Source: Proteromonas lacertae (lineage: Eukaryota). From it: a stretch of DNA of 64,000 nt. Below the pieces are notes generated by a model, which saw nothing but the letters and a program-made list of their open reading frames with translations, made no database searches and had not been told where the DNA came from. A program made the position numbers and the translations under genes. The stretch spans positions 1-64,000 of the forward strand of contig NGBS01000874.1 in NCBI GenBank assembly GCA_002245135.1, read 5' to 3'. Positions 1 through 64,000 of the stretch are shown here, one piece after another. Numbering within the stretch: position 1 is the first letter of the stretch; the number at the start of each line of letters is the position of its first letter.

Positions 1-738
1 TATTCTACTATCAAAATTCACTCTAAATTCATGATTATATAAATCGATATATAAAAATGAGTGATTACTCTGTTTGGTTGCATAATCATAATAAGACTTG
101 AAAACATCGAAATCGATCCATATATCTAAACTTGCATACAGATTTCGTAAATTAGCCATACTAAGGTTTTTTATACCAAACAGTAATCAAGCTGTAAACG
201 AACTGATGGAGTAATATCAGTGACATATTGACTTGATATAATTACTTTTGACTTGTAATGGCGATTTGACTTAAGTAATTTAGAAACGGATTTATTTCTT
301 AATCAAATGATATATCATCGAATATAAATATATTCTCTGGGTAATCATAATTATCTTTGTCTATATCTTTGATATTATCTAATACTGCATCCAATATATT
401 CACTCTATCTTCATTCACTACTGAATCATAGCAATGGTACTCAATTTGGTTATACTTGAGCATATCAGTGATTTTCTCATATATGATATCCTTGGATATA
501 GTTGCAACGAAAAATACACTACTTGGTCATATCCCTTTTTTAGCAAGTGTTGGATCATATTAATATAAGTGTAGTCTTGCCACTGTTTTCTTAGCTAAAA
601 TAAATATGTTGCAGATTGGCTCCTAAAAATAGTCATATCAAGGACACTATCTTTGGAGCGTTTTCCACATCCTTTGACTACTGTCTCAACAGGATTTATG
701 ACTATGTTGTTTATTTTTTCTAAATTAACTTTACTCAT
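1..738 (-). pseudogene. A32/FtsK-like packaging ATPase, duplicate copy (frameshifted, cut by window edge)
   Basis: Reverse complement of 12413..13156 with several 1 nt indels and the same in-frame TAG. Confidence 0.85.
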
Positions 739-800
739 AACAAAAATAACAAAAATAATTATAAGAAATATAGCGTTATCGATATTATTATGATTATTTT

Positions 801-2277
801 TTAAACTACACTTACAATACCACTTCCATTATTGTAACCATACGTCCAGTGATGATATAGAAACGATGAGATATATCATTATTAGTAAAGTCATTCTTAC
901 CAGGTGTTGAAAATTCAAAGGTTATTTTCAAATCAGTAGCCAAAGGTCTACCTGCCTGGTTCTTAATATAGTCCAAATCCTTAGAGCCAAAATTCAATAT
1001 CTCAAAGAACTTGTCATTGAATTTTTCATCTTTTCTGAATATATCATACCATGAGTCTTGGAATATATTCACGGACAGTCATATAACTATCATAATATTG
1101 CATAAGTGTATAATCTGGCTAATATACAAAATCATTGATCATCCATCTGAATTGTGCATTTTCAGGTATATGTGCATATTTTTAATGATTCTATCCATGG
1201 CCTATAGATAATGTAACGAACAAATGGTCCATTGGAACTATTCAATGTGAATGAATAATTGAATATGCCAGATCCACCTGATGGTACAACAATTTGATGA
1301 CATCTGAAATCATTGAATTGAATAGGTTTTGATAAACAATATTGTTTGGTATTATTGTTGCATTGAGTATCCTTGTTGATATAAGCATAAAATTTAAAAT
1401 TCTTAAATGTCATATTTTTAATACCACCATCCCTATCCCATGCTATAACATTATTTAAATCTTCATTACCATATTCATCAATACAATATTCGGTTGGTGT
1501 ATATGATTTCAAATTTCCATAATTTGCTTTAGTTTGGAATCGAATGCATATATACATTCTCTCTCCAAAGAATACATCGCTCTTTAATGCAGCAAATGTA
1601 TTGTAAAATTTACCTAACTGTAATTTGAAATGTAAAGTTTTCTTATTATTATATTGTATTGCCTGTGCAACTTTATTATTATCTTTATCTTTTAATTCAA
1701 CAAAATTCTTACTTGCATCAGCATCATTAGCTTGATCCATTTTCCACTTATTGATATCTTGTACTAAATAACTATGTTCTTTATCATCCCAAGCTAACTG
1801 AATTCCATCATAGTAATTGTCTTGATAGAATATATCAGATCTCTTTCTAACTAATTCATCCATAAATACACGATATGGTTCATATGAATCATCAAGCTTG
1901 ACCAGATCTGTTCCAGTCTGGTTACAAATTCTAAAAGAGGCCAAGCCAAACCCTTCTTTAATTCCTTTAATATGACTAGGATATAGTACTGCATCATTTT
2001 TAAGTTTAAAATTAATATCATTTGTTTTATAACTAACAGTTCCATTTGCTGCTGCCCCTTTTACTTCAACATCTATATCGAATTGGATATATGACTTAGC
2101 TAAATTGATAATATTATCTCCACTTATCTCCCATCTGATCTCTTCTGAAAACGTATTATCTTCCAACTTGTATTCTGATGTTGATCCCATCGGAGTCAAT
2201 CTCACATAATTATAGAAGGGTAGCATCACAGGGACATCTACACCATGTTTCTGTTCTTTTGGAATAGATAAAGCCAT
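801..2277 (-). pseudogene. Double jelly-roll major capsid protein, duplicate copy (frameshift near 1180)
   Basis: ORFs 1162..2277 and 812..1072 together match 10872..12348. Confidence 0.8.
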
Positions 2278-2309
2278 TAGAAAACAAAAAGAATAAAGAA
2301 ATATAAAAA

Positions 2310-3268
2310 TTAGACTTTAAATACAACAATATCTAAATTAAACTCAATATTATCAAGATTAAGTTCATAGCCATTTTGTTGAGTAATCTGAATAATGATC
2401 ATACCATTGTTATAGGTATTATTGAATCTCTTTGATGTATTCAATATGTCATTATTCTGGTATGTAATAAATGGTAACTCAGGATTTGAAACGGGTATAT
2501 TTCTAATACATTTGAATCTTACATAATATTCACTATGTCTAATCTAATGGATATAGAATTAACCCATATCAAAGAAGGACGAAATGGTAAATGAGTAAAT
2601 GGGAATGGCTTAACCATAATTTCTTGTTGATTCTCTGGTTCTTGAGATGGAATATATTCTTTAAAACAACACCAATAATTATTTTTGGGTATGCCTTATA
2701 TTTTGTAACTAAGATCTTTGGTGATGATCTCTAATTTTTCTATCCAATATACTGGGTCTTTTAGATAGTATATTATATTCATATCATTAGCTACCTCAAT
2801 ATGATATGTTTGATTGTCATCGAAATTGTCTATACGAAATAAATCTCCTTTTCCTTCTATAATAGACACATGTGAACCTTCTTCATTATATGTAGCATCA
2901 TTTATTCCAAAAACATCATATTTCATATCTTTGACTAAATTATTAATCATATGTAATATCTGAGTTTCATCATAGAATCCTTCTGGTATTTTGAGGTGTT
3001 TTATGATGTTTGGATACTTTGGTGTATCTACTTGAACATCATGTCTCCATCCCAATGTGAATACTAATGAAAACTCATCATTTGTTTCTTCCTGTATAGT
3101 TGGGAATGAATTGGGTATAACAGCATGTAATAAGCTGACATGAGTATAATCATCATCGAATGATTGCAATTTTAATGTCTTCTTATACTTGTTTCCTCCA
3201 CCCATGGAATCAGATAATACAATCATATCAGAATTTAAGTAGTATACACGATGATTCGAAACTAACAT
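2310..3268 (-). pseudogene. Minor capsid (penton-like) protein, duplicate copy
   Basis: Copy of 9880..10839 with the same internal TAA codons. Confidence 0.75.
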
Positions 3269-3353
3269 AAGATAAAATCTATTTTGAAAATAAATTCGTT
3301 AATAATGTCAATATTGTCATTATTAGTATTAATTACACTTTTATTTTTTAAAA

Positions 3354-3857
3354 ATGAATAACGATCAGGAGCACAAATTTAGAACAGTGCCATATAACTT
3401 TTGGAACTCTGATAAACAAATACTCATTAATTGCTTTAGAAAGGATGGCAAAATGAGGGCACCAACCAAATCGAAATTATGGAATTTGATATGTGGCGAG
3501 AAAAAGGAATTAACTTATAGTGAGATCAGATATATACTCAAATACGTCGATGAACAGTATAGATTAGACTTGGAATATAGATTCAAAAATGGATGTTGGT
3601 GGGATGAGAGTAAAGAGAAATTAATTCAAAGATTAGGTATTTCTGATGTAGATGAGACTGTGCGCATTACACCTAATATGTTCCTTGAGTGTGTTAACAA
3701 GATTAAGGAGAAAAGAAACCCATCTTTTGAAAAAACTCATCAATTATTAGAAAGTATTATTATGATGAATCATGAAGCTAATATATCACCTCCTCCTAAT
3801 GATAGTAGTAATAAAGAAATAGAAGAAATACAAGCAATAAAGAAAAATCATACTTAA
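3354..3857 (+). CDS. Hypothetical viral protein, 3'-truncated copy of 9192..9794
   Basis: Near-identical to the 200 aa ORF up to EIEEIQ, then runs into pPolB sequence. Confidence 0.6.
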   Translation: MNNDQEHKFRTVPYNFWNSDKQILINCFRKDGKMRAPTKSKLWNLICGEKKELTYSEIRYILKYVDEQYRLDLEYRFKNGCWWDESKEKLIQRLGISDVDETVRITPNMFLECVNKIKEKRNPSFEKTHQLLESIIMMNHEANISPPPNDSSNKEIEEIQAIKKNHT

Positions 3858-6143
3858 AATTTAGACATTGGACTCACCTCCAAACATTGCCAGTTGTTAT
3901 GTATTATGATACTGAAACTTATTTTGTAGCTTATGATAATGAATTGAATTTAAGTAGATATAAATCTATGGAAGAAATAGATGATAATGATACTAGAATA
4001 GAATTATCAAAAACTGAACAATCTATTATGGCTAGACATAAGCTTTATTCCTGCTGTATCTATGTAGATAGTAAAATACCAGATATAAATAGTTTTACTG
4101 TGATTAAATATAAACAAAATGAGGATCATAATATTGAAAATGATTTTGTCTTGGATATATTAAATATATACGATCAAATATGCACAGTTTATAATTACAG
4201 ACTAGCTAATCCTAAACCTTTTGATGGAGATGAAATAGCTAAGGATATACATAATAAAAAGAGAAAATGTGATTTTTGCGGAAAACCATTTAATTCTATT
4301 GATCATGTAAAGGTACTTCACCATGATCATTTCACAGGTCATTATATTGCTTCAATTGGTAGTAATGAGAATCTAAATATTGATATAAAATAATTAAAAG
4401 TACCAATAATAGGTCATAATGCTATGAAATATGACCAGCATTTCATAGTAAAGGATTTAGCCAAATTTGCTGCAATAACTAATAGTCCACTCAATATTAT
4501 ACCTAATACAGATGAAAACTATAAGTGTATACAATACAAAAATTTGGTGTTTATTGACAGTTATTTATTCTTAGCAGGTTCTCTAGCAAATTTAACTAAT
4601 GATCTAAAAATTACAGTAGAATTAAATAATACCTGAGTTCGATAAAGGACATGTAATTTGTCCCTTTTGTAAACATTTGATATTACCTTTTTGTAATATA
4701 AATAAATTATGTGATTTTTTTGTTTATTAAAACATTTATAAGTAAGAATAAAGATAATTAATAATAACATTGATAATCTGGACTACCTTCTTCACTTTGC
4801 TCATCATCTTCTTCACTTATATCTTCCACATTAGTAATTTCTCTATTTTCATCTTCATCACTTCCTACATTTTGTTCTTATTCTCTCTTATTTCTCTCAA
4901 CTAATTCATACTTTAATCTCATAATGTTATTAATAGTATCTAAGTTTAATCTATTTCTCCTGTATGAATGTATTACTCTTTCGATGGAGAAAATTCTCTC
5001 AATAAAAGAGCTTGAACATGGTATTGTTGATATAATATCATAAATTTTCTTTAAATTTCTAAAGTATATGTCATATGTTGCAAACCATATATCGGTTGAA
5101 ATACTTTCGCGAAAAATGGAAGAAGGTAAATAATATATGATATTAAAAATGCAAGAACTCGAGTTAATCAAACATTTTTTCTTTTTTTCTACTTTTTATT
5201 TGTATTTAATCCAGGCATATTTTATAGTACAAATTAGTGCAATGATAAGCATGTATCATGTGAAGCTCTGTTATGTGATGAGTGTTTGTAAATGGGGATA
5301 TTCTTCATTGAACTATACAGAGTTATCTAAGTGGTATAAGTGGGTTAAATATTATTCATATATATAGCAAATATGGCTTAAATGGATTTTCAAAAGATAT
5401 TATTTAGGATATACAAAAATGACTTGAGTATAGTATGTAATACTTAATATTAAGCTTATTTAATGCTATTGCAGAATATTTTTATTAAAAAAACAGAAAC
5501 TTAAACTCAAAAATATAGGACAAAAAAGGACGTGTTAAACTACACGTCCCGGGACAAAGAGGACATGTGTAATCAACGAGAAGTTTTAGTGTATGAAAAG
5601 GACAAGGGACGGGACAAAACACAAAAGGACGTCCCGTTGCCGAACTCAGAATAATACTAGGAAAGAAAAATTCAAAACAATTTACCTATAGAACTACAAG
5701 ACAAATTTAAAGAATACCCATTACTACCTGAAAGGAAGAAAATACCTAAAGAATGGTTATCTGATATACAAACTGAAAGAGCTGAAAATCTTGGTATTAT
5801 ATATAAAGAAAGAGGCACTTACCATGCTACTGAAAAATTAATAACTGATTTGTATCCTAAAGAAAAATATATAATACACTATCAAAATTTGAAGTTTGCA
5901 GTTGAACATGGTTATAAAGTGGGTAAAGTGTACAGAATAATGAGATTTACTGAAGGTCTATATATGGGTAAATATATTAATACTATGGTACAAAAACGAG
6001 TCCAAGCTAAAGAAAACAATCAAAATACTACTGCAGACTATATAAAGAAATTAATGAATAGTTTATACGGTAAATTTATGGAGCGTGTTGAAAAGAGAAG
6101 TAACATTTCTTTAATTACTAATGAAGACCAAATGATTAAATAA
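3835..6143 (+). pseudogene. Protein-primed family B DNA polymerase (Polinton/adintovirus type), internally deleted and interrupted by hAT
   Basis: Exo I YYDTET; EndoVII-like Zn insert CDFC...HHDHFTG; Exo II GHNAMKYDQHF; FIDSYLFL; EYPLLPE; motif B KKLMNSLYGK. In-frame stops and a deletion between the exonuclease and TPR regions. Confidence 0.9.
4633..5649 (-). mobile_element. Non-autonomous hAT transposon (internal deletion) inserted in pPolB
   Basis: CTGAGTTCG...CGAACTCAG termini, 8 bp TSD AATAATAC (4625-4632 and 5650-5657), hAT dimerisation remnant PCSSSFIERIFS. Confidence 0.95.
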
Positions 6144-6154
6144 TAATGAAAGAA

Positions 6155-6187
6155 AGGTTGTTATAGAACACTGTTCTATAACAACCT
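6155..6187. other. Perfect 16 bp stem hairpin
   Basis: AGGTTGTTATAGAACA-C-TGTTCTATAACAACCT. Confidence 0.85.
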
Positions 6188-6773
6188 ATTGTTTTTTTGT
6201 CCGTTTCATAATCAAACCATAATTCAAGCTTATATTATTTTTACGCTTTTCTTTTTGAATTTAAACAAAAATAATTATTCCATTTGAATCCTCATCTTAT
6301 GATGAATCTATTTTTGTAGTTAATTCAAATCATAGAAAGTGAATGACATATAATTTCAAAAAATAATTCAATAAAAACAATCTCAATAGGATGGTCAACA
6401 TATGGTGTGATATGACAACATATATTGGCCATCCTATGTAATAAAAAAACAAAACAAAAAAAATGGAGTTCAAGTCAAATCTCGAAATGCATCTATTTTT
6501 CTAAGTGTTATAGTTAGAGCTAGGATTAGTTTGAATACATAATAAATATATCAATTGATTTGTTTTCTTTTTCTCTATCTTTCTATGTATTTATTTTTTA
6601 TGTTTGACTATAATTGAAATCTAATTTAATTAAAAAAAATTTTGCGTATAATTAGCTACGCATATATACATACACTTATAATAACCCCAAACAAACACTA
6701 TTTTAATGATAAATAATATTTTAATTTTTAAATGATAATAATTGTTTATTTTTTAAGGACTTAATTAGCAGTC

Positions 6774-7531
6774 CTAATCAATTATTACTACTTCGTCATC
6801 GTCAAACATTCTTCTATGTTTCTTTTTCTTTTCTTCTTCTTCATCATCATCATCTTTGTTGTTCTTTCTTTTTCTTTTTGAATCATCATCATCATCTTCT
6901 CTTGATACAATAATGTTACTTTGTTCATCTTTTTCTGTTTCTTGACTGAATCCAGTTGGAAGATCTCCATCTCCCCATTCACTCATGTTATCATCACATA
7001 ATTGTTTCAAATCTATATATAACCAATCCAGAGTTCTGTCATACTATATAAAATAAAATATAAATATATGATATACAATTGATTTTTCATTATCATCACA
7101 ATAGCGGAAAAGATACAATAATTGATCCTTTAAGTATCTGAATTTGGAGATCTTAGCCATATCATTGTGGATAAGGCTACATTTTTTAAAATCATTGATC
7201 CACGCATCAAAGGAACCATAATATATGCTGTCTGGATTAAACCTATTTAAATATATAATATATATATATAATATACTTATATCTATTGCAATCTCTAATA
7301 TGTCTTTGAATGATTGATCCATTAAAGAGAATGTTGTCAAATTCCTTCTCAGTATACCTGCTAGGTATTTCTTTGAAATATACTATGCGTTGATTCATTG
7401 ATATTTTAAAAAGATAAATAGATTTCAAACCTGCCGGCTTGTTCAAATCTATTTTGAAAAAAACTATAAAGGAAACATGATAGATAGAATCTAAGTATTA
7501 TTTATATATACTTACCAGTGTATATACCCAT
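6774..7531 (-). CDS. Multi-exon hypothetical protein with acidic/basic C-terminal tail
   Basis: GT-AG introns 7243..7276 (34 nt) and 7044..7076 (33 nt) join ORFs 7243..7446, 7044..7340 and 6774..7010 in frame. An upstream GTAAGT donor at 7515 gives a start MGIYT-D. Confidence 0.65.
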
Positions 7532-7813
7532 CTCAATTATATCAATATCTCATTTCAGGCAATAATCTAAATCATCTTTGAATATGAAACATATATGAAA
7601 TCTAACTACATAAATCGATTGCTTATGATATGCCATATAATAAGAAACACATCAGATTATTCATTATGTCAATGGATCGTGAGATATTATTTTTTTTAAC
7701 AAACCTCAAACATTTATATTACTAGACAACCTAACGGTGAATATGCTTTTTACATTCATAGATATAGAGACAATAGAGCACATAGATGGGTTATTCAATT
7801 TCCAATTAAAACA

Positions 7814-8182
7814 ATGAAAATATTAAAAAGAAATAAAGTAAAGGTGTTTATATGTGGTTCACTCAGAACTAATAGAAATGATCCAGAAGTACTAGGTGAT
7901 TATAGACATCATGGTGATCAATTAATGATAAACCTCAAAACCTATGGGTATGACAGAAGAGCTTCAATATTAGTAATGAATAGAAAATTAAGAAATGGAG
8001 AACATGAGTATGCAGATGGTGATTGTATTCCTCAAAAATTTAAAAAATATGTTTTTCATCATATGAGTTATCAATGGAATGGAGGGAATTTTTATCACAT
8101 ACATCCAGTTGATAGAAATGTTGCTGATGGAATTAGTAGTAGTAGTAGTAGTAGTAGTAGTAATAGTAGCGACTCTGATTAA
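7814..8182 (+). CDS. Hypothetical protein with Ser-rich tail
   Basis: 122 aa ORF, followed by TGTTTGTT at 8212. Confidence 0.5.
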   Translation: MKILKRNKVKVFICGSLRTNRNDPEVLGDYRHHGDQLMINLKTYGYDRRASILVMNRKLRNGEHEYADGDCIPQKFKKYVFHHMSYQWNGGNFYHIHPVDRNVADGISSSSSSSSSNSSDSD

Positions 8183-8286
8183 ATACTTAAAAATTCTAAT
8201 ATTATTATATATGTTTGTTTTTGTTTGGTAAACATACTATTAATAGTTACTATATTTTAAATAATATCAATTATAAAAATCACAAC

Positions 8287-8659
8287 ATGTCTTATTATGG
8301 AGGATGGCCAAAAGGGTTTAAAATTAGTAAAGACTGGAATACATATATTCCTAAATCAGTTAACAGGAGTAAATGGAGAAAGAGCTATGATTTGTATAGA
8401 GACAAAGTAAAGAATGCACTACAAAACAAAACAAAAGTTAAATTACAATATAGACAATTAATGAAAATGTATGAACGATTATTAGCCTGCTAATCCACCT
8501 AAACAAAGAGGAAGACCAAAAGGAAGTAAAGATAGAGCAAAACGTAAACCAAGACGAGCCGGGCCACGAGCCGCGCCAAAGAATGATCCACATCGTATAG
8601 TTGTGCATAATGGCAGGCATTATCAGTATGGTATTCCAGTTCCTAATATGGATAATTAA
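8287..8659 (+). pseudogene. Basic AT-hook protein (one frameshift near 8480)
   Basis: MSYYGGW... continues in another frame as PKQRGRPKGSKDRAKRKPRR; RGRP is the AT-hook core. Confidence 0.5.
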
Positions 8660-8765
8660 AGTAATTCTATATATATTCTGTTTTTTATGTAATGTTATGT
8701 GTGTTTGTTTTTGGTGTTTGGTATTGCTATATCCGGCCGCCACTTTGCAACTTGAATTGTAATAT

Positions 8766-8836
8766 AAGTTACAACTGGCGCCAGTTGTAACTTGAATTGT
8801 GATGTATCTTACAACTGGCCCATGTTGTAAGATACA
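8766..8836. promoter_or_regulatory. Paired palindromes in an intergenic region
   Basis: Perfect 28 bp AAGTTACAACTGGCGCCAGTTGTAACTT and a related TGTATCTTACAAC-N8-GTTGTAAGATACA. Function is inferred only. Confidence 0.45.
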
Positions 8837-9191
8837 AGTTTAACCAAAAAAACATAATAGAATATAATATAAAAAATATAAAAAATAATTAAATAGTCAT
8901 TTTCCTTTGTTTAGTGATTTCAATAAGAGACTGAATATCCTTAAGTATCTTATCATGTTCTAACCTTTATTCATCATGGCATCTATATTATTTCTAAGTT
9001 CTTCTATGTCTGTATTGTTTGGAATACAATTGTGTGCCTTTAAGTATTTGAAAAGAGCCAAAGCTATCATATGCAATACAAATACGAGAACTGAAAGCAA
9101 AACAGTTATTACATCAAAGTCCATGTGTGTTTATGAGAATCTTATATAAGAAAACAAAATTAATCAAAGTAATGTATTTATTATCAATAAA

Positions 9192-9794
9192 CTAACTTAC
9201 AAGACATTGGTTATTATTAATATATTCATCCTTAATGGATCTTGGTGATATTGGAAATAAGTCATAATCTGTGAGATTGACATTGTCATTGTCATTTTCA
9301 AGCTTGACTTGTATTTCTTCTATTTCTTTATTACTACTATCATTAGGAGGAGGAGGAGGTAATATATTAGCTTCATGATTCATCATAATAATACTTTCTA
9401 ATAATTGATGAGTTTTTTCAAAAGATGGGTTTCTTTTCTCCTTAATCTTGTTAACACACTCAAGGAACATATTAGGTGTAATGCGCACAGTCTCATCTAC
9501 ATCAGAAATACCTAATCTTTGAATTAATTTCTCTTTACTCTCATCCCACCAACATCCATTTTTGAATCTATATTCCAAGTCTAATCTATACTGTTCATCG
9601 ACGTATTTGAGTATATATCTGATCTCACTATAAGTTAATTCCTTTTTCTCGCCACATATCAAATTCCATAATTTCGATTTGGTTGGTGCCCTCATTTTGC
9701 CATCCTTTCTAAAGCAATTAATGAGTATTTGTTTATCAGAGTTCCAAAAGTTATATGGCACTGTTCTAAATTTGTGCTCCTGATCGTTATTCAT
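9192..9794 (-). CDS. Hypothetical viral protein (200 aa)
   Basis: Intact ORF divergent from the mCP gene. Confidence 0.6.
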   Translation of the reverse strand: MNNDQEHKFRTVPYNFWNSDKQILINCFRKDGKMRAPTKSKLWNLICGEKKELTYSEIRYILKYVDEQYRLDLEYRFKNGCWWDESKEKLIQRLGISDVDETVRITPNMFLECVNKIKEKRNPSFEKTHQLLESIIMMNHEANILPPPPPNDSSNKEIEEIQVKLENDNDNVNLTDYDLFPISPRSIKDEYINNNQCLVS

Positions 9795-9879
9795 TTTTAA
9801 AAAATAAAAGTGTAATTAATACTAATAATGACAATATTGACATTATTAACGAATTTATTTTCAAAATAGATTTTATCTT

Positions 9880-10839
9880 ATGTTAGTTTCGAATCATCGT
9901 GTATACTACTTAAATTCTGATATGATTGTATTATCTGATTCCATGGGTGGAGGAAACAAGTATAAGAAGACATTAAAATTGCAATCATTCGATGATGATT
10001 ATACTCATGTCAGCTTATTACATGCTGTTATACCCAATTCATTCCCAACTATACAGGAAGAAACAAATGATGAGTTTTCATTAGTATTCACATTGGGATG
10101 GAGACATGATGTTCAAGTAGATACACCAAAGTATCCAAACATCATAAAACACCTCAAAATACCAGAAGGATTCTATGATGAAACTCAGATATTACATATG
10201 ATTAATAATTTAGTCAAAGATATGAAATATGATGTTTTTGGAATAAATGATGCTACATATAATGAAGAAGGTTCACATGTGTCTATTATAGAAGGAAAAG
10301 GAGATTTATTTCGTATAGACAATTTCGATGACAATCAAACATATCATATTGAGGTAGCTAATGATATGAATATAATATACTATCTAAAAGACCCAGTATA
10401 TTGGATAGAAAAATTAGAGATCATCACCAAAGATCTTAGTTACAAAATATAAGGCATACCCAAAAATAATTATTGGTGTTGTTTTAAAGAATATATTCCA
10501 TCTCAAGAACCAGAGAATCAACAAGAAATTATGGTTAAGCCATTCCCATTTACTCATTTACCATTTCGTCCTTCTTTGATATGGGTTAATTCTATATCCA
10601 TTAGATTAGACATAGTGAATATTATGTAAGATTCAAATGTATTAGAAAATATACCCGTTTCAAATCCTGAGTTACCATTTATTACATACCAGAATAATGA
10701 CATATTGAATACATCAAAGAGATTCAATAATACCTATAACAATGGTATGATCATTATTCAGATTACTCAACAAAATGGCTATGAACTTAATCTTGATAAT
10801 ATTGAGTTTAATTTAGATATTGTTGTATTTAAAGTCTAA
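9880..10839 (+). pseudogene. Minor capsid (penton-like single jelly-roll) protein, about 319 codons with 2 in-frame TAA
   Basis: VSLLHAVIPNSF and KIPEGFY motifs typical of Polinton/virophage mCP. The frame continues past TAA at 10450 and 10627 to ...YELNLDNIEFNLDIVVFKV*. Confidence 0.75.
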
Positions 10840-10871
10840 TTTTTATATTTCTTTATTCTTTTTGTTTTCTA

Positions 10872-12348
10872 ATGGCTTTATCTATTCCAAAAGAACAGAA
10901 ACATGGTGTAGATGTCCCTGTGATGCTACCCTTCTATAATTATGTGAGATTGACTCCGATGGGATCAACATCAGAATACAAGTTGGAAGATAATACGTTT
11001 TCAGAAGAGATCAGATGGGAGATAAGTGGAGATAATATTATCAATTTAGCTAAGTCATATATCCAATTCGATATAGATGTTGAAGTAAAAGGGGCAGCAG
11101 CAAATGGAACTGTTAGTTATAAAACAAATGATATTAATTTTAAACTTAAAAATGATGCAGTACTATATCCTAGTCATATTAAAGGAATTAAAGAAGGGTT
11201 TGGCTTGGCCTCTTTTAGAATTTGTAACCAGACTGGAACAGATCTGGTCAAGCTTGATGATTCATATGAACCATATCGTGTATTTATGGATGAATTAGTT
11301 AGAAAGAGATCTGATATATTCTATCAAGACAATTACTATGATGGAATACAATTAGATTGGGAGTAACGATGAACACAGTTATCTTATTCAAGATGTTAAT
11401 AAATGGAAAATGGATAAAGAAACGGAAGATGAATTTACTAATACTGTAGATATTTATAATGAAAGTGATGACAAAGTAACTAGTGCTATTCTGTATAAGA
11501 ACAAAAAGACATTACATTTTAAATTACAGCTAGGTAAATTTTACAATACATTTGCTGCATTAAAGAGCGATGTATTCTTTGGAGAGAGAATGTATATATG
11601 CATTCGATTCCAAACTAAAGCAAATTATGGAAATTTGAAATCATATACACCAACCGAATATTGTATTGATGAATATGGTAATGAAGATTTAAATAATGTT
11701 ATAGCATGGGATAGGGATGGTGGTATTAAAAATATGACATTTAAGAATTTTAAATTTTATGCTTATATCAACAAGGATACTCAATGCAACAATAATACCA
11801 AACAATATTGTTTATCAAAACCTATTCAATTCAATGATTTCAGATGTCATCAAATTGTTGTACCATCAGGTGGATCTGGCATATTCAATTATTCATTCAC
11901 ATTGAATAGTTCCAATGGACCATTTGTTCGTTACATTATCTATAGGCCATGGATAGAATCATTAAAAAGATATGCACATATACCTGAAAATGCACAGTTC
12001 AGATGGATGATCAATGATTTTGTATATCAGCCAGATTATACACTTATGCAATATTATGATAGTTATATGACTGTCCGTGAATATTTCCAAGACTCATGGT
12101 ATGATATATTCAGAAAAGATGAAAAATTCAATGACAAGTTCTTTGAGATATTGAATTTTGGCTCTAAGGATTTGGACTATATTAAGAACCAGGCAGGTAG
12201 ACCTTTGGCTACTGATTTGAAAATAACCTTTGAATTTTCAACACCTGGTAAGAATGACTTTACTAATAATGATATATCTCATCGTTTCTATATCATCACT
12301 GGACGTATGGTTACCAATAATGGAAGTGGTATTGTAAGTGTAGTTTAA
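10872..12348 (+). CDS. Major capsid protein, about 491 aa (single +1 G at about 11360, possibly a sequencing error)
   Basis: N-terminal IRWEISGDNIINLAKSYIQFDI pattern, size, and position between mCP and ATPase. Removing one G from TTGGGAG joins the two ORFs. Confidence 0.8.
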
Positions 12349-12412
12349 AAAATAATCATAATAATATCGATAACGCTATATTTCTTATAATTATGTTTTT
12401 GTTATTTTTGTT

Positions 12413-13270
12413 ATGAGTAAAGTTAATTTAGAAAAAATAAACAACATAGTCATAAATCCTGTTGAGACAGTAGTCAAAGGATGTGGAAAACGCTCCAAAG
12501 ATAGTGTCCTTGGATATGACTATTTTTAGGAGCCAATCTGCAACATATTTATTTTAGCTAAGAAAAACAGTGGCAAGACTACACTTATATTTAATATGAT
12601 CCAACACTTGCTAAAAAAGGGATATGACCAAGTAGTGTATTTTTTCGTTGCAACTATATCCAAGGATATCATATATGAGAAAATCACTGATATGCTCAAG
12701 TATAACCAAATTGAGTACCATTGCTATGATTCAGTAGTGAATGAAGATAGAGTGAATATATTGGATGCAGTATTAGATAATATCAAAGATATAGACAAAG
12801 ATAATTATGATTACCCAGAGAATATATTTATATTCGATGATATATCATTTGATTTAAGAAATAAATCCGTTTCTAAATTACTTAAGTCAAATCGCCATTA
12901 CAAGTCAAAAGTAATTATATCAAGTCAATATGTCACTGATATTACTCCATCAGTTCGTTTACAGCTTGATTACTGTTTGGTATTCAAAAACCTTAGTATG
13001 GCTAATTTACGAAATCTGTATGCAAGTTTAGATATATGGATCGATTTCGATGTTTTCAAGTCTTATTATGATTATGCAACCAAACAGAGTAATCACTCAT
13101 TTTTATATATCGATTTATATAATCATGAATTTAGAGTGAATTTTGATAGTAGAATAAGAGATAATAGTAATAATAGCTATAATCACAATAATAAATATGA
13201 TCACCTCATTTCCTATAGCAGCGATGATGAGTCCACTGATTCATCAAGTTATCCCAGCGATTCGGAATAA
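12413..13270 (+). pseudogene. A32-like genome packaging ATPase (in-frame TAG at 12527)
   Basis: Walker A AKKNSGKTT, Walker B IFIFDD, RHYK and SSQY motifs. Homologous to 52308..53069. Confidence 0.9.
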
Positions 13271-13328
13271 TAATAATAATCCCCATATTGTCACTAATAT
13301 AATTTTTTTGTTTATTTTGCTATATTTT

Positions 13329-14437
13329 ATGTTTGGCCGTCCTATTAAAAAACAAGCTGTATCAACAGATCTAACACCTGTCACGAGGGCACTGACATCG
13401 ATTACAAGCAATTTGGGAGAAAAAGTTGGAGATGCTAAATCGATTAGAGAAATGTTGGTCGATATCAAGAATAGTGGTACAGGAGGATCATCTGGATCAG
13501 GTGGTGGTATTGATAATGCAACTAGTGAGAAAATTGATGGAATTGTGAATGTCATTGGAAGAAATAAATTGGAAGATTGGGAAAAGAGCATATATGACTT
13601 AGTTTATAACATTGCTTGCAAATTATATACTGATGCAGATTCAATCGATGCTACATTAGGACTATACAACAATATATTAGGTGAAAAAGGGTTATATCAA
13701 ATGGTTGAAAGTATTAAATCAAAAATTGATAAAAATTATGAGGGTAATTGGAGGATACTAATTGGTACAGGAGATTGTGATGAATGGATAATCCAGATAG
13801 TGTATATGGATATACATATAATACACATAATATTATAAAAGATATGTCAAATAAAATGAATAGCACAAGAAGTACAATTGATACTATTGATAGTAGAATA
13901 GAATATATGTCTCAGTCTTATAGTGAATATCTAACAGGTGCAATTGGCAGTATTAACACATCTACCTACAATTATGATCAAACTCATAAAATGAAAGAAA
14001 TATATCATGATAGATGTATAGTATATGTTAATAGTGTTACTAACACCAGAAAGAGATTATATATGGAATATGGATATTACCCATCTTACTTAGAGATTAA
14101 TATATTAAACTATTTCAGAATTGATAATTCTGATGTAAAGTCATTTACCATATGTAGTAGTAAAGATTCAGATGATATGCGATCATTACAATATTTTATG
14201 TCAAAGAATGATTTAATTTCAAAATTAAATATTTCACCTGAAATGGACGAACTAAAAGAATCATTTGATATTGATTTAGCATTTCAAACATATACAGGTA
14301 GATTACAATATAAAAAAATACATTTAAGAATAACAGATGGTATGTTTGAATATAGAGTAGCAGATATGGGGGAAGGTGGATTTGATTGGCAATCTTCAAT
14401 AATACCTCAAAAAATATATTTACCATTGAAGAAGTAG
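13329..14437 (+). pseudogene. Putative fibre/spike protein (frameshift near 13780)
   Basis: Lies after the ATPase; helical N-terminal half with a Gly linker and a beta-rich C-terminal half. Same position as 53114..53896. Function is inferred. Confidence 0.4.
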
Positions 14438-14451
14438 ATTAATAATAAAAA

Positions 14452-15144
14452 TTAATTCTTCTTGTATTGTTGGTTTTGATTATCACTCTCAGTTCTTCTT
14501 TTCATCGGAGCAGGTGTTGTTGGTACTGGAATAATATCATAATCTGCAGGTTGTGTATACATATTCTCCAAATCTATATCATTTACATCCTGATTCTCAG
14601 CACACTGATCCTCATCATCCTCCTTCTCCTTCTCAAGTTTTTGCTCAAATTTCTTGATACTACTATGCACTTCAAAATTTGGGATAATAGTGTATTTTTC
14701 TTTATCCTTCTTATCTAATACAGTTATCTGTCTAATTCTCAAATCACACTGACACTCATAAAATAAATAACTTGGAGGATCTTTAATCTTGCTTAACCAT
14801 GCCCAGAATCTGACAGTGTTATTATCGTTGTCTTCAGGAAATATCACTTGGAAGCCACATTTCTTATAGTCTTTAACCATATTTGAGTCATCTGTATACT
14901 TGATGGCATAATCCACAAACATTTTTTTCAAAGGCTCCTTTACATCTTGATAATAATTTTTAATAGGTCTTCTGTTCTTAAATAAGAACCTTCCCGGAGT
15001 AAAACTCATGATATAGTACTTTGCATCTTTAATCTTTTCTGTATTTGGTTCAGCTTCATTACACCATCCTTTTACAGTTAAATAAGTAACATCTCTATCA
15101 TCTAATGTGATAAAATTAGATCCATTATTGATATTTGAACTCAT
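14452..15144 (-). CDS. Hypothetical viral protein with acidic tail
   Basis: Long ORF with likely ATG at MSSNINN. Confidence 0.55.
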   Translation of the reverse strand: MSSNINNGSNFITLDDRDVTYLTVKGWCNEAEPNTEKIKDAKYYIMSFTPGRFLFKNRRPIKNYYQDVKEPLKKMFVDYAIKYTDDSNMVKDYKKCGFQVIFPEDNDNNTVRFWAWLSKIKDPPSYLFYECQCDLRIRQITVLDKKDKEKYTIIPNFEVHSSIKKFEQKLEKEKEDDEDQCAENQDVNDIDLENMYTQPADYDIIPVPTTPAPMKRRTESDNQNQQYKKN

Positions 15145-15338
15145 ACCGCCAAAATGAATATTATATATCCGTTTCACAAAAAAAGATTTATGTGGTTTGA
15201 ATATGTTTGATACATTTGGAGCGATTATAAAAATTACCTCGCATACCATGAACATGTGTAAATTGTATAGTTTGATTACACAAGCTTATTTGATAGATTT
15301 CATTTCTTTTAAATTATATCATATCATTACACTCAAGC

Positions 15339-15569
15339 ATGTCAGACAACCAAAAAGATACTTCAGAAAAATATAAGGACTTAGATTATTGTGATTACAT
15401 ACCATTCGAAGAAGCTGTAAACAGATTCTGGGAGCGTATGGAGCAATTGGACACTAGTGGGAGTGATGCTTTATCTAAAGAGTATAATCGATTTTTAAAG
15501 GATTGGAAACAAGAAAGAGAAGAAATAATGAGAAGTAATTATAATAATTATAATAATAGTAACCAATAA
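15339..15569 (+). CDS. Small hypothetical protein
   Basis: 76 aa ORF with ATG start. Confidence 0.5.
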   Translation: MSDNQKDTSEKYKDLDYCDYIPFEEAVNRFWERMEQLDTSGSDALSKEYNRFLKDWKQEREEIMRSNYNNYNNSNQ

Positions 15570-15583
15570 TTAATCATTATCAA

Positions 15584-16219
15584 TTATGGTCTATAATATT
15601 CTCTTTTTGATATGACTCCCACAAATTTACAAAGACAATGATACACGCTCCATATTAACCGCTCATACTCATCTAACTCCCTTTCAAAATGCACCAACTC
15701 ATAGTGATTTCCTTCTTTTTCATTATTACGTATACGTTCCCATAGGCATATTAACACATTATGAACTCCAACTTTTACTGCAGAGTACGGAACAGTATCT
15801 TTCAAACATAATTTTATAGCATCATCGACTCTATTACTCACCTCTATACAATCTTCTACACTGAGATTAAAAAATCTTGTTTGAATTCTATAATGAGTTA
15901 GAGATTCTTTAAAAATTTCTAAAATATGCTGAATTTGAGTTATATTGAATTTCACACGTGGTAAACTCTCTTCACCAATTGGTAATGCTAAACCAGCATG
16001 TCCCTCACAATCACATATTGCTCTCTCACTATGCTCCAAAACATCTAAATTAGCTTTATATGTATGCACATCCATTTTCTTTACATCTTTCTCATTGAAT
16101 AGACATACTGGTTTTACAGCATCTTCAATCGGCAATGCTCTTTCTAATTCAGTGAAATCTAGAGGTTTAACAATACTTTTAGGTGAGTCAGTATGTTGTA
16201 ATGGTGGTACAGTATCCAT
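15584..16219 (-). CDS. Hypothetical viral protein
   Basis: ORF of about 211 aa from MDTVPP. Confidence 0.6.
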   Translation of the reverse strand: MDTVPPLQHTDSPKSIVKPLDFTELERALPIEDAVKPVCLFNEKDVKKMDVHTYKANLDVLEHSERAICDCEGHAGLALPIGEESLPRVKFNITQIQHILEIFKESLTHYRIQTRFFNLSVEDCIEVSNRVDDAIKLCLKDTVPYSAVKVGVHNVLICLWERIRNNEKEGNHYELVHFERELDEYERLIWSVYHCLCKFVGVISKREYYRP

Positions 16220-16278
16220 AATAAACAAAAAGAAATTAATTAAAAAAAATAAAGTAATTACGTTTAATCACTTAACAC

Positions 16279-16818
16279 TTAAAGATCTTCTAAATCTTCT
16301 TCTTTATCAAGGTTTTTTGAATCGTCACATTGCATGTTTGGCTTGACCAAATGCTTATGTTTTTTTGATGGTACTAATTCATCTAATGATTCAGATATAG
16401 CATTTAATAATTTTCTCTTGATGATGTGTATCTTATTATCATTGTCATTGACAATTTCAGGAATATCATATACATCATACCATTGATCATTATCGCTATC
16501 ATAATCATCCTGCTCCATATTCGATTCAGCGTCATTTTCATCTTCACTATATGCAATAAAATCCTTTAAATTACCATTACTATCAACATCACTTGCATTT
16601 GGATCATCTTCAGGATCATAGTCATCTGATTCATCGTCAGTACATTCTGCTTCTCCATATAAGTACTTATACACATTATCTAAATAATCATTCTCTCTTT
16701 TTCTTTTTTGACTGAATTGCATTTTCTTATCTTCTAAATTTTCTTTCTTTTGGTCTTGATCATTTGATTTACCCATTATGCCTATAACGTGTATGGTATT
16801 ATGGTTGTTTGAATCCAT
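16279..16818 (-). CDS. Acidic hypothetical protein
   Basis: DVDSNGNLKDFIAYSED acidic motif and KRKR NLS-like stretch. Confidence 0.55.
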   Translation of the reverse strand: MDSNNHNTIHVIGIMGKSNDQDQKKENLEDKKMQFSQKRKRENDYLDNVYKYLYGEAECTDDESDDYDPEDDPNASDVDSNGNLKDFIAYSEDENDAESNMEQDDYDSDNDQWYDVYDIPEIVNDNDNKIHIIKRKLLNAISESLDELVPSKKHKHLVKPNMQCDDSKNLDKEEDLEDL

Positions 16819-16886
16819 AGAACACAATATACAAAAAATAATAAAATGAAACGAATATATTTCAAATATTGATATTATGTTAATTA

Positions 16887-17246
16887 TTAACCTATTAATG
16901 TCATATTTTGTCTAGCATATTGCACAGGAGTTAAATTCTGTACTGGGTATGGTTGTTGTTGTTGTATTGGTGTTTGATTTCTCTCCATTAACACTTCATC
17001 TGTCAATTTATTTAATATAGCTTGTGCTTCCTTGAATGTCCATGGATTAATACTCTTTAACATCTGTTGTGCCTCTGGAGGTAATGTTTCGAGTGTTTTC
17101 AGTACTTGAGCTTGTTGATCATTTTGTACCGATTGTTGCGATTGTTGATTTGGTTGTTGTTGTGGTAGATATTGAGGGTGTTTACCATCTTGTTGATATG
17201 CAACACCACTATTAAATGTTATTTGAGGTATTGGACCAGCTGACAT
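16887..17246 (-). CDS. Gln-rich hypothetical protein
   Basis: ORF with a paralogue remnant at 22333..22539 (LPPEA..ML). Confidence 0.6.
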   Translation of the reverse strand: MSAGPIPQITFNSGVAYQQDGKHPQYLPQQQPNQQSQQSVQNDQQAQVLKTLETLPPEAQQMLKSINPWTFKEAQAILNKLTDEVLMERNQTPIQQQQPYPVQNLTPVQYARQNMTLIG

Positions 17247-17319
17247 ATTAAAAACGGCTATAATGGCAATATTGATATTATTGACTATATTATCACTCAA
17301 AAATATAATTTTTTAAATT

Positions 17320-17847
17320 ATGGTTAAAAGAAGTTCAAAAGCGAAATATCGTAAGTATATCATAGGTAAAGGCAAGTTCTGGGATGGAGTAAAGAATTTC
17401 TTTAAGAAAACAAAAATTTTATCAACAGCAGCTAGCTTAATCCCAGGTGTAGGTCCAGCCTTAGGTAATGTTGTATCCAATGTAGGATATGGTAGAAAAC
17501 GTAGAAGAAGAGGTGGACAAGCAGAATGGAATTATGATGGTGGTATAAGTGGTGGTTCTTTTTGGAATAAAGTTAAGAATGCAAAGATACCAAAGGAATT
17601 AAAAAATGTAATTAGTGGTGGTCCAGGCAGTATGCCCTATTTAAAAAATGGTGGAATGGCTAATCCATTTGCTGTAAAGATGTTAGGTGGTCCAAGCACT
17701 ATTCCAAAAAAGAATTGGACAAAAGGTGGTCCAAGTACTATTCCGAAATTTTTGTTAGCAAAGAAAAAGACTGGTTCTGGTAAAAGACGTAAAAGTAGTA
17801 ATAGTCTCGATAATCGATATATTGACAATAAGATTAGAGTTTTCTAG
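17320..17847 (+). CDS. Basic core/membrane-lytic precursor-like protein with adenain-type GG sites
   Basis: IIGK|G, ISGG|S, ISGG|P and MLGG|P sites, amphipathic FWDGVKNFF and SFWNKVKN helices, Arg clusters. Confidence 0.6.
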   Translation: MVKRSSKAKYRKYIIGKGKFWDGVKNFFKKTKILSTAASLIPGVGPALGNVVSNVGYGRKRRRRGGQAEWNYDGGISGGSFWNKVKNAKIPKELKNVISGGPGSMPYLKNGGMANPFAVKMLGGPSTIPKKNWTKGGPSTIPKFLLAKKKTGSGKRRKSSNSLDNRYIDNKIRVF

Positions 17848-17906
17848 TCTAATTTTATTTTTTTCTATTTTAATCGTATTTCTTTATTTTCATTCGAAAT
17901 AACATA

Positions 17907-18200
17907 ATGCCAAAAGGTGGTAGAAGACGTAGATGCGTTTATGGAAGAAGGGGTGGTTCATTTTGGGGTAAGTTAAAAAATTGGGGTTCCAAAGCATTTA
18001 ATTGGGCAAAGGATCATAAAATAGCATCCAAAATAGCTAGGGAATTTGGAAAGAACGATATCGCAGATGGATTATCAACAATGGGATTTGGTCGTAGAAG
18101 ACGTAGGTCAGGAAGAGGTAGATTACCATTCAATGGAGGTGGGAGTAATCAACAAGCATTATTGAATGCATATTTAAAATCAAAGGTGGCTCGAATGTAA
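17907..18200 (+). CDS. Adenovirus pVI/pX-like small basic protein
   Basis: RRGG|SFWGKLKNWGSKAFNW resembles the pVI amphipathic helix; poly-Arg stretches. Confidence 0.6.
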   Translation: MPKGGRRRRCVYGRRGGSFWGKLKNWGSKAFNWAKDHKIASKIAREFGKNDIADGLSTMGFGRRRRRSGRGRLPFNGGGSNQQALLNAYLKSKVARM

Positions 18201-18294
18201 GCTTGACTTTTAATAATGCTAATAATACTTATATTATTATTATTTTCATTGTTTTTTTTGTTAATTTTATTTTTCATAACATAGAAATAAAAAA

Positions 18295-18909
18295 ATGAGT
18301 GATACTGAATCAACTGAATATGTGAGTGATGATAGTTCTACTGACGCGTCTGATAGTGAAGTAGAGTCAATAAATGAAAATGATTCCAAGATGTCCAAAC
18401 CAAAAATCACAGAAGCTGAACCAAGTGATGCTATGATCAATGAATTACTATCACAATTCTCTCCAAAGGATATATACAACATATTACAGAATGATGGATC
18501 ATCATCTCATAAAAATTCAAAAAAAGGTAAAAAACACTCCCATAAATCCAGATCAAGATCAAGATCACATGAGAGATCCAAAAGAAGATCTAGTAAGAAA
18601 CAAAAATCAAATGCTTTAGACGAGCCTAAGTCCAAATGTGGTGGTGGTAGAAAAAATAGTAAAAAGGATAGGGACTCATCATTACCTCCTCCTAGTCGTA
18701 TGACAAAAGCTGAATTACAAATAGCTTTGAAAGAAACTAGAGATCAATTAGGTAAATATATGAAGAAATTAGAAAAGAGTTCAAATCCAAAGAAAGAGAA
18801 AATAGAGAAAGTAAAAGAACCAGAACCAGAAGAAGATAAACCATTAGGTAATGATATTGCAGGTAGAGAAATACAAGGCGAGCCTATCGAGCCTGTTTAT
18901 GTTCAATAA
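18295..18909 (+). CDS. Acidic N-terminus, SR/K-rich hypothetical protein
   Basis: 204 aa ORF with a paralogue remnant at 22953. Confidence 0.6.
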   Translation: MSDTESTEYVSDDSSTDASDSEVESINENDSKMSKPKITEAEPSDAMINELLSQFSPKDIYNILQNDGSSSHKNSKKGKKHSHKSRSRSRSHERSKRRSSKKQKSNALDEPKSKCGGGRKNSKKDRDSSLPPPSRMTKAELQIALKETRDQLGKYMKKLEKSSNPKKEKIEKVKEPEPEEDKPLGNDIAGREIQGEPIEPVYVQ

Positions 18910-18974
18910 TATTAATAATACTTATATTACACATTATTATTATAATTAAATTGTTTTTTTATTTTCTATTAAGT
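18754..18974 (+). repeat. 221 bp direct repeat (second copy 20671..20891)
   Basis: Identical KYMKKLEK...EPVYVQ* coding end and 3' flank. Confidence 0.9.
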
Positions 18975-18978
18975 TATT

Positions 18979-19839
18979 ATGAAAAAACTAAATAAGAAAA
19001 TACTACTTGCTGTGTTTGCTCGGATGAGAGGCAAAGGCAAAAGGAAGAAGATACGGAGAGGTGAAGGATATAAAGGACATGACAAATATTATCAGAGTTT
19101 ATATAATAATTTTTATAGAGAAAATGCGAAAGATTTAGTGGATATAAGAAACAGTCGTTTAAATGAAATAAAAGATGAGATTACTAAGTTGAATTCTAAA
19201 GACACTCCTCCTAATGAAGGTGATATTCGTAAATTGAATGATGAGCAAAAATTTTTAGAGAGACAGAATGCAATCGATTCTATGTTATCCACATCATTAC
19301 ATGAAGGTAATGCAATGGCTATACCACTTGCTAATAGTTTAAGAGAGATTGATGATCAGCATTTGTTTGGTCCTAACATGTATGTGAATATGAATAGACC
19401 TAATTACAATGAAATGGCTCAAGCAAGTGCAAAGACTAGGATGCAGATGGGTGAGTATATGAGTAATCCAATTAACCAAATCAAGATGTCACAAATGCAA
19501 CAAATGGTATATATGCTATATGTTTTGATTTATATATAATAGTAGAAGTTGAATAAATTGATTACTCCTAAAGCAGAAACAGATATTAAAGTACAGCCGT
19601 CAACTGATATTAAAGATGATAAAGGCGATGATAATAATGAAAATGATGATGAATATACTATTGATGATGTTAAGAACTTAACAAAGGAACAAATAGAAAA
19701 TGCATTAAAAAGTGATGAATTTACAGAAGCTCAGAAAACTAAAATAAAAGAGTTGTGGGAAGAAGCTCAAAAACAAGATGACTTTGAATCTGACTTTGAA
19801 GAAGATGCATGGCAATCTGTAGAACGAAAGAAAAGTTAA
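18979..19839 (+). CDS. Two-exon hypothetical viral protein (intron 19507..19545)
   Basis: A 39 nt GTATAT...TAGTAG intron containing the stop codons joins in-frame ORFs 18979.. and 19549... Confidence 0.65.
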
Positions 19840-19915
19840 TATCATCTACAATATCAGTAATGGCTATATTTCTAATAGTAATATTTCTCTATTTTTATAT
19901 TGTTTTATATATTTT

Positions 19916-20542
19916 ATGGGTGTTAAACGAAAGCATAAGCAACAATCATCACCAAAAGAAGAAGCAATTGATTTTGAGAATCCCTCTGTGTATCATAATG
20001 CACTTAAAAGAAAATTGAAAAAGATCATCTATAACAAGGTGAAAGATAACAAAAAAATAAAACTAGATCTCAGTCACATGGCTAACCCAACAGCCATTGT
20101 TGACAAAGGCAATGGTACATATGGATTAGATGTCTATGATCCTAAATCTAGTTTCAATAAATTTTATGATACTATAGGAGATGAGGATGATATAGAGGAA
20201 TTATCAAAGCCTGTTAATCCAAATATAAACGCAACAAAAAACAATTTCATGACTGATGAGATGAAATACAAATTATATATGTCAGGCATCACAGACCAGT
20301 TTGGACGATATTATAGGAACATAGGTAAGTATAACAAGCCATACTCAGATTATTATGCTCAACCAGAGAATTTAACATATCAATGGCAAAATCCATTTTT
20401 ATCTCAAATTGAAGGACAGCCATTACAACAATGGGGATCACAGTACAATGTAAATTCATATCAATCCAATCCAAGATGGAATAATAATGCTGGTACAGCA
20501 CAAAAGATCACGAGTATGAATTACAACAAGAAAATGAAATAG
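19916..20542 (+). CDS. Hypothetical viral protein
   Basis: 208 aa ORF. Confidence 0.55.
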   Translation: MGVKRKHKQQSSPKEEAIDFENPSVYHNALKRKLKKIIYNKVKDNKKIKLDLSHMANPTAIVDKGNGTYGLDVYDPKSSFNKFYDTIGDEDDIEELSKPVNPNINATKNNFMTDEMKYKLYMSGITDQFGRYYRNIGKYNKPYSDYYAQPENLTYQWQNPFLSQIEGQPLQQWGSQYNVNSYQSNPRWNNNAGTAQKITSMNYNKKMK

Positions 20543-20892
20543 TGAAAGCAAGGAATGAAGAATATCAGAGAAAGATAGCAACAATGGAAGAAAGAGAAAA
20601 ACAATCATTAATTTCAAAAATTGATAAATATTTCTCAGGTAATACAACATACGATTGGTTGAAATTTGGCAAATATATGAAGAAATTAGAAAAGAGTTCA
20701 AATCCAAAGAAAGAGAAAATAGAGAAAGTAAAAGAACCAGAACCAGAAGAAGATAAACCATTAGGTAATGATATTGCAGGTAGAGAAATACAAGGCGAGC
20801 CTATCGAGCCTGTTTATGTTCAATAATATTAATAATACTTATATTACACATTATTATTATAATTAAATTGTTTTTTTATTTTCTATTAAGTA

Positions 20893-22248
<1,356 letters not shown>

Positions 22249-22259
22249 TAATAATAGTT

Positions 22260-23377
22260 TTAATAAAGACCAGTTATTTGTGAATTAGCATAATCAGCAA
22301 TTTGTTTAACATAGGCATTATTATTATCTGGATTATTCCATCCTCTTTGGTTCATTGTAGGTACAGTTGGTTGATATTGTGTTGAAGATTGTGTATCTGT
22401 TTAACATATTCTTAGCTTCTGGTGGCAATTTATTCAATATTCCATATAATTCATTGTCTTTTTTTATATCATCTTCGCTATTAGTTGGTTGCTGAGAATA
22501 AACTGGGTTTTGGCCATCTAACTGAGGTGCAATACCCAAATATATTTACAGACATCCAAACGTTAAATCTGCAATAAAGAAGTTCAAAATTAGACCTTTT
22601 TTAAAAGGAGGGCCAATTACTATTCCTTATTTTCTAAAAAAGAAAGAACTGGAAGAAGAAGAAGAAGAAGAAGAAGTGATAGAAAAAGTAATAATGTGAC
22701 AATAAATTTGATAATCGCTTTATTGATAATAAGATAAGAGTACTTTAATATTATATTATATTATATTATATTATATTCTGTTTTAACCCTTTATATATTA
22801 GTTTAAAACATAATGGTAGTTGGTGGCAGAAGACATAGAAGACATAGAAGAGGGCGTAAAGGTGGATCATTAAAATCAATGTGGGGAAAATCAAAAAATT
22901 TGGGAAAGAAAGCATATGTATTAATTATTTCTTAATAAAATATAATTATTACATGAGTGATTCAGATTCAACAGATTATACTAGTGATGTAACATCATCT
23001 GAGGGTGAATTTAAGAACAATAATGAAAATGATGAAATTATGAAAAAAGTCTATAGAATGCTAACAAGTGATAATGAAAAAAAACATAAACATCACAACC
23101 ATGATTCATCAAATGATGTAATTATTAAAAGATTAGGATCTAGAAAGAGTGAAATAGATCAACTAAAAGAAGAGATAGGCATTATGAATGAAGATACTCA
23201 TGGAGATAATTCAATAAAAATTATAAATTAAACAAGTCAACAAAAGCTACTAGAAAGACAGAATATAATTGATCAACAACTAGCAAGTTCTCTTCATGTG
23301 GGTAATAGTATCTCTCATCCAATTGCAAAAGACTTAAGAGAGTCAAATGATCAAAAAATATTTGGATCACAATATAT
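22260..23377. pseudogene. Degenerate syntenic paralogue block from a second virus lineage
   Basis: Remnants homologous to 16887.., 17320.. (KGGPITIP, NRFIDNKIRVL), 17907.., 18295.. (MSDSDSTDY) and 18979.. (NDQKIFG), in the same order. Confidence 0.75.
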
Positions 23378-24073
23378 AGTATATAAATGGGACTATGGGA
23401 CATTGTCACAGAGTTCTAACGAGTGTTCTAGGAGTCCGTCCCCTTCTATATTCAGAGTTGAACTTTTGTACCAGGGTCCTATTTACGTAAGGTTCCTACG
23501 GGATTCCTCCCAACAGGGTCTACTTCTCAACGGGGTCTACTTTCCTACGGGAACTCCTCTAAGCTATTTCTATACCTATCTATGAGACGATCTCCTACGG
23601 GTACTCCTGGAAGCTATCTAGAAGTGTTGGTTACCTCGAGGTGATGGTAATGAAGAAGCAGTGATCTCTTTCGGAGTATGGGTAAGAACGTCTCAGAGGA
23701 AGCTTCCTTACCAAGGACGATGTTGCAGAGCAATATCGGACTTGGATAGGAAGGTTCCGTCGTAGACGTTCTTGTCCATGCCAGGAAGAAGAACTGCTTT
23801 CTTCATTACCAGGATCATTGAGAAGGTACTTTCATTTGATCATCATCCTGGATGTTGAATCTCTTGGAATTGTTGCTGCCCAACAAAGCAAGGTAAACTA
23901 TTTGCACCATGGTTGGGCAGCTCCGAAGGTGGTCACTGATTATAGTTATCCTCTTGCTTAGACTTCCTCTATCTATTACTATCCCTTAACTTCAGTCTAG
24001 GTAGGTATCGGCTTCTCCTGTAATGTTTTAGATCGATCCCAAGACAGAGCCTTATCGATGAAGATTGCAATCC

Positions 24074-26539
24074 TTAGTTATACAAAGTAGTGCAAGTGAA
24101 GATAAGCGGAAGGTCGAAGGAAGATGCTGCTATACTCTCTTGTAAGAAAGTAAGCTGATCTTTACCATTGAAAGCCATAAACCCTGAAGGTCTTGTTGAT
24201 TTACCAGTCTCGGGAATATGCACCCAATAAGAGGTTTTATTCTCGAGGTGAAATGCCCTTAAGAAGCAACATACCAGATCGTCACTCGCGTTGACAATAA
24301 CTATTCCATCAAATGAGATTGTTTCGTAACTTCGATCTATTGCAGTGATGGATAGCTGAACTCTGTTCGGATAAGCCGTAAAACAACCTTGGCAACTATT
24401 CACGTAGTGAGGTATTGCAATCTGAAGGTTCTGTACTTCAGCAATCACGGCATCCTGACTATTAAGGATGTAGTTCCACATTGAAGTCAAGGTCTCATTC
24501 ATCTGATTAGCTACCGTGGTAATCTCCGATGATCCATCTCCTTGAGATGCCAGGCTTTCTACTGATGTCTTTAACTCGGTCAACTTCTTCTGGACATCCT
24601 GAACATTGCTATCGACTGAGTTGATCTTACTTAATTGAGCTGCACTGGTAAAGTTGTTTACTTGAGTCACAGCCAGGTTGTTGAGGTTGTTGACTTTGCC
24701 TTGGACTTCAATGACTCTTGTCTGGCAGTCTCCTATCTTTGAATGTACTTCATTGACCTTGGCTAATTGAGCTGGTGAACAAAAGCTATTGACATTCCCG
24801 GAATTGAATCCATCGATCTTGGTTCTGATAGCAGCTGCATTGTTGATAGCTGTATCGATCAGTCCTTTACGGGTATTGTTAAAGAAGCCATCCAAGTTCC
24901 TTCGTAGGTTGTCTTCTTCAGTCCTTCTAGCCACGCCACAGGTTGCATTCACATCATTGATACTTAGAGAATCCACCTTGATCTTGATTGCATCGGTGTT
25001 GGCCTTAGTTGTATCAATGAAGTTACCTCGGCCTTCAGTACAGAACTGGTTAATACTCTCCTTGTTGAGGTCATGGACACGTTCATAACACTTATCTATC
25101 TTCTCCGATCGATCCGAAGTACAGAAGTGCTTCACTGCCGTGTTAGTCTCATCGATAGCAGCACTTCTCGGGATAGTACAAAACTCCTTGATCGCGTTGT
25201 CAGCATCGTCGAGCTCCTTAGTTCTCTTATCGGTAATGAATCCTTTGATCAGTTCCTCAATACTCTTGACAATGGTAAGTCTCTCCAAGGAGCAGTAGTT
25301 GTTAATGTCTTCGATGGCTATGCCGGTGATCAGCTCATGGACTTTATCAATCTTCTCCTTCTGTGAGCTACTACAATACTGGTTGATATTATCAATATCT
25401 ACCTTACTTACAATATCCTTGGTCTTGTCAATAGCGGTAGCTCTCTCCTCAGCGCAGAAGGTATTCGTCTTGTCAGCTTCTCCATTCAACCTGGCGATCT
25501 CTTCCTCCATAGCATTCATCTGGTTCTTGAAGTCCTTGTTGTAACCATTGGCAATCTCCATCTCTTGTAAGACCTCCTTGAACTTAATCATGTTATTGTT
25601 GATCACAGTATTGATTGCCTTGTACTCCTCGTAGTTGTTCTTCATCTTGATCAACTCCTCGGAGGCTACTTTGATCTGCTTCTCTAAGTCAGTGAGCTTC
25701 GTAAGGCTCTTATCATCCACCGTAGTGATGTACTTGATCATATCGTAGACGTTAACATCCCCGATGTTGAGACTCTCGCATAATGACTTCAACAAGGTAC
25801 TTAGACGATCCAGTTTCTCATCCTCCGATGCTTTCAATTGATCGATTGAAGTGTTGGTGGATTCAAGGGCATTGCTTACATCCTCCATGCTCTTATACAA
25901 CTCTGGTAATTGCTTCTCCGTGTATTGCTTAAGTTCATTGTTGCAAGTAGCGATATTGCTCAAGGTTGTAATAGTCGTATCTCCGAAGTCTTTAGGGATC
26001 TTGTTGTTAAGCAAAGTACTTAGGTTCTTGACTTCCTGGAGCTTCTGATCGATACCTTCAATCTTATCAGTCTCATCTTGCACTTCCTTTAAGGTCGATT
26101 GAATAGCTTTATGATCTGGTTGTAAGGTACCTTGAAGGTACTCATGGAGTTGATGATGATCAGTCTCTAGCTTAGCCAACTTCGTAGATGACTCCTCCGA
26201 GTGATCATCCAACTTTCTCTTGATAGCTGTTGTGGATGAGGTTACTTCTTCTTGTTGCTTCTGATTGATACTGACGGGTGTTCCTCGGAGGACTTCTTGG
26301 ATAGTGCTTACCAATGGAGGATTGATCTTATCATAGTCTATCACGGCCTTGAGTTCACCAGAACCCAAGGCCTTTTGAATCACTTCCTGGGAGTCTTGAA
26401 ACAACACGTCCTTATCGTACTTAACAACGACCTTCCCATCTATCTTTTGCTTCACATCGTAAGTAGTCTTGTCGATAGTATTAAGTAACCTTAACATCTC
26501 CTCATCGTTCTCCCGTAAGTTGTTCCCGGTGTTGAACAT
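24074..26539 (-). CDS. 821 aa long coiled-coil protein with (I/V)NxFC repeats and a globular C-terminus (fibre-like)
   Basis: Intact ORF with heptad-rich sequence and repeated INQYC/INNYC/IKEFC/VKHFC/INQFC/VNSFC. Confidence 0.75.
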   Translation of the reverse strand: MFNTGNNLRENDEEMLRLLNTIDKTTYDVKQKIDGKVVVKYDKDVLFQDSQEVIQKALGSGELKAVIDYDKINPPLVSTIQEVLRGTPVSINQKQQEEVTSSTTAIKRKLDDHSEESSTKLAKLETDHHQLHEYLQGTLQPDHKAIQSTLKEVQDETDKIEGIDQKLQEVKNLSTLLNNKIPKDFGDTTITTLSNIATCNNELKQYTEKQLPELYKSMEDVSNALESTNTSIDQLKASEDEKLDRLSTLLKSLCESLNIGDVNVYDMIKYITTVDDKSLTKLTDLEKQIKVASEELIKMKNNYEEYKAINTVINNNMIKFKEVLQEMEIANGYNKDFKNQMNAMEEEIARLNGEADKTNTFCAEERATAIDKTKDIVSKVDIDNINQYCSSSQKEKIDKVHELITGIAIEDINNYCSLERLTIVKSIEELIKGFITDKRTKELDDADNAIKEFCTIPRSAAIDETNTAVKHFCTSDRSEKIDKCYERVHDLNKESINQFCTEGRGNFIDTTKANTDAIKIKVDSLSINDVNATCGVARRTEEDNLRRNLDGFFNNTRKGLIDTAINNAAAIRTKIDGFNSGNVNSFCSPAQLAKVNEVHSKIGDCQTRVIEVQGKVNNLNNLAVTQVNNFTSAAQLSKINSVDSNVQDVQKKLTELKTSVESLASQGDGSSEITTVANQMNETLTSMWNYILNSQDAVIAEVQNLQIAIPHYVNSCQGCFTAYPNRVQLSITAIDRSYETISFDGIVIVNASDDLVCCFLRAFHLENKTSYWVHIPETGKSTRPSGFMAFNGKDQLTFLQESIAASSFDLPLIFTCTTLYN

Positions 26540-27756
26540 TGCCTAGGTAATGATTCCAGATTAGAACTTTACTTATAGATCCAGGAGCTACTTTACTTAG
26601 ATGGTTTCTCAGGTATCTCTTATATCATAACATGTCCTGGCCTTCAACAGCTTTACCTACCTCCCGAGAAGTACCTTGCTTACTCTATCCACACGATGAA
26701 CTTCAACTCCTTACGATTACTAGCTGATGGATGTAGATGACTTTATCGGTCTTTGTAATGAGTTGCGTGATCTCTATGCTGTAAACTTCATAGTCTCGAT
26801 CATCATCTACCATCTTAACTTACAATGCTTCTATTCCGATAAGACTTATACGATGGTCAGAAGCCTCCCTTTGAAGTTCAACTACTCTCCGTAGACTTCA
26901 CTTGCACCTTTGACTTCCAAGGATCTACTAATCGTCTCTCTATTCTAGATGCTCCTTTACCTTCTTGGACTTCTCGGACGTGACAGACATTGCCTATGAA
27001 GTACTTTGTCTTCACTCTTGGTTCTAGCAGTCTATGATCACTGCTATAGTAAGTACCTTGAGACTGACTGCTGAAGTTAGAGTTGATCTCATCCTTAACA
27101 TCTCTTGAAGAACTACTTGTGATCTTTATCGATACCTATCTCTTGAACTGATGGTAACCCTTCAAGTGACAATTCCTTCTAGTTCTAGTTCATCGAAGTT
27201 GTTGATCCTCAGTAATGTACTAGCCTTCAGTCTGATCACTACTAGTCTCGATATTGTTATTGAAGTCAGTGTCTTTACCTATCTACTGATAATCACCTTA
27301 CGATCGATAGCTTATAGACTCTTGGACATCTATGCCAGTGTTGCTACTTGAGGAGTATACGATATCTCTGGTCTACTTACTTACTTACTAGTAATGATTC
27401 CTAGCATCACAAGTAAGGACTACTAAGGTAAAGGATTATCGATCACACTTCCTATAGTCTGCAATTGTAACTCATTATGTACCTACAACTACTTCATGAT
27501 CTTCAGAGTCATTGATCCAAGGATGTTATCTCGGGGTTGTTGATGTCCTTACTATCATTGACTTATTCGAGACTCCTTTAATTGATTACTTACCATGTCC
27601 TTGAGTTGCTCATCTCCGTAAGGTTCCTTGAATTGATTATTTCTATTGTCCTCGGTTATACCCAAGGTAACATTTTACTAAGTACCAACAATGTTAATCA
27701 CGTTCCTTATCAGGAGATGGAGATGTGTTTATTACTACTACTACTACTTGTGGAAG

Positions 27757-28545
27757 TTACGATGACTTTGCCGAGTAAGGAGTTGCTTCAGAAGCTAGCT
27801 TTAGATGCTTCGCTGGAGGATCACTTGAAGCACCTAGCGATGGTACTGAGGGTGTTGTTATCGGTCTCTTCTTCGGAGGACTACTAAGCTGTTTTTGTCT
27901 CCTCATTGATTCTATCCTGAGTAGGAGATGATCTTCATATTGTCTTAAGCGATGATACAGACTCAAGAGACAGCACATCGGAAGTGACTTTACCTTTAGA
28001 TCTACGTGAAAGTTGATGTGTCCATCTTTGATAGATAAAACTATCTTGGCCTGGCAAGACTTCTCTTTGAGGTGAACAGCATCACATGGAAATGTAATAA
28101 TCTTATCGAACATCCCATCATGGTCGATTAGATCATTGTTGTCCTTGATTGTCTTAAGAATCTCATGTATACTGTGTTGCATAAGCTGATTAATTATATC
28201 CCTTGTTTTATCACTGGAGTTGATGGAGATTCCTGGTTGTTGATTCTTAGTAGGTTTCCCAGATCTACATCTTGGACAACATCGATAGTAGTCTCCATTG
28301 GGCTTTAACATCATCGATGAAGCGAAGTGCATATGGCATCTACTGCAGGACATAGTCTTGGCTATGAGTTCACCGTTCTCTTCCAAGGCTTTACGTTCCT
28401 CATGGCATCGGGCTATTGTCTTCTGCTTTGCCTTTGGTAAGAGAGCTCTACAAGAACTACAACAGCTGTATGCTCTTCCATCAGCTTCAGATTGGAACTC
28501 CTTCTTACATCGACTACATTTGACGATGGATTGCATGGTTACCAA
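27757..28545 (-). CDS. Tandem CxxC...CxxC zinc-finger protein
   Basis: CSRC...CSSC and CSRC...LKPNG...CPRC. A homologous remnant with LKPNGGY lies at about 36230-36310. Confidence 0.65.
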   Translation of the reverse strand: MVTMQSIVKCSRCKKEFQSEADGRAYSCCSSCRALLPKAKQKTIARCHEERKALEENGELIAKTMSCSRCHMHFASSMMLKPNGDYYRCCPRCRSGKPTKNQQPGISINSSDKTRDIINQLMQHSIHEILKTIKDNNDLIDHDGMFDKIITFPCDAVHLKEKSCQAKIVLSIKDGHINFHVDLKVKSLPMCCLLSLYHRLRQYEDHLLLRIESMRRQKQLSSPPKKRPITTPSVPSLGASSDPPAKHLKLASEATPYSAKSS

Positions 28546-30042
28546 TTAAGTATAAAAATAACTAGAAATATTTTAATGCCTTGAGTGACTGTAATAATTG
28601 ACTGGTTACTACATATTGATCTCATGGTTATTAGGTACTTGTTTATTAGCTTTACTTCTATGAGTTCTTATTCATATCTAGGAATGATGATTAGTAGATA
28701 GTCTGTAACTGGTTACTACATATTGATCACTTAGATAAGCTATTGGAATTTAGCAACTAAGTCCAGGATCTATTTTCTATGTCCCTATTTTTAAACCTTC
28801 CTTACGATGTCCTTAAGTCCGGTCAGTTCAATTTTTCTTGGCCTTATCAGAGTTGTGAATGCACCTCCAACTCCTAGGCTTCTTGTAGTAGGGGTCACTC
28901 AATGCTTCCTAAGCTCCTGCTGTTGATCTCATTCCAGTGTTAGGGTATCTGGTACTGTACTTTATAGTGAACTGTTGATTACAGATTCATCTCTATTCAA
29001 TTTTTTCTTTGAAGTTTGGATCTCTAATGTGGTTGATGATGGTTTTGATGGATACTAGAAGGCCATGTAGGCTGTGGTATGGATTTTATGAAGTATCAGT
29101 GGTGGGGTTCGAACCTGGAGGGGATGGGATGTTGGTACCTGGTCTGCCCACTAGGGCATCTTGACCTTGCTTATGTATTGCTGATCCTAGTATATGTATT
29201 GTTCAGCTACAGTATTTAGTGAATAGCTTCAGAATGATTCCTATTCTATCTCCATTGGACAGATGATGGGGAATTGACCTTAAGAAATTGCTCATTAGCT
29301 TACCTCCAGTAACATCTCTAACAAGTGCTCAGGTAAGTTCCTGCTTATCCTAAGCTTCCTAATCACGGTATCCACGTTTCTACTATTGCTTAGATGATGA
29401 TGCTGTCCTCGGGAATGAACTTTACCTTCAGGAATAAATAAACTAAACTGGTATGTAAGGAGCTTCCTAGTAGATGAATTATAAGGCTAATGGAAGATAC
29501 CTACAGAACCCTCCCGAGATTGTTTATCACGATCTTCAAGGCCTTTGATAAATTCAGAACTAGCTGGAGCATCTTGGATTCAAGTCTTAGAAAGACAATG
29601 AAACTTACCTAGGCAATGATCCTGTTCCTTGGCTTTGTAATGCAGTCTCTTGATGGAAGTTCCATGACTATGTCAGGAGGAACATCCCTTCCTTGCTAGG
29701 ATAGATGATAATTGAACTTACCTAGAAGAGTTATAAAGCCATTGTAACTTACATCTAGAAAGCTCCCGAGATTGCTTATCATTATCTTCAAGGCCCATCC
29801 AGAAGTACCATCAAGGCACCTTCCCAGATACGTCCAGCCGTGCATGACTGCGTCAGGGAATCTCCCATCGTGGGAGATTCCTTTCCTTGCCAACACAGCT
29901 GTTCTTCTCGGGAAGGTCTTGGATGAACTTATCTAGGAGAGTTTTAAGGATGATAAAACATACCTTCAGAAGCCTTCCGAGATTGCTAATCATTATCTTC
30001 AAGGGCCCTTGAGAAATCCACAACTAGCTAGAACCTCCCGTA

Positions 30043-30094
30043 GTTACCATTTGGTAACTTGTTACCAATTGGTAACTAGTTAACAATTGTAAAC
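30043..30094. repeat. Three 16 bp palindromes at an 18 bp period
   Basis: GTTACCATTTGGTAAC, GTTACCAATTGGTAAC, GTTAACAATTGTAAAC; conserved at about 36496..36545. Confidence 0.8.
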
Positions 30095-30225
30095 TCCCGG
30101 TTCCACGATTGGTTTCCACGGTTCAATTAAAAGCCCTTACAAGATCACCAGCGTAGCAAGGAGAGTCAAGAGCATGATTAGAATCATCACCTCGAGGTAA
30201 CCAACACTTCTAGATAGCTTCCAGG

Positions 30226-31295
30226 CTGAGTTCGGCGGGGACAGGGACAAAAAGGACATGTCCGGGACATGTCCGGGACAAGAGTATGATAAAGGACAGT
30301 AATTTATCCCTTTTGTAAACATTTGATATTACCTTTTTGTAATATAAATAAATTATGTGATTTTTTTGTTTATTAAAACATTTATAAGTAAGAATAAAGA
30401 TAATTAATAATAACATTGATAATCTGGACTACCTTCTTCACTTTGCTCATCATCTTCTTCACTTATATCTTCCACATTAGTAATTTCTCTATTTTCATCT
30501 TCATCAATTCCTACATTTTGTTCTTATTCTCTCTTATTTCTCTCAACTAATTCATACTTTAATCTCATAATGTTATTAATAGTATCTAAGTTTAATCTAT
30601 TTCTCCTGTATGAATGTATTACTCTTTCGATGGAGAAAATTCTCTCAATAAAAGAGCTTGAACATGGTATTGTTGATATAATGTCATAGATTTTCTTTAA
30701 ATTTCTAAAGTATATCTCATATGTTGTAAAGCATATATCGATTGAAATACTTTCGCGAAAAATGGAAGAAGGTAAATAATATATGATATTAAAAATGCAA
30801 GAACTCGAGTTAATCAAACATTTTTTCTTTTTTTCTACTTTTTATTTGTATTTAATCCAGGCATATTTTATAGTACAAATTAGTGCAATGATAAGCATGT
30901 ATCATGTGGAGTTCTGTTATGTGATGAGTGTTTGTAAATGGGGATATTCTTCATTAAACTATACAGAGTTATCTAAGTGGTATAAGTGGGTTAAATATTA
31001 TTCATAGATATAGCAAATATGGCTTAAATGGATTTTCAAAAGATATTATTTAGGATATACAAAAATGACTTGAGTATAGTATGTAATACTTAATATTAAG
31101 CTTATTTAATGCTATTGCAGAATATTTTTATTGAAAAAACAGAAACTTAAACTCAAAAATATAGGACAAAAAAGGACGTGTTAAACTACACGTCCCGGGA
31201 CAAAGAGGACATGTGTAATCAACGAGAAGTTTTAGTGTATGAAAAGGACAAGGGACGGGACAAAACACAAAAGGACGTCCCGTTGCCGAACTCAG
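30226..31295 (-). mobile_element. Non-autonomous hAT transposon inserted in the right TIR
   Basis: CTGAGTTCGGC...GCCGAACTCAG termini; TSD CTTCCAGG (30218-30225 and 31296-31303). Confidence 0.95.
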
Positions 31296-31473
31296 CTTCC
31301 AGGAGTACCCGTAGGAGATCATCTCATAGATAAGTATAGGTAGGTATAGGAAGGTATAGGTAAGTATTGGTAGGTATAGATAGATATAGAAATAGCTTAG
31401 AGGAGTTCCCGTAGGGAAGTAGACCCCGTTGAGAAGTAGACCCTGTTGGGAGGAATCCCGTAGGAACCTTACG

Positions 31474-31676
31474 TAAATGGGACTCTGGGACATTGTCACA
31501 GAGTTCTAACGAGTGTTCTAGGAGTCCGTCCCCTTCTATATTCAGAGTTGACCTTTACGGGAGCTTCATCGATGCAATCGATGAAGGCCCCGTAAAAGTC
31601 AACTCTGAATCTAGAAAGGGACGGACTCCTAGAACACTCGTTAGAACTCTGTGACAATGTCCCAGAGTCCCATTTA
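31474..31676. repeat. 203 bp terminal fold-back palindrome
   Basis: Arms of about 100 bp with few mismatches around CTTCATCGAT-GCA-ATCGATGAAG; duplicated at 49218..49420. Confidence 0.95.
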
Positions 31677-31688
31677 TATACTATATAT

Positions 31689-32520
31689 CTTACTATCTCT
31701 AAAAAACAAATATTAATGTAATTATAATAATAAATCTCTATTTCTGGATATTAATAATTTGTCTTCAATAAGTCTCTTACTTTCTCAGTTTCTGAAAATA
31801 AATAAGCATTATAAAACTCTCTTAGAGGTATAATATATCCTAATTTGAAGCAAAACCTTCTAAATTCTGGTGAGTCTAATATTGTGGTACTGACTGCATT
31901 GAAGGTTATTAATTTAAATAGATCTTTGTTGACAGAATCTGAATTGACTTTGGCTTTTACCATATGTAATAATCTGAATATTTTATTTTAATCACGTTTT
32001 CCAAAACATTTTGAAGTAGTTAAAATGTTACTTCTCTAACATACAACAATTGAATAAAATCACAACTCTTTTGATGCGATAGGGGGTAATGTGATATCCC
32101 TATAGTTTCATATATTATAAAGTCTTATAAATATTGAGTAATTATACATTTAAATGATCTAAATCTTAAAAAATAAAGATTAACTTTGTCAAACCATCAA
32201 GCTTGATGTTTTTTTCTTTTATTTTTTTTATTCTATAATTAATTTAATATTATGTTAATAATATGTTATTGTGAGTCATCATTGAGAAATAGATCAAAAT
32301 AATAGTAATATAAAATGTGCATCGACCGACTGTCAAATTTGATATTTGAAAGATGATGTATAAAACATTAATTTTGTATATATGGTTAGATTATATGCTT
32401 CTTAACTCATGTTCAATAGGAGGTCAACTAATAGTTAGTATAAGTAAGGTAAAGGTCAAGCTAAAGATATAGGTTTTGACCTATAGGTAAACCTATATTT
32501 TTTGACCGAAAAATACAACA
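31689..32520 (-). mobile_element. End fragment of another TGTTG-terminated (Ginger-like) element containing an hAT-like transposase fragment (31751..31963)
   Basis: Terminus ...CCGAAAAATACAACA at 32520, where the duplication with 48375 also stops. AAGCTTGAT subterminal motif shared with the Ginger 5' regions. The ORF has ILDSPEFRRFC..LGY.IP. Confidence 0.5.
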
Positions 32521-32561
32521 CTTGTTATTATCATATATACTGTCATATATAATTGTAAAAC

Positions 32562-33938
32562 ATGATAACTGTTAATCAAATATATCCATTCATATTAACT
32601 ATTTTATTTCTAAGTAAATACTATTCTGAGTCTAATGTATTATCTTACCATTCATACAAATTCTATGAAAAATGCACTACTACAAGATATTTATATAATA
32701 ATACAATTTGTTTATTAAAACATTTGCAGAATTATAGTAATGGAAAAGATGTATGGAAAGATATACTTTTCAATGATAATAATAATGCTTGTTCATTTTT
32801 TAGAGATATGAATTTATTTAAACATAATCAAATGTATTTTTATCATAGATTATATAGTAGACTTCATGATAGTAATTCAATATCTATTGAAGGACATTTT
32901 CCAGATAAATCATATTTACGATTATTACCTAAAAATAAAAAAGATTACAAAAATGTAATTACTCATACATATGAAGTTCAGAGGTATATTTATAGTTATC
33001 AGCATCCAATAAACTGTTTTAATAAAAAGTTCCTAATTATAAAGGGGTTTAAATCTGGGCATGGATCTGAAATACATGTTATGACATCTTATTTATCTTT
33101 AGCAATGTCGACAAACAGAATAGCCATTTTTGATCCATATTATACAAACGACAAAGCAAATGGCACATTTTGTAAAAATGAAAAGAACTGGTTATGTTTT
33201 CTTGAACAACTAACAAACTGTTCATTGACTTTTTTTCATTTTTATACAGCTATAGAATATAGAAATAATAGTCAAAAAGAAAAGTATTTATTTATAAAAG
33301 ATTCGCAACAGTTTAGAACATTAATACCTAAAGATATTAAAAAAATTATTCAGCCATCATCGATGTATAAGCACAAATATCTTCACTATTGGCGAATTCA
33401 GGCAACTACATACATATTTAGATTAAACAGAAGAACAGAAATAAAAACAAATCATATGATAAAAGAATCAATTGGAAATAAATTGCTTTATAGTTGTTTT
33501 AATATTTGGGTTAGACATGGAGATAAATACAGAGAAATGACTCTTTTAAAATCAGAAGATTACATTCCCTCCTATAATATTTTCAAACGTGTTATTGGAT
33601 ATAACATTCCCATATACTTGTCTACTGATGATCCAAATGTTACTCTTTATTTTGATAAGAAAAAGAAATACATTAATTCATATTATTTAAAGTTTAAACG
33701 AAAGAATGATCATTGTATTGAAAATTTAAGAAGAGGTACAGAAATGACATTATATTTTATTGCAGATATAAAAGCTGCATTGTATTGTGATGGTTTTAGC
33801 GGTACTAGAAAAAGTAATGTTGTAAGATTGATTGATGAATTAAGAACTACAGTGGGTTTATCAGCAAATTCTTTATACTTTGAAAATGGAGATATTCATT
33901 TTTCTGATACAGCTTATGAATATTATGAATTTTGGTGA
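32562..33938 (+). CDS. GT23 (FUT8/NodZ-like) alpha-1,6-fucosyltransferase-like protein, probable host gene
   Basis: N-terminal hydrophobic anchor; GHGSEIH, VRHGDK, IYLSTDDP and SNVVRLIDELR motifs; intact 458 aa ORF. Confidence 0.8.
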   Translation: MITVNQIYPFILTILFLSKYYSESNVLSYHSYKFYEKCTTTRYLYNNTICLLKHLQNYSNGKDVWKDILFNDNNNACSFFRDMNLFKHNQMYFYHRLYSRLHDSNSISIEGHFPDKSYLRLLPKNKKDYKNVITHTYEVQRYIYSYQHPINCFNKKFLIIKGFKSGHGSEIHVMTSYLSLAMSTNRIAIFDPYYTNDKANGTFCKNEKNWLCFLEQLTNCSLTFFHFYTAIEYRNNSQKEKYLFIKDSQQFRTLIPKDIKKIIQPSSMYKHKYLHYWRIQATTYIFRLNRRTEIKTNHMIKESIGNKLLYSCFNIWVRHGDKYREMTLLKSEDYIPSYNIFKRVIGYNIPIYLSTDDPNVTLYFDKKKKYINSYYLKFKRKNDHCIENLRRGTEMTLYFIADIKAALYCDGFSGTRKSNVVRLIDELRTTVGLSANSLYFENGDIHFSDTAYEYYEFW

Positions 33939-34644
33939 ATAAGAATTTATTTCATTAGAAAATATACTGCTGATAGTGTAAAGTATGATATCTACTAAAT
34001 ATGTTGTGAAAGATAAGTTATATTATTAACATACGTTTGTATGTTTTTATATCATAGATTGAATCAAATATATGTAAAGCCGTAAGAATATGTTACCGAT
34101 AAGAATAAGCGATTTAAGCGAGAAAGTAGTTTTTGATCATGTGAATGAAAAGTATGTTTAATTAATCTGATGTAGTATGATGATCAAAGTTGTTTGTGAT
34201 GATGATTAACATCCTATTGTAGATTAAGAAATAGTTTTTTTATCGTATTAAGTATTCAACTATTTCTATTACTCTACTTCAAATACTATTAATGTTAATT
34301 TGTCATATACAGTTTTAAATTATATTTTTCACTTTATTTCAATTTTCATTTATTCATTTTGATTTTGATAAAAATATATTCTTATTTGTTATTTTCACTC
34401 AGATCATATTCATATTATCATATTATCATCATACACAGCTTTTAAACTGTTCAACAACAACTTATATACAATTTTAGATGAATCTACTACAATAAACCAT
34501 TAAACATTATATTCACTTATCTTTCATTTTATATTATTTTAATATTATTTTTCACTCACTTTTACAAATATACCAAATATTACCATTTCTTAGAATTTTC
34601 TGATTTTCAAACTATTGAATAATGAAAAGAGTATTAAGATATAT

Positions 34645-36895
34645 AGTATAAACATGGGACTTTGGCCTAATGTCATAGAGTCCTAACAATGGTTCTAGAA
34701 GCCATGACTGAAAGAATCTTTGATTATGATACCAACTACTACCTCCAGTTGAATGATGCCAGGGTGATGTCCTTCTTCATTGACTCCAACAACGCCGAGA
34801 TGTTTACCAAGAGCTTACGATATAATGTGGACATGGCAACTCAACTCTCCGAGCAGGTACTCTCAATGTAGCTCTCTGGAAGAGAGGCAACAAGAAGCTC
34901 TTGGCCTTTAAGCAGAACATCTACAGTAACGTCAGTAAAGTCTTCATGTTCTTGCTAGTGATCAAGGATTCAGTTATCTATCCAGGCAAGGAAGTGTCTA
35001 GCGATGAAACTACAACGGAGGCAACTTTATTCAACCTGTAAATATCTTTCCTCATTACAAGATCAAGGACATCTCCATAAATGCTTATCAGCCTCCACAA
35101 CCTCAGTTCCCACAAGGGATGACTTCTCAAGGAGTTATTCCTACTCCTACTCAAGTAGTTGCACCTCAAGGAGTTCAACCAAAACAACAACCTAAAAAGC
35201 CTTCTCAAGGACCTCTTCAATGACTTCAACATCGACTTAATTCCTAGTTGTTGTTCATCAAGGGCTTTCTCATTCATATGTTTTCGCCTTAAGGGCTTTC
35301 TTCTTCATAGCACTGTTAAGTTCCTTGTCGAATTCTTCATCATCGTCTAAGTAGTTGTCTAAGGAGTCATTTTCATTACCTAAGTCATCCTTGGGAGCTT
35401 AATCTTCTGACTTCTCTTCTCCATATTCATACTTGCTATCATTCACATGCTTATTCCAGGTAATAGGAGTAGGATGGATGGAGTAGGCTAATTCATTGAA
35501 GACTGTATGGAGTATTCAGTCTTGAGTGAGTCCATTACCTTCTTGATATCCTCGGAGGTAGGTTTCTTTGATTCATCATCATCAGCAGCAGCAGCAGTAG
35601 TAAGTAGTTGTCTTAGTAAGGCCATTGTATTCTCATCACCATCATCGGAGCTTCCTCTGGCTCCTTGTTTCATCATCATCATCATTATTGTTGAAGGGTC
35701 AAGATCCTCGGAGGAGTCACTTACTTCACGGTCAGCTTCAATGCTCTTCATGATTGTAGGAACTACAAGGAATCCAGGAGTTGATATCGCATCTACGATT
35801 GCCAGGCTTTACTATTTGATACTCTCTAACTACATTATAAGGTGGTGGAACATCATTAAGATCTTCTGCTTCTTGTGTTAGTTTAATAAATTGTTTTTCA
35901 CTTAAGTAATAATTGTTTCTCATAAAACCTTTGAAGTTCAAGGAATTATCGGACTAACCATTTTCTATGAATTCTATCCGAATCAGCAACTGTCTTAATA
36001 TTTTTCCATGTCCTTAATCTTCATGATCCAACCTTCCGTGAATGCTACGCCTAGTCGACTTCACCTTTCATGTTCCTATTGGAATGGATTCTAAGTACTT
36101 CTTACATTGGATATTCTTCGGCTCTAAGCATTGATTATTACCTTGTGCTGTGTTAGTCGATCAAAGCTCTCATGGTTGCTAGAGTCTTGAGATAGACTGA
36201 TAACATATTCCTCCGATTAAGTCGTACTACACACTGAGGAGTATCCTCCATTGGGTTTAAGGAAGTTCTCTAGCTCCTTCTTCTTGAGGCGCTTCATGCA
36301 AATAGACAACTGATGAGAAAATATTAGCTGGATCTATTGCTTACGACGACCTTAACTTCCAGCCGTAAATTGCTTTCCCTTAATAGGTCCTCTACCTATC
36401 GAGTATTCTACGTTCTCGGGAGCCTTCTGCGAATGCTATCTTTCTTCGGAAAAGACACTCCTATTAAGCTTTTAACTAGCCGAAGCCTCCTGGATTTACC
36501 AATTGGTAACTTGTTAACAATTGGTAACAAGTTAACAATTGTAAAGTCCCTGTCCCCAGTTGGTTTCCAAGGTTCAATTAAAAGCCCTTACAAGGTCACC
36601 AGCGTTGCAAGGAGAGTCCCTGTTGTAGGAAATAGTCTCATAGGTAGGTATAGGTAATTAACACTTCTAGATATCTTCCAGGAGTACCCGTAGAAGATTG
36701 TCCTGTAAGAGGAGTCCTGTAAATGGGACTATGGTACAATTGTCAAAGTTCTAACGAGTGTTCTAGGTATCGTAGATGTTCTTGTCCATGATTGCTGCAT
36801 TTGAGGCATAATCAGTAAGGCTTTTATTAGAATCGTTGAAACTCACCGTAGAACCGGGAATTTACAATTCTTAACTTGTTACCAAATGGTAGCTT
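34645..36895. mobile_element. Diverged, deleted relative of the 23378..31682 element
   Basis: ATATAT|AGTATAAACATGGGACT terminus, subterminal palindrome triplet, TIR-like blocks at 36655-36770 and similar GC content. Right end approximate. Confidence 0.7.
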
Positions 36896-36976
36896 CTTTT
36901 AGCTATCTTCTATATATGCAAATTACATTTATAGTAATAAATAGCAAAAGTTTAAATAATTTGCTTAATAGTGTGA

Positions 36977-37957
36977 TTATACCCATGCATGAGCTCTAAT
37001 TCCTTTTTTTCTTAGGTGAAGAAATTTCATTGTTGCGCAATACAATGAACAATTTCTATCTACCTTTTTTCCCCACCATTTCATCATATATGGCTCATAA
37101 AAATGATATTCAAAATAAAATTCATTTGGCATTATATTGTTATATTTTATTAAATGATTAAATATAGGAATTTCAACAGCTGGAGTATCAACATCAAGTT
37201 TAAAAATAATGTATGAATGATTTTGATATTTCTTTATCAAATTAAGTGGATTATCATTTGATGTAATATTTGTTGTAATTGGTTTATTATAGTAATTATA
37301 TTTTCTGAGAATATCATGTGGTATTTCTTTTAGTGCTTTGGTAATATTTATTTTAGCAGCCTCCCACAAATACCATTTTCTAAATTCTGTTGAAGGATAT
37401 TTTTTATAGAAATTGTAAAAATAACTCTGACTCGATCCTCCATATCCTTCATTAAATGTAGAAGCACCAGCATCAATATATACTATAGGTTTATACAAAG
37501 CAAATAAATAGGAAGGTAAAAGATAATCTTTTGAAAGTATATTACCCTTTTTACCAGTACAACACTGAGAAAATGTGTTTCTAAGAATGCCAAATAAAGG
37601 TTCTATATACTCTTTTACCAACCTGCCATATTTATTTTTGAATAAAAAGTATGACATATCCTCTCCAATGCATTTACGATATTTTAATTCTTTACATTTA
37701 AATATACTATTGTTTAATAATATTAATCTGTTAGTAAAGGGATATATGAATTTGCAATATTGTTTATAGTAATTATATTTATGATGTTTAAGTATATTAA
37801 TCCATTCCGTTTCAATCTTAGATGATTTATAAGCTATATATTTTAAATAATCATTTTCGTTTTCAGTTATAAAGTTATATAAAAATATCACTGATAATAA
37901 CATAATAATATTAATTATAACTAATGAAAAACGATACTTTCTCTTATACATAAACAT
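36977..37957 (-). CDS. Type II membrane FkbM-like SAM methyltransferase, probable host gene
   Basis: N-terminal TM helix; VYIDAGAS, IFKLDVD and EFYFEYH motifs. Confidence 0.7.
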   Translation of the reverse strand: MFMYKRKYRFSLVIINIIMLLSVIFLYNFITENENDYLKYIAYKSSKIETEWINILKHHKYNYYKQYCKFIYPFTNRLILLNNSIFKCKELKYRKCIGEDMSYFLFKNKYGRLVKEYIEPLFGILRNTFSQCCTGKKGNILSKDYLLPSYLFALYKPIVYIDAGASTFNEGYGGSSQSYFYNFYKKYPSTEFRKWYLWEAAKINITKALKEIPHDILRKYNYYNKPITTNITSNDNPLNLIKKYQNHSYIIFKLDVDTPAVEIPIFNHLIKYNNIMPNEFYFEYHFYEPYMMKWWGKKVDRNCSLYCATMKFLHLRKKGIRAHAWV

Positions 37958-39149
37958 ATTTCCTTAATTAAAGATTTGCAATTTTAATAAAATGTAAAAA
38001 TTAACATAGTAGCATATAACCATATAACCATTATTAATGCTATCAAGAGATGGATTGCTATTACTATTACTTTCTCTATTATTTAGAGAATAAAGTGTAT
38101 TATAATTACTATTTATTACTTATGATGTGATTTTATTTAGTGTCTCAGATGGGATTATCTTCTTGACTTGTTCATTTAGATTAATTATCTTCTTTAATTG
38201 TTGTTGAAAGTTTTGTTGGTTTTCTATAATCCTTTTTTGACCCCTATTCCTCTTCTCTTTGTTATTAAAACTTCTAATGAATGATGATGATGAGAATAAA
38301 GATAAATTGTTCTCATCTATTGTGAATTCTTTACTTAAGTCTCTAAACCATAAGCTTTATAATACTAGAAGGATTTCATACTCAAGATCAAATATTAAAC
38401 ATTATCAACAATGCATTCAAAGAAATAACACTGAATAACTTTCATCCAGATACAGTATTAACAGATGATGATAAGAATATGAAGCTATTTATTGGAGATG
38501 TTGTGCGCCGTTGAGACGCTTTCATCATATAATTACTTTTAAAACAAACTAATATCATTTTTATCTTAGTTATAGAGAGTTATTTACAAATATATAGTTA
38601 GGTCTATGATATAACTTGTACTTATATCAACTATTAGATTAACATAAGTAATATTATTATATAATCCATTACTACTACTTATATGTATTGTTAATATAAA
38701 ATATCTGAAAATAAATCATAATGGTTCATGAGATAAATGAAAAAATAAAACTAAATTCCTTAAAAATTTTACACCTAAATTTTGTTCAAAATTTAATAAT
38801 CTCTACAAATAAATAATTCACTGTAAATTTAACTACTAAATTTAAATAATAAACTTCAGATCTATGTATAGAGATAAAAAAATTATACACAATACAAATT
38901 TATAAAGATAATTCACAAATATTTCTAGTTTCTATATTTAATTTATTACATATGAATATATTTCTAGAACAAAACATATGTATCTCATATACAAAGTATC
39001 ATCTTTATAATCCTTGTGCTTTATAATGAAAACAAATTCTTTTTAAATATTATTTAATTTTGTAATTTTTATTAATTAAAAAATGATATATAGCTAAAGG
39101 TGTAGTTTTAAGGGAAATGAATCTGATTAAAGTCTACATAAATCTGTGG

Positions 39150-40950
39150 AATGTATTATTTCTGTCATAATGGAGAAAACGCTTTGCTTTTTGTTCTGTT
39201 GTCAATCTAGACATAGCATCTTTTATATCATGAATAAAGTATTGAATATTGAAGCTTGTCGCGCGCGATAAAGAAATTTGCGCGATAAAGGAAGTAATTG
39301 TTTATATTTAGATCTAATATAATATTATTGTTAATGTCATTACGCTATGCATGAATATATAATCATTTTGTCTTATAACAGTCATATACAATAGTTATGT
39401 TCAATTATTCATAAATATTCACTTCATATTCATCTTAATTATTTCTATCATTTAACATTATTTTTTTTGCATATATCACTGGAAGAAATTGAAATAAACA
39501 GTTCTTTGATGAAAAGATTAAACAAAATCGATGTTACGATGGTTTGAAATAAAAAATAAAATATTGGCTTGAAGAAGGCTTGAGCATATTTTCTTTTTTC
39601 TTTAATATTTTTTTAAAGGGTACTATATATATATCAATATGTTAATAAGACATATATATTAATATATTCTAGCGATTTAAATAATAAAATAATTACAAAG
39701 ATTAATAATAGATGATATAAATCTTATTGAAAACTTGATGACAATTTCAACATATGTAATTTATTAGACAAAATAATGTTATATTTATATTTACTCGGCC
39801 TTCCAAATAAGTATTAACATATTCACTTTAATGGAAACTTATTACTTCCTTTACCGCGCAAATTTCTTTATCGCGCGAGACAAAGCTTTCAATATTTTGA
39901 ATGCTATCTTTGTTAATGTTCTTTAGTCTAGCGCCAAAAAAGAATAATGTATAATATCCACATGTAATTACATCTCTTTCATTTTGTTTTACTGCTGTTT
40001 TAATAATATGATATTCTTCTTCATAATATGATCTAAAAGAATATGCTATTCTAGTACTTATTGCATCTCTAGAATTTTCATCTTTTTCATATATTGAAAG
40101 GCTGTCTTATATATTGTAGATAATTCGATCATTATCTTTATAATCTACTTCCCAAAAAGTCCAGTGTTTGTATGCTCTATCACAAACAGGAAAGTAATAT
40201 ACTCCATCTTCACTAATCTTTACATAAGCTATTGTAGAAAAAGTATCTGCCTTATATATGTTACCTGGATCGATTATGCAATGATTGAATTGGTTTATAA
40301 AATGTATGAGATAAACCATTTGTTCTCCTTTTAACAGATGTTGATCATCAAATTCGTAACTTAATTCGTCAAATTTCCTTGCATAACATTTCCTTCGATT
40401 TGGTTTACGTGATATAACATCATAATCATAATCATTCATTATCATATCTAAGAATCTTAAGCAAGTATGTGGTTTTTCATCATATGCAACTAATGGATCA
40501 TTTGACTTTGTAATGTTTACATAATAACAAGCATACTTTAATCTACAAGATTACATAAGTTTTGATTAAATCACTCATTAATATAATATCAAGTTCATCT
40601 ACATGTGTTTGAATATTCGCATTTATTATCATGAACATCACTATAGCAATTATATCTTCTGCTTCCTGAAAGTTTGTTTTAATTTGATTTTTTATAAGTG
40701 TGAACTTATTTATCTTTGCTAGTGTCTTATCATACATGATTAAACGTTGTATATCTTCTTCATAAATACCACTATCAATTGTATCATAAACTGTAACTGT
40801 CTACTTTAATAATAAAAGTGTTCATCTTTTTAGTGGCTAAAATATTTAAATCTGTTGCTATAAACAAATCTTCACATGAGTAACATTCTAATATGAACCT
40901 CATTTCATTTAATTCAAGTTTAATTCTTCCAATGCTCTCTCTAATACTTC
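39150..40950 (-). pseudogene. Tandem Ulp1-like (C48) protease region of element 1, degenerate and MITE-interrupted
   Basis: YYFPVCDRAYKHWTFWEVDY, VITCGYY and DIILMSDLIKTY align with 56575..57927. Boundaries approximate. Confidence 0.75.
39257..39882. mobile_element. MITE (TGT...ACA, TIR of about 42 bp)
   Basis: TGTCGCGCGCGATAAAGAAATTTGCGCG TIR, 5 bp TSD AAGCT. The flanks rejoin to the Ulp1 sequence. Confidence 0.9.
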
Positions 40951-41000
40951 ATTATATTCATCATCACTATCACTGCCATCTCTGCCATAATCATCATCAT

Positions 41001-41640
41001 TGTTGTGCGCCGTTTGTCATAGTTGGCCGTTTGTCTACCAGACACTTTTAAAACAAACTAAATGTATATTCTTACTTGTCTTGATGAAAAATCGTTACTT
41101 TTATTACTTACTTTGTTATATGACCTATATCTGCAGTATACTTTTTTGATAATATAAATAGTTTGAATATTTGCGCCATTTGTTTTCTAGAAATTTTTGA
41201 AGCAAACTAAATACATATTTAGCTAATATAGACTAAAATACATTAGTTGAAATGATTAGAACAACTTAATGTTGATCATAAGACATATAAAAAGAAAAAA
41301 GAAAATATAGAATCAAGCCTCACTCAAGCCTATTTTTTACATTTCTTTTTTTATATAGAAAGATGTAATAATTATTATATTCTAATCATTTTAGCTAATG
41401 TATTTTAGTCTATATTTGCTTAAAATGCATATAGTTTGCTTCAAAAATTTCTAGAAAACAAATGGCGCAAATATTCAAACTATTTATATTATCAAAAAAG
41501 TATACTGCAGAGGTAGGTCATATAACAAAGTAAGTAATAAAAGTAACGATTTTTCATCAAGACAAGTAAGAATATACATTTAGTTTGTTTTAAAAGTGTC
41601 TGGTAGACAAACGGCCAACTATGACAAACGGATCACAACA
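41001..41640. mobile_element. Ginger-family MITE with TIRs of about 260 bp
   Basis: TGTTGTGCGCCGTTTGTC...CACAACA, 5 bp TSD ATCAT. Termini nearly match element 2. Confidence 0.92.
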
Positions 41641-41759
41641 ATCATCTTCTTCTAATTCTTCTTTGTTATCTTTACTTTCATTGTCATAATCCTCTTCATC
41701 ACCATCATCTTCACTTTCATTCTGATGAATATGTTTCGTTTGACATATCAACTTGCAAC

Positions 41760-42726
41760 TCTTTATTCTCTTTCATTAACTCTTGAATATCCATCAGAAA
41801 TAATGATCGTGGCTTGCAATGAGTTCTTCTACATATACCAGTATTAATTCTCTCAATAATTCTGTCTATATAATCTGTCCAATACACTTCTTTTTCTTTT
41901 GTTTCATTAAAACTATTCTTTTCTTTCTATACTTTCTTTTGATCTATTTTTGGCTTTGGATACATAAATTTTCTCATTGTAATTCTCAACCTTACCAATT
42001 GTCTGTGGACGATAAGGAGCGCTGTGAATTTCTTTAATATGATACATCTTAAATAATTGTTTAATAACATCATTGACAAACTCCAATCCATTATCCATTT
42101 GCATAATCTTTGGAGGTCCAAATATTCTAATATAATTTGCCACATTTCTTGTAGTTTCCTTTTCTGACTTTGTTTTCTGTGCATAAACCATGGTAAAATT
42201 ACTGTAATGATCAATGATGGTGAGGATATAATGGTATAAGTCCTCTTTTTTCATATTTTTGAAGTCTTTGTTGAATTGATTCATGTTAATTAAATCCAAA
42301 AGTATTCTTTCTCGAGGCAGATTAGAAATAATTGGCTTAACTGGTTGTCCATTTACCACCTTTTTCGTCTCTTGACAACCTATACAAGTGTCAGTATAAG
42401 CCCGCAACATGTCTCTGACTATACCATAGTAATCCTTTTGAAGCAAGGGTAACATATACCTATCATTAGCATGAGCATAATTAAGATGAACAGGTTAAAT
42501 TTGATCGAACGACTCCTCAATTGTAACTACCTTCTTGTTTTTGAAGTACAAAATACCATCCTTTATGGAGTACTTCTTTCTTTTATAGTTACCAATGTTG
42601 CTTAAGTAAAGATCTACTTTCTCCTTTGTGAATGTTCTTGTGCTTTTCTTCGCTATGTTCATAGCATTAATTCTTTCTAAGTAAACGATTTTATAATTAT
42701 AGTCCAAAGTTTTTCTAAGTCTTAGC
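41760..42726 (-). pseudogene. rve DDE integrase/transposase (SCAND3/KRBA2-Ginger2 type), exon 2
   Basis: H-H-CxxC zinc knuckle (VHLNYAH...CIGC), PIISNLPRERILLDLINM, QMDNGLEF, HSAPYRPQTIGKVE. One in-frame stop at 42495 and a 3' frameshift. Confidence 0.9.
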
Positions 42727-45700
42727 CTATAAAAAAGATAGTATAAATGTTATGTGAGTAATGAATATAGATATATAGATAATTACTGTTGTTTATAATA
42801 CTCTTACCCCCAAAAAACAAAAGAAAGAATGTTTATTTATATATTTTAAATCTTAAATAATTAAATCTAAGATTTAAGATATAAGTGTAACAATTGACTC
42901 CTATTATTATCGAATCTAAGATAATAATTCATATATAATTCTACTAATAATTCTTTCCCTTGTTTCTTCGTTGTATTGTCATTACTTTTTAATTAACCAG
43001 CCATCATTAATAGAAATTTTAAAACTGTTCAACCAAAATCATAATGACATTATCAACTACATCAGTTGAATAGTAATCAATTCCATATATTCATAAACAT
43101 ATATAAATGTACCAGTAAAAATTATACCAAGCAAACTCTGTTTCATTTAATGTAACTTCTTTTATTGTATATATTATCTCAGTATAAACTAATAATCTCT
43201 TTTCATTTAATTTATATGTTTGAATTTGAATTTATATAATTCATCTATGGAAATTTCTTCATTCGGAATTCCGCGATAATTGGAGATAATCAATGAGCCA
43301 TTACATTACCATAATTTAATCTATCTTTCCAATATATTTCAAAACATTAATCTCAAAGCATCAGCTTGTTTCTAAATTGCCATTACTATTGTTCTTCAAA
43401 TTACTTCATTGATTTTTCACTTTTCTTCTTATCTACATATTCATTGGTCAAGTTGATCTTTCTTCTACTACGCTACTTGTTCTGTTAATATTATAATATT
43501 ATAATCTATTAGTTGCATTAAGATTTCTTCTTCTTCTATATTGTATATCATATTTAATACAATATAACTCAATTGGATCTTTGCTTATATTCATTATTAC
43601 TAATGGTTATTCAACTGGTTCTAAATGAGATTGTATTGGATCAAATTGAATAACCATTAGAATAAGTATATTTATATCACCAATTTGTGAAGGTGTAAAT
43701 TCTATTTCTGCATTAAACCTTTCACATCATATATTCTGATCTGAGAAGCACCTTATCTTTCAGCTTTTTCTTTCTTAAAACTCCAATCAACAGTTACAGG
43801 ACATTCATTGTATAATGTCACAAACATCACTTGGTATTATTGATAATCGAAGAATACATACATCAGCTCTTAATATTATACAATAAGTTGGTACTCCTTG
43901 TACTTTGATTGGAATTGCTAAATCATATCTTCCATAAGGTAAATCAGATTTCGCTGTAAAACTAGATGTAAATGTCACTGTTGAACTTTTTTGTAATCTT
44001 TTCACTTCATCTGGAGTTAATGTATATCTACACTCTTATAAAGTTCTTCTTTCTATTCCGAAATTCACTGGTAAATTACCTATATTCGTTATTGTAAATG
44101 TCTTTGTCTTACTATCAGTTCGAACTACATTACCAAAATCTACTACATAATCAGCTAATGGAAACTCACCTAAATGTAAATTAGATATTTTCTTATTCGC
44201 CATTTTTGTTGTTTTGACTGTTTCATCTAATAATAAATCGATATAATATAATTTTAAAGCTTCAGATTCTCAATCAACTGTGATTTGTAATGATGCTGTA
44301 TTATTTCGTGAAGGTAATTTATTTATATTTGTCATGATTTTAGGTGGAGATGGTTATTTATTATCATTTTGTTGTGAATTCTTACTTCTCTCAAATACTG
44401 ATTTTTGACTATCTACTCTTGCAGATGATAGTTTCTTATTTTCATATTTTCTTTTCCTTCTTCTGTTATTTAAGTTGCTTATTCTCCTTCTAGTTTTGAT
44501 TCTGGTGGTAATTCTTTTACTGTTGCTTTACCAAGTGTTGGTGAATTGACTGGAATTCCATCTACAGTTATTGGCTTTTTAGCTTCAACTGGTTTTTCTT
44601 TTTCTTCTTCTGCTAATGGTTGTTCTGGTTTTTGTGTTTCTCCTCTTTCTGTTGGTTGTTTGATTGGTGATGGTAATGCTGGGTATGATAATGGATATTC
44701 AGTATTGGATGATACGATCAATCTATCAGCTTCTTCTAAGTAATGTTCCCAACTATTTGGTATTACCAATTCAGCATCATTCACTTTAATTTCTCTATTA
44801 CTTAATCTAAAACACCAACTAAACCAGTTCGAGAAGCACTATCAGTTGACATTTTAAATGGAAAATCTATTATATACATGAGGTATTTCTGAATATCTCA
44901 ATTCAATTTTTTCAGATTCAACTAGTTGTAAAATACATAGAATTTGGGTTATATCATATACTTCATTGATTGGAGATATTTGATTTTAGGTTTCATCTAT
45001 TTATAATTCCCAATGATAAGGACAAGGAATTGTTCCACGAGTTTCAATTGATAATAATAAAGATCTTTCAGTACTATTTAATATACAACCAAAATCCAAA
45101 TCATTCTAAGATAACCATAAAATGGGAAAGGCTACATCAGCTAAACATGGAATTGAATCTTTCTGAGGATAATCTTTATCTTATATTCAAAATACCATTT
45201 ATTTTAAAGGATATTTTATCATCTTTATAATTTGGATCAAATGCCACTGTCACATTCATTGATTCATTTGATTCTAAATGGAATTCATTCATACTTAATA
45301 ATAATGGAGCTGCTATACTTATTATCACATCTAAACTCAACGTTGATATATTCTTAAATACATCTGTCTTACTTTAAACTTCACCTGAAACTATAGCTTC
45401 ATATACATATTAAAATATGATTTATAAATTACACTTTGACTTCTGTTTTTATTGCTTCGTTATTTCTTATTTCTCTATCTATTAATTTATAAGAAAAATT
45501 GATTAATGCTTCATTTGTAAGTGATACTTCATATCGATGTGTTGAATACATAAATATATCACCAATATCTAATATATCATAACTAAAATAAGATTTTGGA
45601 CCAACACCTGAACCTGTTATTAACAATGGAAATCGATCTAATCTATTTTCTAATTCACGATTATTTCAAATCTCACTATCTTACTAGATTTCACCTTCAT

Positions 45701-46043
45701 TTAATTGATTCATTTTTATCTTCAAATGCTAAACAATCACGATCTACTTGGGAATATAATATTTTATATTTTTACCAACTAAATGGGCCGATTTAGATTA
45801 ATCAGTTAATAGTTCTAAATCTATTGTGGGGTTGTTTATACTGTTGTTTAAATTACTTTCTCAAACAGATGGTAATATTTGAACTTGAGGTTAGTTTAAA
45901 TTTTCTTATTTCATCTTCAGTTTATAATGCTTTCCATATAAAATGGCATTTTTTATCTAATAATTAAAAATACTAATTCAACTCATCTGTTAGTAAATAA
46001 AAAAAAAATATAATATAATAAAAAATATATATATAGAACTTAC
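42727..46043 (-). other. Predicted 3317 nt GT-AG intron splitting the transposase ATG
   Basis: Donor AAAAT|GTAAGT at 46043 (conserved at 62350). Branch-like TACTCAC and a poly-T TATAG|G acceptor at 42727. The join gives ATG CTA AGA CTT in frame with the integrase. Confidence 0.65.
43000..45950 (-). pseudogene. HYDIN: Captured Hydin fragments (deleted mosaic) in element 1
   Basis: GVGPKSYFSYDILDIGDIFMYSTHRYEV and YVVDFGNVV are ASH-domain segments homologous to 58.5-62.2 kb. Boundaries approximate. Confidence 0.8.
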
Positions 46044-46509
46044 ATTTTAGAAATTAAAACCATCAGGTTTGATAAGCTTGATTTTTATTTTCGTATTATC
46101 TTCCTTTGTAGATATAATTTGATTGTAATCTTTTAAATTTCTATTGAAATTCGTTTTTTCTATTTGACTAAACCATAAAAATATACAAACTGAAAAGTTG
46201 AAGAAAATAGAAATTTAAATTAAAAAATGACGTCAGAATGGGTATAATTCTTAATTCCTGTGTAACTGACACTTCTTATTTAGACATTATCTATCATCAT
46301 AAACACAAGATTTGGAATATACACAATTTTTAAAATATATTAATGTAAGTTTTAGTCAATATTATAACATAATTTTGTTACTCAAATAAGTAGCTAATAT
46401 GACAAACTAACTATATATTTGTAAATAACTCTCTATAACTAAGATAAAAATGATATTAGTTTGTTTCCAAAGTAATTGTATGATGAGAGCGGCTCAACGG
46501 CGCACAACA

Positions 46510-47094
46510 AGGCATATTCAGATTACTTCCATCTATATATTTTTGAAGATGATTGAAATTCCAATAAATATCTTTAGTCATTACAGAAAAGAGGAGACTG
46601 TCAGTATCTGTCATTAAGAGTCTAACATATTTTGGTGAATTGTAATGTAATACTCCATCATACCGATATTTATACATTAATAATTTAGAAAGAGCAAATA
46701 TTGTCATACCTATCTGAATAGGTTTATTAATTTTGAACATCTTTTTATGATAATGCACTAATCTTAAATCTCCATGAATAGTATGTATCTTATCAAACCA
46801 AGGATCTCTAATAGCTTTTCTTGACTGATTTTCTGACACTACTAATTTGATACTTCTCCTCTTATCAACTCTTTCTAAAGTTTTTCCATAAAGTGAATTA
46901 AGTAATTTCTTCTTGTATATCTGACAATTCATCATAGCTAATCTTCCTTCTTGAAGGTAGAATAGGATATTCTCTTATAATAGGAAATAGGTTCTATATC
47001 CACTTCTAACATATATCCTGTAGTTTCAAAGGAATCATTCTTATCATAGAATTTAGTAGATTCTGATATTTCATAAAGTTTAGGACAACTAGGA
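46510..47094 (-). pseudogene. pPolB fragment (second lineage), truncated by the Ginger TIR
   Basis: KKLLNSLYGK, KPIQIGMTIFALSKLLMY and LLMTDTDSL motifs. Confidence 0.9.
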
Positions 47095-47888
47095 TGATCC
47101 AAATTATAAAGATGATAAAATATCCTTTAAAATAAATGGTATTTTGAATATAAGATAAAGATTATCCTCAGAAAGATTCAATTCCATGTTTAGCTGATGT
47201 AGCCTTTCCCATTTTATGGTTATCTTAGAATGATTTGGATTTTGGTTGTATATTAAATAGTACTGAAAGATCTTTATTATTATCAATTGAAACTCGTGGA
47301 ACAATTCCTTGTCCTTATCATTGGGAATTATAAATAGATGAAACCTAAAATCAAATATCTCCAATCAATGAAGTATATGATATAACCCAAATTCTATGTA
47401 TTTTACAACTAGTTGAATCTGAAAAAATTGAATTGAGATATTCAGAAATACCTCATGTATATAATAGATTTTCCATTTAAAATGTCAACTGATAGTGCTT
47501 CTCGAACTGGTTTAGTTGGTGTTTTAGATTAAGTAATAGAGAAATTAAAGTGAATGATGCTGAATTGGTAATACCAAATAGTTGGGAACATTACTTAGAA
47601 GAAGCTGATAGATTGATCGTATCATCCAATACTGAATATCCATTATCATACCCAGCATTACCATCACCAATCAAACAACCAACAGAAAGAGGAGAAACAC
47701 AAAAACCAGAACAACCATTAGCAGAAGAAGAAAAAGAAAAACCAGTTGAAGCTAAAAAGCCAATAACTGTAGATGGAATTCCAGTCAATTCACCAACACT
47801 TGGTAAAGCAACAGTAAAAGAATTACCACCAGAATCAAAACTAGAAGGAGAATAAGCAACTTAAACAACAGAAGAAGGAAAAGAAAAT
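47095..47888 (+). repeat. Inverted near-identical copy of 44446..45239 (Hydin cargo piece)
   Basis: ORFs 47104.. and 47550.. are identical to 44970.. and 44479... Confidence 0.95.
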
Positions 47889-48372
47889 GATGAAAGTTAA
47901 TTGCTCAGAAATAACATATATAAGTCACTATTATGATATTAAAGTATTAGAAATTGAAGTTATTCAAAGATGCTATAACATATCATTTAATGAAAGAATT
48001 AGCAAAGGAATTAAAAGAAGAAATCATTGTGGTCATTTATGGTATTGATCATATGATTTATTACTTTTTATCTGTAAATTCTTTTCTTTTTATATTAATT
48101 TGTTATATTTTATTTATTCTACATGATATAAATCATGTTCCAAATAATTATCTTTGCAAAAGAATAAGAAATAAATATAAAACATTTTCAAACACTATTC
48201 ATTATTCACCTCACTCAAGATGTGGAATTACTAATCATTTTTTGGATTTATTTCAAGCTCTTTTGTTATCTTTAGTAATTAAAAGAAAAATAGATTGTAT
48301 ATTTATTATACTATTGAGGTAGTTAGTTTGTGGAAGTATATGCTTGATTATTTCTCTTTGTGTAATATAAAC

Positions 48373-49914
48373 AGTGTTGTATTTTTCGGTCAAAAAATAT
48401 AGGTTTACCTATAGGTCAAAACCTATATCTTTAGCTTGACCTTTACCTTACTTATACTAACTATTAGTTGACCTCCTATTGAACATGAGTTAAGAAGCAT
48501 ATAATCTAACCATATATACAAAATTAATGTTTTATACATCATCTTTCAAATATCAAATTTGACAGTCGGTCGATGCACATTTTATATTACTATTATTTTG
48601 ATCTATTTCTCAATGATGACTCACAATAACATATTATTAACATAATATTAAATTAATTATAGAATAAAAAAAATAAAAGAAAAAAACATCAAGCTTGATG
48701 GTTTGACAAAGTTAATCTTTATTTTTTAAGATTTAGATCATTTAAATGTATAATTACTCAATATTTATAAGACTTTATAATATATGAAACTATAGGGATA
48801 TCACATTACCCCTATCGCATCAAAAGAGTTGTGATTTTATTCAATTGTTGTATGTTAGAGAAGTAACATTTTAACTACTTCAAAATGTTTTGGAAAACGT
48901 GATTAAAATAAAATATTCAGATTATTACATATGGTAAAAGCCAAAGTCAATTCAGATTCTGTCAACAAAGATCTATTTAAATTAATAACCTTCAATGCAG
49001 TCAGTACCACAATATTAGACTCACCAGAATTTAGAAGGTTTTGCTTCAAATTAGGATATATTATACCTCTAAGAGAGTTTTATAATGCTTATTTATTTTC
49101 AGAAACTGAGAAAGTAAGAGACTTATTGAAGACAAATTATTAATATCCAGAAATAGAGATTTATTATTATAATTACATTAATATTTGTTTTTTAGAGATA
49201 GTAAGATATATAGTATATAAATGGGACTCTGGGACATTGTCACAGAGTTCTAACGAGTGTTCTAGGAGTCCGTCCCTTTCTAGATTCAGAGTTGACTTTT
49301 ACGGGGCCTTCATCGATTGCATCGATGAAGCTCCCGTAAAGGTCAACTCTGAATATAGAAGGGGACGGACTCCTAGAACACTCGTTAGAACTCTGTGACA
49401 ATGTCCCAGAGTCCCATTTACGTAAGGTTCCTACGGGATTCCTCCCAACAGGGTCTACTTCTCAACGGGGTCTACTTCCCTACGGGAACTCCTCTAAGCT
49501 ATTTCTATATCTATCTATACCTACCAATACCTTCCTATACCTACCAATACCTTCCTATACCTACCTATACCTATCTATGAGACGATCTCCTACGGGTACT
49601 CCTGGAAGCTGAGTTCGGCAACGGGACGTCCTTTTGTGTTTTGTCCCGTCCCTTGTCCTTTTCATACACTAAAACTTCTCGTTGATTACACATGTCCTCT
49701 TTGTCCCGGGACGTGTAGTTTAACACGTCCTTTTTTGTCCTATATTTTTGAGTTTAAGTTTCTGTTTTTTCAATAAAAATATTCTGCAATAGCATTAAAT
49801 AAGCTTAATATTAAGTATTACATACTATACTCAAGTCATTTTTGTATATCCTAAATAATATCTTTTGAAAATCCATTTAAGCCATATTTGCTATATCTAT
49901 GAATAATATTTAAC
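48373..49914 (+). repeat. Inverted duplicate of about 30987..32522 (TGTTG end, hairpin TIR, hAT end)
   Basis: Identical 70 aa ORF, hairpin, and hAT junction CCTGGAAG|CTGAG. Confidence 0.92.
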
Positions 49915-51974
49915 CTATATATACCACTTAGATAACTCTGTATAGTTTAATGAAGTATATCCCCATTTACAAACACTCATCGCACAACAGAACTTCACAT
50001 GATACATGCTTATCATTACACTATTATCTACTATAACATATGCTTGAATTAAATACGAATAAAAAGTAGAAAAAAAGAAAAAATGTTTGATTAACTCGAG
50101 TTCTTGCATTTTGAATGCCATCTCATAATAGGTTTAGAGATAATATCTATAGATTATATAACATTAATAATTGCATAGAAAGACCTGGCGAGAAGAATAA
50201 AAGGATTGAATGCAAAAAGTGCAAAATGTTTATCATCAAGCATGCTACTCAGTTAAAAAGACATGCAAGACAGTATTTTAGATTATTATTATAATTTATA
50301 GTTGCACAAGCGTAGCAGTTCAGTCAACAATTGATATGAGTGATCATAGCAAAGACAAGGAGATTGTTGAATTAATAATAGAAAACAATCTCCCTTTAAG
50401 CGTAGTTGAATCCAAATCGTTCAAAAGCTTGTTCAAAAATTATGCTGTGCCATCAGCTAAAAAAGTAAAAAAAATAATTGAAACAGAATCGAAGAAAATG
50501 TTAAATGAGTGTATAGATAGAAGAAAAAAACTAACAATAATATTGGATGAATGGGAAAATATACTTGGAAATAGCATCATAAACATAGCAGTTAAACAAA
50601 ATCAAAGAATTGTATTTGTTGAAAGTGTATTACAAAAAAAGGTACAAACAACAAGAAATATTGTAGATCTTATTTCTGATATCTTAGAAAGAAATAATTT
50701 GGATATGAATAACATTTCTGCAGTAGTAACTGACAACAATCCAACTATGAAACATATTGGTGAAGTTATTCAACAAAGAACAAGCAATACAATTATTACA
50801 TTTGGTTGCCTTGCTCATGTTGTAAATTTAATTACCAAAAAAATAATGGAAATTGATAAGTATAATGATATTCTTCAGTATTGCAATGACATGATTCATA
50901 AACTAAAAACCAATACACGAGTAAGACAATTTATATTCAACAAATATCAGGAAGTTCCGCAGATCAGAAAAGGATGTCCAACTAGATGGACATCCTTTTC
51001 AAAAATGTTTAGCAAAATTATTAAACACAAAGATATTTCAATTGATGCTAAGTTATTAGATGAAAGTCGTTGCGAAGAAATAAGTGAAATAATGAAAATT
51101 ACCAACAAGCTATCAGCATATGTGCAAGAATTAAGCAGAGATAGCACTACTTTAAGCGATGCATACTGTATCATTAAATCAATGAAGAGATATTTGAAGT
51201 CATGCGAAAATGATAATATAAAGAATATAATTACCAAACAATTGGAATTATCGAATTTGGATATATTATTGATAAGTCAATATTTAAATGTAAACTATAA
51301 ATTCAAACATGGAGATAAAAATGATTACTCAAAGAGATTCATTATAGATAATTTCTCTGATATTTGTGACAGAAATTTGGTTGCAGAAATATACTTTTTT
51401 GAAAACAGAATGCCATACAATGGTTCACCTTCTTCCATTTTTCGCGAAAGTATTTCAACCGATATATGGTTTGCAACATATGACATATACTTTAGAAATT
51501 TAAAGAAAATTTATGATATTATATCAACAATACCATGTTCAAGCTCTTTTATTGAGAGAATTTTCTCCATCGAAAGCGTAATACATTCATACAGGAGAAA
51601 CAGATTAAACTTAGATACTATTAATAACATTATGAGATTAAAGTATGAATTAGTTGAGAGAAATAAGAGAGAATAAGAACAAAATGTAGAAAGTGATGAA
51701 GATGAAAATAGAGAAATTACTAATGTGGAAGATATAAGTGAAGAAGATGATGAGCAAAGTGAAGAATGTAGTCCAGATTATTAATGTTATTATTAATTAT
51801 CTTTATTCTTACTAATAAATGTTTTAATAAAATAAAAAATCACATAATTTATTTATATAACAAAAAGGTAATATCAAATATTTACAAAAAGGACAAATTA
51901 CTGTCCTTTATCGTACTCTTGTCCCGGACATGTCCCGGACATGTCCTTTTTGTCCCTGTCCCCGCCGAACTCAG
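49609..51974 (+). mobile_element. Full-length hAT transposon (flanks do not match)
   Basis: CTGAGTTCGGC...GCCGAACTCAG termini and an intact transposase. Confidence 0.92.
50115..51676 (+). CDS. hAT transposase, 510 aa, exons 50115..50272 and 50302..51676
   Basis: A 29 nt intron adds a BED finger (CKKC...LKRHARHC). Also LDEW, VTDN, CLAH, TRW and ERIFS motifs. Confidence 0.9.
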
Positions 51975-52237
51975 TTCAAAATACAATATATGATAAATGT
52001 AATGTATATTCATTTCCCAAAACATTTTTTGATGTTTTAAATTTCAGTACTGATCGATTAACTGAGTTAAAATTAAGAGCTGGTAAAGACTTAGCAAGTG
52101 ATTTAAAAATTACTTTGGATTGCTCAAATCAACGATTTGATGCTAATCATAATCCATATACAATTCATCATAAGTTCTACATAATTACTGGTAAACAATT
52201 GATTATTGGACCAAGGGGTGCTGAAAAGGTAGTATAA
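51975..52237 (+). pseudogene. 3' end of the major capsid gene of virus B
   Basis: FFDVLNF...AGKDLASDLKIT...HKFYIITG matches the C-terminus of MCP A. Confidence 0.85.
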
Positions 52238-52307
52238 GTAATAATTCTTTATTATTGACTTCTATTTTTATTTTTTGATTTCTCACTACATAATATATAC
52301 ACACACA

Positions 52308-53069
52308 ATGTTTAAATTTGAAAAAATAAATAATATACAAATTGAACCTGTTGATGGTGGTGAGTCATTTGATCCTAAGAAAATTCTGGGATATGATTAC
52401 TTTAATGAGCCTTTCTGCAATATATTTATTGTGGCTCGTAAGAATAGTGGTAAAACAACTTTGATATACAATATATTAAAACATATTATAGATCCAAAAT
52501 ATAAGAAAAAACAACATGTACATTTTTTCGTAGGTACAATCAAACAAGATAGGATATATGATTCAATTAAAGAGTTGTTAGATTATAATGAAATTAGTTA
52601 TGATGAAAATGATTCATTATTTGAACCTTATTCAGGAGATAATTTAGTAGAGAAGTTAATGAAATCAATTGATGATACAAACAAAGATAATTTTGAGTAT
52701 GCAGAACATATTATAATATTTGATGATCTTAGTTTAGAGCTGAAAACAGCTAATATCATACCAGTATTAATGAAAGAAAATAGACATTTAAAATCAAAAA
52801 TTATAATTAGTAGTCAATATATTACTGATATAGTACCTTCAGCAAGATCACAAGTAGATTATTGTTTAACATTTTATGGATTGAGTAACAGAAATTTGTT
52901 TGACTTATACAACTCATTGAATATATGGATACCTGAATATGAAACATTTAAAGAGTTATATTTAGCTGTTACTAAGCCACAATATAACTTCTTATATATT
53001 GATAATGTTAAAAAAGTGTTTAGAGCTAACTTCAATATTTTGATTGAAGATCATTCTGAAGTTTCTTGA
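52308..53069 (+). CDS. A32-like packaging ATPase of virus B (intact)
   Basis: ARKNSGKTT, IIIFDD, RHLK and SSQY motifs. Confidence 0.9.
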   Translation: MFKFEKINNIQIEPVDGGESFDPKKILGYDYFNEPFCNIFIVARKNSGKTTLIYNILKHIIDPKYKKKQHVHFFVGTIKQDRIYDSIKELLDYNEISYDENDSLFEPYSGDNLVEKLMKSIDDTNKDNFEYAEHIIIFDDLSLELKTANIIPVLMKENRHLKSKIIISSQYITDIVPSARSQVDYCLTFYGLSNRNLFDLYNSLNIWIPEYETFKELYLAVTKPQYNFLYIDNVKKVFRANFNILIEDHSEVS

Positions 53070-53113
53070 TGTTTTTATTAATTTTGTTATTTTATTGTTT
53101 ATTAATTCAAAAA

Positions 53114-53896
53114 ATGTTTATTGGGGAACGAAATACTTCAGATATAAATATTGATACAGATAAGCTTGCTAAAGATATAGCTGACAAAATAAATATACAA
53201 CCTACTGATCCTGATACTATTGTTAAACCTATTAATAATCATACTGATACTCAAATAAATAATATAGTTACACCTGTTTATGATATCAAAACTACTACAA
53301 ATACTATATATGGTAAATGTCAAGAAATATATAATGTTGTAAATAATAGCTCTGGTAGTACTACAATAGTTAATAATTCTGTATCACCTAAATTATTGCA
53401 TACTGAATATACATATTGGTCAGTTAATTTCTATATATTTCAAGATGGTTCGATCAATCAATATGAATCTACTGTAAAAGTACCTATAAAAATTCAAATG
53501 TTTGAACATTTTATGAGAATCAAGATATACAATGGCCTTGTTTTAAAAAATCATGATAATGGTAATGGATTTATATTATATCTAGATGACAATCATGTTA
53601 TTAAAGCTGAACCAGGTAAAGAAGATTTATTGCAACAATATTATAACAAATTATTAGAAACATACTTTGTAGATGGAAGTAATGGAATATACTTCCCTAT
53701 ACAAGGTGTAATAAATGAAACTTCGCAACCTGCAATTAATGATTATGGATGTTTTTGGCCTATATTAAGAAATAATAATAATAAATGTAATCTTTATATA
53801 GAACGAAAAGGTCTTGATGCATATTCATATCAAGCATTCCCACCTCAAGTTATTATAACAGAATGGATGGATACAGGTGTTACAGAACCATTTTAG
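53114..53896 (+). CDS. Putative fibre/spike protein of virus B
   Basis: Syntenic with 13329..; helical N-terminus and beta-rich C-terminus. Confidence 0.45.
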   Translation: MFIGERNTSDINIDTDKLAKDIADKINIQPTDPDTIVKPINNHTDTQINNIVTPVYDIKTTTNTIYGKCQEIYNVVNNSSGSTTIVNNSVSPKLLHTEYTYWSVNFYIFQDGSINQYESTVKVPIKIQMFEHFMRIKIYNGLVLKNHDNGNGFILYLDDNHVIKAEPGKEDLLQQYYNKLLETYFVDGSNGIYFPIQGVINETSQPAINDYGCFWPILRNNNNKCNLYIERKGLDAYSYQAFPPQVIITEWMDTGVTEPF

Positions 53897-54023
53897 TAAT
53901 AATTATATTATGTTTATTATAAAATTTATTATATTTTTATTATGTTATGTGATTTTTATTAAATTACGCATATTTTTAAACCCTGTCCCAAATCATTTTA
54001 AGATAAAGATTCGTTTTTAAAAT

Positions 54024-54554
54024 TTAGACTATGTTTATCGTAGTTTGATCATTGTTTCCTTTAACTTCTTCTTGTACTTCTTCTTCCTCATCATCACTAT
54101 CATCAAATATATAATTCTTCTTTACATAATGTTTCAACATAGGATTCTTCTTCAAATGAACACTTCCCATTCCTTCAGGTAGTGTTAACCACTCAATATA
54201 CTTATCGAACATTGCAAAATAATGTCTATTTAATCCTCTTGGTTTTACTGATGGTGTAATATCGAAAAGCATCATGTAATATCTCTTATCGCTATACTTT
54301 GTCCACATCTTTTGATGACAAATAGCACAGAATTCATTATAAGACTTTATCTCTTCCTTAGGTAATGGACTATCTAAAACTGCACTTATGTTATGGTTAA
54401 AATATAAGTAAAACTTACATGTTCCACATATACACTTATCTAAATAATCTTCATTATTTCTAAATGAACAAAAGAAAGCAAAGTTTACTGAAGCACACAC
54501 ATATTTTATATTTTTTGATAAAAACAGTTTTTCTAAAATTATCAGAAAAATCAA
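54024..54554 (-). CDS. Cys-containing hypothetical protein (start uncertain)
   Basis: CICGTC and CAIC motifs with an acidic tail. Confidence 0.45.
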   Translation of the reverse strand: MIFLIILEKLFLSKNIKYVCASVNFAFFCSFRNNEDYLDKCICGTCKFYLYFNHNISAVLDSPLPKEEIKSYNEFCAICHQKMWTKYSDKRYYMMLFDITPSVKPRGLNRHYFAMFDKYIEWLTLPEGMGSVHLKKNPMLKHYVKKNYIFDDSDDEEEEVQEEVKGNNDQTTINIV

Positions 54555-56311
54555 AACTGTTTCTTTCTTCTGTTTATAACAACAGTTTCTTGTCAGAATT
54601 TCGATTTAGTAAAAAATATAGAATATTGCAGATAATTCTTTAAATATATATTTTTGACACTATTTAAATTCTTTTGAATGTTTTTAACTACATTATATAA
54701 ATCCATAAATAATTTGATAAATGAAAAAATAACATAAAAAAGTAAGAACGCATTCTGTAGCTTGGCCACCACACTATTTAATCACTAAGTCCTAGTCAGG
54801 CTACACAGGACACGCTACTTACTTACATAGAAATACATTTCTTATTAAATAAAGTAGCTACCCTGCCGGGGTAGAACAGGTAGCTACCTATCTATTTATA
54901 CACTTTATTTCTACTATCCTACGCTAAAAACTATTAAAAACATAAAAATAAAATTTGACCCCATAAATTTATTCACACACTAAAATATATAAAGAAATTT
55001 AAATTCACCGCTTGCTCCAGTATAACCGTACCAAAAACTAATTCACACTCAAATCGCTTATTCTTACCTGTAGAAGGCACCTAAGAATAGTCTGGTACGG
55101 TTTACCCACATACAGTGATATTCTTACGGTTATACATTTATTCATCTCCATTTCTTTTACACAATTCGTAATAAAATACATCTGTTACAAATAATTGAAA
55201 ATTTTATTCAAGCTTCAGTTTGAAAATTCCATTTATTTTCAAGTTTATTAGGTTATATCTTATGGATATCAATATAATTTTGTATATTATAAATGTATTT
55301 TTACAGTAGGAATAGAATGGGCTCCAATTAATTCTACTTCAAGGTGGATTTTAAGAAAAGTGGTTGTGGAATTGCTATCTATGATAATTTTACTAATTTG
55401 TTTTTTAATATATCTAAGTAGTTTGATGGTATATTTTATTTATATATAAATAGTGTTTGCAATAAATAAAGAGAAATTAGTGGAAGTAAAGAATATATAC
55501 CTATGAAAGCAATGTGTTAGAATGAATGACAAATCAGATATTAAAAATTATAGCGTAAAAGTAAGAAATCCATGTTTAGGACAATATTATCAACCATATT
55601 TTTCCAAAACCTGAAGTAAATCATTCCAAATTCTTAGCTTGTCTCAATGACTGGTAGTTTTATAGATGTGTTGTGCGCCGTTTGTCAGAGTTGGCCGTTT
55701 GTATACCAGACACTTTCAAAACAAACTAAATACATAATTACACTTCTTTTAATGAAAAATTGTTACTTTTATTTTAACATTTTGTATATGATAGACATGT
55801 CACGATATGACTTAATTAGCCTATGTAACAAAAATTTTTACATAATCTATTAATACATATTAAGTACATGAATAATATAAAATATTATCTTACAACTCAC
55901 TTCTGTTGTTGATATAAATAAAAAAATGTAACTAAAAACTTGAATTTTCTTACCCCCTTATTTGTACGAAAATTAATATTTTGATATAAAAACTTGTTTT
56001 ATATGCACATGTTTTTCATCAAAATCTATAATTTTAGATATAAAGTTAATATCTACAATATTAACAGAAATACAATCTTTAATCGACATGAATCTCAAAG
56101 CTACAACATATTAATGTATTTCATATTTCAGTGCCTTCAATAAAAATCATTCATTTCAGCGTGTAGCCAATTACAATATATTTTTAACACTTAGCTTCTT
56201 TTGTATAATTTACAAAATTATAATTTATGGGTTGTTTTTGTTTTATATAATAGTATCAATGATTATGAAATGATACACATAAGTTACAGAAGAAAATTGA
56301 GAAGTGAAAAA

Positions 56312-56369
56312 TGTCTCCTAGACAAACGGCGTATTTCTAAATCTTCTCACGCCGTTTGTCTAGGAGACA
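56312..56369. other. Perfect 20 bp stem hairpin built from the TIR motif
   Basis: TGTCTCCTAGACAAACGGCG-N18-CGCCGTTTGTCTAGGAGACA. Confidence 0.85.
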
Positions 56370-56574
56370 CTTTTGATTTCTCATATTTCATATATGAGAT
56401 AATCATAATATATTATTAACAAATATAACAAAATTGAAATCAGAAAATAAGTTGAAACAACATTCAACTCAAATCTTTTTCCAAAATTGGTTTTATGTTA
56501 TGTGGATGTGTGTACCTAACAAACACATTGTAATTATATAAAAATACTTTGTAGAATTTTTAAAGAAAATGAAA

Positions 56575-57927
56575 TTATTTAAATCTATAAATGTTTTTTT
56601 TGTTGTAAATGTAAAACAATTTTGCTTTTTCTTCGTTATTTAAACTTTCTATACCTTCAATTAAATCATCAATGAAGTATTCTATATTAAAACTTTCTAT
56701 ATTTTGAATCTTTGTTATTTCCAAATTATTCAATCTTGCTCCAAGAAAGAATAAACAGTAATATCCACAAGTTACAGCATCTGTTTGATAAACTTTTGTA
56801 TCTACTATTTCATATGATTCTAATTCACGATTGCAAGAATGAAAGAGTTGTTTAATATTCTTTATTACTATATTTCTTGGTTCTTTGTTCATATAAATTG
56901 CTAAACTGTCATATATTCTAAACATCATATAGTCATTAGGAACATAATCTACTTCCCATAAACTCCAATGACTTTGATTTGGATCACATACTGGAAAATA
57001 ATAAATTCCTTTTTCACTTATCTTTTTTTTATTATCCTTTTGCTTTTCATTTAAAAATTCAACATCAGGATCAATATCATTCTTATTGTTGTTGGAAATA
57101 TAATGTAATAAAAACAGGAATTTATCGCCTTTTAGTTGATTGTTAATATTTAAATGACTCACCAATTCTTTACAATTTACTTCATATTTCGGTTGTTGAT
57201 GTTGTCCATAGAATCTTACATGACCAATATCATTATATCCTTTAATTTTCTTTACAAACAACAAACTATCATGAGTGTGATCATCATATGTAATTGATGC
57301 AACACTAGTATCTTTTCTATTTACCATTTAACATGCATATTTTAAAGTCATTGAATTACGCTCTATCAGAAGGTGTATATAGGTTTTGAATAGATCAATC
57401 ATGAGAATAATATCAACATCGCTTATATATGGATGATCTTCAGACATCTTTATCATTAGCATTACAGCAGCCAATATTTCTGTTGCTTCAGGAAAGTTAG
57501 TATTAACATTGGTCTTGACAATCTTATATTGAGATATTATTTCACCTACACTTCTATCATATCTACCATTACGACGAATACCTTGTGCATAATCATCTTT
57601 ACCAAATGAATCTATAACTTCGATAGTTTTATTATCATGATGAATGATAACAGTGTAATAATTGTTACTATCTTTAGCTCTAATTATGAATGCTTCCATC
57701 TCTTTATTCATTATCATTTGTTTATTTTTACATACGTAATAATGTTGATTTAAATTGTATAATTCCAATATGAAATGAATTTCATTTAATCCAAGTTGTA
57801 TTTTTCCAATACTTTTTATAAATCTTTCAACAAATTCCAACTGATCATTAGTTAATGGATCCTTAATATCTTCTTCAGAAGTTCTAATGCCAAATATATC
57901 ATACACTGCATTCTTCTTTGGATTCAT
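56575..57927 (-). pseudogene. Inactive-looking plus catalytic Ulp1-like (C48) protease domains, one reading frame with a nonsense codon at 57328
   Basis: Catalytic SHW, YDSL and QTDAVTCG motifs. Element 1 has Tyr (LKYACYYVN) where this copy has TAA. Confidence 0.85.
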
Positions 57928-58504
57928 TACTATTTGCTGAAGTCTTTTTTCATAGGTGTTAATATCCTTTTTCTTAGGATTAGGATGAATCTATTTAATA
58001 TAAATTATCATCAAATATACTAGTATTTTGTCTGTTGTTTTCTTCATATTCTCTAATAATTCTGATGAAACTTCAAACTTTATTAAAGGTGTAGATGATA
58101 CTAATGGAATTTGCATGTTTTCATTTCTATTCATTAGATAGTAATAATTTAATAATATACACTAAATATTGCTTTTTATTAACTTTATCATCTTTAACTA
58201 ATGCTAGACTCTTTTCATCTTGGCACATCTTTCTTTTCACAGCTGTAATAACCACATCTCCATGTTCTGGATTAACTAGTTTATTTCCTAATTTCTTAAT
58301 GGAATCATCTCTCATTTTGTTATTATAATTGAAGTTTCTTTAGTCTATATAATCTTGAAACTGTTCTATTATATTTCCATTTTGTATTATATCTTTTTTG
58401 ATTCTATCTTTATAATCTTCTTCTTCCATTATTGTTACTTCACCATTACCGCTATTACCACCATCATCACTATTATCGCTATCATTACCATCTTCATCTT
58501 AAAG

Positions 58505-61500
58505 TTATTCTTTCTATTCCGAAATTCACTGGTAAATTACCTATGTTAGTTATTGTAAATGTCTTCATCTTACTATCAGTTCGAACTACATTACCAAAAT
58601 CTACTACATAATCAGCTAATGGAAACTCACCTAAATGTAAATTAGATATTTTCTTATTCGCCATTTTTGTTGTTTTGCCTGTTTTATTACTGATATTTGT
58701 TAAACCAGTTTCAGGTGTTTTTGTGGTTTTATCAACTACTCCTTCACTTTTTGAACCATTTATTGATGTTCCATTTAATTCTTTCTCTTTTCGAGCTACA
58801 CATAAATCAATAGGATTTTGATTGTTTATTTCATCTAATAATTAATCAATATAATATAATCTTAATGCTTCAAATTCTCTATCAACTGTGATTTGTAATC
58901 CTGTTGTATTCTTTCCTGAAGGTAATTTGTTCGTATTTGTCATCATTTTAAGTGGAGATGGTATTTTATTATCATTCTGTTGTGAATTCTTACTTCTGAC
59001 AGAAACTGATTTTTGACTATTTACTCTTGCAGAATACTGTTTTTTGTTTTCATCTTTTTCTTTTTCTTTACATTTTTCTTCTTCTGCATTTGTATTTGCT
59101 ATTGTTGGTTCTTCACTATGTGGTGCTAATTCTCCTTCTAGTTTTGGTTCTGGTGGTAATTCTTTTAAACATGTGTTGGTGAATTAACTGGAACTCCATC
59201 TACAATTATTGGCTTTTCAGCTTCAACTGGTTTTTCTTTTTCTTCTTCTGTTGATGGTTGTTCTGGCTGTTGTTGTTGTCTTGCTTCTTCTCCTTCAGTA
59301 TTTATAATAGTGTTATTATTACTTTCATCTATTGAAGATTCCACTACTTCAGGTAAAGATGGTTGTTGTTTGATTGGTGATGGTAAAGCTGGAATGATAA
59401 TGGATGTTCTGTATTGGATAATTCAATCAATCTATCAGCTTCTTCCAAGTAATGTTCCCAATTATTTGGTATTACCAATTCAGCATCATTCACTTTGATA
59501 TTTGCATAAATACCTGTTATATAAAGTAGAAAATCTATTGGAACATAATGAGCTATTTCTATTACTAATTTCTCTATTACTGAATCTGGAATTCCTACTC
59601 TCATTTTAACAGAGATTCTTTGTTGATCATGAGATGGAATTAATCCATTACATGGTGAAACACCAACTAAACCAGGTCGAGATACACTATCAGTTGAGAT
59701 TTTAAATGGAAAATCTACTGAACCTGTATTAAATATATGAAAATCTCTTTCTTCTACTTTCATATAAGGAATTCTACCAAAATCAATATTTTGTTTATCC
59801 AATCTATAAGATAAGACTGAACTTTCACCTTTCATTTTGATGTTATAAACTGGTCCTCCATCTACATAACATTTACCCAATGCTCTTGATAATACATGTG
59901 GTATTCCTGAATATCTCAATTCCATTTCTTCACATTCACCTAGTTGTAAAATACCTTGAATTGGAGTTATTTCAAATACTTCATTGATTGGAGATGTTTG
60001 ATTTTCAGTTTCATCAATTTCTAATTCCCAATGATAAGGACAAGGAATTGTTCGACGATTTTCAGTTCAAAATCAAAATCATTTTGAGATAACCATAAAT
60101 TGGGAAAGGCAACATCAGCTACACATGGAATTGAATCTTTCTGAGGATGATCTTCATATCTTATATTCAATATTCCATTTATTTTACTAGAGATTTTATC
60201 ATCTTTATAATTTGGATCAAATTCCACTGTCACATTAGTTGATTCATTTGGTTCTAAATGGAATTCATTCATACTCAATAATAATGGAGCTGCTACACTT
60301 ATTATCGCATCTAAACTCAATGTTGATATATTCTTAAATACAACTGTCTTACTTTGAACTTCGATTTTCTCTTCAGAACATTGAATTAATGGATTCATAA
60401 AGTTCACTTTTACTTCGGTTTCTTTTGCTTCATTATTTCTTATTTCTCCATCAAATTTCCTCAAACAAGAAAACATTTTCATCACTTCACAGGGTTTTTC
60501 ACAGCTTCCAGATGTTACAAAATTTCAAGCAGTATTGGGTTTTAATTCGATTGCATTGGGAGTTATTGTAAATATAGCTTCATAAGGTTTGAATTCATTT
60601 CACTTTCCATCTTTGATTTATTGGCTTTAAAAGATTTTTCTTTTTCTACTGCTGTTTGATTTATCCAAGTTAATCTTTGACTTCTTAAACCTCGGTTTTC
60701 TAATAAAAAAATACTCTTTCGATTGTTCTGTTTGTGAATTGATCACCAAAATCAATTACATCTACTGGATCTTCTCAAAATATTGTTGTTATTATACATT
60801 TAGCTGTAACTGGAAGAATTGCACTATCTCCTTCAGTTGCTGCTATGTATATTGTATCTTTATAAGCTAATACATCTTCCAACATGCAACTAACTACTAT
60901 CTTTTGAGATTCTTTACTTTGTAATATACCATCAACTCTATCAGTATTAAAATAAAATCCTCGTTCAAAATCTAATTTATAAAAAGCTGGAATTGAAGTT
61001 GGATTAGTTATTGTAAATTCTTTTGTATGAGTATCTAAACAAGTTATATCACCAAATTTTATATGATTTAAATTTGACTTTATCACTGGTCCAAGTCCAT
61101 TTGCTTCTAATACTAATACCAATGGAGGATATTGACTGCCACGTATTTGAATATATAATGGAATTCTCATATCACCTAATTTCTCAGGATTTAATAAAAC
61201 TTTAATCATTTGAGTTGCCATTGGTCCAATTACGCCTTTAACTGGATCAGGGAAATAACTACCAATCGATTTACTTCTTTCATCTTGTTCTGTTTTCAAA
61301 TTGAGCACTTAAATTGGATTTATTCTTTAATGTTAAAGTTCGATAATAAGTATATCTTAAATAACAATCTCCATATTTCAATGATTCTTCTAATAATTCT
61401 ACTTCAGCTACTCGACATTCAGCACTTATTGGAATTGTTAATAAAGCTTCACCTACACTTTCAATATCAATTGCTAAACAATAATCATATACTTTTATTG

Positions 61501-62210
61501 TTTGAGATATGAAATTGATTTTGATTTTCTTTTCTCCTTCTGGTAATACTGTTGCTACTGCTTGAACTATTTCGAATTCTTTGTTTAAGTAATTACCATC
61601 TTGAGGAACTCGTAAATTGAATATAAATGGAACAGAGGAAGTATTTCTTAATATCAAATCAGTTGAGTTAAAAACACATAACTTACAATACCAAAATCTA
61701 GTTTATTCTTATTAAAGAAGAATGTTGGACCAACTACATGTCCTTTTATTGTTAATACCACATTATTAGTTGCTCCTTTTAATGCAAATTCAAAATGATC
61801 ACTAAATTCACCAAGAGTTGAACTTGTATAAGATACTTCGATTGTTACACTTTCTTCTATATCTAATTCACCTTGGTGGAGTAAATATTACATTTGGTTT
61901 AATTGATCCTTCATTGGTAAGTGATACTTCAACCAATATCTAATGATAAATAAGCAGGATCCATTGATATTATTTGAGTGCTTCAACCAATATCTAAATC
62001 TTGAGCTTGAGCTTTTTTTCTTCTAATTAATACATTTTTTCTCCTAAAGTCTAAATCAACACTATTCTGCTGTATATTTGATATATTATTTTTTCTACTC
62101 TATAATTGGGCCTAGTTAATCTTTGACTTCTTAAACCTCGATTTTCTATTAAAATGCGCTTTCAGCTTATCTGTTAATAAATTTACCACCAAAATCAATT
62201 ACATCTACTT
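58505..62210 (-). pseudogene. HYDIN: Captured Hydin fragments in element 2
   Basis: LRNTSSVPFIFNLRVPQDG, IKFGDITCLDTH, GILNIRYEDHPQKD and GGPVYNIKMKGE are repeated ASH domains characteristic of Hydin. Confidence 0.85.
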
Positions 62211-62309
62211 TATGTTCATAAAATAATGATGCTTCTATACCTTTCGCTGTACATGATAGTATTATACAGTTTATAAATAATATAAAGTAAGTATTTTGAT
62301 AATAATAAT

Positions 62310-62348
<39 letters not shown>

Positions 62349-62836
62349 ACATTTTGATTTTCTTAAATAAAAAAAAAAACTGTCAAGTTTGACAAGCTTG
62401 ATTTTTCTTTTTTGAAATATCTTCATATCTTGATATAATATTTTAACATTCTTCAAAGTTTCTACTGAAATTCATTTTTTCTCTTTGACTGAATCAAAAA
62501 AACATACAAACAAAAAAGTTGAAGAAAATGAAATTTTAAATTAAAAATGACGTCAGAAGGGGTACAATTCTTAATTCCTGTTTAACTGACACTTCTTATT
62601 TAGACATTATATGTCAATAAAAACATAAAATTTGGAATATACATAATTTCTAGAATATATTTTGATAGTTTTTATTCAATATTATGACAATTAATAGTTA
62701 CTCATAGATGTAGGTTATATGACAAAGTAAGTATAAAAGTAACAATTTTTCATTAAAAGAAGTGTAATTGTGTATTTAGTTTGTTTTGAAAGTGTCTGGT
62801 AGACAAACGGCCAACTCTGACAAACGGCGCACAACA

Positions 62837-63246
62837 TCTATTATAATACAAATGATATAACTAGAATTGCATTCAATCCTATAAGAAAATCAGCAAAATC
62901 AGAATCTATTAGAGATGCAAGATTAATTATAAATTATAGTAATAAAATTATGGAATCCTTTAATACTAGAACTATATATCAAAAAGACAAATTCATACAT
63001 TCATTTGGAAACATGAACATTAAATTAAATCCAATTAGAAACGAATTCGATTTAGTTGGAGATAGTATAGATGGATATTTAACAGGTTTTACAGGATATT
63101 TTGGAGGTGATATAAGAAAAAATTATAATGGTGTTGAATTAGATAGTTCTTTTTTTTTTATAGGTTTTGGTGATATGGATTCAGTAGTAGCAAGTATTTA
63201 TCCTGATAATATTGTATATAATATTATATTTCAATTGATAATTTAA
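62837..63246 (+). pseudogene. 3' part of an unknown gene truncated by the TIR
   Basis: The frame is open from near the TIR junction into ORF 62950..63246. Confidence 0.35.
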
Positions 63247-63585
63247 TCAAAAGAAAAAGAGAATCCATTTCTTCACAAGAGATTTACAAGTGAGTAAAAA
63301 ACGAAAATTAGAAGAAGAAGAGAGAATGAAGAAAGAAGAGAAGATTTATCATGAGCTAATTATAATTAGCGACGAAGATGATTAATTTATTATTATTAAA
63401 ATTTAGAAGTAAAATTTATACATATATAGATATTCCTATATTTTACTGTTTAAATTGTTTCTAAATTTTAATTGGAGGATACTAACTATACAAGATTTAA
63501 GAAAAAAAATAATTAGTATACATAAAGCTTATATATTGGCCAGAATAAACATAAATTTATAGAAATTACAAATTATTATGTTATA

Positions 63586-63885
63586 TTAACCATAAAACAT
63601 CTGTAATATACATAAACATAATTCGACCTTTTTTACAGTTTCATAAGGTTTGAAGTGTCGAATTATCGGGTTATGACTGTACTTCTTTTCATCAGTGTTA
63701 TACTTTGATCCATAATATATCAATGCATATTGATTTTTCATCTTTTCTAATACTTTTGCTTCATTTAATACTTTTTCTGTTGATTTTTTATTGACTATTA
63801 GCTCTTTTCTCGCAACATTTATCCCATTCATTTTTATTAAATGCACTTTCCCATAACCACCATTTCCAATTGTTCTTAATGCCAT
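63586..63885 (-). pseudogene. Protein kinase N-lobe fragment
   Basis: IGNGGYGKV Gly loop, VARK and alphaC Glu; no catalytic loop. Confidence 0.7.
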
Positions 63886-64000
63886 ATTTGGTATAATAAA
63901 GTAGAAATATTTGTTTTATAAAGAATAGGAAGTTTATAAAAATATGAAAAGCTTGATTTTGATTTGATAAATGATTTGTTAAATTTTTTATTTACATCCA

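Follow-up and report, generated by a model that had tools for sequence, protein, structure and literature searches.

A palindrome-ended inverted-repeat element, GC-richer than its surroundings and abutting ATATAT, lies in a gene of a Maverick/PLV-like virus in Proteromonas lacertae

An element bounded by terminal inverted repeats (TIRs) occupies positions 23378 to 31682 of the window, by which we mean the whole 64,000-bp stretch of DNA analyzed. Its left tip, AGTATATAAATGGG, begins at 23378 directly after an ATATAT (23372-23377), its right tip finishes at 31682 with ATATAT (31683-31688) adjoining, and a diverged copy starts at 34645, preceded by ATATAT (34639-34644). The tips are AGT...ACT, of the AG...CT type, with AGTATA as the tip sequence. 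The alignment of the left end (23378-23646) with the right end (30185-31682) leaves out a hAT transposon of 1070 bp and the 8-bp duplication that belongs to it, short tandem repeats amounting to 50 bp, and 101 bp of hairpin; the inverted ends then measure 269 bp and are 96% alike (11 mismatches). The coordinates, the AGT...ACT ends, and the TIRs of about 270 bp given in a preliminary description were correct. The features are as follows.

22954..23377, + strand: interrupted gene of the host virus, a paralog of 18979-19539 (38% over 94 aa, E 6e-15)
23372..23377: ATATAT of the left junction, which overlaps the end of the interrupted viral gene (final codons Q-Y-I)
23378..23646, + strand: left terminal repeat, 269 bp, with one hairpin arm (23384-23466) in apparently flipped form and 101 bp of hairpin missing
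23646..23810: second hairpin, imperfect, immediately inward of the left repeat (z -10.6)
24074..26539, - strand: 821-aa orphan ORF with a long helical/coiled-coil-like body, a C-terminal part that is beta-rich, and seven [FY]C motifs between residues 361 and 586
26540..27756, - strand: weak coding bias with stops in all frames and no stop-free spliced parse
27757..28536, - strand: orphan ORF of 259 aa, containing two zinc-ribbon-like repeats of the form CxxC...CCxxC
29461..30032, + strand: three diverged direct repeats of ~92 bp in a noncoding stretch
30185..31682, - strand: right terminal repeat; it contains the nested hAT as well as the complete terminal palindrome
30226..31295, - strand: internally deleted hAT transposon with the 8-bp duplication CTTCCAGG, splitting the right repeat
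31474..31676: imperfect terminal palindrome, 203 nt (z -25)
31683..31700: ATATAT of the right junction plus 12 bp resembling the outer flank of the diverged copy
34645..36911, + strand: diverged 2.3-kb relative preceded by ATATAT, with a 57-bp left tip 77% identical and frameshifted genes
48367..49608, - strand: inverted duplicate of 31297-32528 (right tip and flank), 1225 of 1231 aligned bases identical

The palindrome of the right end sits within the terminal repeat, adjoining the junction, 6 bp from the tip, and is 93.6% self-complementary. At all three sites that distinguish its two arms, the left arm of the element carries the base of the inner arm, the third site depending on gap placement. 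This suggests that the left end matches a flipped version of the palindrome, which a family with both flip and flop ends would be expected to show. The left end has, however, lost 101 bp of hairpin and shows 3 mismatches within the remaining 19 bp; because three bases of a deleted end are at issue, template switching or a sequencing or polishing error in the hairpin can also explain the flipped arm. The second hairpin has no significant similarity to the terminal one, and its Rfam miRNA match (40.7 bits against a cutoff of 140) reflects hairpin shape only. The palindrome, the flipped left arm, the nested hAT, and the second hairpin are all additions to the preliminary description.

In composition, the element stands apart from its surroundings, which are disrupted viral genes within the AT-rich genome of a eukaryote. 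Its GC content is 41.3%, against 23.9 to 30.2% in three flanking blocks, bearing out the earlier remark that it is GC-richer; its GC3 is 0.51, against 0.14 to 0.28 for the host and the neighboring virus, and AAAA/TTTT occurs at 0.26 of expectation, against 0.99 to 1.13. A 4-mer model singles out only the element, its duplicate, and the diverged copy. Only two long ORFs have coding-like codon use, both on the minus strand, and the stretch between them (26540..27756) likely consists of decayed genes. Spliced genes in the two non-ORF gaps found no support, as parses did not rise above those of shuffles (all 4 combinations of region and strand fell inside the null range or at its edge). Stop codon reassignment is also unlikely, the 821-aa ORF holding 40 Gln and no in-frame TAA or TAG.

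No relative of the 821-aa protein was found among 1.84 billion representatives or among 7988 candidates of near length, and it shows no likeness to the gene in fibre position at 53069. Its structural models (pLDDT 37.7 and 39.7) are too poor to reveal a fibre fold, and fold searches with the low-confidence model gave nothing above background (best Z 5.2). Searches for relatives of the 259-aa protein, one of them covering near-length proteins only, also found none. Atlas matches in the protein-relative searches were all under 0.9, and 0/10 window proteins occurred in the exact-match collection. The 821-aa protein may have a fibre role, and of the earlier claim that the element encodes only a fibre-like coiled coil and a Zn-finger protein, the two ORFs stand as orphans while "fibre-like" is interpretation. 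Patterns of the end sequences had 0 matches in viral contigs and 0 in metagenome contigs, and 23378-30225 matched no phage record.

Profile searches of the two ORFs and of all 24 stop-read-through frames detected no capsid, ATPase, integrase, polymerase, or primase-helicase, no Rep/NS1, parvoviral capsid, transposase, or reverse transcriptase, and no DNA helicase, a transpoviron trait. A protein-primed polymerase (pPolB) gave no match in these frames, and the same library detects pPolB debris in the flank; similarly, no rve integrase lies inside the element, and PF00665 was found outside it, at 41913. This copy of the element lacks the integrase, and a replication gene other than pPolB is absent as well. 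Capsid, ATPase, and protease profiles had no match at low sensitivity, as Pfam also misses the neighboring capsid-like family, and the same low sensitivity applies to the virophage/PLV major capsid protein, of which none was detected. With no gene for an integrase, polymerase, capsid, Rep, transposase, or reverse transcriptase found within it, the element is not classifiable as a Polinton. A DIRS/Ngaro or Penelope-like retroelement found no support, as no reverse transcriptase was detected in the element and no ribozyme family, including the hammerhead typical of Penelope, was found in 23200-37100.

The flanks hold pPolB (PF03175, E 3.7e-10) and rve (PF00665, E 7.3e-12) genes and an A32-like ATPase just under the cutoff (E 9.2e-5), which supports the view that a foreign TIR element entered a gene belonging to a Maverick/PLV-like virus. 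A continuation of the gene cut on the left is present in 0/3 frames of the right flank, as had been pointed out, and the data support the earlier conclusion that the two ends do not derive from one clean insertion. Of the preliminary proposal of a Polinton-like family within another endogenous virus, the second half is supported; the data, with no pPolB or integrase detected inside and an AGTATA tip, do not establish Polinton membership. We found no support for reading the right flank as hAT debris. The neighboring capsid-like family (6 relatives) received no label from PDB or Pfam, and no loci were found for it.

The region around the element is visibly reshuffled through hAT copies, and hAT and TGTTG-ended families are both active in the window. 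A full-length hAT (49609-51974) lies between the repeat of the element and a capsid-like gene. The duplicate at 48367..49608 runs between a hAT end and a TGTTG-type end, and the hAT allele that it joins is a different one (96% identical); judging by sequence, the fourth tip that it carries at 49212, likewise absent from the preliminary description, is a segmental duplication and no independent insertion. The right part of the diverged relative contains subterminal sequence and one hairpin arm.

ATATAT abuts 3/3 independent junctions (23378, 31682, and 34645), the only three in the window. Because the hexamer occurs 181 times in 64000 bp, or once per 354 bp, its presence at these junctions is not chance. 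It lies on both sides of the element, the flanks not being collinear, and also at 36912, near the other, uncertain boundary of the diverged copy. The cut gene reads F-G-S-Q-Y-I where its paralog reads F-G-P-N-M-Y-V, a comparison weakly consistent with ATATAT being target DNA. The element likely favors ATATAT sites. A 6-bp target site duplication is an interpretation of the hexamer: the flanks are not paired ends of one insertion, and duplications of 2, 4, or 6 bp of the AT repeat all fit the junctions, as a palindromic target would hide the length.

The closest published match is to the palindrome-ended endogenous virophages (subtypes 1, 2, 5, and 6) and PLV subtype 4 of Halocafeteria seosinensis (bioRxiv 10.64898/2026.07.28.741278). 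In these four virophage subtypes and one PLV subtype, a palindrome lies in the TIR beside the junction, and the elements sit within other viruses, give rise to TIR-bounded fragments that lack core genes, and suffer invasions by DNA transposons, all of which, together with a GC contrast with the host, are found here as well. Unlike that type, our element has ends apparently in opposite orientations, is GC-richer than the host, recurs at ATATAT, and keeps no core gene, and its palindrome, at 203 nt, is longer than the 52 nt of the subtype that is illustrated. With Polintons/Mavericks it shares a TIR within 100 to 1500 bp, AG...CT tips, and possibly a 6-bp duplication (5 to 8 bp in that group), whereas these are 13 to 25 kb long against 7.2 kb here without the hAT (PMC8097293, PMC10748475), and it differs in its long terminal palindrome and its lack of pPolB and integrase. 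Its AGTATA agrees with the (AGT)2 or (AG)3 of vertebrate Mavericks only in AG/AGT (PMC8097293). Transpovirons resemble it in having ~7 kb, TIRs, a zinc finger protein, and no capsid, but the element lacks their helicase, resides in a cellular genome, and has a terminal palindrome and a fibre-like gene (PMC11788076).

An explanation that we hold with about even confidence is that the element is a deleted, nonautonomous remnant of a palindrome-ended virophage- or Polinton-like virus, integrated by an rve-type integrase. Its ancestor would have been a GC-richer endogenous virus of this kind that underwent internal deletion, a viral origin suggested by composition, context, and the fibre-like protein. 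The terminal palindrome suggests palindrome-ended virophages/PLVs more than protein-primed Polintons. The 203-nt palindrome would fold back and prime replication, with the hairpin being inverted in the process, and integration at ATATAT likely used an rve-type integrase that this copy has since lost or that was provided in trans; gypsy/Ginger-kind integrases favor ATATAT-type sites (PMC3276498, PMC2836005). Two different insertion ends may then have been juxtaposed by recombination or an adjacent deletion. For virophages/PLVs that lack a protein-primed polymerase, the way in which the ends are copied is an open question, and hairpin priming from terminal palindromes was proposed, without a test, in a 2026 preprint (bioRxiv 10.64898/2026.07.28.741278). 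The mismatched bases of the palindrome are natural markers, and if copies sort into flip and flop classes, hairpin transfer replication would be demonstrated from sequence alone. A bolder proposal, which we regard as distinctly unlikely, is an undescribed family of eukaryotic double-stranded DNA viruses combining parvovirus-style hairpin transfer from 200-nt flip/flop ends, sequence-specific integration at ATATAT by a retroviral-type integrase, and parasitism of Maverick-like viruses in the same host.

The recurrence of ATATAT that the preliminary description noted is secure; its reading as a preferred target competes with the possibility, of low probability in our view, that ATATAT belongs to the terminus. 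The true tip would then lie about 12 bp further out (AGAG...TAAG-ATATAT-AGT), with the left end truncated by a deletion via ATATAT microhomology. Beyond ATATAT, the outer flanks of the right end and of the diverged copy agree at 10/12 bases, an anchored score of 7 that 1.1% of 3000 random pairs reach, and both would begin with AGAG, near the (AG)3 Maverick motif (PMC8097293). This match, however, came from one of three comparisons, the left junction has nothing in common with the others there (score 0), the diverged copy has the hexamer near its other boundary too, and an extended target preference would produce the same similarity. A longer terminus would be compatible with viral identity, and the claim of site preference would go. 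A fixed ATATAT target, if true, would be unusual for virophages/PLVs; no report of one was found in a limited literature collection.

It is also conceivable, if unlikely, that the element is a nonautonomous cut-and-paste DNA transposon (Ginger2-, Tc1/mariner-, or Mutator-like or of an unknown DDE family) that has long ends and carries captured cargo, its hairpin being a foldback by-product or a transposase-binding array. The RTATAY target of Ginger2/Tdd fits ATATAT at 3/3 independent junctions (PMC2836005), active hAT and TGTTG-ended families are at hand, and no viral hallmark was detected inside. Ginger2/Tdd and gypsy-clade integrases share this RTATAY or ATATAT-type preference (PMC2836005, PMC3276498), but they make 4- to 5-bp duplications, Ginger ends are TGT against AGT here, and the integrase is absent; no transposase fragment appeared in the read-through frames, and codon use and homopolymer avoidance differ from those of host genes and the resident hAT, unlike in captured host cargo. 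Very improbable is an endogenized rolling-hairpin replicon, which host repair would have captured at AT repeats as a parvovirus-like satellite or some other DNA with hairpin telomeres. The imperfect palindrome has the size of a parvovirus telomere and apparently two orientations, which recalls homotelomeric parvoviruses, whose palindromes fall in a 100- to 550-nt class with flip-flop (PMC12297876), although the flip here amounts to 3 bases of a deleted end. Neither Rep/NS1 nor VP was matched, the element is larger, at 7.2 kb with a long coiled-coil gene, and precise identical tips 6 bp outside the palindrome with a constant abutting hexamer suggest an integrase. Quite improbable, too, are assembly or amplification chimeras as the source of the flipped arm, the copy at 49212, and the flanks that do not match. 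The window does contain several large inverted duplications of 97.9 to 99.8% identity and frequent frameshifts; however, the 821-aa ORF is intact, the bounds of the duplicate and its different hAT allele look like transposon-driven rearrangement, and the diverged copy is 77 to 90% identical and therefore no duplicate.

The element at 23378..31682 is real and foreign DNA, and its anatomy can be observed directly. As the preliminary description had placed them, its tips (23378 and 31682) and the tip of a 2.3-kb relative, the diverged copy (34645..36911, plus strand), each abut ATATAT. The left junction reads ATATAT and then AGTATATAAATGGG from 23378; on the right, the reverse complement of the left tip stops at 31682 and ATATAT follows; in the diverged copy, ATATAT is followed by AGTATAAACATGGG from 34645. 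Between the left repeat, 269 bp long (23378-23646), and the right repeat there are 11 base differences, a count that excludes a nested hAT transposon, short tandem repeats amounting to 50 bp and 101 bp of the hairpin. A fourth tip, at 49212, sits within an inverted duplicate of 31297-32528 (1,225 of 1,231 bases the same) and has the identical flank, so that three junctions, not four, are independent. This duplication, the nested hAT, the terminal palindrome, the orientation of its left arm and a second hairpin had all been missed earlier.

The reported GC richness was borne out (41.3% GC versus 23.9-30.2% in the flanking blocks). GC3 of the long open reading frame (ORF) is 0.51, compared with 0.14-0.28 for nine ORFs outside, and AAAA/TTTT runs occur at 0.26 of expectation, whereas in four blocks outside the element the figure is 0.99-1.13. 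When a 4-mer model was trained on the element, positive scores were confined to the element itself, the duplicate of its end and the diverged copy. Avoidance of AAAA/TTTT beyond base composition is four-fold in 23378-30225 and 2.3-fold in the diverged copy, and is absent from host sequence and the neighbouring virus.

ATATAT occurs 181 times in 64,000 bp, or once per 354 bp, and three abutting junctions are therefore beyond chance. To this extent the earlier claim of a recurrent ATATAT stands, and on these three junctions it may be a preferred insertion site; that it instead belongs to the element's terminus is a live alternative. The outer flanks of the right junction and the diverged copy agree at 10 of 12 bases, which is one of three comparisons and a score attained by 1.1% of 3,000 random pairs sampled from 352 other ATATAT half-sites. 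In favour of a target, the left junction shares nothing with the other two beyond ATATAT; as weak further evidence, the interrupted gene matches its paralog as far as residues Y-I, whose codons fall in ATATAT. Another ATATAT lies at 36912, close to where the diverged copy ends on its far side, but weak alignment continues past it. Duplications of 2, 4 or 6 bp would look alike here, since the AT repeat is self-complementary and the ends are not paired. Targeting of AT repeats by related integrases is described for Ginger2, with the preference RTATAY (PMC2836005), and for Drosophila gypsy-group elements, with ATAT or TATA cores and 4-bp duplications (PMC3276498).

An imperfect palindrome of 203 nt (31474-31676) lies 6 bp inside the right tip, with 93.6% self-complementarity, -115.5 kcal/mol and a z of -25. 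The left end retains one arm plus 19 bp of the other, and this arm has the inner-arm base at all three sites distinguishing the two right arms. These three bases, the third dependent on gap placement, suggest that the palindrome is inverted at the left end relative to the right. A flipped arm could also arise when an imperfect palindrome undergoes template switching, and sequencing error at a hairpin is another possible source. The second hairpin of the element is at 23646-23810 (z -10.6). A local scan gave an additional strong hairpin at 56292-56389 (z about -6.5).

Two long ORFs lie inside the element. The 821-aa protein (24074-26539, minus strand) contains seven [FY]C motifs within residues 361-586, and at E 0.001 it matched none of 1.84 billion representatives. 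Its low-confidence models (pLDDT 37.7 and 39.7) have long helices and a beta-rich tail; the fibre role proposed for it is unproven but plausible, as long fibre genes are often found in PLVs (PMC12220804). The 259-aa protein (27757-28536, minus strand) looks like a Zn-finger protein, as had been noted, with two CxxC...CCxxC repeats, and a search for relatives found none. No Pfam match reached the cut-off in any of the 24 frames obtained by reading through stops in the non-ORF parts and the diverged copy. The diverged copy has frameshifted genes unrelated to these two, and hence the two copies probably retain different portions of a larger ancestor.

Broken Maverick/PLV-type genes cluster in the window, which also encodes Hydin-like domains, a sign of a flagellated eukaryote, and holds three hAT copies.

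Viral genes and hAT copies in the window
pPolB (PF03175), E 3.7e-10
41913, rve integrase, E 7.3e-12
A32-like ATPase, E 9.2e-5, slightly below the cut-off
4633-5649, hAT copy within pPolB debris, 8-bp duplication AATAATAC
30226-31295, hAT copy within the element's right repeat
49609-51974, hAT copy, full length, flanks mismatched

A family of 417-484 aa proteins, which has six unnamed relatives (38-71% identity) and no label from Pfam or PDB, is taken for the candidate major capsid protein by size and position only. The left tip interrupts a viral gene whose paralog lies at 18979 (38% over 94 aa), in agreement with the proposed insertion into another virus, and none of three right-flank frames continues the cut gene, also as proposed. 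The hAT that splits the right repeat is 1,070 bp long and has an 8-bp duplication. Its full-length relative encodes a 446-aa transposase (DUF659, E 2.8e-17; hAT dimerisation domain, E 2.5e-6) and lies between the element's repeat and sequence from a capsid-like gene, which points to transposon-driven rearrangement; this can explain adjacent ends from separate insertions.

Canonical Polintons are described as 13-25 kb long with pPolB and integrase (PMC10748475), and vertebrate Polintons as having (AGT)2 or (AG)3 ends and 6-bp TSDs (PMC8097293). The present copy is smaller, gave no pPolB or integrase match and has other ends; it behaves like an integrated Polinton-class virus, but we do not file it as a Polinton. 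It shares a terminal hairpin, possibly of the flip-flop kind, with parvoviruses (PMC12297876) and size and a zinc finger with transpovirons (PMC11788076), but lacks the enzymes that define either. The closest published system among these sources is that of Halocafeteria seosinensis, where palindromes within TIRs beside TSDs are reported for virophage subtypes 1, 2, 5 and 6 and PLV subtype 4, are associated with replication genes other than pPolB and have been proposed as replication primers; nesting of viruses, fragments bounded by TIRs and invasion by transposons are reported from that system as well (bioRxiv 10.64898/2026.07.28.741278).

We infer a viral origin, hairpin priming and an integrase, and consider the chances about even that the following history is correct. 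A GC-richer virophage- or PLV-type virus would have entered the host; the terminal palindromes of its free genome would fold back, prime synthesis and become inverted (flip/flop); an rve-type integrase would insert the genome at ATATAT; and deletion, hAT insertion and recombination would yield the present remnant. The element is unclassified, and is probably a new variant among palindrome-ended integrating viruses.

Several further observations were made in the window. Two related AT-rich endogenous viruses (9880-22248 and 52013-54605) share the order capsid-like gene, ATPase, MF-starting fibre-position gene, and their ATPases are 48% identical. Intact intronless AT-rich ORFs at 32562-33938 (458 aa) and 36977-37957 (326 aa), without Pfam matches and presumably resembling glycosyltransferase and FkbM-type methyltransferase genes, converge on the gap containing the diverged copy. 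A hydin-like host gene (44039-47895 and 58494-62300) is broken into several frameshifted fragments, duplicated in part, with mobile elements between them. Large inverted duplications, 1-3834/9308-13156 (97.9% identical) and 44440-45239/47095-47895 (99.8%), consist of viral and hydin-like sequence and reflect either biology or assembly chimera. All three hAT copies share a TAA, and the reading frame continues beyond it through about 30 codons for an acidic tail. A TGTTG-ended family with Ginger-like ends (38500-46509, 41001-41645, 55669, 62706-62836 and 32527) lies near the rve gene and the paralogous ORFs 40107/56575, which matched no family and look protease-like; a short inverted pair (39245-39298/39841-39896) lies close to these ORFs. 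The family has 103-bp inverted repeats at 38499 and 46509, the latter interrupting a pPolB-like ORF, and its 645-bp miniature (41001-41645) has arms of 275 bp.

Follow-up and report, generated by a model that had tools for sequence, protein, structure and literature searches.

A long terminal palindrome in a probable Polinton-like element of Proteromonas lacertae, with a possible inversion between its two ends

Palindromic ends in described systems

Palindromes that lie within TIRs, beside TSDs, have been described for virophage subtypes 1, 2, 5, and 6 and PLV subtype 4 of Halocafeteria seosinensis, where hairpin priming is proposed and accidental annealing is offered as the alternative (bioRxiv 10.64898/2026.07.28.741278). 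The words "flip," "inversion," "isomer," and "orientation" are absent from the available main text of that preprint. The element analyzed here (termed E1) shares several features with these virophages and PLVs: the palindrome lies in the TIR beside the putative target site (6 nt from an ATATAT hexamer), partial elements keep their TIRs and TSDs (putative in E1), and DNA transposons invade nested virus-like elements; hairpin priming is in their case, too, a proposal. E1 differs from them in the length of its palindrome (203 nt, compared with 52 nt in a figure of the preprint), in a conserved 6-nt tip beyond the palindrome, and in having no capsid, integrase, or replication gene in the copy at hand.

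Mavericks/Polintons, as described in the available text of PMC8097293, resemble E1 in having intronless ORFs, AG...CT ends, TIRs a few hundred bp long, and a flanking repeat of 6 bp, whereas E1 has no match to pPolB, integrase, ATPase, protease, or capsid proteins and carries the same hexamer at every end. The tip of E1 is AGTATA rather than the (AGT)2 or (AG)3 of vertebrate Mavericks, only the first AG(T) being in agreement (PMC8097293), and with such a tip protein priming of the classical Maverick kind would be unsupported for this element. Duplications of six bases are typical of rve integrases (PMC12220804), and ATATAT conforms to RTATAY, the preference of the related Ginger2 integrases (PMC2836005).

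Flip and flop forms are known from AAV, in which the ITR primes synthesis and is nicked and recopied by Rep (PMC11575299). Like the AAV/parvovirus ITR, E1 has an imperfect terminal palindrome of comparable length, and its two ends appear as opposite isomers; unlike it, the palindrome stops short of the end, no Rep was found, and the element is integrated with a TIR and hexamer flanks (PMC11575299). The flip-and-flop hairpin telomeres of poxviruses similarly occur as mismatched, inverted-complementary forms, but these are covalently closed ends of a free genome, while in E1 a distinct tip and host flank lie beyond the palindrome (PMC8956199). None of the literature matches listed, whose scope leaves aside subscription journals and bioRxiv supplements, describes flip-flop isomers for Polintons, PLVs, or virophages, and those flip-flop texts that name Polinton refer, in the parts available, to poxvirus or asfarvirus ends.

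The element, its insertion site, and its class

E1 occupies positions 23378 to 31682 (8.3 kb) of the window, the 64,000-nt stretch of contig NGBS01000874.1 that was analyzed, and is a TIR element with AG...CT ends and ATATAT at each side. Its features, together with those of a diverged relative (E2) and of a duplicated right end, are as follows:

23372..23377, unstranded: ATATAT at the left end of E1, interrupting a gene paralogous to 18973-19539
23378..23459, + strand: left tip (23378-23383) and left outer arm (23384-23459), with the right inner-arm bases at positions 60 and 66
23460..23485, - strand: remnant of the left second arm, left after the loss of about 100 nt including the loop
23486..23646, + strand: left TIR, inner part, paired in inverted orientation with 30185-30225 plus 31296-31473
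24074..26539, - strand: intact 821-aa ORF with a long coiled-coil-like stretch (by eye)
27757..28536, - strand: intact 259-aa ORF with two CxxC-CxxC repeats, for which no homologue was found
30226..31295, unstranded: internally deleted hAT transposon in the right TIR, with an 8-bp duplication CTTCCAGG at 30218-30225 and 31296-31303
31296..31473, + strand: right TIR, inner part, including a short minisatellite
31474..31676, unstranded: right terminal palindrome (inner arm 31474-31573, loop 31574-31576, outer arm 31577-31676)
31677..31682, - strand: six-base non-palindromic tip, AGTATA read inward, identical at the left ends of E1 and E2
31683..31688, unstranded: ATATAT at the right end of E1, likely the target-site sequence
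34645..36911, unstranded: E2, a diverged relative of E1, with ATATAT at 34639-34644 and 36912-36917
49206..49608, + strand: duplicate of the right end, same isomer, part of the inverted segmental duplication 31326-32528 / 48367-49568

The TIRs of E1 (23378-23646 in comparison with 30185-30225 plus 31296-31682) are within the several-hundred-bp range of Maverick/Polinton/PLV elements, the left one measuring about 270 bp, and they diverge at 3/240 positions (1.25%, counted outside the deletion junction and the diagnostic sites, with 8 positions counted twice). The GC content of the body is 41%, compared with 31% and 24% in the flanking regions. ATATAT adjoins all four independent ends of E1 and E2, the hexamer being identical in every case; ATATATAG/CTATATAT occurs 23 times in the 64 kb, including five occurrences at the ends of the E1/E2 family. 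The gene that is cut by the left end has no continuation after the right end or elsewhere in the window. Because this gene is not resumed, the two ends probably derive from different insertions or from a later rearrangement, and for the same reason ATATAT may belong to the element end instead of being a duplication.

Several other repeats occur in and around E1. A full-length hAT copy is present at 49609-51974 (with a 464-codon open stretch), and internally deleted copies of the same family are found at 4633-5649 and 30226-31295; the full-length copy occupies the same TIR position as the deleted copy in E1, with the 8-bp duplication at one side only. The idea, formed by eye, of a hAT gene in the right flank of E1 was unsupported (BLASTP E 0.9, with no family passing). 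Directly inside the left TIR is a second imperfect hairpin (23642-23817; arms 75% alike, -52.7 kcal/mol), about 260 nt beyond the stop of the 821-aa ORF; this hairpin may serve as a transcript-end signal. Just inside the right TIRs of E1 and E2 lie arrays of palindromic units of 18 bp (30037-30100, 36489-36549, and 36854-36894), which are candidate protein-binding sites, and the non-coding right part of E1 contains three diverged direct repeats of about 92 nt each (29461-30015). Rfam gave no matches across 23000-37200.

Protein homology gave no assignment for either ORF of E1. For the 821-aa ORF, no homologue was found among 1.84 billion representatives with the whole protein, none with residues 330-821, and none in viral contigs; its C-terminus was modelled as beta-rich at low confidence (pLDDT 44.7) and this model returned no fold matches at E<=0.001, and the protein has no similarity to the two fibre-like ORFs of the window. 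For the 259-aa ORF, none of 176 candidates passed in a search confined to its own length class. The atlas leads reached 0.76 at best for the larger and 0.83 at best for the smaller protein. Pfam searches of the two ORFs and of 18 read-through frames of E1 and E2 gave no Rep/HUH, RepHel, or polymerase match; there was no match to a reverse transcriptase, recombinase, or transposase in the E1 body, and none to capsid, packaging ATPase, protease, integrase, pPolB, or helicase inside E1 or E2. The arm patterns of E1 have no match in viral contigs or metagenome contigs, and its right end has none in phage records; a looser tip pattern matched nine metagenome sequences and one viral sequence, which we attribute to chance (21-32% identity beyond the pattern and no BLAST hit).

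Core Polinton genes are present elsewhere in the window, in lower-GC sequence, and their absence from E1 would equally be expected of a deleted Polinton derivative. E1 is likely a defective element of the Polinton/PLV type, a membership that is inferred from its ends and neighbours, its proteins being without homologues in the searches run. It would work like a non-autonomous Polinton-like virus belonging to an otherwise unrecorded family.

Pfam matches in the window include pPolB, A32-like ATPase, rve integrase, hAT, and CFAP65-like domains. These matches point to a host with an AT-rich genome, probably flagellated, in which Polinton-like relics abound. Positions 1-23371 and 52000-58000 hold the remains of two or more AT-rich elements of Polinton-like type (pPolB fragments and ATPases), along with ORFs that we take, from their motifs, to be capsid-like and protease-like; the capsid-like ORF had no Pfam match and retrieved no viral contigs, while for the ATPase at 52245 there are 19 relatives, with identities of up to 91%. 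A separate TIR family ending in TGTTGTGCGCCG is found at 41001-41640, 38499, 46407-46509, 55669, and 62724-62836; a short element of this family, with 275-bp arms, adjoins an rve integrase ORF (41913-42494) and looks Ginger2/TDD-like. A hairpin at 56298-56383 has 37-bp arms and is built from the AAACGGCG motif common to the TGTTGT-ended family. The window also holds near-identical inverted duplications (1-3824/9324-13156, 44446-45239/47095-47888, and 31326-32528/48367-49568), which are either transposon-driven rearrangements or an assembly effect, and duplicated, broken copies of a CFAP65/HYDIN-like host gene (44039-45382 and 58494-61702).

The terminal palindrome and the two ends compared

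The right end of E1 is a real, unusually long terminal palindrome. It forms a 203-nt hairpin with a 100-bp stem and a 3-nt loop, and its DNA fold has a free energy of -110.5 kcal/mol, compared with -22.8 +/- 3.2 for shuffled sequences (0/200 folding as well). In a scan of the whole window, this hairpin and its copy have a palindrome score of 85, the next best scoring 22, and 10 shuffles of E1 reach scores of 7-10. The fold and the coordinates agree with a preliminary description of this DNA, which had placed a stem of about 100 bp 6 nt from the element end; ATATAT follows beyond those 6 nt. Five pairs of the stem are mismatched (stem positions 60, 66, 80, 89, and 90), and all of them fall in the tip-side 41 bp, as opposed to none in the basal 59 bp (p about 0.01 if mismatches were uniformly distributed, with the boundary set post hoc). 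The two diagnostic sites at which the arms had been said to differ are stem positions 60 and 66, and both are present.

Comparison of the two ends gives a left outer arm that is identical to the right inner arm at 75/76 positions (differing at position 12 alone), and to the right outer arm at 73/76 (differing at positions 12, 60, and 66). The left outer arm accordingly bears the inner-arm variants at positions 60 and 66, as had been claimed, and the further statement that only two sites back a flip also holds: two sites are scorable at two independent ends, stem position 80 falling within the left deletion junction, where it cannot be scored. The left second arm had been described as deleted; about 100 nt including the loop have indeed been lost, but a 26-nt stretch of this arm survives. 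Relative to both right arms, this remnant has 4/26 differences and a 7-nt gap, an excess over the TIR rate of 3/240 (binomial p 0.0003), and therefore the left end did not arise by simple deletion from a flipped right hairpin. The inner arm of E2 shares two of these four differences, for which the simulated p is about 0.005, or 0.10 when the comparison is restricted to the 19 bases whose alignment is secure. As it now stands, the deleted left end folds no better than shuffled sequence (37/200 as good).

A simple Poisson model was used to compare old mismatches plus an opposite isomer with the absence of a flip. At the measured divergence of 1.25% the probability is 0.19 with a flip and 0.045 without, a crude likelihood ratio of 4, which becomes 26 at 0.5% divergence and 0.7 at 3%. 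A single inversion between the ends of E1 is likely; with regard to the flip/flop isomers that had been suggested as possible, inversion accounts slightly better for the two sites, short of being established.

Two further copies bear on the history of the palindrome. The third hairpin copy (49212-49420) has 0/209 differences from E1 and shares 846 bp of flank with it (2/845 differences), so that it is a duplicate and adds no independent isomer. E2 has an outer-type arm at 34651-34701 (79% like that of E1) behind its AGTATA left tip, and an inner arm at 36720-36767 (88%) that continues into inner TIR sequence, as it does in E1. Given its conservation in E2, the arm sequence probably functions as an end signal (an origin or a protein-binding site). 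The right end of E2 is not the inverse of its left end: the region 36720-36911 is left-end-like, with the inner arm followed by 36770-36790, which equals 23760-23780 at 20/21 positions, then by an inverted copy (36815-36891) of 36515-36591, and it ends in CT ahead of ATATAT. On the strength of this arrangement, the right end of E2 appears to resemble a decayed junction of two ends.

Template switching, hairpin priming, and their implications

The explanation that we favor, to which we assign about an even chance, is that the palindrome belongs to a defective and likely Polinton/PLV-type element, and that the difference between left and right ends was produced by one polymerase template switch rather than by a built-in flip-flop. 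A retroviral-type integrase acting in trans would insert the linear element at ATATAT via its AGTATA tip, and in the ancestral end the inner arm (I) would have departed somewhat from the outer arm (O). During inward synthesis in the lineage that led to the right end, the polymerase would have quit its template between stem positions of about 34 and 59, continued on the opposite strand across the loop and all of O, and rejoined at the base of the stem. The product would have an outer arm made of basal O and tip-side I, an inverted loop, and an inner arm that is a complete O, which matches the observed pattern. The left end would retain O on the outside and would later have shed the loop and the greater part of I, a loss to which long palindromes are prone. 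A single intermolecular switch would account at once for the inverted core, the mismatch-free basal 59 bp, and the divergence of the left remnant. Because the basal 59 bp are perfect and the left remnant is divergent, with two differences matching E2, the alignments suggest that the inner arm of the family was once unlike the outer arm and that the right inner arm has since been replaced by a complete outer-arm copy.

There is precedent for such an event in yeast, where intermolecular template switching accounts for arm homogenization and spacer inversion together, as in the REG2 case (PMC8604942). As at the right end of E1, one event both perfects an arm and inverts the center, although the arms (10-16 bp) and spacers (2-5 bp) of the yeast cases in the available text are far smaller than the E1 palindrome (PMC8604942). 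Against the template-switch explanation stand the small number of independent E1 ends (two) and the weaker sharing with E2 on securely aligned bases; error-prone repair would also cluster changes, and such repair at the left deletion is an alternative origin for the differences in the remnant.

If there had been no inversion, the left outer and right inner arms would both be ancestral and the right outer arm would have gained two substitutions before the segmental duplication. Two changes suffice for this reading and the third site, position 80, is unreadable, but its probability under the Poisson model is the lower of the two, the five mismatches in the tip-side 41 bp are far over the roughly 1% divergence between ends, and all five are older than the duplication. 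Because their crowding exceeds that divergence, the tip-side mismatches look old, and we consider the no-inversion reading unlikely. It is very improbable that the palindrome is itself a fold-back read or an assembly artefact: while the several near-identical inverted duplications of the window would be in keeping with one, the arms differ at five pairs, the sequence resumes beyond the palindrome with a unique tip and flank, and the retention of the inner-arm junction in E2 at 88% identity makes the inner arm an old family feature, which argues against a fold-back. Moreover, the duplicate differs from E1 in the minisatellite and hAT part (18/505) and for this reason is not a copied piece of contig. 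The lack of protein homology to PLVs leaves room for membership in another palindrome-ended class, i.e., a Helitron/Helentron derivative, a fold-back DNA transposon, or a tyrosine-recombinase element, with the hairpin as its end signal. Helitrons have asymmetric ends and are not known to carry a long TIR or a TSD, and DIRS-like retroelements encode a reverse transcriptase and a tyrosine recombinase and have a complementary region internal to the right ITR. E1, unlike a Helitron, is symmetric, with TIRs of about 270 bp, AG...CT termini, and a 6-bp flank on either side, and with no RepHel match in the ORFs and frames searched it does not fit a Helitron/Helentron; a DIRS-like identity was also set aside, there being no Pfam match to a reverse transcriptase or tyrosine recombinase and the inner arm lying within the TIR. 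Taken with the lack of a reverse transcriptase, recombinase, or transposase match in the body, these features make another class improbable.

Regular flip-flop by hairpin priming would require that the ends of the excised element fold, that a trimmed 3' end primes synthesis, and that resolution inverts the palindrome in each round, the 6-nt tip being regained from the opposite TIR or supplied for the purpose of integration. Consistent with this, the two ends appear as opposite isomers, as in AAV, where the orientations are independent (PMC11575299), and the likelihood ratio is 4-26 in favor of inversion over none. Hairpin priming has been proposed for palindrome-ended virophages/PLVs without pPolB (bioRxiv 10.64898/2026.07.28.741278), the tip lacks the vertebrate Maverick repeat to which protein priming has been linked (PMC8097293), and the inner arm of E2, followed by left-end-like sequence, is loosely like a concatemer junction. 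The tip is nevertheless the main difficulty: AGTATA is not mirrored by the inner sequence (CGTAAG), its six terminal bases being unpaired and outside the stem, so that the 3' end of E1 in its present form could not self-prime. Nor would terminal resolution restore the tip because, reasoning from the AAV model, it copies the inner side outward. No Rep/HUH or polymerase was matched in the ORFs and frames searched, a flip of the whole hairpin leaves unexplained the difference of the left remnant from both right arms, and both isomers were not seen at one end type (two independent ends, two sites). Rolling-hairpin replication of the parvoviral kind, which had been proposed from the flip/flop, fails on the external tip and on the absence of a Rep/HUH match, with supply in trans being possible; nor does a flip in itself imply it, since template switching also inverts the cores of palindromes (PMC8604942). 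E1 does not qualify as a parvovirus-type rolling-hairpin replicon, lacking both a self-priming 3' end and a Rep match, and we regard regular flip-flop, through a hairpin-primed mode with added trimming and repair, as a minor possibility. A more specific form of this idea, in which E1 represents a new integrating Polinton-like family with unrecognisable proteins that combines priming by the 100-bp hairpin, with a flip in each round, and a separate 6-base integrase tip targeting ATATAT, is doubtful.

For PLVs and virophages without a protein-primed polymerase, hairpin priming has already been proposed as the way in which the ends are copied (bioRxiv 10.64898/2026.07.28.741278). When a palindrome is imperfect and its mismatches can be scored, it carries its own marker of replication mode, and this window supplies such a marker along with two independent ends, too few to settle that mode. 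Should the template-switch explanation be true, E1 would record a commonplace copying slip at a palindrome, in a decaying element whose family is otherwise unrecorded. If instead the hairpin-priming family is real, the ends of E1 would provide the first case of flip and flop isomers in a Polinton-like virus, and the model would be testable by isomer counts in genomes: across many insertions, a ratio of about 1:1 with independent ends would indicate hairpin transfer, and one dominant form would indicate rare template switches.

What the first reader, a model, noticed from the sequence alone, without database searches (positions are those of the whole stretch)
42727..46043. Transposase start codon assembled by splicing across a 3.3 kb cargo intron (AT|G)
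Seen: on the minus strand exon 1 ends ...CTAAAAT|GTAAGT (46043). The integrase exon begins after TACTCAC...TTTTTTATAG|G (42727). Joining gives ATG CTA AGA CTT AGA AAA ACT TTG GAC (MLRLRKTLD...), exactly in frame with the integrase. Unspliced RNA reads AUG-UAA, a start immediately followed by a stop. The donor is conserved in the diverged element 2 (62350). Most other introns in the window are only 29-39 nt. Inference: transposase expression depends on splicing of an unusually large intron, which also serves as a slot where cargo can sit without disrupting the transposase.
Basis: partly seen in the sequence, partly recalled or inferred. Interest (0 to 1): 0.88.

Follow-up and report, generated by a model that had tools for sequence, protein, structure and literature searches.

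The report
Split start codon in dead transposon
In this family of jumping genes the start codon of the transposase is likely split by a normally short intron; in this broken copy the intron has swollen to 3.3 kb with scraps of a host flagellar gene, which likely reflects decay rather than a working cargo slot.

Summary
The sequence facts hold. Donor 46043 and acceptor 42727 join to AT|G, in frame with an rve integrase of a Ginger2/TDD-like DNA transposon (38499-46509) that also encodes a Ulp1-like protease. The split start gains independent support. Predicted proteins of two sister families (42-45% identical) turn from intron-like to protein-like text at an Arg (AG|R) at the same place. One of them begins M-Y-I, which reads as AT|GTATAT and implies a 45-nt intron. 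The helix upstream of the internal ATG is conserved and confidently modelled. The '3.3 kb working cargo intron' is not supported. This copy carries two nonsense codons, a frameshift, two deletions and two MITE insertions, and has no target-site duplication. An acceptor of equal pyrimidine score lies 57 nt from the donor. Six short predicted introns in the window are 29-39 nt. Element 2 lost its integrase core to the same Hydin cargo. The cargo is younger than the split between the two backbones. Start-codon introns, intron-bearing Ginger transposases and cargo-carrying Ginger relatives are each in print; their combination was not found. Splicing itself is untested.

The parts
38499..46509 (-). 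Element 1 (E1): decayed Ginger2/TDD-like DNA transposon with 103-nt terminal inverted repeats starting TGTTG; no matching target-site duplication
   Evidence: TIR 95%; flanks GGAGA / AGGCA
46044..46509 (-). 5' TIR, presumed promoter and exon 1, ending in AT (46045-46044); in-frame ATG at 46063 not conserved in E2
42727..46043 (-). Intron 1 as expanded in this copy (3317 nt): GTAAGT donor, (TA)n/T tract, cargo, TACTCAC..TATAG acceptor
   Evidence: splicing untested
45987..45997 (-). Competing acceptor TTTACTAACAG (57-nt intron; the join gives ATA TGA, no transposase)
   Evidence: pyrimidine score 13 of 17, best of 107 YAG sites inside the intron and equal to the distal acceptor
43530..45665 (-). 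Captured, decayed Hydin fragments, collinear with large internal deletions; ends approximate
   Evidence: PDB Hydin hits: mouse chain 9ijj_4G residues 488-544, 1629-1672, 1680-1753
42830..43530 (-). Unidentified filler inside the intron (also 45670-45987)
   Evidence: no Pfam family in 6 of 6 frames; no meaningful PDB hit
41641..42726 (-). Exon 2, integrase part (H2C2 finger, DD35E core): starts with G; TTG at 42707, internal ATG at 42662, nonsense TAA at 42497, frameshift near 41980, deletion near 41730
41001..41640 (.). 640-bp palindromic MITE with E2-type TIR inserted in the integrase tail; 5-bp target duplication ATCAT
39149..41000 (-). Remainder of the transposase gene: acidic tail, deletion, then C-terminal region with a Ulp1-like (CE-clan) protease, with a nonsense codon
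   Evidence: homologous E2 frame hits CE-clan proteases weakly
39257..39882 (.). Second TGT..ACA MITE, in the protease end; 5-bp target duplication AAGCT
55669..62836 (-). Element 2 (E2): sister family; donor AAAAT|GTAAGT at 62350; Hydin fragments 62251-58500 replace acceptor and integrase core; keeps the C-terminal exons
57991..58160 (-). E2 introns 2 and 3 (58160-58127, 34 nt; 58020-57991, 30 nt), GTATAT donors
   Evidence: removal gives a 618-codon frame with 2 internal stops, against at least 16 stops in each unspliced frame

Best explanation
This is a broken copy of a Ginger2/TDD-like DNA transposon whose transposase start codon is likely completed by splicing (AT|G) across a first intron that is likely short in working copies, and the 3.3 kb length here likely comes from host Hydin DNA copied in during repair. 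In an intact element, exon 1 would end in AT. A phase-2 intron of about 45-100 nt would be removed, and a roughly 1000-residue protein (H2C2 finger, DDE core, acidic linker, two more 30-34 nt introns, Ulp1-like protease) would be made. Shown: splice-site sequences, frame, Hydin identity, lesions, lack of target duplications. Inferred: splicing, intron length in intact copies, and capture by gap repair or template switching at the (TA)n/T tract behind the donor. In E1 the donor would more likely be used with the acceptor 57 nt away, so the cargo would silence rather than spare the transposase.
For: (1) Sister-family proteins are unspliced genomic gene calls: 7 of 7 families with a complete end run into intron 2 at the same M-Y or V-Y, where E2 has GT|GTATAT. 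(2) Of 34 records listed (2 families) reach far enough upstream. All 5 switch from uncharged F/Y/I/L-rich text (60-72% FYIL) to protein-like text at an Arg, 10 residues before the conserved D/H-K motif; the window does so 7 residues before it. Such text occurs in 7 of 1800 coding windows; Arg makes up 3.6% of non-coding translation. (3) P0161 begins M-Y-I, which reads as AT|GTATAT, and implies a 45-nt intron; Y-I is 1.6% of background pairs. (4) The gene caller writes TTG/GTG as M (P0011 and P0160 M = Leu in P0161; P0168 M = Val in P0165), so the first M of intact copies (MDYNHK) fits the TTG at 42707 and aligns with Leu/Val of other families. (5) The model has a helix at residues 2-16, upstream of the internal ATG, with block pLDDT 72-87. 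(6) E2 exon 1 has no in-register Met other than the split one. (7) E1 is dead and has no target duplication. (8) Cargo blocks are 88-96% identical between E1 and E2, backbones 81% (5') and 66-73% (3'). (9) The acceptor at 45987 ties the distal one; 6 of 10 intron candidates in the window are 29-39 nt.
Against: Sister-family evidence is read from predicted proteins, not DNA: the Arg codon may be AGA or CGN, and the M of P0161 may be TTG or GTG. Only 5 of 34 records are informative and only 1 shows both ends of the intron. The P0013/P0163/P0164 family begins MLRADH, which may be a plain ATG in exon 2. The first M of P0001 could be a true ATG mutated to TTG in this copy (227 of 246 residues identical). 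E1 has an in-frame ATG at 46063, which in a strict scan would be met first. E2's sequence behind the donor resembles E1's acceptor region no more than chance (344 of 2549 windows score as high), so E2 gives no acceptor support. The intron length in intact copies of E1's own family is unknown. The order of cargo gain and gene death is unknown.
Confidence: 0.68

Rival explanations
1. One reading: the 3.3 kb intron is spliced as a unit, and cargo-bearing copies stayed autonomous, so intron 1 is a neutral cargo slot.
For: In E1 both splice sites and the frame survive around the cargo. Both elements in the window carry Hydin directly behind the same donor. The lesions in E1 could postdate the cargo.
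Against: E1 is dead and E2 lost the integrase core. Neither has a target duplication. A nearer acceptor of equal score and nearer donors compete. Short introns dominate the window. One sister family implies 45 nt.
Confidence: 0.1
2. The intron lies in the 5' leader or just after a short coding exon, and translation starts at a plain ATG (46063, a true ATG at 42707 in intact copies, or the internal ATG at 42662), so AT|G is incidental.
For: ATG at 46063 is in frame. 6 of 9 members of the intact cluster are called from MDYNHK and 3 of 9 from MNIAKK. One sister family starts MLRADH. AT|GT also occurs at intron 2, an internal Met, in 6 of 7 families, so the pattern is not special to starts.
Against: ATG 46063 is absent from E2. 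The caller writes TTG as M and that position is Leu/Val elsewhere. An internal start would drop a conserved, confidently modelled helix. P0161 begins M-Y-I.
Confidence: 0.18
3. The donor and the integrase exon come from different elements joined by rearrangement or misassembly, so the 3.3 kb pair never was one intron.
For: The window is full of near-identical inverted duplications, including 801 nt of the cargo at 99.75% just outside E1. E1's flanks do not match.
Against: E1's two TIRs match each other (95%) and differ from the E2 type. Sister families show the same intron position.
Confidence: 0.04

Closest known systems
Ginger2/TDD DNA transposons (Bao, Kapitonov, Jurka 2010, PMC2836005; parts 1-2 of 5 and passages read)
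   Same: TGTNR ends, TIR of about 100 nt, H2C2 finger plus DDE integrase without YPYY or GPY/F; 5-bp target duplication of nested MITEs as in TDD-4/TDD-5; protist-like host.
   Different: C-terminal Ulp1-like protease, which that paper describes only for Ginger1; likely split start codon; host-gene cargo. Tree placement not tested.
Ginger1 DNA transposons (same paper)
   Same: Integrase fused to a C-terminal Ulp1 or OTU protease; 0-4 GT-AG introns in the transposase gene.
   Different: No YPYY or GPY/F motif, no CCGG/CCGT 4-bp target duplication.
GingerRoot elements with gene fragments (PMC6839031; passages read)
   Same: Integrase-related TIR transposon carrying host gene fragments (22 of 77 elements); fragment gain often goes with transposase loss (6 of 22 keep a DDE motif), as in E2.
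   Different: 6-bp target duplication; plants and animals; no start-codon intron in the passages seen.
Pack-TIRs / Pack-MULEs (PMC8277862; abstract and passages read)
   Same: Host DNA filled into a TIR element by gap repair or template switching, often after the element landed.
   Different: Parent gene and microhomology could not be checked here; cargo sits behind an intron donor.
Start-codon introns (Yarrowia lipolytica, PMC13309789; passages read)
   Same: 42 introns have their donor directly after the A, T or G of the start codon; they are efficiently spliced.
   Different: Host genes, not transposases; the passages do not say how many split the codon rather than follow it.

Membership tests
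Ginger2/TDD | TIRs of about 50-300 nt starting TGTNR | tested here: met
   103-nt TIR, TGTTG
Ginger2/TDD | H2C2 zinc finger and DDE integrase core | tested here: met
   H74, H79, C108, C111 invariant in 8 of 8 aligned sequences; D138, D205, E241 motifs; rve E 2.6e-11; fold matches retroviral and Ty3 integrases
Ginger2/TDD | No GPY/F and no YPYY motif | tested here: met
   GP[YF] absent in 7 of 7 family proteins; no YPYY-like match in P0001. Only the exon-2 product was tested.
Ginger2/TDD | 4-bp (Ginger2) or 5-bp (TDD) target duplication | tested here: inconclusive
   E1 and E2 have none; 2 of 2 nested TGT..ACA MITEs have 5 bp, one with the E2-type TIR
Ginger2/TDD | No reverse transcriptase or RNase H beside the integrase | tested here: met
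   none among 41 window ORFs scanned; 28 of 30 distant hits scanned are also free of RT/RNase H domains
Ginger2/TDD | Groups with TDD-4 and Ginger2 in an integrase tree | not tested
   no named reference sequences were returned by any search
Ginger1 | YPYY and GPY/F motifs | tested here: not met
Ginger1 | CCGG/CCGT 4-bp target duplication | tested here: not met
Ginger1 | C-terminal Ulp1 or OTU protease | tested here: inconclusive
   H-W, D and Q-x-D-x-x-x-C-G motifs aligned to CE-clan proteases, best E 0.011; no Pfam Peptidase_C48 hit
GingerRoot | 6-bp target duplication | tested here: not met
   5 bp in nested MITEs, none for E1/E2
Pack-TIR | Host gene fragment between TIRs | tested here: met
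   Hydin fragments in E1 and E2
Pack-TIR | Parent gene in the same genome, microhomology at breakpoints | not testable with these tools
   the rest of the genome could not be searched
Start-codon intron | Spliced transcript creates ATG used for translation | not testable with these tools
   indirect support only

The most novel reading that the evidence does not exclude
A whole lineage of Ginger-type transposons (integrase fused to a Ulp1-like protease) makes its start codon only by splicing, and that first intron is a recurrent landing pad where different families pick up the same host gene and still splice and jump, in a host whose other introns are about 30 nt.
Probability: 0.1. Interest if true: 0.65.

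Novelty: new variant of a known kind. Interest (0 to 1): 0.32.

Why it matters
If the split ATG is conserved across these families, transposase synthesis strictly requires host splicing of intron 1. That gives a simple control point and explains why gene callers miss the true start. The elements also combine TDD-like traits (5-bp target duplication, no YPYY or GPY/F) with a Ginger1-like protease fusion, which bears on how the two Ginger groups are defined. The stronger claim, kilobase cargo tolerated in a genome of 30-nt introns, would bear on how short-intron spliceosomes choose sites, but the evidence here points against it.

Tried and rejected
Sequencing runs: no run, and no RNA holder, was listed for 38499-46509; this is no evidence either way, and no reads could be laid. 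DNA of relatives: none confirmed in metagenome contigs (0 of 593 pattern matches), viral contigs (0 matches; 0 of 77) or prokaryote genomes (0 of 8). A 19-nt TIR pattern gave 4 metagenome loci; all are 43-56% GC, without integrase, and were rejected as chance. My idea that E2 keeps the old branch point and acceptor right behind the donor failed: 344 of 2549 control windows scored as high. TACTAAC as the host's branch consensus was rejected: none of the six short introns has it. GTAAGT at 61686 is Hydin coding sequence, not a donor. The hAT gene's 29-nt intron does not split its ATG (junction CAT). Contig-length arithmetic for P0006 (505 nt upstream of the acceptor, against a 466-nt exon 1) fits a short intron but does not exclude a long one. 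The Atlas gave no answer. The TDD-4 paper (Wells 1999) was not held, so its intron structure was not checked. Earlier scan notes: 4 look-ups, nothing shown. Literature searches found no transposase with a split start codon; one search (six terms together) returned 0 papers; most subscription papers are not searched. PMC10182648 (one passage) was irrelevant. No supplements were opened.

Full report
Setting. The window comes from an AT-rich eukaryote (mostly 23-33% GC) that reads as standard code. It is a heap of mobile-element pieces: pPolB, A32-like ATPase, hAT and rve integrase hits among 41 ORFs scanned, with many near-identical inverted duplications.

The observation. Donor, acceptor, frame, the unspliced ATG TAA and the conserved donor in element 2 are all as stated. 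For one fixed donor-acceptor pair the join has about a 0.6% chance (92 of 746 GTAA sites follow AT; 449 of 3057 YAG sites precede G; one phase in three). With any GT allowed, 26 of 166 give ATG, so the argument depends on this being the only GTAAGT in the interval and on its conservation. An intron scan gave 10 candidates, 6 of 29-39 nt with GTAT donors. Removing two of them in E2 opens a 618-codon frame with 2 internal stops; removing two at 7 kb opens about 218 codons.

The element. E1 runs 38499-46509 between 103-nt TIRs. A protein search found an intact relative, P0001 (499 aa; cluster of 9 unnamed records), identical to E1 at 227 of the first 246 residues. Against it, E1 has TAA at 42497, a frameshift near 41980, loss of residues 331-352, a 640-bp MITE, loss of about residues 401-499 and the next exon, a stop in the protease part and a second MITE. 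Both MITEs have TGT..ACA ends and 5-bp target duplications; E1 and E2 have none. E2 (55669-62836) lacks the integrase core but keeps the tail, two short introns and a C-terminal frame with weak CE-clan protease hits (best E 0.011). The intact gene is inferred to encode about 1000 residues.

Is the start really split? No DNA of other copies could be had, so I read the N-termini of predicted proteins. A profile search gave sister families 38-53% identical to P0001. They are unspliced genomic calls: 7 of 7 families with a complete end run into intron 2 at M-Y or V-Y, where E2 has GT|GTATAT. The caller writes TTG and GTG as M. Of 34 records listed (7 further fragments or unrelated records, P0010, P0017, P0167-P0169, P0172, P0174, were left out of that list), 5 reach the acceptor region. 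P0161 reads M-Y-IKYIFNNLNYFF-S-R-SITNN. P0014, P0165, P0166 and P0170 read a 29-residue I/Y/L-rich run ending T-R-SELLN. The window reads HLYYLFY-R-LRLRK. In each, uncharged intron-like text ends at an Arg, as AG|R would give, 7-10 residues before the same conserved motif; such text occurs in 7 of 1800 coding windows. P0161's M-Y-I matches AT|GTATAT, the host's usual donor, and implies a 45-nt intron that happens to be open. The model of P0001 (8-sequence alignment, mean pLDDT 54) is confident for residues 1-110 and has a helix at 2-16, upstream of the internal ATG. E2's exon 1 has no other in-register Met. Against this: codons cannot be read from proteins; only one record shows both intron ends; the P0163 family starts MLRADH, perhaps a plain ATG; P0001's first M could be a true ATG; E1 has an in-frame ATG at 46063; AT|GT also recurs at intron 2, where the Met is internal. 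I put the split start at about 75-80%.

Is the 3.3 kb intron a working cargo slot? The filling is decayed Hydin, collinear with big deletions (mouse chain residues 488-544, 1629-1672, 1680-1753), flanked by about 320 and 700 nt of unidentified DNA. E2 holds overlapping Hydin pieces behind the same donor. Cargo blocks are 88-96% identical between the elements, backbones 81% (5') and 66-73% (3'). The cargo therefore arrived after the backbones split, by separate capture or by copying between elements; the 5' junctions differ. Both cargo-bearing copies seen are dead and neither is flanked by a duplication, so neither is shown to have jumped with cargo. In E1 an acceptor 57 nt from the donor ties the distal one as best of 107 YAG sites, and its join gives ATA TGA; donors at 42807 and 42786 lie 81 and 60 nt from the distal acceptor. 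With host introns near 30 nt, use of the 3.3 kb pair is unlikely, by inference. What keeps the rival alive: both sites and the frame survive in E1, the order of cargo gain and death is unknown, and intron length in E1's own intact copies was not seen. Transcript evidence was not examined.

Mechanism proposed. Intact element: transcription from the 5' end, removal of a short phase-2 intron to form ATG, two more short introns, one integrase-protease protein, cut-and-paste with a 5-bp duplication (inferred from the MITEs). Derived copies: a break at or near the (TA)n/T tract behind the donor is filled from Hydin DNA by template switching, as described for Pack-TIRs (PMC8277862, abstract and passages). 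The acceptor and exon 2 survive in E1 and are lost in E2. AUG-UAA needs no special role: it follows from an AT|GTAA donor, and P0161 would read through.

Comparison. It works like Ginger2/TDD and meets the sequence features tested (TGTNR TIR, H2C2, DDE, no YPYY or GPY/F, no RT), but tree placement is untested and the protease fusion is described for Ginger1 only (PMC2836005, parts 1-2 of 5 and passages; PMC3575427, passages). Introns in Ginger1 transposases are known (0-4). GingerRoot carries gene fragments in 22 of 77 elements, mostly with loss of the DDE region (PMC6839031, passages). Introns at start-codon nucleotides are known in Yarrowia (42 cases; PMC13309789, passages). Searches found no transposase with a split ATG; the library lacks most subscription papers, the TDD-4 paper was not held, and no supplements were opened.

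Verdict. The feature is real and the split start is likely and probably shared across the lineage. The large cargo intron is most likely a derived state of a dead copy. New variant of a known kind; interest 0.32.

Noticed in passing
window 47095-47895: 801 nt of E1's Hydin cargo repeated in inverted orientation at 99.75% identity just outside the element, next to a pPolB-like fragment (46456-46974; label from resemblance, no Pfam hit): a recent duplication or an assembly effect.
   Followed up: partly
window 60641-60808 and 62090-62251: E2 holds the same Hydin segment twice at only 80% identity, which suggests more than one Hydin source copy.
   Followed up: no
window 56575-58495 (-) and 39149-41000 (-): TDD-like transposase continues through two short introns into a region of unknown family and a Ulp1-like protease; this fusion is described for Ginger1 only in the paper read.
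   Followed up: partly
window 39257-39882, 41001-41640, 56292-56389: Two MITEs with TGT..ACA ends and 5-bp duplications nested in E1, and a small palindrome with TIR-like sequence inside E2.
   Followed up: partly
window 1-13156, 5661-6143, 52245-53069, 17317-22248: Polinton- or virus-like pieces: pPolB fragment, A32-like ATPase, small Arg/Gly-rich genes, and a 3.8 kb inverted duplication (1-3834 / 9308-13156, 98%).
   Followed up: no
window 50115-51676 (+), copies near 4635-5649 and 30226-31390: hAT transposase with a 29-nt phase-2 intron at 50273-50301.
   Followed up: partly
window 23372-30225 and 35000-36900: GC-richer (38-43%) stretch with long minus-strand frames (822 aa at 24074-26542) and no Pfam family in three frames read through; possibly a retroelement or viral insert.
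   Followed up: partly
P0001, P0161, P0165, P0163, P0171, P0177, P0178 C-termini: Intron 2 sits at the same phase-2 position (M-Y or V-Y) in 7 of 7 families and in E2, so intron positions are conserved across 38-78% protein identity.
   Followed up: yes

Follow-up and report, generated by a model that had tools for sequence, protein, structure and literature searches.

Two transposons in the window

The window, a 64,000-nucleotide stretch of Proteromonas lacertae DNA (contig NGBS01000874.1, assembly GCA_002245135.1), holds two diverged elements with terminal inverted repeats (TIRs), here called E1 and E2, that are both read on the minus strand and have TGTTG at all four ends (Table 1). The TIR arms are 95% complementary in each element, over 103 nt in E1 and 113 nt in E2. 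Between them lie sense-oriented pieces whose best PDB match is Hydin, which confirms the central observation of the initial annotation.

Behind the 5' subterminal region of E2 stands a putative splice donor, GTAAGT, at 62350. This conserved donor is the part of the annotated 5' exon that stands; the exon itself is predicted. In E1, the cargo begins ~70–95 nt past a putative donor at 46043, and TACTAACAG at 45988, considered as the true E1 acceptor, is a doubtful candidate that may be decayed Hydin coding sequence. The linker and GDVV segment of E2 adjoin the cargo directly, with 48% identity between the E2 linker and the intact E1-type transposase P0025 starting at the cargo junction itself. 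Apart from the predicted introns, the E2 backbone (587 codons) shows no frame change.

The outer flanks of E1 and E2 differ. Target-site duplications (TSDs) of 2–10 bp were sought at the flanks of both elements and none was found. The flanks in view, including those of two nested MITEs, are AT-rich, and none is CCGG or CCGT. A comparison of the E1 left flank with the E2 right flank gave no support to their being halves of one minor-capsid gene. One Hydin piece in the window has no TIRs around it, and this piece is an inverted duplicate of E1 cargo (Table 1). Several near-identical inverted duplicates lie within the window.

Table 1. Features of E1, E2 and nested or neighbouring pieces
Feature	Positions	Strand	Remarks
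E1, decayed element of second subfamily	38499..46509	-	
E1 TIR arms	38499..38601 and 46407..46509		
E1 protease region	39149..40939	-	61% nucleotide identity with E2 in aligned blocks
Second TGT...ACA MITE, inside E1 Ulp1 domain	39257..39882	.	5-bp TSD
MITE with E2-type TIRs, inside E1 acidic linker	41001..41640	.	5-bp TSD within GAT repeat
E1 integrase, H2C2 + DDE	41738..42726	-	93% identity with intact Logan proteins
E1 Hydin cargo	43501..45972	-	aa ~309–1827, large deletions
TIR-less inverted duplicate of E1 cargo 44440–45239	47095..47895	+	801 bp, 99.75% identity
E2, Ginger-like TIR transposon with Hydin cargo	55669..62836	-	non-autonomous, integrase deleted
E2 3' TIR	55669..55781	+	
E2 internal palindrome	56292..56389	.	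two copies of TIR core motif
E2 Ulp1-type (CE-clan) protease domain	56578..57327	-	H-D-Q-C pattern, conserved in E1
E2 protease-like domain	57331..57990	-	likely inactive, without catalytic His or Cys; weak support
E2 predicted 30-nt intron	57991..58020	-	GTATAT...AG
E2 predicted 34-nt intron	58127..58160	-	GTATAT...AG; frame restored; 12 GT..AG candidates in region
E2 transposase acidic linker and GDVV segment	58161..58498	-	segment likely SH3-like
E2 main Hydin cargo	58500..61875	-	collinear with Achlya Hydin aa 494–1596, intronless
E2 Hydin pieces	61899..62060	-	aa ~254–295 and ~450–470; deletion join at short repeated motif
E2 older Hydin scrap	62085..62262	-	aa ~846–895; ~76% identity with main copy 60640–60815
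E2 5' subterminal region	62351..62723	-	likely non-coding first exon ending AT
E2 5' TIR	62724..62836	-	113 nt, starts TGTTG

Ginger-like class assignment

On their ends and coding content, we class E1 and E2 as Ginger-like integrase/Ulp1 TIR elements of the cut-and-paste type, with Hydin cargo. Like Ginger1 and Ginger2/Tdd (Bao et al. 2010, PMC2836005), they combine TGTNR ends, an H2C2 plus D-D(35)-E integrase and transposase introns, here predicted; their TIRs (103–113 bp) lie within the 40–270 bp of Ginger elements. The ends are inverted, not direct, there are no LTRs, and no reverse transcriptase or RNase H family was found among the scanned element open reading frames (ORFs). An integrase was detected in E1 only (rve, E 7e-12; H2C2 below the cut-off), with one stop and one frameshift in its core and a candidate splice acceptor AG ending at 42727; none was found in E2, in line with the deletion annotated there. 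In the intact relative P0025, the HHCC residues are H74/H79/C108/C111 and the catalytic triad is D138, D205 and E241. This HHCC upstream of the core rules out IS3EU/GingerRoot, IS481EU and Polinton integrases, described without it in the parts of PMC10045372 drawn on here.

Assignment within Ginger is mixed. A C-terminal Ulp1 domain is a Ginger1 trait (PMC2836005), and the Ginger2 table of that paper has no Ulp1 entry. The other Ginger1 traits are absent: a pattern search of P0025 found neither YPYY nor GPY/F, leaving the GDVV segment, and the target is not CCGG or CCGT. The motif set (H2C2 and DDE, no YPYY or GPY/F) and the AT-rich target fit Ginger2/Tdd. The 4–5-bp TSD of Ginger elements is lacking at E1 and E2 and is present, at 5 bp, at the two nested TG..CA MITEs, as in TDD-4/5 (PMC2836005). 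E1 and E2 differ from known Ginger elements in that their host is likely a stramenopile, in that they probably have a second protease-like domain, an inactive one, and in their host cargo of several kilobases, a feature that the consulted parts of PMC2836005 do not mention. They likely extend Ginger elements to stramenopiles, with a mixture of Ginger1 and Ginger2 traits and unusually large cargo.

The initial annotation described two Ulp1-like domains, of which the second stands, weakly supported. Its catalytic H-D-Q-C pattern is present in both copies, and all six of its PDB matches, weak ones (best E 0.011), are to ChlaDub2 or XopD, which we take to be CE-clan proteases. Pfam C48 was not matched by any scanned element ORF, and folding the protease from its sequence alone gave a pLDDT of 35, too low for use. 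The first domain is a weak look-alike without the catalytic His or Cys: proteins resembling it carry C48/C57, recognized below threshold, and it shows no similarity to the second.

Nine Logan proteins are 97–100% alike among themselves, with 93% identity to E1, and 7/9 span the whole integrase–linker frame; they reveal a young E1-type subfamily. The integrase homology search returned only P0025 and one 25% match. The E2 TIR pattern had 0 matches in viral_contigs and metagenome_contigs, and locus searches with integrase, Hydin and P0025 queries returned no related loci.

Hydin cargo

Hydin was the best PDB match for all five E2 ORFs searched (E 1e-38, 2e-31, 3e-25, 4e-14 and 4e-5), with other ASH-domain proteins (FAP81, FAP47, FAP65, FAP74) at E 2e-4 or worse. 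Judged by its collinearity and by the ranking of Hydin above other ASH-domain proteins, the cargo is a Hydin orthologue. The main cargo of E2 comprises ~3.4 kb in sense orientation, with further pieces at aa ~254–295 and ~846–884; that of E1 (~2.5 kb, sense) covers aa ~309–479, 1009–1190, 1550–1723 and 1776–1827. The two cargos differ by 10% and carry reciprocal, differing internal deletions.

Coverage at the edges of the E1 cargo is less clear. Read-through translations of 45481–45990 and 42799–43827 had no Hydin match in PDB, and a custom Hydin profile gave weak collinear matches on E1 at aa 309–384 and 1726–1827. Past 43501, in the ~770 bp up to the integrase, the profile found nothing convincing. 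A word-based Hydin search of proteins of 421–2000 aa returned none, a weak test since full Hydin is longer. Against 1.84 billion representatives, 0 of the 150 matches listed for the cargo exceeded 46% identity, and none was an intact cargo ORF. The Hydin DNA shows three degrees of decay, in the scrap, the E1 cargo and the E2 main cargo.

Six anchor intervals in E2 (61872–59488) contained no intron-sized insertions (excess +2 to −67 nt). The overlap of the cargos and their different deletions, like the absence of intron-sized insertions from these E2 intervals, agree with the initial annotation. The transposase gene has likely introns of 30 and 34 nt and the cargo has none; an mRNA origin of the cargo is possible. 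That the cargo sits within a 3.3-kb intron is doubtful, because the other predicted introns of the element are of 30–34 nt.

Divergence and decay

Between E1 and E2, dS is 0.13–0.14 (95% CI 0.09–0.19) in the cargo and 1.27 (95% CI 0.89–2.07) in the protease region. The cargo is thus ~10 times less diverged at synonymous sites, with non-overlapping intervals, and has therefore been common to the elements far more recently than their backbones split. Subterminal identity is 84% at the 5' end and 66% at the 3' end, and the divergence of the 5' end (0.185) is of about the same depth as that of the cargo (0.144), although the 5' identity could be inflated by a conserved promoter.

Cargo dN/dS is 0.54 when 445 codons are aligned at the nucleotide level and 0.63 on protein-selected blocks. 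The former lies below two neutral nulls (means 1.07 and 0.90; P 0/1000 and 0.009); subset tests were weaker (linker only, P 0.03–0.08). In these 445 codons the E2 cargo is interrupted by 1 stop and the E1 cargo by 10 (p=0.012), and over whole cargos the counts are 3/1092 and 10/656 (p=0.007). Neither the stop asymmetry nor a dN/dS below neutral is expected of a passenger captured once and decaying neutrally. Stop density in E2 is equal in cargo and backbone (2/587), and in E1 the cargo does not differ significantly from the backbone (4/699, p=0.11). Among 40 mapped amino acid differences scored against a 40-sequence Hydin profile, E2 was the better match in 24 and E1 in 10, with 6 ties (p=0.024). 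The dN/dS, stop and polarity measures share data. With 7 frame changes, against none in the backbone, the E2 cargo is in poorer condition than its few stops would imply.

Proposed origin and exchange of the cargo

On balance, we favour a reading in which the cargo moved between diverged subfamilies by template switching and was refreshed one or more times from the functional host gene, the refresh being read from a comparison of two sequences, the E1 and E2 cargos. An element break would have been mended with the host Hydin locus, or cDNA from it, as the template, putting Hydin aa ~250–1830 just behind the first splice donor; this site may lie in an intron interrupting the start codon (AT^G). 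An E2-type element may then have exchanged its 5' half for this 5' end and cargo, one event that would explain both the integrase loss in E2 and the cargo abutting the linker. Resident cargo would provide homology for further switches to native Hydin, and these would add host-gene substitutions (mostly synonymous), reset stops and leave deletions. Most likely, the cargo is carried along as a non-coding passenger, with intact transposases mobilizing it in trans, and it has likely been amplified to many copies.

One capture followed by one later swap between subfamilies, without refresh, explains the dS mismatch with fewer events and suits both the E2 Hydin range, largely nested in that of E1, and the 7 frameshifts of the E2 cargo, which suggest some age. 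The low dN/dS and the stop asymmetry would then be chance or faster mutation of E1. We consider this unlikely: dN/dS (P<=0.009), stops and polarity agree in direction, albeit on shared data, and the 76%-identical scrap inside E2 is left unexplained.

Protein-level selection on a single capture is a further alternative, with the cargo maintained in an active lineage as a Hydin–transposase fusion exon or a separate truncated Hydin, and E1 and E2 as dead offshoots of different ages. The dN/dS, the few stops in E2 and the sense orientation behind a putative donor point this way; the similar split depth of 5' region and cargo fits it equally well, and a translated Pack-TIR, Ssk-FB4, provides precedent (PMC8277862). 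Both copies, however, are frameshifted and riddled with deletions, and the 1.84 billion representatives yielded no intact cargo ORF, though Logan has intact transposases of the family; this absence weighs little, as the bulk of the query is missing from E1-type cargo. Purifying selection has a simpler source in the host gene, and we regard selected cargo as rather improbable.

The single ancestral capture of the initial annotation, inherited vertically from before the subfamily split, is very improbable and does not withstand the dS comparison. The shared slot and orientation and the overlapping ranges are in its favour, as is the scrap, which indicates Hydin DNA in the elements for longer than the split of the two cargos. 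However, unselected cargo should diverge at least as much as protease synonymous sites, and the idea survives only with later conversion homogenizing the cargo, which is the favoured explanation renamed.

The inverted duplicates (one copying E1 cargo outside the TIRs) and the lack of TSDs might suggest that no transposon cargo is involved but a segmental duplication or an artefact of the assembly. This is scarcely credible given the matched TIR pair and different flanks of each element, the 61% backbone identity and the reciprocally deleted cargos, and the initial annotation was right to set segmental duplication aside.

Comparison with known systems

With host gene sequence between matched TIRs, Hydin capture by E1 and E2 is, on this structure, a variant of Pack-type capture. 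Pack-TIRs formed by gap filling or FoSTeST (Tan et al. 2021, PMC8277862) share the likely mechanism, a template switch into a TIR element, in their model guided by microhomology, followed by transposition. Unlike E1 and E2, they have a median capture of 224 bp and rare multicopy cases, and the portions of that work used here mention neither Ginger nor repeated re-copying of one gene. GingerRoot/IS3EU (Cerbin et al. 2019, PMC6839031) is likewise an integrase-type TIR transposon with host gene fragments (22/77 elements), and there gene capture often goes with transposase loss, as in E2. It differs in its TA..TA ends, 6-bp TSD and lack of HHCC (PMC10045372). GingerRoot fragments measure 84–1654 bp, derive from ten genes and keep introns (PMC6839031), whereas E1 and E2 carry up to 3.8 kb of one gene, intronless and common to subfamilies. 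In Pseudocercospora, histone H3 captured by hAT elements (Dhillon et al. 2019, PMC6710886) similarly became many dead copies of a conserved gene while the original survived, but the gene is small, the copies are inactivated by RIP, and the parts of the paper considered describe no exchange across subfamilies.

Host context

Far bolder is the idea that the family repeatedly resamples essential host Hydin, probably via mRNA, and keeps about a hundred near-current fragments, such that silencing the element would mean silencing Hydin (a hostage), or that the copies already source anti-Hydin small RNAs. We judge it improbable; if true, transposons would be exerting a testable pressure on a gene of the cilium, in an organism closely related to Blastocystis, which has no flagellum. 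We know of no silencing role for Hydin. A model for such a decoy comes from captures by Drosophila telomeric retrotransposons, which can direct small-RNA silencing onto the parent gene; there the captured genes belong to host TE-silencing systems, a selfish benefit (PMC13534243).

If cargo is swapped between subfamilies and refreshed, a capture can no longer be dated by how closely the cargo matches the parent gene. With many dated copies, a single assembly would suffice for a direct test, including one of silencing or sparing by a host with RNAi genes (Piwi 6, RdRP 2, RNase III 8; PMC12129017 Table S5). The same table gives P. lacertae 79 Ulp1, 54 rve and 140 Hydin-like proteins, the last labelled 'transposon' without description and being a protein count that carries no information on TIR flanking. 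Cafeteria has 1 Hydin-like protein and Blastocystis 0, in 8/8 strains (PMC12129017 Table S5). That zero, together with GC of 21–23% or 39–55%, led to the rejection of Blastocystis as the host, under which the cargo would have been a relic of a lost organelle. Hydin-carrying transposons are a candidate structural explanation for the 140 proteins of P. lacertae, and ciliary gene counts in its lineage can be inflated by transposon cargo.

Elements and transposase

E1 and E2, two diverged TGTTG-ended TIR transposons that carry pieces of Hydin coding sequence, lie where the initial annotation had placed them, read on the minus strand and, as it also stated, have unlike outer flanks. All of their TIRs start with TGTTG. 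No TSD was present at the borders of either element in the 2–10 bp range, probably because of rearrangement after insertion. The window, with a GC content of 28–30% against 27.0% for P. lacertae, is full of decayed mobile DNA: Polinton-like and hAT pieces among others, as well as large inverted duplicates. Polinton DNA may have been the site of both elements.

Hydin-bearing elements and other features of the window
Feature	Position	Strand	Observation
E1	38499-46509	minus	TIRs 103 nt, arms 95% complementary
E2	55669-62836	minus	TIRs 113 nt, arms 95% complementary
MITE nested in E1	41001-41640		TG..CA ends, E2-type TIRs, 5-bp TSD
MITE nested in E1	39257-39882		TG..CA ends, 5-bp TSD
Last E1 Hydin match to integrase	42727-43500	minus	~770 bp; may be decayed Hydin into adenylate-kinase-like region, then intron
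E1 left flank			weak likeness to the window's minor-capsid-like ORF (E 0.03)
Inverted duplicate	47095-47895
Open frame leaving E2 5' TIR flank	62837-63243	plus	no family match
Third TGTTG-ended family	32528; 48367		different TIR continuation; two inverted copies, 1.75 kb, 98%
Polinton-like block	1-3834; 9308-13156		3.8-kb inverted duplicate, 97.9%; packaging ATPase and two capsid-like ORFs (labels by resemblance, without family match)
Further polymerase B and ATPase pieces	5661-6140; 46459-47094; 52245-53066
hAT element	49609-51974		464-codon transposase frame 50282-51673; DUF659 and hAT dimerisation
Deleted hAT relatives	4635-5649; 30226-31390
GC-richer element (~40%)	24000-30200; 34600-36900		ends related to 36474-36900; 822-codon coiled-coil and 262-codon cysteine-rich ORFs, no convincing Pfam match; may, as a guess, be a DIRS-like retroelement
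203-bp palindromic MITE	31474-31676; 49218-49420		arms again at 23372-23467, 34628-34701, 36719-36767
FUT8-type fucosyltransferase gene	32601-33935	plus	host-like, intronless; 13 homologues, all Logan-only, 37-60%
Host-like gene	36980-37963	minus	intronless; 328-codon membrane-anchored ORF, no Pfam match
Protein kinase 5' end	63670-63885	minus	Pfam E 2.5e-5; interrupted after ~70 codons by sequence starting CAGT after TA, which we take to resemble a pogo/mariner end
CAA repeat	21170-21290		~40 glutamines, within 452-codon ORF 20890-22245

E1 encodes an H2C2-DDE integrase 93% identical to nine Logan proteins (97–100% alike mutually), seven of which span the whole integrase–linker frame, the other two being shorter. 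Their representative P0025, an intact E1-type transposase, shows HHCC and D138-D205-E241 along with an acidic linker and a GDVV segment, and its sequence contains neither a YPYY nor a GPY/F motif. The E2 linker and protease region form one 619-codon frame with two stops once a 34-nt and a 30-nt predicted intron, each GTATAT..AG, are taken out; these two were picked post hoc among 12 GT..AG candidates in the region. Introns of exactly 30 bp are typical of related human Blastocystis subtypes. Of the two Ulp1-like domains initially annotated, only the last has a catalytic pattern, H-D-Q-C, which is kept in both elements; its PDB matches, all weak, are in six of six cases to the CE-clan proteases ChlaDub2 or XopD, with no match to C48 in a Pfam scan. 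The preceding domain is a weak protease look-alike without catalytic residues. According to the available part of Bao et al. (PMC2836005), Ulp1 is a trait shared with Ginger1, and the lack of YPYY and GPY/F and the AT-rich sites are shared with Ginger2; overall, the element behaves like a Ginger by that description. On these traits we file it as Ginger-like, without a Ginger1 or Ginger2 group.

The Hydin cargo

In PDB searches with five E2 ORFs, the top match was every time Hydin, part of the central pair of motile cilia, at E values between 1e-38 and 4e-5 and well ahead of other ASH-domain proteins, which upholds the annotated identity of the cargo. A search of 1.84 billion representatives returned 586 matches at E<=0.001; identity to the cargo was <=46% in all 150 matches listed, and the four of the best 10 with an organism name were three stramenopiles (Achlya first, Aureococcus, Triparma) and Percolomonas. 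Numbered on Achlya Hydin (4606 aa), E2 holds a collinear run of aa 494–1596, short pieces at aa ~254–295 and ~450–470, and an older second copy of aa ~846–895, 76% identical to the main copy, whereas E1 holds aa ~309–479, 1009–1190, scraps, 1550–1723 and 1776–1827, its outermost matches being weak yet in order. Both cargos are broken, with seven frame changes in E2. None of six anchor intervals across the E2 cargo has an intron-sized excess, in keeping, for E2, with the earlier reading of no obvious tiny introns.

A short way ahead of the cargo, AAAAT and then GTAAGT occur in each element (46043 in E1, 62350 in E2), and among the eight GTRAG donors in E1 only 46043 has AT before it. Joining this donor to the acceptor at 42727 yields a start codon from which the integrase can be read in frame, which suggests that the cargo may lie within a predicted intron splitting the start codon. 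Against such an intron, the other predicted introns of the element are tiny and a closer donor is present at 42807; a downstream Met could instead be the start.

History of the cargo

Unselected cargo from a common ancestor is expected to have diverged at least as much as synonymous sites of the protease region. Between E1 and E2, cargo dS is 0.13 (CI 0.09–0.19, 387 codons) versus 1.27 (CI 0.89–2.07, 263 codons) for the protease region, which argues against the original proposal of one capture simply inherited through subfamily divergence and makes it likely, from sequence comparison, that the 5' end and cargo moved between subfamilies. Subterminal identity is 84% at the 5' end and 66% at the 3' end, and from the cargo junction at 58498 on, the E2 linker shares 48% identity with the E1-type transposase. 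Integrase loss in E2 could date from the same move of the 5' end and cargo.

The dN/dS comparison suggested with the initial annotation, run on one cargo pair (E1/E2; nucleotide alignment, 445 codons), gave dS 0.144, dN 0.078 and a ratio of 0.54, under both nulls with the same changes scattered at random (mean ratio 1.07, P 0 of 1000; mean ratio 0.90, P 0.009). Subsets gave weaker results, with P values of 0.004 and 0.027 for Ig domains and 0.029 and 0.084 for the linker. Stop codons number 1 in E2 and 10 in E1 in the shared alignment (p=0.012), and 3/1092 and 10/656 across the whole cargos (p=0.007); at 40 mapped differences, a Hydin profile favours the residue of E2 in 24 and that of E1 in 10, with 6 ties (p=0.024), these three kinds of measure sharing data. 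In the transposase-derived backbone, E2 stops (2/587) are comparable to those of its cargo; the E1 cargo exceeds its backbone (4/699), not significantly (p=0.11).

These numbers fit a path on which neutral branches, a long one for E1 and a short one for E2, are joined by a stretch under purifying selection. The selected stretch would most simply be host Hydin itself, between two copying events; the cargo bears signs of refreshment by re-copying. Selection on the cargo inside an active transposon lineage, a less likely alternative, predicts the same numbers. The E2 frameshifts tell against a pristine recent copy in E2, unless copying was error-prone.

Copy number, precedent and function

In the available part of Table S5 of Lind et al. 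(PMC12129017), P. lacertae has 140 Hydin-like proteins, which are predictions annotated without RNA, of which one element can give several and which may or may not lie between TIRs; Cafeteria has 1 and all eight Blastocystis strains 0. The inflation control, dynein heavy chain, stands at 85 against 24. The same table counts 172 viral-type polymerase B, 79 Ulp1, 54 rve, 47 hAT and 11 FUT8-type proteins, and all six kinds are present in the window. The Hydin-like row is labelled 'transposon' in the supplement, and the word 'hydin' is absent from the main text and preprint.

Titles and abstract starts of the literature on Ginger/Ulp1, Hydin capture and Proteromonas transposons gave no description of an E1/E2-type element, although the P. 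lacertae genome paper may bear on it. Gene capture by TIR elements is already well known; the available parts of the sources report fragments of 84–1654 bp in 22/77 GingerRoot elements (PMC6839031), a median of 224 bp in Pack-TIRs (PMC8277862) and histone H3 inside hAT in hundreds of copies (PMC6710886). Unusual here are the cargo size, the exchange across subfamilies, the signs of re-copying and a probably high copy number.

We judge the cargo most likely to be a passenger. A putative silencing role, initially framed as a decoy, is possible because Piwi, RdRP and RNase III proteins are listed for P. lacertae (PMC12129017, available part); together with E1, the inverted duplicate beside it could give an 800-bp Hydin hairpin if transcribed through.
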